Positions 1 through 32,000 are shown, counted from the stretch's first letter. The stretch: DNA of 32,000 nt from a bacterium (GCA_963652165.1 CAVJRM010000021.1:3489-35488), one strand, 5' to 3'. Notes: a model not told the origin generated them from the letters alone. Numbers and translations are program-made.

Positions 1-173
1 GTTCCGCTTATTGTAAGAGTTTTTGTGTCGCTGTTGTAAGCCCACTGTGCATCTGCACCGCATGAGCCTGAATTGTCTTCAGTGGCAAAAGCTCCCATTG
101 AAAGAGCCAACATACTGAAAACAAGGGCTATGGCCATTAACAGCGGAATTAACTTTTTAATTGATTTTTTCAT
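1..173 (-). CDS. Secreted protein, N-terminal part only; the ORF continues past the left window edge
   Basis: The reverse strand reads ATG (171-173) then MKKSIKKLIPLLMAIALVFSMLALSMGAFATEDNSGSCGADAQWAYNSDTKTLTISG. A GGAGA Shine-Dalgarno lies 7 nt upstream. The signal peptide is clear. The 'tkTLTISG' start resembles BspA-type leucine-rich-repeat surface proteins, a weak resemblance. Confidence 0.6.
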   Translation of the reverse strand, partial: MKKSIKKLIPLLMAIALVFSMLALSMGAFATEDNSGSCGADAQWAYNSDTKTLTISG

Positions 174-214
174 AGTTCTGTCTCCTATATAATCTGTAAA
201 GCTTCTGCTGTTTA

Positions 215-1228
215 TTATAACCACTTAGTGAATGGGGCTGTAACGATGGTATCTATGAAAGAATACCAAACATTTCTAACGTTTGCTCTGAACTGGATAA
301 ACTTTGAAACGGAAAGAAACTCTGTGATAGGCTCTGCCCAATATCCGAGATCCACAAGAAAAACATAAAGTTTTGCCTTTGTGCCGTTTGATGTTTCGCC
401 GCTTGTTTTGAAATCCGTAAGTGTATTTACGTATTTATTGTCGCCTTTGATTGTATCATCGTAAACATCAGTATATGTAAGATACTGCTGGGGAAGGTCT
501 ACGCCGTCACCGTAATACTTTGCTGTGTCACCGAAAACATCTTTTGCATACTCGGTGAAATCGTAATCTTTGAAAACTTTGTAATAACTGCTGTCTTCAT
601 CTATGCCGATAAATCTGTAGAATTTCATTGATTCATCTGTAGGTGCGGGGAATTTATAACCGCAATGTGCGCAGTAACCTTTATTTGCACTATAGATATC
701 ATAGAAGGTTTTGCCGCCTGTTGCGCCATGGCACTTGGGGCATTTTACAGCATAGTAAACGCTGATGATAATACCGTCATAAATTGCGGATTGGCCGCTC
801 TCGCCGCCCTCTTTAACAGAGTATGTGGTTTTAGTTACTTTTTGCTCACCGGTAATTTCATCTATAACGGGGGTACCGTCTTCATTGGTTTGAGGGGTTT
901 CAATTACGGTAGTAGGCACTTTATTAAGTGCATAAACCTTTTTGGTAACTACCTGGAACATTGCCGATGCTTGTTGACCAAGATAAACCTTGGGGTTTCC
1001 GTCTTCATCTTTTTCAATTTCGGTAGTGGTTGAACCGTCTGTGTTAATTGTGGTTATTGCTTTATTGACAATATTGCCGTTAGCATAATCGGTTTCAGTC
1101 ACTAAAAGAGAAGAGTCCATTGAATATACATAATCCGCTTCGCTGCCTGCACCCTCTGCAAAAGCTACGCTTGCAAAAGACATAGCAAGAAGAAGAGCCA
1201 TTATGACGGCTGTAATCTTTTTCATCAT
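215..1228 (-). CDS. Secreted hypothetical protein with a Cys4 (CPKC...CAHC) zinc-ribbon-like motif
   Basis: 337-aa ORF with an AAGAGG SD upstream. N-terminal signal peptide MMKKITAVIMALLLAMSFASVAFA. Internal KCPKCHG...YCAHCGYKF motif. I recognise no family. Confidence 0.75.
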   Translation of the reverse strand: MMKKITAVIMALLLAMSFASVAFAEGAGSEADYVYSMDSSLLVTETDYANGNIVNKAITTINTDGSTTTEIEKDEDGNPKVYLGQQASAMFQVVTKKVYALNKVPTTVIETPQTNEDGTPVIDEITGEQKVTKTTYSVKEGGESGQSAIYDGIIISVYYAVKCPKCHGATGGKTFYDIYSANKGYCAHCGYKFPAPTDESMKFYRFIGIDEDSSYYKVFKDYDFTEYAKDVFGDTAKYYGDGVDLPQQYLTYTDVYDDTIKGDNKYVNTLTDFKTSGETSNGTKAKLYVFLVDLGYWAEPITEFLSVSKFIQFRANVRNVWYSFIDTIVTAPFTKWL

Positions 1229-1324
1229 AATAAAGACCTCTTTCGCTTAATACTTTTAATCCTACTTATATAAATATGTTTTATATACATAATATATTTC
1301 CTATTTGTGGGAGGAGTTCCCTAT

Positions 1325-1352
1325 GCAGCCGCCCTTTCGCCCGAGCGGCTGC
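1325..1352 (-). terminator. Stem-loop downstream of the ferredoxin gene
   Basis: GCAGCCGC (1325-1332) and GCGGCTGC (1345-1352) form a perfect 8-bp GC-rich stem with a 12-nt loop, 14 nt past the ferredoxin stop. There is no clear U-tract. Confidence 0.4.
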
Positions 1353-1365
1353 ATTTAAGCTGACA

Positions 1366-1536
1366 TTATTCAGCTGCGGGAGCACCTACAGGGCAGTTAT
1401 CTGCGCAAGCACCGCACTCAATGCAAGTGTCTGCATCAATAACGTATTTGCCGTCACCCTCTGAAATAGCTTCAACAGGGCACTCTGCTGCGCATGCGCC
1501 GCAGGAAATGCAATCATCACTGATTTTGTATGCCAT
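1366..1536 (-). CDS. 2x[4Fe-4S] clostridial-type ferredoxin, 56 aa
   Basis: My own translation of the reverse strand gives MAYKISDDCISCGACAAECPVEAISEGDGKYVIDADTCIECGACADNCPVGAPAAE*. It has two CxxCxxCxxxCP motifs and a GGAGGA SD 8 nt upstream. It is below the ORF-track size cutoff; the listed +strand ORF 1276..1464 is its antisense shadow. Confidence 0.9.
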   Translation of the reverse strand: MAYKISDDCISCGACAAECPVEAISEGDGKYVIDADTCIECGACADNCPVGAPAAE

Positions 1537-1590
1537 AATTATTTCCTCCTATATATTTGCATCATAAATGATGTATTTGGAAAACTAAGC

Positions 1591-4500
1591 TTAGCCTAAA
1601 AGGAGTTTCTTAATGAGAGGCCAAAGTGTACCGAAGAGGAAGGTTGTGGGCTGAACCATATTTAATCTCATTCTTTCAATAGTCTTTGCCTTAAGATAAT
1701 ATCCGTTACCTTCTTCTTTTACAAGCTTAAGGAAAATGCAGTAATAAGTTTCAGGATCTTCTACAAGCACGTTTTCGCCCTTGTTGCAGGGGTAACCGTT
1801 TACATTCCAGTAGTGACGGGAGTAATCCTTGCCCATAGCAAAGGAAATGTTGCCCTGATCGTCATAAACTCTGAATAAGAAATCGGAGTCTGCAATCCAT
1901 TGAACCTGAAGAATTACTGTTGTGTAAAGGTGCTGAGCACCGGTTTCGTTTTGATCGTTGAAGCCTTCCTTCCACTCGGATTTATCGGGAAGGTCTGCGA
2001 TGGATGAATATACGCCGTCAACATAGTAAACCTTAAAGCCGTTAAACTCACAGTTACGATAAGGTCTTGCCTCTTCCTTGCTCTTTGAATCGGACATAAT
2101 GGGGCTGGAGTAATCATAAACGATGTTTCCGTCTTCGTCCGTCTTAGGCTCCTGTTTAATTGTATCTCCCTCATATACCGGGTTGCCTTCTTCATCAACA
2201 ACGTCTACATATACAGGATTATACTTTTTATTGCCTTTTTCATCGGTTTCTTGCTTCTGATCGGGTACGCTGGAAATTTTGAAGCCCTCATCTATAAGAT
2301 ATTCATTTGCAAAAGGTCTTTCTGTGCCGGAATCTGCCGTGTATGATGGGTCATAAATTACGGTGCCATAATCAAGTTTTTTACTAATACCCGGTTCCTT
2401 GTCCTTATTAGGCTCACCGTTTTCGTCATAAGCATTGTTATAATCAACCATTACATAACGGCCGTCAACGGTATACTTAATATAAAGGTCAATGCTGTTA
2501 TTTTCGTTTGCCGCATCTTGGGCTTTAATATTGTCCCAAGCAGATCCGCCGGGCTCTTTTGTGAGGCTGGTTCCGGGTACAGAGCCATAAGGATGGTCGT
2601 CTTTAATTTTTTGATCAAGAGTGGAGCCGCTGCCTATAAGCGCATCATAGGTGATATCATCACCTGTTGAAAATGTCTTTGTAATGGCATGAACCCATTC
2701 ACTATTTGCATTTTGATAATATATATTGAATGTATAGTCCGAACCAACCCATTCAGCGTCAAATGAAATATATTTGTTGGGATAATTGTCTTCGACTGTT
2801 GCTGTTTTTACAAGAGCTTCATCGATTACAAGCTTGGGGTCATCATCATTCTTAAAGTCAATGGTGCCGCTGCCTGTGTTATAAGTAATAGCAGTAAGGC
2901 TGTAGCCCGCTTTACCTACGGCTGCGCCGTCATTATAAAGATCGGTAAGAGCTATCTTATTTTCTTCATACAGTTCATCTTTACCCTCTGCATATTTTCG
3001 GTGAACGATTTTCTGGGTTGCAAGCTCTGAAAACGCACTTAAATCAATCTCATCACCATAGTAGTAGGGCTTGCCTGTTGCATAAATATTACCGTCAACC
3101 TTTATGCCTATGTGATAAACGGTTTTTTGAGGTGTAATATAGCAAACATAGGATGCGCAATTCTTTATTGCATTTCCGTTTTCATCTTTAACTCTGCTGA
3201 ATTCTATGATGTTTTTTCCTGCCGATACGTTTGAAAGTGAATTACCTTTTTCATCTGTATAAGCAAGATGATATATATTTGTATCATAGGTAACAGTCGG
3301 TGCTGTGAACGTTGCAATAGCTTTAGATTCATTGTTAATTGAAGTAACTTCAACCTTGCTTAATGACTCATTCCAAATAAATGCGGTGTACTGTGAGGCT
3401 TTCTTGTAGCCTGCATCCTTCTGACCTATCGCCAAATAATATACGGATTTTGTTTGACTTTCCTTATATTGTACATTACCTTCATCGTCAATTGTGGGGA
3501 TTTTTATTTCATAATCATACTGTACGGCCGTGTTAATGTAAATAACATCCGCAGTTTTGCCAAACACATAATTACCGATTGTATCCTGGGTTACAGTATC
3601 ATTATACGTTGTACCTACGCTGAATGCGGCATATTGCGGCTCTGATTCGCTAAGCTTTTTGCTTACTTCAATTTTGCTACTGTCTTTGGCTGTTTCTTCA
3701 TCTGTTACTTCATTTTTGATACAAATTTGAATGTCTGTGCCGTAAGCTGCAGCTCCTGTTCCCGCATTGAGGGCATCATAGTTTTTATTGATCTCTTTTT
3801 GAATTGCTATAAGATCCTTATTTGTAAGTTTGCTGCCGTAGCTGACATCATAATAGAATAAAGTGGACCATTCTTGTTCCTCATAACCCGGTCCAATACT
3901 CTCATCTTTAAATTCAACTGTGTTGCCAATAGGCAAATACTTAACGGGAATACCGGATTTTACAATGAATGTCTGGTTGCTTTCCGTTGAATTGAATGTG
4001 CCGTTAAACTCTTCGAGCTCAGAGTTAACCCAGCCAAGGAAGCTTCCGCCGCTAAGGGTAATGGAATTAAGCTCCTCACTTGTGAGGCCCGTAATGGGCA
4101 CCGTCATGGTAATGGTATGGTTATCCGCAGAATAAACGGCATTATATTTTGTTTTTAGGGCATCGGGAAGGTTTGTGCACTCATAATAAACCTCACCCTG
4201 AGAATTTTTAAGCGAAAGAGTAACATTTACCTTTTGAGACTTCTTAACTGCATAAAGAGTCATCTCTTCCGTTACGGTGGTGTTGGCAAGATCAATGATG
4301 TTATGGTTTTTATCTTCCCAGCCGTAGAGGTTTTCTATATTTTTTTCTGTGGGGATTGTACCGGTTGCAGCGTTTTCCTGTGTAATTGCAGCACCGCCAT
4401 TGATGCTTGCTTTGAATGTTTGCGCGCCGTCAACAAAGGTTACCTCTATGGGAGGAAGTGAAAAATCGCAGTTACAGTCATTGATGAAATATGTCGGCTT

Positions 4501-5574
4501 GACCTGTCCTCCGCTTTCGATCGCATCAGCCGGTTTACTAACGTGGCTTTTGTTCGTTTCGCTGATACGGTTCAGGAAGATACCGTTACTGTAAACGCCA
4601 TCAGTGGCTTCATTGGCAATGTTAAAATAGTATGATGGGAAAACGATAGAGCCTTTGCCTTCGGTCGGATTCTCTTTTACAGTTACCTTGAAGGTAGTAA
4701 GAGGCTCGCCGGTTTTCATCTTATCTGTTGTCCATGTGTTTGTATTTTTTAAAGCACTGACCCTTTTTAATGGAAAGCACACGACACGCCAATCTTTAAC
4801 ATCTTCTATATCGTAATGATCGGCAACATAGCTCGGAAGTCCATCGCCGTTGTCCTTTATGCCGTCTCCTGTTGCGGCATCAGTCAGGTGGAAATATGGG
4901 TAACTTGAACCGACATAAGCAATATATGGGGCATAATAGTAGTCGCTAATTTTATTTTTGCCATTAGGACTATACTCAGTTTCACTTGAGAATTTATTGT
5001 CTGCAAAGACGGGACTACTGCTGGAACCGACAGTATAAACATAATCTGTGCCGATGAAATTGTTGGTAAAAAAGGCTTTTACATCGCCAAAATCAAAGCC
5101 TGTACTAGCTGTAGCAGAACTATCAATAGTCTCAAAGTCAAAAAAGTTACCGTCAAACGCAAAAGCGACGTCGGTTATCTTGCAGTTATACGTGTAGTTG
5201 GTCATATAGTAAACTTCGATATAAAGATCTGTACCTTTTTCAAGTTTGCCTACCTTGCTTTTATCGATGTAATTTTTAGTGGAGCTATCTGCACCGAGAG
5301 TATAGTACCTTGCACCATAGTAGACAAATGAGTTTGTGGCAGTTTCACTACCACCCGTAGCTAAACAAAGCTCCTCATAAGTGGGGATTTCGTCTTCATA
5401 CCCGGCTTCACTTGAGTGAGTCAAATCATTGACCCCTTTTGCGAGACTCACTGTCTCTTTACCGTATGTAAGAGAACCGTCTGCACTTGCGCTTAAGCCG
5501 AGGCCCACTGCCATGGTGCTGATAAGCATTGCCATGCAAAGAACTAAGCTAAGCATTTTCTTTGAAATTTTCAT
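1591..5574 (-). CDS. Very large secreted or cell-surface protein (1327 aa), family not recognised
   Basis: Long uninterrupted ORF with an AGGAGG SD 7 nt upstream. Signal peptide MKISKKMLSLVLCMAMLISTMAVGLGLSASA. The composition is rich in Y, N, D, T and G, typical of beta-rich adhesin-like proteins. There is no LPXTG-type motif. Confidence 0.85.
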   Translation of the reverse strand: MKISKKMLSLVLCMAMLISTMAVGLGLSASADGSLTYGKETVSLAKGVNDLTHSSEAGYEDEIPTYEELCLATGGSETATNSFVYYGARYYTLGADSSTKNYIDKSKVGKLEKGTDLYIEVYYMTNYTYNCKITDVAFAFDGNFFDFETIDSSATASTGFDFGDVKAFFTNNFIGTDYVYTVGSSSSPVFADNKFSSETEYSPNGKNKISDYYYAPYIAYVGSSYPYFHLTDAATGDGIKDNGDGLPSYVADHYDIEDVKDWRVVCFPLKRVSALKNTNTWTTDKMKTGEPLTTFKVTVKENPTEGKGSIVFPSYYFNIANEATDGVYSNGIFLNRISETNKSHVSKPADAIESGGQVKPTYFINDCNCDFSLPPIEVTFVDGAQTFKASINGGAAITQENAATGTIPTEKNIENLYGWEDKNHNIIDLANTTVTEEMTLYAVKKSQKVNVTLSLKNSQGEVYYECTNLPDALKTKYNAVYSADNHTITMTVPITGLTSEELNSITLSGGSFLGWVNSELEEFNGTFNSTESNQTFIVKSGIPVKYLPIGNTVEFKDESIGPGYEEQEWSTLFYYDVSYGSKLTNKDLIAIQKEINKNYDALNAGTGAAAYGTDIQICIKNEVTDEETAKDSSKIEVSKKLSESEPQYAAFSVGTTYNDTVTQDTIGNYVFGKTADVIYINTAVQYDYEIKIPTIDDEGNVQYKESQTKSVYYLAIGQKDAGYKKASQYTAFIWNESLSKVEVTSINNESKAIATFTAPTVTYDTNIYHLAYTDEKGNSLSNVSAGKNIIEFSRVKDENGNAIKNCASYVCYITPQKTVYHIGIKVDGNIYATGKPYYYGDEIDLSAFSELATQKIVHRKYAEGKDELYEENKIALTDLYNDGAAVGKAGYSLTAITYNTGSGTIDFKNDDDPKLVIDEALVKTATVEDNYPNKYISFDAEWVGSDYTFNIYYQNANSEWVHAITKTFSTGDDITYDALIGSGSTLDQKIKDDHPYGSVPGTSLTKEPGGSAWDNIKAQDAANENNSIDLYIKYTVDGRYVMVDYNNAYDENGEPNKDKEPGISKKLDYGTVIYDPSYTADSGTERPFANEYLIDEGFKISSVPDQKQETDEKGNKKYNPVYVDVVDEEGNPVYEGDTIKQEPKTDEDGNIVYDYSSPIMSDSKSKEEARPYRNCEFNGFKVYYVDGVYSSIADLPDKSEWKEGFNDQNETGAQHLYTTVILQVQWIADSDFLFRVYDDQGNISFAMGKDYSRHYWNVNGYPCNKGENVLVEDPETYYCIFLKLVKEEGNGYYLKAKTIERMRLNMVQPTTFLFGTLWPLIKKLLLG

Positions 5575-5654
5575 TCTGTTTCCTCCTTAAAAGAGAATTG
5601 CATTTTTTGAGCCTGAACTCAGAGCCACCAAAATTCAGACATTTTTACCTCTGC

Positions 5655-5683
5655 ATTATACAATAAAGAATTTTTTAAATCAA
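5655..5683 (-). promoter_or_regulatory. Sigma-A-type promoter for the 1327-aa gene
   Basis: The reverse strand reads TTGATT, a 17-nt spacer, then TATAAT (-10 at 5655-5660, -35 at 5678-5683), about 80 nt upstream of the ATG. Confidence 0.5.
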
Positions 5684-5868
5684 CTGTTTTTATTGTAAGC
5701 AAAGAAAAAACCGCAAAGTTTAGCAACCTTGCACAAATTTAAAGATTTTGATTTGTTCACTTTTACTCGCAAAAGAGTGAATAACTTTTGCGAAAATTTT
5801 TGGAATTCTTTGAAATTTGCTTCTCAAATGAGAAATTTTGTATGGTTAGGAGTATGTGGCCATAGCCC

Positions 5869-5924
5869 AAATGTGGAATGTGAAATGAAATGTCCCGTAG
5901 GGACACTATTCCACATTCCACATT
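5869..5924. repeat. Intergenic mosaic repeat, copy A (short form)
   Basis: AATGTGGAATGTG (5870-5882) and CACATTCCACATT (5912-5924) are a perfect 13-bp inverted repeat. They enclose the hairpin GTCCC-GTA-GGGAC (5892-5904). The same modules occur in copies B, D and E. Confidence 0.7.
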
Positions 5925-5925
5925 G

Positions 5926-5951
5926 AAAAAGCTCCCCGAAGGGAGCTTTTT
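5926..5951 (-). terminator. Bidirectional rho-independent terminator ending the infC-rpmI-rplT operon
   Basis: AAAAAGCTCCC-CGAA-GGGAGCTTTTT lies 14 nt past the rplT stop. The 26-nt sequence is identical to 11359-11384. Confidence 0.8.
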
Positions 5952-5964
5952 GACGCATTTTCTA

Positions 5965-6321
5965 TTAGTTAAGAGCTGCCTTAGCCTTCTCTGTAAGAGC
6001 GGTGAAAGCTGCGGGATCTGAAATAGCGATTTCAGAGAGCATCTTTCTGTTAAGGTCAATGTTCGCCTTCTTAAGGCCGTTCATAAATGTAGAGTAGTTC
6101 ATGCCGTTCATCTTGCAAGCAGCTGAAATTCTGGTGATCCAGATCTTTCTGAAATCTCTCTTCTTCTGCTTTCTGCCGATGTAAGCATAGTTACCGCTCT
6201 TCATAACAGCCTGCTTAGCAGTCTTGAAAAGAGCATGCTTTGAGCCATAATAGCCCTTAGCGAGTTTAAGAACTTTATTTCTTCTCTTGCGAGTCATTGT
6301 AGCGCCTTTAATACGTGCCAT
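5965..6321 (-). CDS. rplT: 50S ribosomal protein L20
   Basis: 118 aa starting [39 protein letters not shown], the canonical L20 sequence, in operon order after rpmI. Confidence 0.97.
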
Positions 6322-6359
6322 AATATGTTTCCTCCGATATTCGTTTTAGGTTTTAGATA

Positions 6360-6557
6360 TTATTTATAAGGTACAAGTCTCTTGATTTGCTTAACGTTTG
6401 TGGTGTCAGCAACAGTAACCTTGCGAAGATTTCTCTTGCGCTTTGTGGATTTCTTGTTAAGAATGTGTGACTTGTATGCATGTGCACGCATGGGCTTGCC
6501 ACCCTTTGAAATCTTGAAACGCTTTTTTGCGCCGCTGTGTGTCTTAATTTTAGGCAT
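6360..6557 (-). CDS. rpmI: 50S ribosomal protein L35
   Basis: 65 aa starting [21 protein letters not shown], the canonical L35 sequence, between infC and rplT. Confidence 0.97.
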
Positions 6558-6580
6558 TTGTATGTCCTCCTTAATATTAA

Positions 6581-7102
6581 TTACTTTGAGCTCTTGGGAG
6601 CCATAAACATCAGCATCTGTCTGCCCTCAAGTTTGGCGGCCTTTTCAATAACGGCAACCTCTTCAAGAGCTTCGGCAGCTTTTTCCATAATATTGAGACC
6701 AATTTCAGGGTGAGCCATTTCACGGCCTCTGAACCTGATTGAAACTTTAAGCTTGTTGCCGGCTGCAATAAACTTCTTTGCATGGTTAATTTTGGTTTCA
6801 AAATCGTGTGTATCAATGTTGAGAGAAAGGCGAATTTCTTTGGTTTCAATAATCTTTTGATTCTTTTTTGCTTCTTTCTCTTTTTTGGCCTTTTCAAATC
6901 TGAATTTGCCATAATCCATAACTTTGCAAACAGGCGGTTTTGCCATAGGCGCAATTTTAACAAGGTCAAGGTTTCTTTGCTCTGCAATTTTAAGAGCTTC
7001 CTCAGCGGACATAATGCCCAGCTGCTCGCCGTCTGCAGAAATAACTCTTACCTCTTTGTCACGGATTTCTTCATTGATTTGCTGTTCTTGCTGCTTACTG
7101 AT
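6581..7102 (-). CDS. infC: Translation initiation factor IF-3; start placed at a non-canonical AUC codon
   Basis: [32 protein letters not shown]...[16 protein letters not shown]...[10 protein letters not shown] is an unmistakable IF-3. An ATC at 7100-7102 lies 6 nt after a GGGGGTG SD and gives 173 aa. The TTG or ATG further upstream in the ORF track lie inside the attenuator U-tract and lack an SD. The alternative start is GTG at 7109-7111. Confidence 0.88.
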
Positions 7103-7133
7103 ATTAAGCACCCCCATATGAGTAATTTTTATC

Positions 7134-7262
7134 AAAAAAGCGAGGCAGAGAACTCTCTACCTCGCAAATAATCAACGCAAAGCGACCTAAATCGCTAAAA
7201 TGCTATTGACCGACTCAAGCGTTGCTTGGAAGGTGAGAGTAAACTTACTCTTCTTTAATGTG
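7134..7262 (-). promoter_or_regulatory. infC 5' leader with a terminator-type attenuator (L20-leader-like)
   Basis: On the reverse strand, GCGAGGTAGAGAGTTCTCTGCCTCGC (7140-7165) is followed by TTTTTT (7134-7139), just upstream of infC and downstream of a promoter. In Firmicutes the infC-rpmI-rplT operon is controlled by an L20-binding leader that acts by transcription attenuation. Confidence 0.5.
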
Positions 7263-7267
7263 CGAAT

Positions 7268-7296
7268 ATTTTAATACATAAAACTTCATTTGTCAA
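7268..7296 (-). promoter_or_regulatory. Sigma-A-type promoter of the infC operon
   Basis: The reverse strand reads TTGACA (7291-7296), a 17-nt spacer, then TAAAAT (7268-7273). Confidence 0.55.
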
Positions 7297-7302
7297 GAAC
7301 TT

Positions 7303-7331
7303 TTTAAAAAAATAACCACCCTATTGGGTGG
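7303..7331 (-). terminator. Rho-independent terminator of the 5S rRNA gene
   Basis: On the reverse strand, CCACCC-AATA-GGGTGG (7316-7331) is followed by TTATTTTTT. Confidence 0.7.
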
Positions 7332-7341
7332 CTACTTTAAT

Positions 7342-7462
<121 letters not shown>

Positions 7463-7497
7463 AGAGAACGCAACGGCGTTTTCTTGAATGCTTGTCT

Positions 7498-7526
7498 ATT
7501 ATAGTACGCAAAAACGCCTTTGTCAA
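7498..7526 (-). promoter_or_regulatory. Consensus sigma-A promoter driving the 5S rRNA gene
   Basis: The reverse strand reads TTGACA (7521-7526), exactly 17 nt, then TATAAT (7498-7503), about 35 nt upstream of the mature 5S 5' end. Confidence 0.7.
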
Positions 7527-7547
7527 GCATTATTTTCAAATTTTTTG

Positions 7548-8196
<649 letters not shown>

Positions 8197-8480
8197 TAAA
8201 AAGCTAAAAAATTAAATATTAAAATTCTATGAATTGACATTTAAAGCACAAATTCAATTTTAACTTTTCAAATTTTTCAACCTTGAATTTCATACTTTAT
8301 TCACAAAATGTTTTCGGCTTTTTAAGCTCATTGATTTATCAATGATGTGTTCGGGGTTTGGGGATAAATCTCCCCAACAAGCTGCATTGTGTGAACATAT
8401 GCCTTGCTTGCTGAGTATTATGATAAGGTGAATTTCAAATTTGCAGCGTTGTTATCTCTTGCAAACTCTGTTTCACCACT

Positions 8481-9734
8481 TCAATTTACGGAATATTTTG
8501 TACCTCTGCCGTTGCCTTCTGTTTTGATGCAATGCTTATCAATCATTGAATTTATTTGGCGAATTACTTTATTTTTACTGAAGCCTGTTGCCTCAGCAAT
8601 CTCCGAGCTTGAAAGAAGTCTGCCTTTATTAAGCAAATCATAAATTACTTTTTCATCTGTTGTAAGTTTAATTTTGTATGTTGTAACGGGTAAAACAACA
8701 GTTACAGAGTTTGGTGTGGTTTCAAACCTCGGCTTAATATCAAAATCGGAATAAAGAGCGTTTATTCTTCTTATTCCCGTTCCGAACATTTCAATATAGT
8801 GAAGGCGAAAAAACAAATTGCCGATAATCGGATTTCTCAGGCTTGAAACATCGCCTTTAAGATATTCTTCCTCACTTATTCCCGAAGGCAAGCCACCGGG
8901 CGAAATGATTTCAATTCTGTCCGGAAACATCATAACACGAATATGTGAATCCACATCCCATGATCTGTGAATAATAGCATTGGCAATTGCTTCTCTGAAT
9001 GCATCTTCCGGTATGAGTTCAACTTTTTTTCTCTCTGTTCCTTCAATTTTTTCATAAACATAATATCTATCAAACATATCAATTGCTTTGTGGTATTGTT
9101 CAAGAACGGATATATTTGTATATGTTTCTCTGTCTAAAAATTCGTTTATGCTTTCGCCGAATTTAACAGCATCCACGCCATAGAAAGAATTTACATCAGC
9201 TACAAGGGCGGCAGCATTGTTATACTTATTATCGGATTCAAAAAAGCCCAAGGTTTTCAGCACATCTTTTGTAACATTGTCTATTCCGAGTTTTTCGGAA
9301 AGCTCTTTTTTCAGTGCCTCAAATGTAAGATTTTCATCGGGATATGAGAGCTTTTCAAAATACAATTTATCACTGCTTAGAATAAGTCGCCTTAGTTCTA
9401 TTGTATCAACTTCAACGGTAGAAGTGTCGTTTCGTTTGTATGCTTTCCCTTTGTAAAAATACGGTTTGAACAAGCCCTCTTCAACATTGAGCGTAACTGT
9501 TTTAGATTTTTTATTTATTGAAATGCTGTATTCCGGCTTCGGCTTTATACTGTCGTTTATTTTATTTTCTATATCAAGTGCAAATTCTTCAGGGCTATCA
9601 ACACCGATATTTTCGCCTTTATCCGATACACCGAAAATGATTTTTCCGGCGCCGAAGTTTGCAAATGCACTTACGGTTTTTAAAAAAGTTGATGTTTTAT
9701 CCGATTTAAATTCCAAAAATTTTGATTCTTTCAT
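8481..9734 (-). CDS. AlbA_2 (Schlafen-like, 'divergent AAA') + HATPase_c_4 + C-terminal winged-HTH protein, COG2865-type putative regulator
   Basis: 417 aa from MKESKFLEFK with a GGAGGG SD 6 nt upstream; the upstream M in the ORF track lacks an SD. The N-terminus ESKFLEFKSDKTSTFLKTVSAFANFGAGKIIFGVSDKG is typical of AlbA_2. The middle REAIANAIIHRSWDVDSHIRVMMFPDRIEIISPGGLP...FGTGIRRI is typical of the RecG-C/HATPase_c_4 domain. The C-terminus KVIYDLLNKGRLLSSSEIAEATGFSKNKVIRQINSMI is a wHTH. Confidence 0.85.
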   Translation of the reverse strand: MKESKFLEFKSDKTSTFLKTVSAFANFGAGKIIFGVSDKGENIGVDSPEEFALDIENKINDSIKPKPEYSISINKKSKTVTLNVEEGLFKPYFYKGKAYKRNDTSTVEVDTIELRRLILSSDKLYFEKLSYPDENLTFEALKKELSEKLGIDNVTKDVLKTLGFFESDNKYNNAAALVADVNSFYGVDAVKFGESINEFLDRETYTNISVLEQYHKAIDMFDRYYVYEKIEGTERKKVELIPEDAFREAIANAIIHRSWDVDSHIRVMMFPDRIEIISPGGLPSGISEEEYLKGDVSSLRNPIIGNLFFRLHYIEMFGTGIRRINALYSDFDIKPRFETTPNSVTVVLPVTTYKIKLTTDEKVIYDLLNKGRLLSSSEIAEATGFSKNKVIRQINSMIDKHCIKTEGNGRGTKYSVN

Positions 9735-9776
9735 TTCGTTCCCTCCTTGCTGAAATAATCGTACCACAAATAAGGC

Positions 9777-9806
9777 AAAAATGCAACGAAAAAATTATCG
9801 TTGCAT
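9777..9806 (-). terminator. Terminator-like hairpin about 40 nt upstream of the AlbA_2 gene start
   Basis: ATGCAACGA (9781-9789) and TCGTTGCAT (9798-9806) form a 9-bp stem. On the reverse strand it is followed by TTTTT (plus-strand AAAAA at 9777-9781). Confidence 0.5.
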
Positions 9807-10035
9807 TTTCATCGCTAAAATTTATCGTAAATCTTTAATCTTCCACAAGAATCACATTATAAACATGTTCAATTTGAGCCGGATTGTAGCTTTTTCATAA
9901 AATTCCCTCCTCAAAAACAATTAGAGAATCCAATGGCGGTAACCACCAAGAATTATATGATTACCGCCTCTTTATTTGTCAGTACAATTCAGCCGGTTGC
10001 CAAACCTATGTACCGAAAATATTTATAATTCAAAA

Positions 10036-10749
10036 TTAAAATGCTTCGCCGAGTATTTTATCCATCTGTTGCTTTTCGTCGGATGTTAATGTATATGTTT
10101 TGCTGTTTCCGATTACACCGGTTGCAGAGTCGTAGTAGTATGTTCTGTTATCGCTTGAAGATAAGTCGCAGATAGAAATAGTGTAATCTTTATTTCCCGA
10201 AAATGCATTGCTGCTCCAGCTCTTGCCGTCTTCTTTAAATTTTCCGTTTTCGTCAGACAAAAGATTGATTAAAAACGTTTGAGTGCTGCCGGATGCTTTT
10301 GTTTTTTTGCCGTCTTTCTCTACATATATGCTGTATTCCGAATTAAACCATGCGGTAGTTGAAACGGCAGTTTGAGAGCTTTGAGTTTTATCTTTTTCGG
10401 TTTTATCAACTTTTGAGGATTCTTTTACTTTTTCTTTTGCTTTTTCGGTAGATTCTTTTTTGCTATCATTTTTTGCTTTTTCGGTTGTTGCAGCTTTTGT
10501 GCCTACATTCACCGACTCTTTCGGCTTTGTTTGTGCAACGGTTTCTTTTTCTTCATTTTCAGAAGAATTATCTTCCGAGAAATCTTCTGTTGTTTCAATG
10601 ATTTCGTTATCAGTATCATTTTCAGTTGATGTGTCTGAAATTACAGATGTATCACTTGAAGTGTCGGTATCGGTTGATTTAATTGCACCGCAAGATGCTA
10701 ATGCGAAGATTAAAGTTGAAATTAAAAGTATTATTGATATTTTTTTCAT
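10036..10749 (-). CDS. Lipoprotein with a low-complexity S/T/D/E/K-rich linker
   Basis: MKKISIILLISTLIFALASCG contains the lipobox LASC. A long acidic and lysine-rich linker precedes a roughly 110-aa C-terminal globular part. The start is placed at the second ATG (10747-10749), which has a GGGGTGA SD. Confidence 0.8.
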   Translation of the reverse strand: MKKISIILLISTLIFALASCGAIKSTDTDTSSDTSVISDTSTENDTDNEIIETTEDFSEDNSSENEEKETVAQTKPKESVNVGTKAATTEKAKNDSKKESTEKAKEKVKESSKVDKTEKDKTQSSQTAVSTTAWFNSEYSIYVEKDGKKTKASGSTQTFLINLLSDENGKFKEDGKSWSSNAFSGNKDYTISICDLSSSDNRTYYYDSATGVIGNSKTYTLTSDEKQQMDKILGEAF

Positions 10750-10840
10750 TGTAATCACCCCTCATTATACAGTGCATATTTTCTTTGATTTTGTTGCAAG
10801 TTTATTCCATATTAAAATCATAAATGAGAAAATAGCACTA

Positions 10841-11008
10841 TTAAGACACTTGACTTAGCTCTCTGTCAATTTCAAATGAATATTCATAAGGAGTTTGCTT
10901 GCCTTCTTTTGTTACATAGCCGGTAAAATTAAAAACCGTTTTTCCGTTTTCACACTCGGCAGTAGCCTTGACTTGTCGAGGAGTTTCATAGGAATTTACT
11001 TTTAGCAT
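10841..11008 (-). CDS. Possible small ORF (55 aa), hypothetical
   Basis: My own translation gives MLKVNSYETPRQVKATAECENGKTVFNFTGYVTKEGKQTPYEYSFEIDRELSQVS*. The SD is weak (AGGA). It is below the ORF-track cutoff and I see no recognisable similarity. Confidence 0.3.
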   Translation of the reverse strand: MLKVNSYETPRQVKATAECENGKTVFNFTGYVTKEGKQTPYEYSFEIDRELSQVS

Positions 11009-11200
11009 TATCCTGCCGTTTTGTTATCCTACAACTTCACAATTTTATGATTATTATTTATGACTATCATAAATTTTCTAATCGTAAATTTTGTAACTGT
11101 AAGTTTTAAAATTGTTATAGGCTTTGTTTTTTATGCTTTATTGTGATTTGCACTTTACTGTAATTTGTATTTTACTGTAATTTTGCGTTTTACTGTTTTA

Positions 11201-11357
11201 CGAATCCCTGCCAACACAGGAGAGGCAAAACCGCTTCCTGTCAATTCCTACGTTTCTATACAATCGGATTTTGCACGGCAAAATCCCCTTCATTCCACAT
11301 TTCACATTCCACATTTCACATTTCCGAAGGATTGTTCCACATTCCTAATTCCACATT
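11201..11357. repeat. Intergenic mosaic repeat, copy B (inverted relative to copies C, D and E)
   Basis: Contains the hairpin GGATTTTGC-ACG-GCAAAATCC (11266-11286), TATACAATCGGA, CTGTCAATTCCTAC (the reverse complement of the GTAGGAATTGACAG module), CCACATT/TCACATT heptads, and CACATTTCCGAAGGATTGTTCC (shared with copy D). Confidence 0.75.
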
Positions 11358-11384
11358 AAAAAAGCTCCCCGAAGGGAGCTTTTT
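11358..11384 (-). terminator. Bidirectional rho-independent terminator abutting the stop codon of the SpoIID-like gene
   Basis: AAAAAAGCTCCC-CGAA-GGGAGCTTTTT. The 26-nt core is identical to 5926-5951, and its T-run overlaps the TAA stop (11383-11385). Confidence 0.8.
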
Positions 11385-13515
11385 ATTCTGTCACATACTG
11401 TATTGTAAAGCAGTGGGAGCGAAGCTTGCCGCCCATAACGCTTGTTCTGAAAGTGTTGCCGGAAACGGTGTTGCCGCAAATTGCAATTTCACCTATGTAG
11501 CCCACCGCATCGCTGTATGAGCCGTCATGGCTTATAATATCAAGCCAAGTTGCCGGGCTTCCGCTGAAATCAACACTCAGTCCATTTGAATTTGCATAGG
11601 ATTGAATTTTCTTTTTCATATCCTTTGCGGATATTTCGTAGGTTGTTATGCTTACTTCCTCAGGGCTGCTTACGCCGCCGCAAAGATAGGATATACTTGA
11701 GCCTCCCCAAGCATTTACGGAGGAAGTTGTTGTGCCGGCACAGTTTGCGTAATAAACGGCGTTTGCATATTTGCCGTTGTAGCTGATGTAATTTGCGTGG
11801 GGCTGCTGATCGGCAGAGGTGATATTAAGCACTTCCATTACGGCACTTTCAACGGTGGTGCCTTCATAAGCGTAATCCGCGTCCATGGTTTGACCTGCGC
11901 CGAAATTGTTGTGATACATAGCGTAGGTGTATGCCGCCACGGCTTGAGCTTTTAATGCTTCATAGGGGGCACCGTCACCGATTTCCTGCTTAACCGTTCT
12001 GCAAAGGAAAGCAAGCAAAGTGTAACCGCCTTCGCCGTTTTCATCCGGCTGTTCAATATACATGGGAGTGTTGCGGTCTGTCATTATAGTGGTGTTTGGG
12101 TAATAATAAGTTAGAATTTCATTGCAGGTATATCCGCTTCTTGCAAGTGCTTTTGCGCCGTCTTGGCTCATACCTGCACCATGGCCCCATCCGTAAACGG
12201 TAAACACAAATTTGCCTTTCGGGGCAGAGGTGGTGGTTTCTATTATATTACCGTTTTCATCTGTTACAACCTCTTCGGCGGCTAAGTTTATTTCATCTTC
12301 ATAAGTTGTTGCCATTGTGGTGAAAACCGCCTGAGCGCCCTCACCGTTGGAGCTTCTGCCCGGGTAGGTTGTGTAATTATCGAAAGAATCAACTAAAGCG
12401 GATTCCGTATTTGCTTCGGTGGCGGTAATATCACTGTCAAGGAATGGTGAAACTTCACCCATATTAACAATATCCTCTTCCGTGTTGGAATAAGCATCTG
12501 TTGAATTATCCGTTGAAACACTTTCCGGAGTTTTTGCAAACAGAACTACGCAAATTATAAGGCAGGCAATAAATGCGGCACCTAAACAGGAAATCAGGAT
12601 AATGAAAGCTCTTTGCGAAATGCCGGGAATACCTATTGCCGGAGCGCTGATTGCACCTTCTTCTGTTGCATCGCATACCATTTCACAAAGCCTTACCACA
12701 GCAGCGGCAAGCAGATGCTTAGCATCTTCACCTTCCTCGGCGGAGATTTTTTCAACCCTTGCCGTTTCGGAGTCGGAAACGCAAATGATAACGCCCTCTT
12801 CACTGAGCTCGGAAACAACAACGCCAAAATCGCACTCGGCTGTTTCTTTTGCGGATTTTGCAAGGCTTGCCTCAAAATCTTTTGCGCCGTATTTTACATC
12901 CGTAAGTGCGGTAACGGTTACAAAAGTTTCCTGCTCTGCACCGAGGCTGTTTACCACCGCCATAAGAGCCGCAGATTTACCGAAATCCGCAACGGCGATT
13001 TTTTTGCCCGATGCTATTACTTTACTCAGGCTTTCCGCAAGCCTTTCTTTTGAGGTTTTAGCAGGTTCTTCGGGAGAAATAGCACCTGCTTCAATTGCCT
13101 GAGCAAGCCTGTCTTCATCTAAGGGCACAAGTATTACTTTGCCCTTTCCGACTTTGCAGGATATGGGAGAATAAAGGCCGTCTGCTGATGCAAAGGCCTC
13201 GCCACCCTCGGGTATTGCGGTGTGAAGGTAATATTCTTTTGAGTTTTCCGGCAGACTTGAGCCCACCTGTGCTGATATTTTTGAAGATCGGAGAATTCTG
13301 ACGGAAAGCCCCTTGAGAAGAAGAAGTTTAAAATCCATAAACTGCTCTGTTTCGGCAGCAATGATTGAAGTTTCACCCTCTGAGGCTGCGCTTATCGCTT
13401 CCCTTACCGTTCCTTTTTTGTCACCGTAATTTTTTGTTTCCGTTACGGGGATTTGGGCGGCTATTGAGCTGCCGTCGGAACCTTCGGGAAGAAAGAGATA
13501 AACTTTTCCGGCCAT
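11383..13515 (-). CDS. Membrane-anchored SpoIID/LytB-domain protein with a large N-terminal cytoplasmic region
   Basis: 710 aa from MAGKVYLF, with an AAGGAG SD 8 nt upstream. TM segment AFIILISCLGAAFIACLIICVVLFA. The C-terminal domain carries the SpoIID hallmark GWGHGAGMSQDGA. Confidence 0.85.
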   Translation of the reverse strand: MAGKVYLFLPEGSDGSSIAAQIPVTETKNYGDKKGTVREAISAASEGETSIIAAETEQFMDFKLLLLKGLSVRILRSSKISAQVGSSLPENSKEYYLHTAIPEGGEAFASADGLYSPISCKVGKGKVILVPLDEDRLAQAIEAGAISPEEPAKTSKERLAESLSKVIASGKKIAVADFGKSAALMAVVNSLGAEQETFVTVTALTDVKYGAKDFEASLAKSAKETAECDFGVVVSELSEEGVIICVSDSETARVEKISAEEGEDAKHLLAAAVVRLCEMVCDATEEGAISAPAIGIPGISQRAFIILISCLGAAFIACLIICVVLFAKTPESVSTDNSTDAYSNTEEDIVNMGEVSPFLDSDITATEANTESALVDSFDNYTTYPGRSSNGEGAQAVFTTMATTYEDEINLAAEEVVTDENGNIIETTTSAPKGKFVFTVYGWGHGAGMSQDGAKALARSGYTCNEILTYYYPNTTIMTDRNTPMYIEQPDENGEGGYTLLAFLCRTVKQEIGDGAPYEALKAQAVAAYTYAMYHNNFGAGQTMDADYAYEGTTVESAVMEVLNITSADQQPHANYISYNGKYANAVYYANCAGTTTSSVNAWGGSSISYLCGGVSSPEEVSITTYEISAKDMKKKIQSYANSNGLSVDFSGSPATWLDIISHDGSYSDAVGYIGEIAICGNTVSGNTFRTSVMGGKLRSHCFTIQYVTE

Positions 13516-13621
13516 AATATCAGCTCCTTTCATCTGAATTTCAGTTTTTGGGTTTCTGCCTGTGAGCTAAATTTCAGAGCTGAGAGCAATTGCTCATCCA
13601 CAGCAATCACTCTGCTTATTA

Positions 13622-15481
13622 TTATGAACCGTATGGGTTCCAGTTTGATGCACCTGAATAAGGATTTGTCTTTTTGTTTGCATCATACCACGCCTGTGGG
13701 TATCTTGGGTTATCGTTCTTAACTGCAAGAGTAGTATCAACGGAAGTGCTTTCACCGTCTCTCAAAAGCCTTGCCACAACAACGAGCCTTGCGCCGTCAA
13801 AGTCATAACAGCAGGTGGAGAGGGTAAGAATTTTATCTGTTTCGTTAATATCTACGCCGGTAGTGTAAAATTTACGCCTATCAACCTCTTCTATATAACT
13901 TGCAAACTGCTCATCGCTTATATCAATAAAGTTATAGGGGAAGAGATATCCGTTATCTTGGCTTGCCTTGGAGTTGGTAATGAATACGGCATAAACTTTC
14001 CAAGTGAAATCACCGTAAATGGTGTTGCACTCTATTGTGGGGGCGGACTTAAAGCCGTCAATCTCTCTGTAATTTTCAAGAAGGCCGAAGATTAAGTCGT
14101 CATGGCGCATATTGTGGCCGTAAATAACCGTATTTTTATGAAGATTTGTGAAATCTTTGATTCTGTAATCAAAGAAAGGAACGCCGTAGCTTGTGCTCTT
14201 TTTGTAAATGTTTCTGTGAAGGTAATAATCATTGTCTTCACCCTGTGCCACAGGAAGATTTATTTCAAGAGCGGGTATGGAAATCCATCCTCTGATATCC
14301 GAGTTTATATCGTAAAGCTGCTTATATTTTGCAAGCATACCCGTAGGATATTTTGACTCCTCGCTGCCGTCTGTTGCCTCTTCAATTGTACCGGTAGCTT
14401 CAACATCAAGACTGTCCGATAGTTCGGATTCGTTTTTCTTGTAAACATAAGGCTCGTAAACATAAGTTTTTACAAGAATTCCGCTGCTTACGATAATTGT
14501 GATAATCGAAATTGCAAGCACAATGCGGCGAACAATATCCGCACCCTTGCCGTCAACTTTTTTACCTGCTGCGATTTTTGCCTCAAGTTTTGCCTGCTTC
14601 TTCTCTTTTCTGGAGATTTTGCCGTCATCCTCAATGATTTCCGTGGGCACTACTCCCACAGTCCTGTGCTGAGCAATAAGCGAATCATAAGGCACATCCT
14701 CGGGCAAGTCAATAACATCGTCATCGGGAATGGTAACCTTGAATTTTCCTTCTTCAGCAGGAGCTTCTTCCTCGGGAATTTCCTCCACGGGAATATCCTC
14801 TATTTCTTCTTCCTCTTCATCACCTAAAAGGGCCGCAAGCTCATCTTTAAACTCTGCACTGTCTGTGTCTATGGCTTTTGACTTTTGCTTAGGTGCAGGT
14901 GTTACGGCAGGAGGATCGGGAAGCTCGGGGGCAGGCACATAGTCCTTTGTAAGCTCTTCTGTTTCTTTAAGATCCGTATTTACCGGAGCGATATTTTGAT
15001 TTGATTCAATATCCGAAAGAATGCTGTCAAAGCCTTTTTCAGATTCAGTATCGGATTTAAGGGATTCAATCATGCCGAAAATATCGTCTTTTGCATTATC
15101 TACGGCAGGTGAATTTTCGGGCTCTACCACATTTGATTCGGATTTAATAGGTGCTTCGGGGATTTCCATATAATCCGCCGGGCTCATCCACAAACTGTCA
15201 AGCTCCGATGCGGGCTTTTCTTCCTCTGCAACAATTTCTTCTATCTTTTTGGGCACAATGGTAACGGGGCCTGTGCTCATAATATCGTCATAGAGGCTTT
15301 GAAGCTCATCTTCAAGGCTTTTTTCTGTTTTTGCAATATCATCATGGAAGCCATCATAGATAACTTCTTTGCTGTTTTCATCTGCAAGGAAATTGCCGAG
15401 ATCTATTTCCGTTATGGTTTCTTCATCACTGAGTGAAGTTATTTCCGGCTTAGATTCAGGCTTTTTGTTTTCGTCTGACAT
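13622..15481 (-). CDS. srtB: Class B sortase with a roughly 310-aa acidic N-terminal extension and one TM segment
   Basis: The C-terminal domain reads DIRGWISIPALEINLPVAQGEDNDYYLHRN...VIYGHNMRHDDLIF...LTLSTCCYDFDGARLVVVARL, giving the His, TLSTC and Arg signature. TM segment IVRRIVLAISIITIIVSSGILV. The N-terminus is highly D/E-rich. Confidence 0.85.
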   Translation of the reverse strand: MSDENKKPESKPEITSLSDEETITEIDLGNFLADENSKEVIYDGFHDDIAKTEKSLEDELQSLYDDIMSTGPVTIVPKKIEEIVAEEEKPASELDSLWMSPADYMEIPEAPIKSESNVVEPENSPAVDNAKDDIFGMIESLKSDTESEKGFDSILSDIESNQNIAPVNTDLKETEELTKDYVPAPELPDPPAVTPAPKQKSKAIDTDSAEFKDELAALLGDEEEEEIEDIPVEEIPEEEAPAEEGKFKVTIPDDDVIDLPEDVPYDSLIAQHRTVGVVPTEIIEDDGKISRKEKKQAKLEAKIAAGKKVDGKGADIVRRIVLAISIITIIVSSGILVKTYVYEPYVYKKNESELSDSLDVEATGTIEEATDGSEESKYPTGMLAKYKQLYDINSDIRGWISIPALEINLPVAQGEDNDYYLHRNIYKKSTSYGVPFFDYRIKDFTNLHKNTVIYGHNMRHDDLIFGLLENYREIDGFKSAPTIECNTIYGDFTWKVYAVFITNSKASQDNGYLFPYNFIDISDEQFASYIEEVDRRKFYTTGVDINETDKILTLSTCCYDFDGARLVVVARLLRDGESTSVDTTLAVKNDNPRYPQAWYDANKKTNPYSGASNWNPYGS

Positions 15482-15518
15482 AGCGTTTCTCCTTATACAT
15501 TGATTAGGTTATGCCGCA

Positions 15519-16505
15519 TTATTCAGCACTGGGCTGCCATTTTTCGGAATTTTTATAGGGGTTGGTTTTGCCGTTATTGCTGTACCACACCTGAGGCCTG
15601 CGGTAATCGGGATTATCTTTTACAAGGGAAGTGTCAACGGTTTCATCCTCACCCTCGTGAAGAAGTCTGCCCACAACAACAAGCCTTGTATCAACACTTT
15701 TACCATAAACGTAAATGCAGGTGGAAAGGGTAATTATATTATCGGTATTTTCAAGGGATACACCCGTGTCATAAAGCATTCTTTCTTTAACCTGCTTAAT
15801 ATAGCCGGTCATGTTGCTGTCTGACATATCGGGGTAAATATAATTGAAAAAGTAACCGTTATCTGCCGAAGACTGAGTGGTTGAATAGAATACAGCACAG
15901 ATTTTATAGGTATATTCTCCGTAAAGAGTGCTGAATTTTATAATCGGATGCTCTTTGTAATACTCTGCGTCTTGATAGTTATAAAGTGAACGGAAAGACT
16001 GCTTCGGAATGCCGTCGGATTTACCGGTGGTGTGGCCGTGTATAACCATATTTTTTGAAAGCACGCCGTCATTCCTGCAGCGGTAATCAAGATAAATGTT
16101 GCCGTAATTCAAAGAGGATGTTTCTGTGGTGTATCTCTCATAAAAATCATATTTAAGGTAGCGGGAATTGTCGCTTCCCTGCATAACCGCAGTGTCGATC
16201 TCAGTGCCGGGGATTGTGAGCCAGCCTTCAGTATTACTGCTTGCGGCGTAGGCTGCTTTTAATGAATCAAGTATACCGTCGGGGTAACTTGCGTTTTTCA
16301 TATTGTTTGCAACAAGAGAACTGAGCTTTGTGCCGAGAGAATCTGTTTCAACCTCTCCCGAAAAGGCCACTGCCGCAGCCTCACTGCTGATGCCGTCGCT
16401 CTCTTTTTTGCCTGTAATCACATTTTTTATTGCAAGGCCCGCAAATAAAACCGTAACAACCGCAAGGGCAATGCAAATAATATCCAAAGTTTTATTTTTC
16501 TTCAT
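15519..16505 (-). CDS. srtB: Class B sortase
   Basis: Signal-anchor MKKNKTLDIICIALAVVTVLFAGLAI. Sortase motifs GWLTIPGTEIDTAVMQGSDNSRYLKYDF...VIHGHTT...ITLSTCIYVYGKSVDTRLVVVGRLL. AGGAGG SD. The ORF overlaps the cinA stop by 14 nt. Confidence 0.88.
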   Translation of the reverse strand: MKKNKTLDIICIALAVVTVLFAGLAIKNVITGKKESDGISSEAAAVAFSGEVETDSLGTKLSSLVANNMKNASYPDGILDSLKAAYAASSNTEGWLTIPGTEIDTAVMQGSDNSRYLKYDFYERYTTETSSLNYGNIYLDYRCRNDGVLSKNMVIHGHTTGKSDGIPKQSFRSLYNYQDAEYYKEHPIIKFSTLYGEYTYKICAVFYSTTQSSADNGYFFNYIYPDMSDSNMTGYIKQVKERMLYDTGVSLENTDNIITLSTCIYVYGKSVDTRLVVVGRLLHEGEDETVDTSLVKDNPDYRRPQVWYSNNGKTNPYKNSEKWQPSAE

Positions 16506-17748
16506 TTTTTACCTCCTTTTCCGCATATTTTCTAACTAAATTAAGTGCTCGTGATGCGGAAACAAATCGGTTATATTCTCTGTCATTTTTCCCCGTTTCA
16601 ACCTTTTCGCAAAGGGCATAATCTTTTGCGTTAAGTGCCACATAAATCAAGCCCGGAGCTTTGCCCTCTTCATCGGAATCCGGCCCGGCAAAACCCGTAA
16701 CGGAAATGCCTATATCTGCCCCGGAAACTCTGCGTATGCCCGCAGCCATTTCTTTTGCCGTTTCTTCACTGACTGCGCCGAAATTTTTGAGAGTTTCACT
16801 CTTTACGCCGAGAGCTTTTTCTTTAACGTCATTTGAATAACTTACTATACCGTAATGAAAAACGGAGCTTGCACCGGGTATATCGGTTATCCTCTTTGCA
16901 ATGTAGCCTGCCGTGCAGCTTTCCGCAACGGCAAGGGTAAGATTTTTTTCTTTGAGGAGTTTTACAACTCTCTCTTCTATGCCGTGAATATCTATACCGT
17001 AAACATAATCTCCAAGCCTCTTTTTAAGCTCATGGATTATGGGCTTTGCCATTTCATTTGCCTTTTCGGCCGTTTCTGCTTTTGCGGAAACTCTTAAATA
17101 ACTTTCACCCATTTTACAATAGGGGGCAACGGTGGGATTTTCCATATTAAGAAGTTCACCGGCGATTTCAGCCATTGCGCTTTCTCCGAGACCGATTGTG
17201 CGAACTTCGTGGGAAATAATCGTGCAGGTGCGATATTCTTCAAGGTAAGAAATAACCTGCTCATTAAACATGGGAGCCATTTCGTATGGAGGGCCGGGCA
17301 TAATTACAAGACATTTACCGCCTTTTTTCATACCGAGGCCGGGAGCGGTTCCTCTTTTGTTCTCAAAAACAGTGCCTCCTACGGGAACATAGGCCTGCCT
17401 TAAATTGCTTTCGGGCATTTCTCTGCCGCTGCTTTCAAAATAATTTTTGATTTTTTTTGCTATGGATTCATCAAATTTAAGCTCAAAGCCGAATTCTTTA
17501 CAGCAAACATCTCTGGTAATATCATCCGGTGTAGGCCCGAGGCCTCCGGTGGCAATAACAATATCACTGCGTGAAAGGGCGGTTTTAACTGCTTCGGCAA
17601 GCCTTTCGTAATTGTCGCCTACAGTGGTGTGATGCAAAACGGATATTCCCATGGCCGCAAAAGATGAAGAAAGGAATCTGCAATTAGTGTTAAGTATATC
17701 CCCAAGCAAAATTTCAGTCCCAACGGAAAGTATTTCGCAAACAGCCAT
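16492..17748 (-). CDS. cinA: Competence/damage-inducible protein CinA (MoCF domain + PncC-type NMN amidohydrolase domain)
   Basis: MAVCEILSVGTEILLGDILNTNCRFLSSSFAAMGISV... followed by ...LAVAESCTAGYIAKRITDIPGASSVFHYGIVSYSNDVKEKALGV, the canonical CinA architecture. Confidence 0.92.
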   Translation of the reverse strand: MAVCEILSVGTEILLGDILNTNCRFLSSSFAAMGISVLHHTTVGDNYERLAEAVKTALSRSDIVIATGGLGPTPDDITRDVCCKEFGFELKFDESIAKKIKNYFESSGREMPESNLRQAYVPVGGTVFENKRGTAPGLGMKKGGKCLVIMPGPPYEMAPMFNEQVISYLEEYRTCTIISHEVRTIGLGESAMAEIAGELLNMENPTVAPYCKMGESYLRVSAKAETAEKANEMAKPIIHELKKRLGDYVYGIDIHGIEERVVKLLKEKNLTLAVAESCTAGYIAKRITDIPGASSVFHYGIVSYSNDVKEKALGVKSETLKNFGAVSEETAKEMAAGIRRVSGADIGISVTGFAGPDSDEEGKAPGLIYVALNAKDYALCEKVETGKNDREYNRFVSASRALNLVRKYAEKEVKNEEK

Positions 17749-17763
17749 TTTTTCACCGCCGAA

Positions 17764-18939
17764 TCATTTGTTATCTATAAGCACAAATCTTGCCTGTGCT
17801 GCGGCTTGCTCTACCATAGGAGCATAGTCAAAGCCTTCCTCTGCTTTTTCAACATAATCAAGAGTGGGCCTTGTGCGAGGATGCTTAGGTGTAAATACCG
17901 TACAGCAATCCTCATAAGGAAGAATTGATATATCAAAAGTTTCTATTTTTCTGGAAATTTCAATAACTTCGTCTTTATCCATACCTATAAGAGGCCTGAA
18001 AACAGGGATTTTACATACAAAATCCGTGCAGGCAATGGCAGGCATGGTTTGGGAGGCAACCTGCCCCACACTTTCACCGGTAATAAGAGCACCTGCTCTT
18101 TCTCTTTCGGCAATTATCTGAGCTACTCTCATCATCATACGGCGCATAACCACCGTGAAAATATCCTCAGGGCAATTATCTTTGATTTGCTCTTGAATTT
18201 CCGTGAAAGGAACAACCCAAAGTCCTATACGTCCGCTGTATTTCGCAACTTGTTTAAGAAGAGAATGAACCTTTTGCTCCGCTCTTTCACTGGTGTAGGG
18301 AGGGGAAGCAAAGTGAACTGCCGTAAGCTCAAGGCCTCTTTTTGCCATCATATAGCCGGCAACGGGGCTGTCAATACCTCCGGAAATAAGGAGTGCCGCT
18401 TTACCTGCGGAGCCTGTTGGCATACCGCCTGCGCCCTTTATCTGCTTGCCGTGAACATAAGCAAATTCATCTCTTATTTCTATATTAACCGTAATATCCG
18501 GGTTATGAACGTCTACTTTTAAGTGAGGGAATTTATTAAGAAGGTATCCGCCTGCTTCTCTGCATATTTCGGGAGAATTAAGAGGGAATTTTTTATCGGA
18601 TCTCTTTGCCTCAACCTTGAATGTTTCGGCACTCATAAGGTCATCTGCAAGGTATTCCTCTGCACATTTGAGAATTACCTGAAAATCCTTTTCTACTGCG
18701 GCAGCTCTTGAAAACGCGGCAATACCGAATACTTTTTTAACAAGCTCCACCGCTCTGTCAAGGTCTGCGTTTTCGTCAAGAGGCTCTGCCACTATGGTGG
18801 ACTGAGCAACAGTAAATTTGAATTTTGAAACAGGGCTGAGCCTGTGCTTCATATTTTTAATGAGCAAATCCTCAAAAGTTCTTCTGTTAAGGCCTTTAAG
18901 GGCAAGCTCTCCGTTTTTAATAAGGATAACTTCTTTCAT
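17764..18939 (-). CDS. thiI: tRNA 4-thiouridine synthase ThiI (THUMP + PP-loop, no rhodanese domain)
   Basis: IKNGELALKGLNRRTFEDLLIKNMKHRL is the N-terminal ferredoxin-like/THUMP region. ALLISGGIDSPVAGYMMAKRG is the PP-loop SGGxDS. The 391-aa length matches the Bacillus-type short ThiI. Confidence 0.95.
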   Translation of the reverse strand: MKEVILIKNGELALKGLNRRTFEDLLIKNMKHRLSPVSKFKFTVAQSTIVAEPLDENADLDRAVELVKKVFGIAAFSRAAAVEKDFQVILKCAEEYLADDLMSAETFKVEAKRSDKKFPLNSPEICREAGGYLLNKFPHLKVDVHNPDITVNIEIRDEFAYVHGKQIKGAGGMPTGSAGKAALLISGGIDSPVAGYMMAKRGLELTAVHFASPPYTSERAEQKVHSLLKQVAKYSGRIGLWVVPFTEIQEQIKDNCPEDIFTVVMRRMMMRVAQIIAERERAGALITGESVGQVASQTMPAIACTDFVCKIPVFRPLIGMDKDEVIEISRKIETFDISILPYEDCCTVFTPKHPRTRPTLDYVEKAEEGFDYAPMVEQAAAQARFVLIDNK

Positions 18940-18950
18940 TTATTTCTCCG

Positions 18951-20084
18951 TTATTTTATTGCTCGGATTTCCGACTTTGCTTTTGCAATCATTTGAGCAA
19001 GATAATCTATTTCTTCTTTTGTGGTGTATCTGGAAAAGCTGATTCTGATGGGGCTTTCCATTCTATCGTGGTCAAGGCCCATTTCCGTGAGCACATGGCT
19101 TTTTTTGCCTTTGGAGCAGGCGGAGCCTGAGGAAACACATATTCCTTTATCGGAAAGATAATTCAACATAGGTTCGGATTTTATGCCCATAACGGAAATA
19201 TTCGTCACAAAGGGCAAAGCGTCCACGGGAGAATTTATTTCAATGCCGCCGATTTTATCAAATTCCGAAAGCATGTAATTTTTAAGTCCTTTTGCTTTTT
19301 CAAGCTCCGAGTTTATATCCGGCATGGCTTTTACCGCTGCTCCGAAGCCTGCAATGGCGGGCATTGCCTCTGTGCCTGGGCGAATTTTAAGCTCCTGCTC
19401 GCCTCCGTAAGTGCGAGGTTTGATTTTAACACCTTTGCGAATGTATAAAGCACCCACACCTTTTGGGCCGTGAACTTTATGGGAGCTGATACTCATTAAA
19501 TCAACACCGAGGGCAGAGGGCTTTACCTGCATTTTTCCGAAAGCCTGCACCGCATCGCAATGGATCAGAGCCGAACTTTTTGCCCTTGCGGCAGCTCTTT
19601 TAGCCATTTGAATAGGCATAATCGAGCCGACTTCGTTATTGACAAGCATCATGGAAATGAGAATTGTATCTGCCGTAACGGCATTAAACAAATCCTGCTC
19701 GTTTATTTTACCTTCACTGTTCACTTTGAGCTTAATTACTTCAAAGCCTTCCTCGGCAAGTTTGTTAAGGGTTTCATCGGCGCTGGGGTGCTCTACGCTT
19801 GTGGTAACAATTCTTTTGCCTTGCCTTTTCATTTGATAGGCAACGCCCATAAGAGCCAAATTGTTGCTTTCCGTGCCGCCGGAGGTAAAGAAAATTTCGC
19901 GGCTTTCACAAGAAAGCTTGCTTGCAACGGCACTGCGGGCATCTTCCAGCACATTGTTTGCCTTGTTTCCCTCATAGTGAAGGGAGGAGGGATTGCCCCA
20001 ATATTCAGTTAAGGTTTTTGCAACTGCCTCCACTGCCTCCGGGCAAGGTTTGGTGGTTGCGCTGTTATCAAAATAGGCCTGCAT
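18951..20084 (-). CDS. iscS: Class V aminotransferase-fold cysteine desulfurase (NifS/NifZ/IscS-like), likely sulfur donor for ThiI
   Basis: FTSGGTESNNLAL...ISSHKVHGPKGVGALYIRKG (PLP-lysine motif SSHK)...SSGSACS (catalytic Cys loop). It sits directly upstream of thiI, as in the Bacillus nifZ-thiI pair. Confidence 0.92.
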   Translation of the reverse strand: MQAYFDNSATTKPCPEAVEAVAKTLTEYWGNPSSLHYEGNKANNVLEDARSAVASKLSCESREIFFTSGGTESNNLALMGVAYQMKRQGKRIVTTSVEHPSADETLNKLAEEGFEVIKLKVNSEGKINEQDLFNAVTADTILISMMLVNNEVGSIMPIQMAKRAAARAKSSALIHCDAVQAFGKMQVKPSALGVDLMSISSHKVHGPKGVGALYIRKGVKIKPRTYGGEQELKIRPGTEAMPAIAGFGAAVKAMPDINSELEKAKGLKNYMLSEFDKIGGIEINSPVDALPFVTNISVMGIKSEPMLNYLSDKGICVSSGSACSKGKKSHVLTEMGLDHDRMESPIRISFSRYTTKEEIDYLAQMIAKAKSEIRAIK

Positions 20085-20214
20085 TTTTAATGCCTCATTC
20101 TAAAATTGTTGTAAGATTACGGCATTTCGCCATTATCCCATTTTAAGCATATTTACGCATATTATACACCTATAATATAAATAATTCAAGTTTTAGTTAT
20201 TAACTGTCTTTTTC

Positions 20215-20243
20215 TTGAAAATGAACAATATATGTGTTAGAAT
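20215..20243 (+). promoter_or_regulatory. Sigma-A-type promoter for the 20286-22898 gene pair
   Basis: TTGAAA (20215-20220), a 17-nt spacer, then TAGAAT (20238-20243), about 40 nt upstream of the ATG. Confidence 0.5.
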
Positions 20244-20285
20244 ATTTAGGAATTTTTGGGGCAACCCGAAAGGAGAGGTAAAAGA

Positions 20286-21410
20286 ATGAAAAAAACACTA
20301 AAAAGAATTTTATCCCTTGTACTGAGCCTTGTTTTGCTTGCTGCGCCCCTTCTCAGTATAAATTCCTTTGCAGCTTATGAGGAAATCACGGAAGACATTC
20401 CCCTGCTAAATGAAAAAGGCTACCTTAACAAAACAGGTTGGTGCTTCCAAAATAAGTTTGCTTATGATCGCTCAAAAATCGGAGCAAACGCCACACGCAT
20501 TAAGGAGTGGGATTTTTATCAAATCTCAAATGACAAATATTGCGTGCAAATCACTATTGCCGATATTTCTCTCGGCGGTGCTGTTACCGTTGGATTTTTT
20601 GACCTTGAAACCGGAGAAGAATACAGCACAATGATGTTAAATCTTTTCACTTTCGGCAGAATGAATTTAAGCAAAGACGCCATGGCAGCTCACAGCTATT
20701 CATTCAAGAGAGGCAATTTTGATTTAGAGCTTGACGTTACAAAAGAAAAGAGAACCATTAAATTTACCGGTAAAAAAGGTTTCAAAGATTTTAAACTTGA
20801 TATTACCCTTGATATGCTTCCGGAGCATGATTCTCTTATAATGGCTGTTCCGTTTAATAAGGAAGACCAATTCTATTATAATCAAAAGGTAAACTGCATG
20901 GCAGCTACCGGCACGGTTGAATACGGCGACATCAATTTTGAATTTAAGGGCAAAGAAGATAATTCATATTGCGTGCTTGACTGGGGCCGCGGCGTATGGC
21001 CTTTCCACGAAGATTGGTGGTGGGGTAACGGCAGCACAACCCTTAGTGACGGCAACGTTTTCGGCTTTGAAATAGGCTGGGGATTCGGCAACACCGATGA
21101 CGGCATTGAAAACGCCGTTTTCTACAACGGTGAAGGCACAAAAATAGGCAAAATCACCCTTGTAAACGAAGAAGAAGTTATGAAGGATTGGACCGGTCAG
21201 GATTGGATTTTCAAGAGCGAAGACGGTAAGTTTGAAATGACCATGACCCCCACTTTTGACCATTACACAATGCTCAGATTTATCTTTATAGGCAATATTT
21301 GCCATCAGGTTTTCGGCAAGTGGAACGGCACCGTTACTTTGGATGACGGCACAAAACTTGAAATTAAGGATATGATTGCATTTTGCGAACATTCCGATAA
21401 TATGTGGTAA
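20286..21410 (+). CDS. Secreted hypothetical protein, possibly DUF2804 family
   Basis: 374 aa from MKKTLKRILSLVLSLVLLAAPLLSINSFA (signal peptide) with an AAAGGAGAGG SD. The motif IKEWDFYQI...ITIADISLGGAVTVGFFD resembles DUF2804 proteins as I remember them. This is not verified. Confidence 0.75.
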   Translation: MKKTLKRILSLVLSLVLLAAPLLSINSFAAYEEITEDIPLLNEKGYLNKTGWCFQNKFAYDRSKIGANATRIKEWDFYQISNDKYCVQITIADISLGGAVTVGFFDLETGEEYSTMMLNLFTFGRMNLSKDAMAAHSYSFKRGNFDLELDVTKEKRTIKFTGKKGFKDFKLDITLDMLPEHDSLIMAVPFNKEDQFYYNQKVNCMAATGTVEYGDINFEFKGKEDNSYCVLDWGRGVWPFHEDWWWGNGSTTLSDGNVFGFEIGWGFGNTDDGIENAVFYNGEGTKIGKITLVNEEEVMKDWTGQDWIFKSEDGKFEMTMTPTFDHYTMLRFIFIGNICHQVFGKWNGTVTLDDGTKLEIKDMIAFCEHSDNMW

Positions 21411-21416
21411 TAAGAG

Positions 21417-22898
21417 ATGAAAACAGAAATGAAAAAGAAAATTATATCTATCATATTAGCATTTACTTTAATTATAGGCTGTGTTGTTCCCGCTTTTGCC
21501 GGGGATACCTCATCCGCCGAGGCTACCGTAACAGAGTCTTATCCCTTCATTATGATAAGGGGAATGAACTTCGGCGGCCTCACCTACAAAGCCGGCACGG
21601 ATGAAGAGCAAAATACCTTTGGCGGTGTTGACGCAAAAGAACTTATAGGTGCGATTTTTAAAGGAATCGGCTCTGCAATTTGGCACCGCAGCTGGAACGC
21701 TTTTGCAGATGAAGTTTGCGACTACTGTATGGATATTATGGGCCTTATGGCCTGTGATGAAAACGGTAATTCCAAATATGATGTTTCCGTGGAGTCCTAT
21801 CCCCTCGCTTTGTCAAATTACCCTGAGTTTGTTGAAAGCCTCGGCGGAAATGACGAAATGGGAATAATAAAAAAGGCCGTTGACCTTTACGGTGCGGAAA
21901 ACGTATATTATTACAATTACGATTGGCGCCTTGATCCATTAACCAATGCAGAAGATATTAACGCTCTTGTAAATCAGGCACTTAAAGATTCCGGCAAGAG
22001 CAAAGTAAATATCGTTTGTGCCAGCATGGGCGGTATTGAAACCGTTAGCTATATGTATAGATACGGCTATGAAAAAATAAACAGAGTCGTATTTTTAAGC
22101 TCTACCGTAACCGGCACTCATGTTACCTCGGATTTACTTTCCGGCAAAGTTTATATCACCCCGGAATATGTGAATATTTATCTTCATCAGATGCTTGCAA
22201 AGAACAATAAGGCATTAAGTTTTCTTTTTGATATGCTTTATAAAACAAAGGTTATAAACGGCCTTTGCACCCTTTTGAACGATAAACTTATTCCAAACCT
22301 TAAAGAAGAAGTTTACGATGTATTTTTGAGGGACGTTTTCGGCACAATGCCATCTGTTTGGGCATTGGTTTTACCGGAACAATATGATGATTGCATTTCC
22401 TATATGTTCAGCGGCAAAGAAGAAAAATACGCAGGTATAATCGCCCTTTCAAAGAAATATCAGGAAATGGCGGCATCAAGGGATGAAATGCTTTTGAACG
22501 CAGAAAAAGACGGCGTTTCAATTTGCCTTGTGGCAGGTTACAATTCCTCATGTATTCCCGTATATACCGGCGGCGGCTGCAACGGTGACGCAATTCTTGA
22601 GGCAGATCGTATGCTGGGCGGCGCAAATGTTGCAAATGTGGGCTCAACCCTCGGCGATGATTACAAAGCCGAAAATCCGAGCAAACTTTCACCGGATAAA
22701 GTCGTTGACCTTTCAAATGTACTTTTCCCCGACAGCACATGGGCGGTAAACGGCGCAAATCATGTAGGCTGCAGCTATGGCACGGATATGTCCGAATTTT
22801 TATTCACCCTTGTAAATGCAGAGGGTAAAGTTACAGTAAATACTTTCTCTCAATATCCGCAATTTATGACTTCCCCAAACGGCACGGATTTGAAGTAA
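21417..22898 (+). CDS. Secreted alpha/beta hydrolase of the LCAT-like lipase/acyltransferase type
   Basis: Signal peptide MKTEMKKKIISIILAFTLIIGCVVPAFA. YNYDWRLDP is the YDWR motif typical of LCAT-family enzymes. The nucleophile elbow is IVCASMGG (GxSxG variant). It starts 6 nt after the previous gene. Confidence 0.8.
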   Translation: MKTEMKKKIISIILAFTLIIGCVVPAFAGDTSSAEATVTESYPFIMIRGMNFGGLTYKAGTDEEQNTFGGVDAKELIGAIFKGIGSAIWHRSWNAFADEVCDYCMDIMGLMACDENGNSKYDVSVESYPLALSNYPEFVESLGGNDEMGIIKKAVDLYGAENVYYYNYDWRLDPLTNAEDINALVNQALKDSGKSKVNIVCASMGGIETVSYMYRYGYEKINRVVFLSSTVTGTHVTSDLLSGKVYITPEYVNIYLHQMLAKNNKALSFLFDMLYKTKVINGLCTLLNDKLIPNLKEEVYDVFLRDVFGTMPSVWALVLPEQYDDCISYMFSGKEEKYAGIIALSKKYQEMAASRDEMLLNAEKDGVSICLVAGYNSSCIPVYTGGGCNGDAILEADRMLGGANVANVGSTLGDDYKAENPSKLSPDKVVDLSNVLFPDSTWAVNGANHVGCSYGTDMSEFLFTLVNAEGKVTVNTFSQYPQFMTSPNGTDLK

Positions 22899-22910
22899 AT
22901 AAAACTAAAG

Positions 22911-22944
22911 CCCTCCTCCCGGATTATTGCCGGCGTGGAGGGCA
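22911..22944 (+). terminator. Stem-loop after the hydrolase gene
   Basis: GCCCTCC (22911-22917) pairs with GGAGGGC (22938-22944), with an inner CCGG/CCGG pairing. The T-tract is poor. Confidence 0.45.
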
Positions 22945-22947
22945 CTT

Positions 22948-23078
22948 CAATTAGCAATTAGCAATTAGCAATTAGCAATGAAGGGGATTTTGCTGTGCAA
23001 AATCCGAATATATAGAAAAGTAGGAATTGACAGAGAGCAATCGCCTCCCCTGTGCAGTCGCTGCGCTCAATTCATAAT
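22948..23078. repeat. Intergenic mosaic repeat, copy C
   Basis: The terminus TCAATTAGC is followed by (AATTAGC)x4 (22950-22977), AATGAAGG, the hairpin GGATTTTGC-TGT-GCAAAATCC (22986-23006), GTAGGAATTGACAGAGAGC, and GTCGCTGCGCTCAATT. Confidence 0.75.
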
Positions 23079-23107
23079 TGAATATTAATTTTATCTATGA
23101 TATAATT
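23079..23107 (+). promoter_or_regulatory. Sigma-A-type promoter of nadE
   Basis: TTGAAT (23079-23084), a 17-nt spacer, then TATAAT (23102-23107), about 30 nt upstream of the nadE ATG. Confidence 0.55.
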
Positions 23108-23139
23108 ACACTGAATAAATATCGGCGAAGGGGATTAGT

Positions 23140-25059
23140 ATGAAAGACGGATTCATAAAAGTTGCAGCGGTTACTCCGAAAGTTAAGGTTGCAGATGTTA
23201 AATATAACGGCGAAATTATCCGAAATTACATGAAAGAGGCTTCCGAAAAGGGGGCCAAAATCGTTGTATTCCCCGAGATGTGCATTACCGCCTATTCCTG
23301 CAACGATTTGTTTTTGCAGGATATTCTGCTTAAAGAGGCAAAGGAAGAGCTTTATAAGATCGCAAAATTTTCCGAGAATCTTGACGGCCTGTTTTTTGTG
23401 GGGTTGCCCTTCGAATACAAAGGAAATTTATATAACGTGGCTGCGGGAATCAGCGGCGGCAAAATCCTCGGCCTTGTACCGAAATCATACATCCCCGGCT
23501 ATAACGAATTTTATGAAACCCGTCAATTTACTTCCGGTTTTGGCGTTAATGCCTGCATAAATACCGGGGATTATGAATTTGCTCCCCTCAGCACAAATTT
23601 AATTTTCGAATGTGAAAATATGCCAAGCGTAAGAGTTGCGGCGGAAATTTGCGAAGATTTATGGACTCCCAATCCCCCAAGCATTTCTCATGCCCTTGCG
23701 GGAGGGAATATTATTGTAAATCTTTCCGCATCAAACGAAATAACCGGCAAAAGCATTTACCGCAGGGATCTGGTCAGCGGTCAGTCCGCCCGCCTTATTT
23801 GCGGATATATTTACGCTTCGGCAGGTGAGGGCGAATCCACCCAAGATGTAGTTTATTCCGGCCATAATATTATTGCGGAAAACGGCCATGTGCTTTCGGA
23901 TTCCGGCACTTTCGCAACAGGTATAACCTATGCCGAAATCGATGTGCAGCACCTTGAGAGCGACAGGCGCAGAATGACCACATTTAATACTGTTGAAGCA
24001 GAAGATTATGAAACTTTAAGCTTCTCTTTGAATTTTGAAGAAACCGAGATTTCAAGATATATTGACCCCGCTCCCTTTGTGCCCTCGGATAAAGAGCACA
24101 GAGATGTAAGGTGCAACGAAATTTTGACCATTCAGGCAATGGGCCTTAAAAAGAGGCTGGAGCATATAAATTGCAAAACTGCCGTTATAGGTATTTCCGG
24201 CGGCCTCGATTCCACCCTTGCCCTGCTTGTAACGGTTAAGGCTTTTGATTTGCTTTCCCTTGACAGAAAAGGGATTATCGCCGTAACCATGCCCGGTTTC
24301 GGCACCACTGACCGCACTTACGATAACGCTCTTAAGCTTATAAAATCCTTAGGGGCAGAGCTTAAAGAAATAAGCATTGTGCCGGCAGTTAAACAGCATT
24401 TTGCGGATATCGGTCAAGATGCGAATAATTTTGATGTAACTTACGAAAACAGTCAAGCAAGGGAACGCACCCAAATTCTTATGGATGTGGCCAATAAAAA
24501 TAACGGCATCGTAATAGGCACCGGTGATCTTTCGGAACTTGCTTTGGGCTGGGCCACCTACAATGGAGATCATATGTCCATGTACGGCGTAAATTCTTCC
24601 GTGCCCAAAACCCTTGTGCGCCACCTTGTTCGCTACTATGCAGACACTTGCTCTGATGAAGAATTAAAATCAACTCTTTATGATGTGCTTGATACCCCCG
24701 TTTCACCGGAGCTTTTGCCCCCGGAGGACGGAAAAATATCCCAAAAAACCGAGGATTTGGTAGGTCCTTACGAGCTTCACGATTTCTTCCTCTATCACAT
24801 GCTCCGTTTCGGCTCATCACCTGCCAAAATTTACAGGCTTGCAAATATAGCCTTTAAGAATACCTACAGCGGCGAATTTATTTTGAAATGGGAAAAGACT
24901 TTCTATCGCAGATTTTTCGCCCAGCACTTCAAGAGAAGCTGCCTTCCCGACGGCCCCAAAGTCGGCTCTGTTGCCGTTTCTCCCAGAGGTGATTTGAGAA
25001 TGCCCTCAGACGCCTGCGGAAAGCTGTGGATGGAAGAGCTAAACTCAATTAGCAATTAG
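23140..25059 (+). CDS. nadE: Glutamine-dependent NAD+ synthetase (nitrilase-like glutaminase domain + synthetase domain)
   Basis: 639 aa. KIVVFPEMCITAYSCNDLF...AAEICEDLW is the CN-hydrolase domain with catalytic E and C. GISGGLDSTLALLV is the PP-loop. The last codons and the stop lie inside repeat copy D. Confidence 0.95.
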   Translation: MKDGFIKVAAVTPKVKVADVKYNGEIIRNYMKEASEKGAKIVVFPEMCITAYSCNDLFLQDILLKEAKEELYKIAKFSENLDGLFFVGLPFEYKGNLYNVAAGISGGKILGLVPKSYIPGYNEFYETRQFTSGFGVNACINTGDYEFAPLSTNLIFECENMPSVRVAAEICEDLWTPNPPSISHALAGGNIIVNLSASNEITGKSIYRRDLVSGQSARLICGYIYASAGEGESTQDVVYSGHNIIAENGHVLSDSGTFATGITYAEIDVQHLESDRRRMTTFNTVEAEDYETLSFSLNFEETEISRYIDPAPFVPSDKEHRDVRCNEILTIQAMGLKKRLEHINCKTAVIGISGGLDSTLALLVTVKAFDLLSLDRKGIIAVTMPGFGTTDRTYDNALKLIKSLGAELKEISIVPAVKQHFADIGQDANNFDVTYENSQARERTQILMDVANKNNGIVIGTGDLSELALGWATYNGDHMSMYGVNSSVPKTLVRHLVRYYADTCSDEELKSTLYDVLDTPVSPELLPPEDGKISQKTEDLVGPYELHDFFLYHMLRFGSSPAKIYRLANIAFKNTYSGEFILKWEKTFYRRFFAQHFKRSCLPDGPKVGSVAVSPRGDLRMPSDACGKLWMEELNSISN

Positions 25060-25271
25060 CAATGAGCAATTAGCAATGAAGGGGATTTTGCTCCGCAAAA
25101 TCCGATTGTATATTATCGCAGGAACTGACAGTGAGCTTTATACAATCGGAGCGTAGCGACCCGACATTACTCATTACTCATTACTCATTGTCCCTACGGG
25201 ACATTTCGTTCCACATTTCCGAAGGGCCGTTCCCCATCCCACATTGGGTGAAGCCTTTAATTGCTAATTGA
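25045..25271. repeat. Intergenic mosaic repeat, copy D; a complete unit with inverted termini
   Basis: Left end TCAATTAGCAATTAG (25045-25059). The right end, reverse-complemented, is TCAATTAGCAATTAA (25257-25271). AATTAGC/AATGAGC heptads run 25047-25074. Hairpin GGATTTTGC-TCC-GCAAAATCC at 25083-25103. A 12-bp inverted repeat pairs TCCGATTGTATA (25101-25112) with TATACAATCGGA (25139-25150). (CATTACT)x3 at 25165-25185. Hairpin GTCCC-TAC-GGGAC at 25190-25202. CACATTTCCGAAGG module. Confidence 0.8.
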
Positions 25272-26105
25272 TTTAAACGCAATATAGCTGAAAAACGTTC
25301 CTTTTTCATTTAGCATAGGGTAGGCATTATTTGAAATATAATTTTTTCCGTTTGTAACCGTAAAGCCGGAGCTTGTAAGCTCAAGGCCCAAGGACGCGCC
25401 CTCTTTTACACCTGTGGCAGTGTAAAGAAGTGTATAATCCCCTTCGATTTTAAACGGCGCCATGCCTCCCGCCGTCACGATTACAGCGGACGGCTCAAAA
25501 TTCAATTCAATCGTATTCGCGTTTTCTCCCGTTCCGTAATATATTCCACCCACATAGGGGCTGTTAAGAAATTCTTGCTGCTTCTCTGAAAGGTGGATTT
25601 TTTCATTTCTGATATGACTGCCGCAAAGTAAAGTTTTATCAAGGAAAGAGGGGAAAACAAGGCTTGAGGATTCCGCAGGGCAAAGAGTGGAAGATACAAT
25701 TGCAAAAGCCGTAAGCACAAAGGCGTCCGTGTCTCTGTCCTCGGAGATTTTTTCACAGCCGGATGTGGTAATATTAAGCCCGGAATCAAAAGTCAGGCAG
25801 TCTATAATATCCGCAAAGGTTTCGTGGCAGGCCTTACCCCCCATGGAGTAAGGCACATGAATGTAAAATCTCAGGTTTATTTTTGCTTTTCGGCAATATT
25901 CTTCCGTTTCAAGCACGGTGCTCTCGGTGCTTTCGAAAGCATCCTCAATATCTATGCCGCCTATTCCCACCGCAACTGTGATTTTCCTTAAGGGCACCGC
26001 TTTTCTGATTGGCGGAAATTCCGTTAGAAATTTCATATCTTTAAATTCTTCTCTTTCGCTGAGCCACTCCGCTATTTTTGAGGGCATGGCGCTCATTTCG
26101 TTCAT
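25257..26105 (-). CDS. Hypothetical protein (282 aa), last gene of the phage-like module
   Basis: Its ATG overlaps the upstream stop (ATGA), so it is translationally coupled to the connector-like genes. I recognise no family. It ends ...AFKSISN*, with the final codons encoded by the repeat terminus. Confidence 0.7.
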   Translation of the reverse strand: MNEMSAMPSKIAEWLSEREEFKDMKFLTEFPPIRKAVPLRKITVAVGIGGIDIEDAFESTESTVLETEEYCRKAKINLRFYIHVPYSMGGKACHETFADIIDCLTFDSGLNITTSGCEKISEDRDTDAFVLTAFAIVSSTLCPAESSSLVFPSFLDKTLLCGSHIRNEKIHLSEKQQEFLNSPYVGGIYYGTGENANTIELNFEPSAVIVTAGGMAPFKIEGDYTLLYTATGVKEGASLGLELTSSGFTVTNGKNYISNNAYPMLNEKGTFFSYIAFKSISN

Positions 26106-26440
26106 TCATCTTCCTCCTCTGTCATTTTACGAACAACAGCCCAAATATAAAGCACTTCGTCTTTAAGATAAACTTTTTCGCCCCTGTCGATTCTGTATTT
26201 TTCCTCGGAGCATTCTATATATCCCTCGGTATTTGTCACATCCACATCGGGAGGGCCTATATATAAATAATAGCCCTCGGGATTATATCCTATCTCCGTG
26301 TTTACCCCGTAAAGATACATTTTGTTTTTGTATCTGAGGGGATTTATATATGCCCGCATTTCAAAAAGGGTTTCCCCCTGCTCCGTTTTAAGGGAACAGG
26401 GGCGGGCATATTTATTCATAAGCTGCCCGAAAGCTTTCAT
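26102..26440 (-). CDS. Possible head-closure or head-tail joining protein (112 aa)
   Basis: The call rests on position (second gene after the capsid gene), size, and overlapping start and stop codons. Similarity to SPP1 gp16 / HK97 gp7-type proteins is only suggestive. Confidence 0.5.
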   Translation of the reverse strand: MKAFGQLMNKYARPCSLKTEQGETLFEMRAYINPLRYKNKMYLYGVNTEIGYNPEGYYLYIGPPDVDVTNTEGYIECSEEKYRIDRGEKVYLKDEVLYIWAVVRKMTEEEDE

Positions 26441-26799
26441 ATTCTCACCTGCTTAAAAGAAAATGTTGTGTCTTTAATCAGTGAAGAGGAGTTTTCCGTG
26501 GCAAGATCAAGCTGTTCCTTTGCCTTTGCAAGAAGAGAGACCGTATCGGAATTTACTGTAACGTCACCGGCTTTAAAGGAAGTAACTCCTTCCCCGGAAT
26601 AAAAATTTCTCATGCAAAGGCGATGATTTACCATAGCCGCACCTAAGGCAATAAGACGAATATCATTTAAATCCGCTTTTTCTCTTGCGGAAAGAACCAG
26701 CTCCTCGCAAACGGTTTCACAAAGGGATAAAATTACGCTTTCCTCTGCGTAAAATCCGTAAACTTCACCGAAATATTTGTAAATTGAATTTTTATCCAT
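26437..26799 (-). CDS. Possible gp6-like head-tail connector/adaptor (120 aa)
   Basis: It lies immediately after the capsid gene (TAATG overlap at 26797-26801). It appears helical, and its size and position are typical of head-tail adaptor proteins. Confidence 0.5.
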   Translation of the reverse strand: MDKNSIYKYFGEVYGFYAEESVILSLCETVCEELVLSAREKADLNDIRLIALGAAMVNHRLCMRNFYSGEGVTSFKAGDVTVNSDTVSLLAKAKEQLDLATENSSSLIKDTTFSFKQVRI

Positions 26800-27800
26800 T
26801 ACTTTGAAAGCACCTTTGCCGCGCCGTCTGCGATTTTTGCAAAGCCTGCAGTGCAGCTGATAACAGCCCTTTCAAGCTGACGGTCAATGAGCTTGTCGTA
26901 CTCAGTGGTAATATCCCCGGCTTTAACCATTTCAAGTGCGGAATTTTTATCAATGCCCAAAATTTTACCTTCGCCGAGGGCAGAAGATTTAAGAAGCCTT
27001 GAGCCAAAGGGTGTAAGAGCTTTTCCGGTGCCGTGGAATGTGAGACCTGCCGCCGCATCCCTGAATTGAGACATATTGAGAATTGCGGCCATCATATCCG
27101 GAGAAGCTATCATTGTGTTCATTTCATAAGGGTCAAAGCTGTTCCAAAGGGTAATAAGATCACTGTAATCAATATTTGCTCCGGCGATTTTAATAACTTC
27201 CGCTTTGTTATCGTTACCGTCGCCGTTTTCAAGCACATTCACCGCATCTTTAAGCAAGGTGCGGGAAATATATGCGCCGATTTGCCTTAAAGTAACGGTA
27301 AATAAATCAAGGCGCTGATATTTAATAGCTTCATAAGAAGCCACAAGGCTTCTGCCTCTCTTTCGGAGTGTTACCAGATTATCCTTTGTATGAATTGAGG
27401 TTTCGGGAATGTATGCACCCTCTTTTACGGTTTTAAGCTCCTTTTCATCCTCAGTGGGAACGGAACTTATGGAGCGATAATCAAGAGAATTTATTTTTGT
27501 GGTGGCGGCAACAATATCTTTAAGAATATCCGCCTGCTCCATACCCTGCTTCACAGCCCTTGAAACATACTCCGGGAAAAGCACGGCGCTGTCTGAGGTT
27601 TGAAAGAATTTTTCCACCGTGTCACTGCCCGGACCGCTGACCTTTATATTAAATCTTTTCAGCTGGCGCTGATAAGCATCAAGCTTTTCAAGAGAAGTGC
27701 CCTTATAATTCTCGTCCGGATCGATTCCCGAAAGAGCTTTTGTAAAATTACCTGCTGAGTAAAGTCCTTTTTCAAGATGTATATTATCAAAATTTGACAT
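26799..27800 (-). CDS. Major capsid protein (HK97 fold expected), 333 aa
   Basis: It follows the protease. Sequence features ...VLFPEYVSRAV...LDYRSI...LVTLRKRGRSLVASYEAIKYQRLDLF...FGSRLLKSSALGEGKILGIDKNSALEMV... are typical of siphophage major capsid proteins. GGAGGA SD. Confidence 0.8.
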   Translation of the reverse strand: MSNFDNIHLEKGLYSAGNFTKALSGIDPDENYKGTSLEKLDAYQRQLKRFNIKVSGPGSDTVEKFFQTSDSAVLFPEYVSRAVKQGMEQADILKDIVAATTKINSLDYRSISSVPTEDEKELKTVKEGAYIPETSIHTKDNLVTLRKRGRSLVASYEAIKYQRLDLFTVTLRQIGAYISRTLLKDAVNVLENGDGNDNKAEVIKIAGANIDYSDLITLWNSFDPYEMNTMIASPDMMAAILNMSQFRDAAAGLTFHGTGKALTPFGSRLLKSSALGEGKILGIDKNSALEMVKAGDITTEYDKLIDRQLERAVISCTAGFAKIADGAAKVLSK

Positions 27801-27813
27801 TTTTCATTCCTCC

Positions 27814-28155
27814 TTAAAATATAAATGTAATTGTTTTTGCTTCTTCATCAATGGAAATAACGTAAATAGGTCTGCCTTCATCACTTACTTCAAGCTCTCC
27901 CTCGGCGCCAATGCTAACGATGTTTTTTCCCAATGAGATTTCAGCAGAAGAATTTTCAGCCGTTATAATTCCTCGGTAGCAAACAGCGGCGTAGCTTTCA
28001 TCTGAGGATATAACACAGCCTAAAAAGTCGCCGGAGCTTATGTTTGATGCTACTTTTCCGTTTTCGCTAATAGCTACAAATTTACCCTTTTCAATTTTAT
28101 TGTCAGTCATAAATGTGGCAATTTCGGTGCCGCAGCCGTTAAAAGATACATTCAT
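27814..28155 (-). CDS. Small beta-rich protein between protease and capsid genes (DUF2190-like, possible decoration or scaffold accessory)
   Basis: 113 aa with an AGGAGA SD. Its position between the protease and the capsid gene is where DUF2190-type proteins usually sit. The assignment is tentative. Confidence 0.5.
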   Translation of the reverse strand: MNVSFNGCGTEIATFMTDNKIEKGKFVAISENGKVASNISSGDFLGCVISSDESYAAVCYRGIITAENSSAEISLGKNIVSIGAEGELEVSDEGRPIYVISIDEEAKTITFIF

Positions 28156-28173
28156 TTTTATTTCTCCTTTTTA

Positions 28174-29013
28174 TTAAATTATATATTCATTATTATTTTC
28201 TTTTCTGTCTTCTTCCTTGTTGTTAATCGGTTCAAGCTGCCTTACAAGGGGAAGATTTTTTTCACTTTGTGCTTTAAATGCATTTCTCATCTCTCTGAGC
28301 TCCCCAATGGGCAAAAGGGCGCAAATTTTTTTAATCCCCGTAAAATTCGGCATTACAAGGGCAGAATATTTTATAATATCCCCGGTAATATCCTCTCTGT
28401 ACATGGCGGCAATGTCTTCTTGCTCCTTGGGAGTGTAGGATTTAACGACCCCCGCATTTTTCTGGGCAGGCACCGCCACAAAAGACCATTCATAAGCATC
28501 TTCGGGCTCGCACAAATGATGGCAGCAAATTTTGCCACCGTATTCTTTGCCTTTTATATGCTCACAGCCCTCGGTTTTAATGTCTTTTCCGCAAATTGAG
28601 CATTTAACGCTTTTCACACTGCAGCCAACGCTTGTTTCTTTCTTTATACCTGCATCGATTTCCGCAATAAGGTCTTTGTTTGTTTCCGTTCTCACCATAT
28701 ATGCCTTAGCTTTAACGCAGGTGTAAATTTCTCCGTCAGCTGTTTTACGTGTAGGGTCATTTTCAACCCATGCGGAGTAAATTCTCGCATTCTGATTTTT
28801 ACCGCTCATATTATGGTCAAAGATTCCCGTTTTACCTACAAATAATTTTGCAAGTTTTTCAAGGCTCTCCACCGTGAATTTTTCTCTGTCCCTGTCAATT
28901 TCGTTATCGCAGAGAATAAGGGAAAAGGTGTAAATTTCCTCCTCTGTCATTTCTTTTCGGGCAAAGGTTCCTATTTGCTCCAATTCCTCTTTGCTGATTT
29001 TGTTTTCTTTCAT
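28174..29013 (-). CDS. HK97-family prohead serine protease with a Cys-rich insertion and a C-terminal extension
   Basis: 279 aa from MKENKISKEE, with a GGAGG SD 7 nt upstream. GIFDHNMSG is the His motif, KKETSVGCSV is the Ser motif, and YEWSFVAVPAQKNAGV matches the E.S.V..PA motif of Peptidase_S78-type proteases. The insertion reads CSICGKDIKTEGCEHIKGKEYGGKICCHHLC. Confidence 0.78.
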   Translation of the reverse strand: MKENKISKEELEQIGTFARKEMTEEEIYTFSLILCDNEIDRDREKFTVESLEKLAKLFVGKTGIFDHNMSGKNQNARIYSAWVENDPTRKTADGEIYTCVKAKAYMVRTETNKDLIAEIDAGIKKETSVGCSVKSVKCSICGKDIKTEGCEHIKGKEYGGKICCHHLCEPEDAYEWSFVAVPAQKNAGVVKSYTPKEQEDIAAMYREDITGDIIKYSALVMPNFTGIKKICALLPIGELREMRNAFKAQSEKNLPLVRQLEPINNKEEDRKENNNEYII

Positions 29014-29015
29014 TA

Positions 29016-30146
29016 TCAAACCTCCTTGTTGATTTTTTCCGCCTGTGCTCTGTAAAGCATGGCCTTGCTCTGCTCCACTTCATCCTGAAGGGTAATATCA
29101 TCCCATTCAACCGTAACATCGGGAAGATACCCAAGGCTTGAAAGATATAAGCTTGCAATTTTCATAATTACCGGTGTAAGTATTCGCCTGTAAGCCTCAA
29201 GCTCGCTTGTTAAAGCGTCCGCTTGCTGGGTGCTCATTCGCTCCGTGGTGCTCCAAGAAAGCCCAAGCATAAAGGGGGGCAAACCTGTTTTTGCAACAAT
29301 CTGCTCCAGCATTTGTCTGACGGGAACTTCACTGTCCATAATTTGTGAATCCGCCCCAATGGCTTTTATTTGCACGTCACCTACTGCCACAAAATCTCTT
29401 GTTTCTCTGCCGTTTCTCATGGCGGATGCCCATTCTTCGGCAATTTGAGATGCCCTTTCCCGTGCAAAAGCTTTTTCCGTGGAGTCGTTTTTCGGGTTAT
29501 AAGTAACCGCAAATCTTAAATTTCCCGCCCTCTCCCAATTTTGGCCGATGCTCTCATAAATCTTCAGCAAAATATTGCTTACAAAAGGTAACCCCTTAAG
29601 CATAGAGCTGCCTGTGAGGGAGCCGGGTTCGGGATTTAAAACGCTTACAAGGCACAACTCCGGCCGAGGAATTTTTACTGCGCCGCCTATATCACGTACA
29701 TAAATATCAATGCCGAAATTATCCTCTGCCCGCCTGAATTCAATATTATCAAGAGGGGAATTATATAGGGCTGCAGGCCTGCCGGATATATCCGTAACAA
29801 TTTCCCCCACTGCTGTGCCGCAAGTGAGGAGCTGCTCAAGATAGCTTTCCGTAAAAGAATTAATTCCCTGCCTGTTTCCACCAACGGGAACGGTGAGAAG
29901 AAAATTATCAAGAGCTTTTTGAGCCTCGTTACCCTTGCATTTAACTGTGTAACCGCCTGTAAGACGAACTATTTTGAATATAGCCGCATCAATCACGGGA
30001 ACTGCTTCACGCAAGGAATAATAAAGCCTGTTTTGTGCCGTGCCTAAAGGCACATACCCATCAAGAGCCGTAAAAGGATGGCTGTTTTTGGGCTGAGTTA
30101 CCGGGGTTGCGATTTTACCGCTCCCCCGCTTTTTAAAAATTGACAT
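29016..30146 (-). CDS. Phage portal protein (376 aa)
   Basis: It is the first gene after terL, with an AGGAGG SD. The N-terminal region ...NRLYYSLREAVPVIDAAIFKIVRLTGG... and its size are consistent with small siphophage or GTA-type portals. Confidence 0.8.
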   Translation of the reverse strand: MSIFKKRGSGKIATPVTQPKNSHPFTALDGYVPLGTAQNRLYYSLREAVPVIDAAIFKIVRLTGGYTVKCKGNEAQKALDNFLLTVPVGGNRQGINSFTESYLEQLLTCGTAVGEIVTDISGRPAALYNSPLDNIEFRRAEDNFGIDIYVRDIGGAVKIPRPELCLVSVLNPEPGSLTGSSMLKGLPFVSNILLKIYESIGQNWERAGNLRFAVTYNPKNDSTEKAFARERASQIAEEWASAMRNGRETRDFVAVGDVQIKAIGADSQIMDSEVPVRQMLEQIVAKTGLPPFMLGLSWSTTERMSTQQADALTSELEAYRRILTPVIMKIASLYLSSLGYLPDVTVEWDDITLQDEVEQSKAMLYRAQAEKINKEV

Positions 30147-30166
30147 GTTAACCTCCTTGTTTAGTT

Positions 30167-30440
30167 AATGTGGAATGGTGGGCAGTGGATAGTGGGCAGT
30201 GGGTAGTGGGTATAATAGCAGAAACTGACAGTGAGCAATTAACAATGAGCTTTATTTAATGAGCAATGAGCAATGAGTAATGAGTAATGAAGGGGATTTT
30301 GCCGTGCAAAATCCGATTGTATAGAAACGTAGAAATTGACGGAGAGGTTGTCAGCTTGCGTAGCAAGCCAATACAAACGGAGCGAAGCGACCCACCATTG
30401 CTAATTGCTAATTGCTAATTGCTAATTGAGCGTCAGCGAC
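30167..30440. repeat. Intergenic mosaic repeat, copy E; the longest copy, inside the phage-like operon
   Basis: Seven heptads run from AATGTGG to GGTATAA (30167-30215). Then GCAGAAACTGACAGTGAGC, (AATGAGY)x4 (30258-30285), and the hairpin GGATTTTGC-CGT-GCAAAATCC (30294-30314). Then GTAGAAATTGACGGAGAG, GAGCGAAGCGACCC, (GCTAATT)x4 (30400-30427), and GAGCGTCAGCGAC (30428-30440). Confidence 0.8.
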
Positions 30441-31692
30441 TAATGCTCATCACACAAAATCCGTCCTCCCCCTCATTCATTAAAACGGTAGAAACAAAAT
30501 ATCTTACATCGTCCATGGCGTGGTCGTTTTCTTTAATAACCGTATCCCCCTGTGAATCGGGTTTCCACCTGTAAAGGCCGAATTCCCTGATAGTATCTTT
30601 ACATTCCGGGGAAAAATAAATTCTTTCTTCCCTTAGGCAATCCTGCACTCGGCGGATGCCGTCAATCACATCGTTTTTTGCTTTAATCACTCTGAATTTG
30701 CCTTTTCTCTGAATAAGTTCAATAAAGCTTGCGGCCGACGGGTCCACAATCACCGCCCTGATTGGCAAAGAGCCTGCCAAGGTGCAAAGAGCTTCATAAT
30801 GCTCTCCGTCCGTTTTTCTGAATCCGGATTCCCGTGAATCAAAATAATATTCCTTAATTCTGTACCATTTTTCCCCGCACCTGCCCCAAAGGCCGAAAGA
30901 TGAAGGGTTCACCGTGCCGTAATCGCAGGAAATATAATATTCGCCGAAGTTTTCCGGGGGAATTTTTATGTGCCTGTCCTCGCTGAACATGGGGTAAACA
31001 CAGCCCTCTGCCGCCACCCATAAGCCTAAAATGTAGCGGTCACGAAAAACGCCGGTATATAATCGCTCATATCTTGCTTTGATTTCCGGGGAAAGAGAAG
31101 GGTTATCTCCCATTGTAAAATGCAGATAAAGACAGTTTTTTTCATCCGCCCTTTTTACCCATTCTTCACAAAACCAATGCATAGGGTGCTCCGGGTTGCA
31201 ATTAAACCAAAATTTTGCGCCCGTCACCGAGCACCTTGCCAAAGCTTGCTCCGCAAATGAGCGGGGCATAAGAGCAATTTCATCAAGCATAACACCGGAT
31301 AAGGTCATTCCCTGAATGAGGGAGGCAGAGCTTTCGTCCCTGCCCCCGAAAAGCCAAAAATAATTTTTATGGCCGAATGCTCTTACTTCAATCATGTTTC
31401 TGCTGAGTTTTTCTTCGTATCCGATTCCCAGAGATTTAAGCACCGGAAAAACGGAGGTAACAATATTTCGCCTTACGGATGCAATGGTTTTACCGCAGAT
31501 TGCAAAGGAGGAGCCATCAAAATTGAAAGATGCCCAAGTTACAAAAGATACGGTCATGCAAAGGGTTTTTCCGCTTCTCACGGCCCCGTCGCAGATTATG
31601 CCGTCCTTGTCTTTATATTCACTTTGAGGCAGCCACCAGCTGAGCACTTTCATTTGCTTCGGTGAAAAAGATTCAAAACCTCCGGCGCTCAT
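30433..31692 (-). CDS. Terminase large subunit, PBSX/XtmB-like family
   Basis: 419 aa. Walker A is DGAVRSGKT. GVMLDEIALM is Walker B-like. ...FWFNCNPEHPMHWF...LYLHFTMGDNPSLSPE... is typical of PBSX-type TerL. Its ATG overlaps the terS stop (ATGA). Confidence 0.92.
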   Translation of the reverse strand: MSAGGFESFSPKQMKVLSWWLPQSEYKDKDGIICDGAVRSGKTLCMTVSFVTWASFNFDGSSFAICGKTIASVRRNIVTSVFPVLKSLGIGYEEKLSRNMIEVRAFGHKNYFWLFGGRDESSASLIQGMTLSGVMLDEIALMPRSFAEQALARCSVTGAKFWFNCNPEHPMHWFCEEWVKRADEKNCLYLHFTMGDNPSLSPEIKARYERLYTGVFRDRYILGLWVAAEGCVYPMFSEDRHIKIPPENFGEYYISCDYGTVNPSSFGLWGRCGEKWYRIKEYYFDSRESGFRKTDGEHYEALCTLAGSLPIRAVIVDPSAASFIELIQRKGKFRVIKAKNDVIDGIRRVQDCLREERIYFSPECKDTIREFGLYRWKPDSQGDTVIKENDHAMDDVRYFVSTVLMNEGEDGFCVMSISR

Positions 31693-32000
31693 TCTTCATC
31701 ATCCGCCTTTTCAGCAGAACGCATAAGAGCCTTTATAAATTCACTGCTCCTGTCGCTGTCTTTATCTCCAAAAGCCATAAGGCATTGGATAGCTTTAAGC
31801 CTGTCTGCGAATTTAATTTCGGAAATGCAACCGGCGGTGCGCTTAATATCAACCACATTCAAAAGATTTAATCTTTTAAGCTGCCTTTCCGTTAAATCGT
31901 TGCCATGCATAAGCAGGCGAATAGGGTCACTTACCGAACCTAAGGCAAGTTGCTTCAAAACTTCACCTATTTCTTCATTTATATCATTTTTATTTTTCAT
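31689..32000 (-). CDS. Terminase small subunit (candidate); possibly truncated by the window edge
   Basis: 103 aa beginning at an ATG on the last three bases of the window. It overlaps terL by 4 nt. The segment LKRLNLLNVVDIKRTAGCISEIKFADRLKAIQCLMAF resembles the C-terminal part of small terminases. Confidence 0.6.
   Translation of the reverse strand: MKNKNDINEEIGEVLKQLALGSVSDPIRLLMHGNDLTERQLKRLNLLNVVDIKRTAGCISEIKFADRLKAIQCLMAFGDKDSDRSSEFIKALMRSAEKADDEE

Follow-up and report, generated by a model that had tools for sequence, protein, structure and literature searches.

What is a run of phage-like head and packaging genes doing in a bacterial chromosome when no gene for a tail tube, tape measure or baseplate follows it? 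This question is raised by positions 25257-32000 on the minus strand of a stretch of 32,000 nucleotides (the window). The first-pass annotation described nine intact, co-directional genes with nadE converging on them, and considered a capsid-forming phage-inducible island, a domesticated particle system, a prophage with a deleted tail module and a tail module upstream of terS. The anatomy it gave was correct: in our check of the open reading frames all nine genes lie where they had been placed (Table 1), they are intact and mostly overlapping, and they are not decaying.

Table 1. Features of the nine-gene cassette; positions are counted from the first nucleotide of the window.
Feature	Position	Strand	Description
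terS	31689-32000	-	103 aa
terL	30433-31692	-	419 aa, PBSX-family large terminase (ATPase and nuclease)
terL-portal gap	30147-30432		dispersed REP/MITE-like repeat with heptamer arrays; outside the machinery
portal	29016-30146	-	376 aa
protease-like gene	28174-29019	-	TTG start, alternative ATG at 29013; probable XkdF-like prohead protease/scaffold
p113	27814-28155	-	small fast-evolving virion protein
MCP	26799-27800	-	333 aa, HK97 fold family
p120	26437-26799	-	probable head-tail adaptor, by position and size
p112	26102-26440	-	stopper/head-closure protein, by predicted fold
p282, whole gene	25257-26105	-	tail-terminator domain fused to a fibre/adhesin-like module
p282 N-domain	25677-26105	-	residues 1-143, tail-terminator fold
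p282 linker and C-terminal beta domain	25260-25676	-	C-domain is residues 184-282; fibre/adhesin-like module

By their coordinates terS and terL, portal and protease-like gene, p120 and p112, and p112 and p282 each overlap by 4 nt, and MCP and p120 by 1 nt. The sole large gap, 286 bp between terL and portal, is occupied by the dispersed heptamer-array repeat. The same insertion is carried by L165, a close relative (86-88% identical), while orthologous gaps elsewhere measure just about 10-60 bp. The converging nadE (639 aa) occupies 23140-25059. Housekeeping genes make up the other 25 kb of the window; tail and lysis genes are absent there, and no integrase was found in these 25 kb downstream of the cassette. 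A chance run of reading frames is a remote prospect for the cassette. Dozens of species show its gene order again.

TerL matches NCBIfam TIGR01547 (PBSX family; 4e-58, 197.7 bits, cut-off 105) and phrog_2 (5e-44). None of its Walker A (G36-T43), Walker B (D137/E138) and acidic residues (D257, D317, D390-D395) varies among 55 species. The portal matches PF04860 (1.8e-10) and phrog_30703 (4.7e-131) and has a dN/dS of 0.03 against L165. TerS, previously given as at least 103 aa, is complete at that length, since L165 shares its start and has an in-frame stop upstream; the two proteins are 99% identical at a dS of 0.66 (dN/dS 0.006). Aligned with orthologues of about 159 aa, it lacks their N-terminal HTH domain. 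Because this DNA-recognition domain has been lost, packaging would probably not be element-specific in this lineage. Most TerS orthologues keep the domain, and non-specific packaging is therefore no general feature of the family. For the cassette lineage the HTH-less TerS is the only hint of random-DNA packaging.

The capsid protein (MCP) matches PF25209 (2e-16) and phrog_3922 (1.1e-100). The protein previously called an HK97-type protease matches phrog_16951 (3.5e-96) and weakly resembles the XkdF/S78_2 family PF14550 (E 0.005; 17.3 bits, under the gathering cut-off of 24). His69 and Ser130 belong to the residues invariant in 63 species (H69, S130, C133, C140, C143, C152, H154 and C165), which include a Cys/His cluster. 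The small p113 matches phrog_4588, a 'virion structural protein' (1.7e-12), found no match in a PDB sequence search, and is 60% identical to its L165 counterpart (dN/dS 0.28); from where it lies, a role in head decoration is suggested.

Two connector-sized proteins had been noted, and they fare differently. For p112, an AF2 model (pLDDT 81) has phage stoppers as its top Foldseek matches: T1 9l0e_A, phiCD508 9gb5_G, SPP1 gp16 7z4w and RcGTA 6tba. Probabilities reach 1.0 at E-values of 0.012-0.2, which are marginal, and by this predicted fold p112 is stopper-like. No match to p120 was found in Pfam, PHROG or the PDB; 55 of the loci retrieved from genomes conserve it, and its place matches that of the adaptor gene in a PBSX-like order. 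By position and size it is a probable head-tail adaptor.

The 282-aa protein, earlier an unknown, consists of two recognizable parts. The model of its N-domain finds 2gjv (3.6e-6), the pyocin R2 collar, lambda gpU and T5 p142 in Foldseek, and reaches a TM of up to 0.82 against BFVD tail terminators, and the domain aligns with the gene that follows p112 in longer relatives (hhalign 97.8%, E 1e-12). The C-half is homologous to a stand-alone 157-aa protein of another relative, L099 (BLASTP E 8e-13), where it is encoded in the fibre position after a Mu gp48-like baseplate gene. The linker carries the motif 'SHI..(E/D)..IHL(S/T)' and matches 6r5w, the receptor-binding protein of Listeria phage PSA, at its N-terminus (E 0.022), and the C-domain occurs 6-16 times in giant DUF7483 proteins. 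Across species the N-domain is 85% identical (dN/dS 0.08); linker and C-domain are 55% identical (dN/dS 0.22) and thus evolve faster than the anchor. That the fibre/adhesin-like module is retained while evolving in this way is the only hint that packaged DNA may be delivered to recipient cells. The view that the locus has no tail genes thus holds for tube, tape measure and baseplate but not for p282, which joins a tail terminator to a fibre-position module. By lineage the cassette belongs with PBSX-like phages that have contractile tails and not with podophages.

Relatives of types B and C partly carry tail genes, some with sheath and baseplate, others with baseplate only. In PBSX the genes for sheath, tube, tape measure and XkdP-U baseplate come after the head and neck genes xtmA-xtmB-xkdE-xkdF-xkdG-xkdH-xkdI-xkdJ. 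The longer relatives follow this order with a short sheath, LysM/XkdP-like, hub, gp25-like, Baseplate_J and Mu gp48-like genes, and no break separates head from baseplate genes in type B. Together these loci appear to form a series of tail reduction, from sheath plus baseplate to baseplate only, to the terminator-fibre fusion and to terminator only. The cassette itself shares with PBSX the TerL family and a colinear order from terS to the terminator, and its protease has the weak XkdF-type match, a likeness drawn from profiles and from the gene order known for PBSX. Like PBSX it is chromosomal and non-replicative. It differs in its lack of sheath, tube, tape measure, baseplate and lysis genes, in the fusion of its terminator to a fibre module, in size (6.7 kb against about 28 kb) and in its Oscillospirales rather than Bacillus host.

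Relatives of the MCP are present in at least 562 species-representative genomes and at least 342 IMG/VR contigs, and cassette hosts are Acutalibacteraceae and other Oscillospirales. Most of the best 80 of these at least 562 species genomes show the nine-gene order, and in the relatives examined the 3' limit is always p282 or its N-domain. The flanking genes, identified by eye or with Pfam, are housekeeping genes (MgtE, GlyRS, YdjC, GH92, PrkC, GlgB, UxaC, GlpK, PGK, pyruvate kinase and others). At about 70 loci, the top 25 families listed for 127 non-redundant neighbours include no recurrent integrase or recombinase, and within 6-10 kb flanks from about 70 species there is no recurrent integrase, AlpA/MerR-type regulator or primase-replicase. 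The 2.2 kb upstream of the cassette in L165 hold a thioredoxin and a membrane protein and likewise none of these three. Replication, tail and lysis genes are missing from the 6-10 kb flanks of type A cassettes in relatives. A tail module upstream of terS, one of the options raised at the outset, is thereby excluded in relatives, by the flanks of about 70 species as well as by L165.

The cassette is vertically inherited and under purifying selection. Across species all nine genes have dN/dS values of 0.09-0.36, comparable to those of their flanking genes, and the whole cassette gives 0.067 against L165 at a dS of about 0.4-1.2. Cassette proteins co-diverge with their host neighbours at host-like rates (Spearman 0.66-0.93); for TerL and MgtE the coefficient is 0.92, with mean identities of 0.80 and 0.79. 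Within the cassette, constraint is strongest on the packaging enzymes. Conservation, selection and co-divergence with host genes all favour the domesticated particle system among the options first proposed.

These data bear directly on the proposal of a mobile island that makes its own heads and borrows the tails of a helper phage. The gene content indeed resembles the morphogenetic half of a cf-PICI, in which terS, terL, portal, protease, capsid and head-tail connectors are all self-encoded while tail and holin are lacking (PMC10085698). A murine Pelethomonas element has been reported as 'resembling a capsid-forming satellite', and close relatives of our cassette differ in the downstream neighbour, which is nadE in the window and PGK in L165. 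Local rearrangement or movement therefore does occur. However, the other half of a cf-PICI, with integrase, regulator and primase-replicase, does not recur beside the cassette (about 70 species, L165), and co-divergence with flanking host genes speaks against a satellite that moves between hosts. Moreover, the cassette has a tail terminator of its own in fusion with an adhesin-like module, although helper tails already bring this tail-side protein. We consider such an island quite improbable.

A prophage remnant decaying after a recent tail deletion is very unlikely indeed, and the data contradict it. The ancestry is phage-like, the repeat has invaded the terL-portal gap, and one relative (L017) is missing the region that runs from the 3' part of terS to p113, which shows that the cassette can decay. 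Nevertheless, the end point and gene order are the same across dozens of species, catalytic residues are invariant, and dN/dS is low against L165, which shares the repeat insertion. Host co-divergence argues against the copies in different species being recent horizontal transfers.

For a locus with these gene identities and folds, with the p282 fusion and with no mobility, tail or lysis genes nearby, our preferred reading, to which we give a probability of roughly 0.6, is a chromosomally fixed and host-maintained remnant of a PBSX-like contractile-tailed phage, that is, a GTA-like (viriform) cassette for head, packaging and neck. Two GTA features are present: phage-derived structural and packaging genes in a chromosome without genes for replication, integration or lysogeny, and vertical inheritance with purifying selection over long host divergence. 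The capsid would be small and of the HK97 fold, built with the XkdF-like protease/scaffold and decorated by p113, and TerS and TerL would fill it with DNA by way of the portal. The filled head may be sealed by adaptor p120, stopper p112 and a ring of p282, whose terminator domain would cap the neck, and the fused, fast-evolving fibre/adhesin module would replace the entire tail as cell-binding device. We infer that host DNA is packaged in a GTA-like manner into tailless particles. The p282 C-domain would bind recipient cells, receptor binding beside the stopper may trigger DNA release, and uptake may then depend on the recipient. Counted against this reading are the absence of lysis genes from the window and the 6-10 kb flanks of relatives, the HTH in most TerS orthologues, the differing neighbours, the decay in L017, the marginal p112 E-values, the lack of any family or structure match for p120, and the Gram-positive wall through which a particle with no tail would have to pass its DNA.

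Particles of this kind are not without precedent. The FpGTA of Faecalibacterium prausnitzii forms tailless-looking 40-nm particles, whereas the cassette is known here from its genes, and GTA-like packaging is also reported for several Oscillospirales without an assigned locus (PMC12946183). Mouse transductomes contain Acutalibacteraceae DNA (bioRxiv 10.64898/2026.07.08.737213). Like the cassette, FpGTA is a chromosomal terS-terL-portal-protease-capsid operon of gut Oscillospirales, conserved across species, with a TerS devoid of a DNA-binding domain and without replication or integration genes (PMC12946183). It belongs to another phage lineage, however, with an N4-gp56-family capsid, a Prp cysteine protease and a podovirus tail nozzle (PMC12946183 Supplementary Data 2); none of the window's proteins matches the N4-gp56 capsid family in NCBIfam, and the cassette is set apart from FpGTA by the composition described for the latter. 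RcGTA, the type found in Alphaproteobacteria, is likewise vertically inherited under purifying selection without mobility genes, and shares the head-neck gene order, a TerS with reduced DNA recognition and, in the virion protein of 6tba, the p112 stopper fold. It differs in that its cluster retains a full siphovirus-type tail and that it has additional loci; the sequences show no close relationship that could be detected, and no counterpart of its regulators was identified in the cassette.

FpGTA also has a second operon with fibres and lysis genes, of which none is known for the cassette, and its two operons lie 125 kb apart (PMC12946183). By this model the cassette could make heads and necks for a multi-locus GTA with a real short tail, with baseplate, fibre and lysis genes at an unlinked locus and p282 as a collar- or whisker-bearing terminator instead of the sole means of adsorption. 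The lack of adjoining lysis genes would fit, and types B and C show that the head module is compatible with a baseplate. Yet a fibre-position module moved onto the terminator is hard to explain if a fibre-bearing baseplate is still used, type B baseplate genes adjoin the head genes instead of being dispersed, and no second tail or baseplate locus was found in any 21-kb locus examined. We regard this arrangement as unlikely, though deserving of some weight.

The selection on the cassette is also compatible with a domesticated particle that serves something other than gene transfer, either killing and competition or DNA-filled capsids as eDNA, decoy or defence. PBSX, the namesake of the TerL family, packages host DNA, and yet its role is killing and not gene transfer. 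However, killing of the PBSX type needs the contractile tail that is absent here, and the strongest constraint falls on the packaging enzymes, which points to the DNA content as the selected trait. We hold a function of this kind to be improbable. The nine-gene cassette, its tail shrunk to a single cap-plus-adhesin protein, is inherited chromosomally across hundreds of species of gut Clostridia and probably represents a minimal GTA-like particle.

The nine minus-strand reading frames between 25257 and 32000 are present exactly as the first-pass annotation described them, and form one cassette from terS to the gene of a 282-aa protein (p113, p120, p112 and p282 are named by their length in amino acids; MCP is the major capsid protein). 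Neighbouring genes share 1-4 nt at five junctions. A real gap exists only between terL and portal, where 286 bp are taken up by a dispersed heptamer-array repeat which is also found at no fewer than four other intergenic sites of the window. Convergent with p282 lies nadE (639 aa, with NAD synthase and CN hydrolase domains). The other 25 kb of the window harbour genes for ribosomal protein L20, IF3, sortases, CinA, ThiI, a cysteine desulfurase-type aminotransferase, DUF2804 and SpoIID-domain proteins and similar genes, and no tail or lysis genes. An Rfam scan of the window and five relatives' loci gave only 5S rRNA and no riboswitch or leader near the cassette; promoter and terminator scans gave match counts at or near the level of shuffled sequence, and nothing was concluded from them.

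Genes of the head and packaging cassette, in the order of transcription
Gene	Position	Strand
terS	31689-32000	minus
terL	30433-31692	minus
portal	29016-30146	minus
protease-like gene	28174-29019	minus
p113	27814-28155	minus
MCP	26799-27800	minus
p120	26437-26799	minus
p112	26102-26440	minus
p282	25257-26105	minus

The intergenic repeat is REP/MITE-like, with a core of ~90-100 nt and tandem heptamer arrays on either side (CAATTAG, CATTACT, GTGGGTA, AATGAGC). Copies in both orientations are located at 5877-5951, 7692-7726, 11233-11384, 22938-23040, 25036-25245 and 30178-30430, and also in the flanks of L165, the locus of the closest relative found. Elsewhere in the window an orphan 5S rRNA gene (7344-7460, minus) is accompanied by three short ORFs (whole region 7344-8196), one with a NADAR domain reduced to its C-terminal part; the ORFs probably represent a fragmented gene. 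The stretch 8001-11000 has a low GC content (34% versus about 42%), encodes a Schlafen/AlbA_2 - HATPase_c_4 - winged-helix protein (8481-9767) and a 240-aa protein of no family, and may be a small acquired island. Two further proteins, at 215-1228 (337 aa) and 1591-5574 (1327 aa), match nothing in Pfam.

TerL belongs to the PBSX family of large terminases (TIGR01547, 197.7 bits, the cut-off being 105), and the Walker A, Walker B and nuclease acidic residues are invariant across 55 species. The portal protein is assigned to PF04860 and the MCP to PF25209, each with a very strong PHROG match (30703 and 3922, respectively), while p113, the quickest-evolving gene of the cassette, matches a PHROG of virion structural proteins. 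The protease-like protein had been labelled HK97-type; its likeness to XkdF is weak (E 0.005). His69, Ser130 and a Cys/His cluster are invariant.

TerS had been described as at least 103 aa long. In L165 the corresponding ATG has an in-frame stop ahead of it, so the protein is complete at 103 aa and not cut by the window edge. Most TerS orthologues comprise ~159 aa including an N-terminal helix-turn-helix-like segment, which is missing in the window, in L165 and in a further relative's locus, L020. With 99% identity between window and L165 at a dS of 0.66, the short TerS is maintained rather than degenerating.

It had further been asked whether the 112-, 120- and 282-aa proteins are adaptor, stopper or tail-terminator proteins, and structure predictions were run on database homologues of the cassette proteins. 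For p112 (pLDDT 81) the best structural matches are phage stoppers (T1, phiCD508, SPP1 gp16 and the RcGTA virion), with high probabilities and marginal E-values, so that it can be called stopper-like. For p120 no family was detectable in the profile search against PDB sequences or in a Pfam scan of 60 p120/p112 orthologues, and it is a candidate adaptor by position only. Both the Pfam scan and the PDB-sequence profile searches with p120, p112 and p113 gave noise only.

The AlphaFold model of p282 (pLDDT 80) consists of two confident domains with a disordered linker between them. The N-domain (residues 1-143) has a tail-terminator fold, with structural matches to 2gjv (3.6e-6), the pyocin R2 collar, lambda gpU, T5 p142 and the SaPI1 neck, and TM scores of up to 0.82 to annotated BFVD tail terminators. 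A conserved 'SHI..(E/D)..IHL(S/T)' motif in the linker aligns to the N-terminus of the Listeria phage PSA receptor-binding protein (crystal structure 6r5w, E 0.022). The C-half is homologous to stand-alone proteins of 150-165 aa (BLASTP 8e-13), which in longer relatives are encoded right after a Mu gp48-like baseplate gene, i.e. in tail-fibre position. The description of the module as head-only and free of tail genes thus holds for tail tube and baseplate, none of which is encoded nearby, but not for p282, which combines a terminator fold with a homologue of fibre-position proteins.

The proteins recovered by a library-wide profile search fall into four classes: fusions of full length, N-domains on their own, C-modules on their own (many of these), and giants of 1,000-3,400 aa, in which the C-domain is repeated 6-16 times in tandem and which also carry Pfam DUF7483 and DUF7361. 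Because of these four kinds we regard the C-domain as a modular beta domain of the fibre/adhesin type. The giants include P0258, P0269 and about 30 others. Across species the N-domain shows 85% identity and a dN/dS of 0.08, the C-domain 55% and 0.22; this contrast is the pattern which would be expected for a conserved anchor with a variable binding tip.

The search of related genomes proposed earlier revealed a close MCP relative in at least 562 genomes, one genome per species being scanned. The best 80 of these belong to Acutalibacteraceae, 'Candidatus Fimenecus', Oscillospiraceae and Clostridia MAGs from animal and human guts, and most of their loci share one gene set in one conserved order, always ending with p282 or a 143-150-aa equivalent of its N-domain. 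The flanks are ordinary chromosomal genes, which are common within sub-clades and different between them; in one sub-clade, for example, the cassette is bordered by MgtE at one end and by YdjC, GH92, PrkC and GlgB at the other. Scanned against Pfam, 127 non-redundant neighbours included transporters, glycolytic and biosynthetic enzymes and tRNA synthetases; among their 25 most frequent Pfam families there was no recurrent integrase or recombinase, a single stray integrase being possible. Upstream of terS the neighbours are unrelated host genes and include no conserved regulator.

L165 was reached through homologues of p112 and p282 and is 86-88% identical to the window at the nucleotide level; exact-sequence look-ups found no match for TerL and MCP, and portal matches on contigs under 2 kb only. 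The window's own upstream flank was inferred by proxy from L165. In the part that corresponds to the sequence beyond 32000, L165 has a repeat-rich intergenic region of 680 bp, a small membrane protein and thioredoxin, and no tail genes. Downstream of p282, L165 has phosphoglycerate kinase where the window has nadE, so the neighbourhood rearranges even between close relatives. Comparing window 25060-25256 with L165 8865-9204, homology stops ~90 bp past the p282 stop codon and repeat copies lie at the junctions, which suggests a repeat-associated rearrangement beside the cassette.

In L001 (GenBank MT835508.1, 11766-41002), deposited as 'Bacteriophage sp.', a short-form cassette, in which p282 is reduced to its N-domain, lies beside ABC-transporter and MarR genes; an opposite-strand cluster with a 1037-aa ORF comes next and might be a separate prophage. 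Many 'viral' contigs of IMG/VR consist of the cassette alone. Such cassettes behave like host genes, although they are deposited as 'Bacteriophage sp.' or appear among the viral contigs of IMG/VR.

Pairwise identities of TerL, portal, MCP and p282 track those of neighbouring host genes with Spearman coefficients of 0.66-0.93, p282 versus GlgB (0.47) being the exception, and the absolute levels are alike (TerL 0.80, MgtE 0.79). This pattern marks vertical descent together with the chromosome. Pairwise Nei-Gojobori medians of dN/dS are 0.09-0.23 for eight genes and 0.36 for p113, with dS near saturation, and are comparable with the range of the flanking host genes (0.03-0.27). The better test of selection is window against L165, as dS is high in most other comparisons: here eight genes have a dN/dS of 0.006-0.11 and p113 one of 0.28, and the overall value is 0.067. 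Because terminase, portal and capsid are the most constrained, the selected activity involves the filling of capsids with DNA.

The repeat insertion between terL and portal is shared by L165; it is therefore old, and the genes downstream of it are still under selection. Decay is seen in another relative, L017 (9738-12549), where the flanks are as in L020, the 3' part of terS through p113 is gone and a terS stub adjoins the capsid gene. An apparent similarity between terS and p113 was rejected as an artefact of this deletion remnant in clustering. Counting intact cassettes by ORF coverage proved to be confounded by sequence divergence, and the resulting number was discarded.

Of the origins considered in the first-pass annotation, the capsid-forming satellite would explain the morphogenetic gene set, which the cassette has in common with cf-PICIs. 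However, an integrase, a regulator and a primase-replicase are also defining parts of cf-PICIs (PMC10085698), and none of these recurs beside the cassette in the loci compared; we reject this origin. The domesticated particle system is supported by host maintenance, vertical descent and purifying selection.

Related capsids are found on 342 IMG/VR contigs, many of 10-14 kb, and the contig maps reveal further architectures on a homologous head module. In type C (e.g. L121) the stopper gene is followed by a terminator-like gene, a short tail sheath (phrog_279, 1.7e-45), a small tube-sized protein and a 265-aa protein, and then by a LysM/XkdP-like protein, a baseplate hub, a gp25-like wedge, Baseplate_J and a Mu gp48-like protein. 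Type B (e.g. L116, L099, L070) has terminator-like and baseplate genes and a stand-alone fibre-position protein as its last gene, and neither a sheath nor a tape-measure-sized gene; it too occurs beside housekeeping genes, with pyruvate kinase directly upstream in L070. Type A, the form in the window, has neither sheath nor baseplate genes. The loci L099, L116 and L070 (type B) and L121, L161 and L142 (type C) are compact (10.5-13 kb), combining the head module with a contractile-tail baseplate, a short sheath or none, and no long tape-measure gene; these relatives may themselves be additional GTA-like elements.

The N-domain of type A p282 is homologous to the post-stopper gene of type B (hhalign 97.8%, E 1e-12), and the C-half to the gene with which type B ends. 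On the simplest reading, a deletion of ~4.5 kb of baseplate genes would have fused the terminator gene to the fibre gene, and later loss of the C-module would have given the short form (type As). In a midpoint-rooted neighbour-joining tree of the MCP, types B and C fall outside a large type A clade that includes the short forms. Because the rooting is insecure, the main argument for the direction of change is that the fusion is a derived state. The series from sheath and baseplate over baseplate only and terminator-fibre fusion to terminator only raises the question how little tail a useful capsid needs.

Taken together, the cassette is a head, packaging and neck machine that descends from a PBSX-like ancestor and is maintained by the host, with no mobility, replication, tail-tube or lysis genes near it, and it is most likely a gene-transfer-agent-like element. 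The particles it would produce, presumably containing host DNA, would be closed by adaptor, stopper and a p282 ring, with the C-domains as a putative adsorption device. These domains may bind a recipient, the adjacent receptor-binding module might trigger the stopper, and the DNA would then enter the recipient. The full form of this proposal, a self-sufficient and truly tailless DNA-delivery particle in which a whole caudovirus tail is reduced to a terminator ring with fused adhesin domains that bind the recipient and directly gate the stopper, is tentative, and we would give it roughly three chances in ten. If true, it would be a minimal particle architecture not described before. Full-text literature searches turned up neither this cassette nor a terminator-fibre fusion, which is not proof of novelty.

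The nearest functional precedent is FpGTA of Faecalibacterium, a chromosomal head operon in a related family whose TerS also lacks a DNA-binding domain, with 40-nm tailless-looking particles carrying 8.5-9 kb of DNA and a second operon for fibres and lysis genes (PMC12946183). Homology between FpGTA and our cassette was rejected: FpGTA comes from a podovirus-like lineage, and its N4-gp56 capsid, Prp protease and tail nozzle (PMC12946183) belong to families unmatched by the window proteins.

We classify the locus as a GTA/viriform-type cassette that is widespread and vertically inherited and has an unusual terminator-adhesin fusion. Gut virus-like particles with bacterial DNA are abundant. GTA-like packaging has been reported for several other Oscillospirales in which the responsible locus was not found (PMC12946183; bioRxiv 10.64898/2026.07.08.737213), and Acutalibacteraceae are among the transductome families of a mouse study (bioRxiv 10.64898/2026.07.08.737213). 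For the GTA-like packaging the cassette is a concrete candidate locus, present in at least 562 species, and if the proposal is true it would account genetically for part of this packaging of bacterial DNA in gut Oscillospirales.
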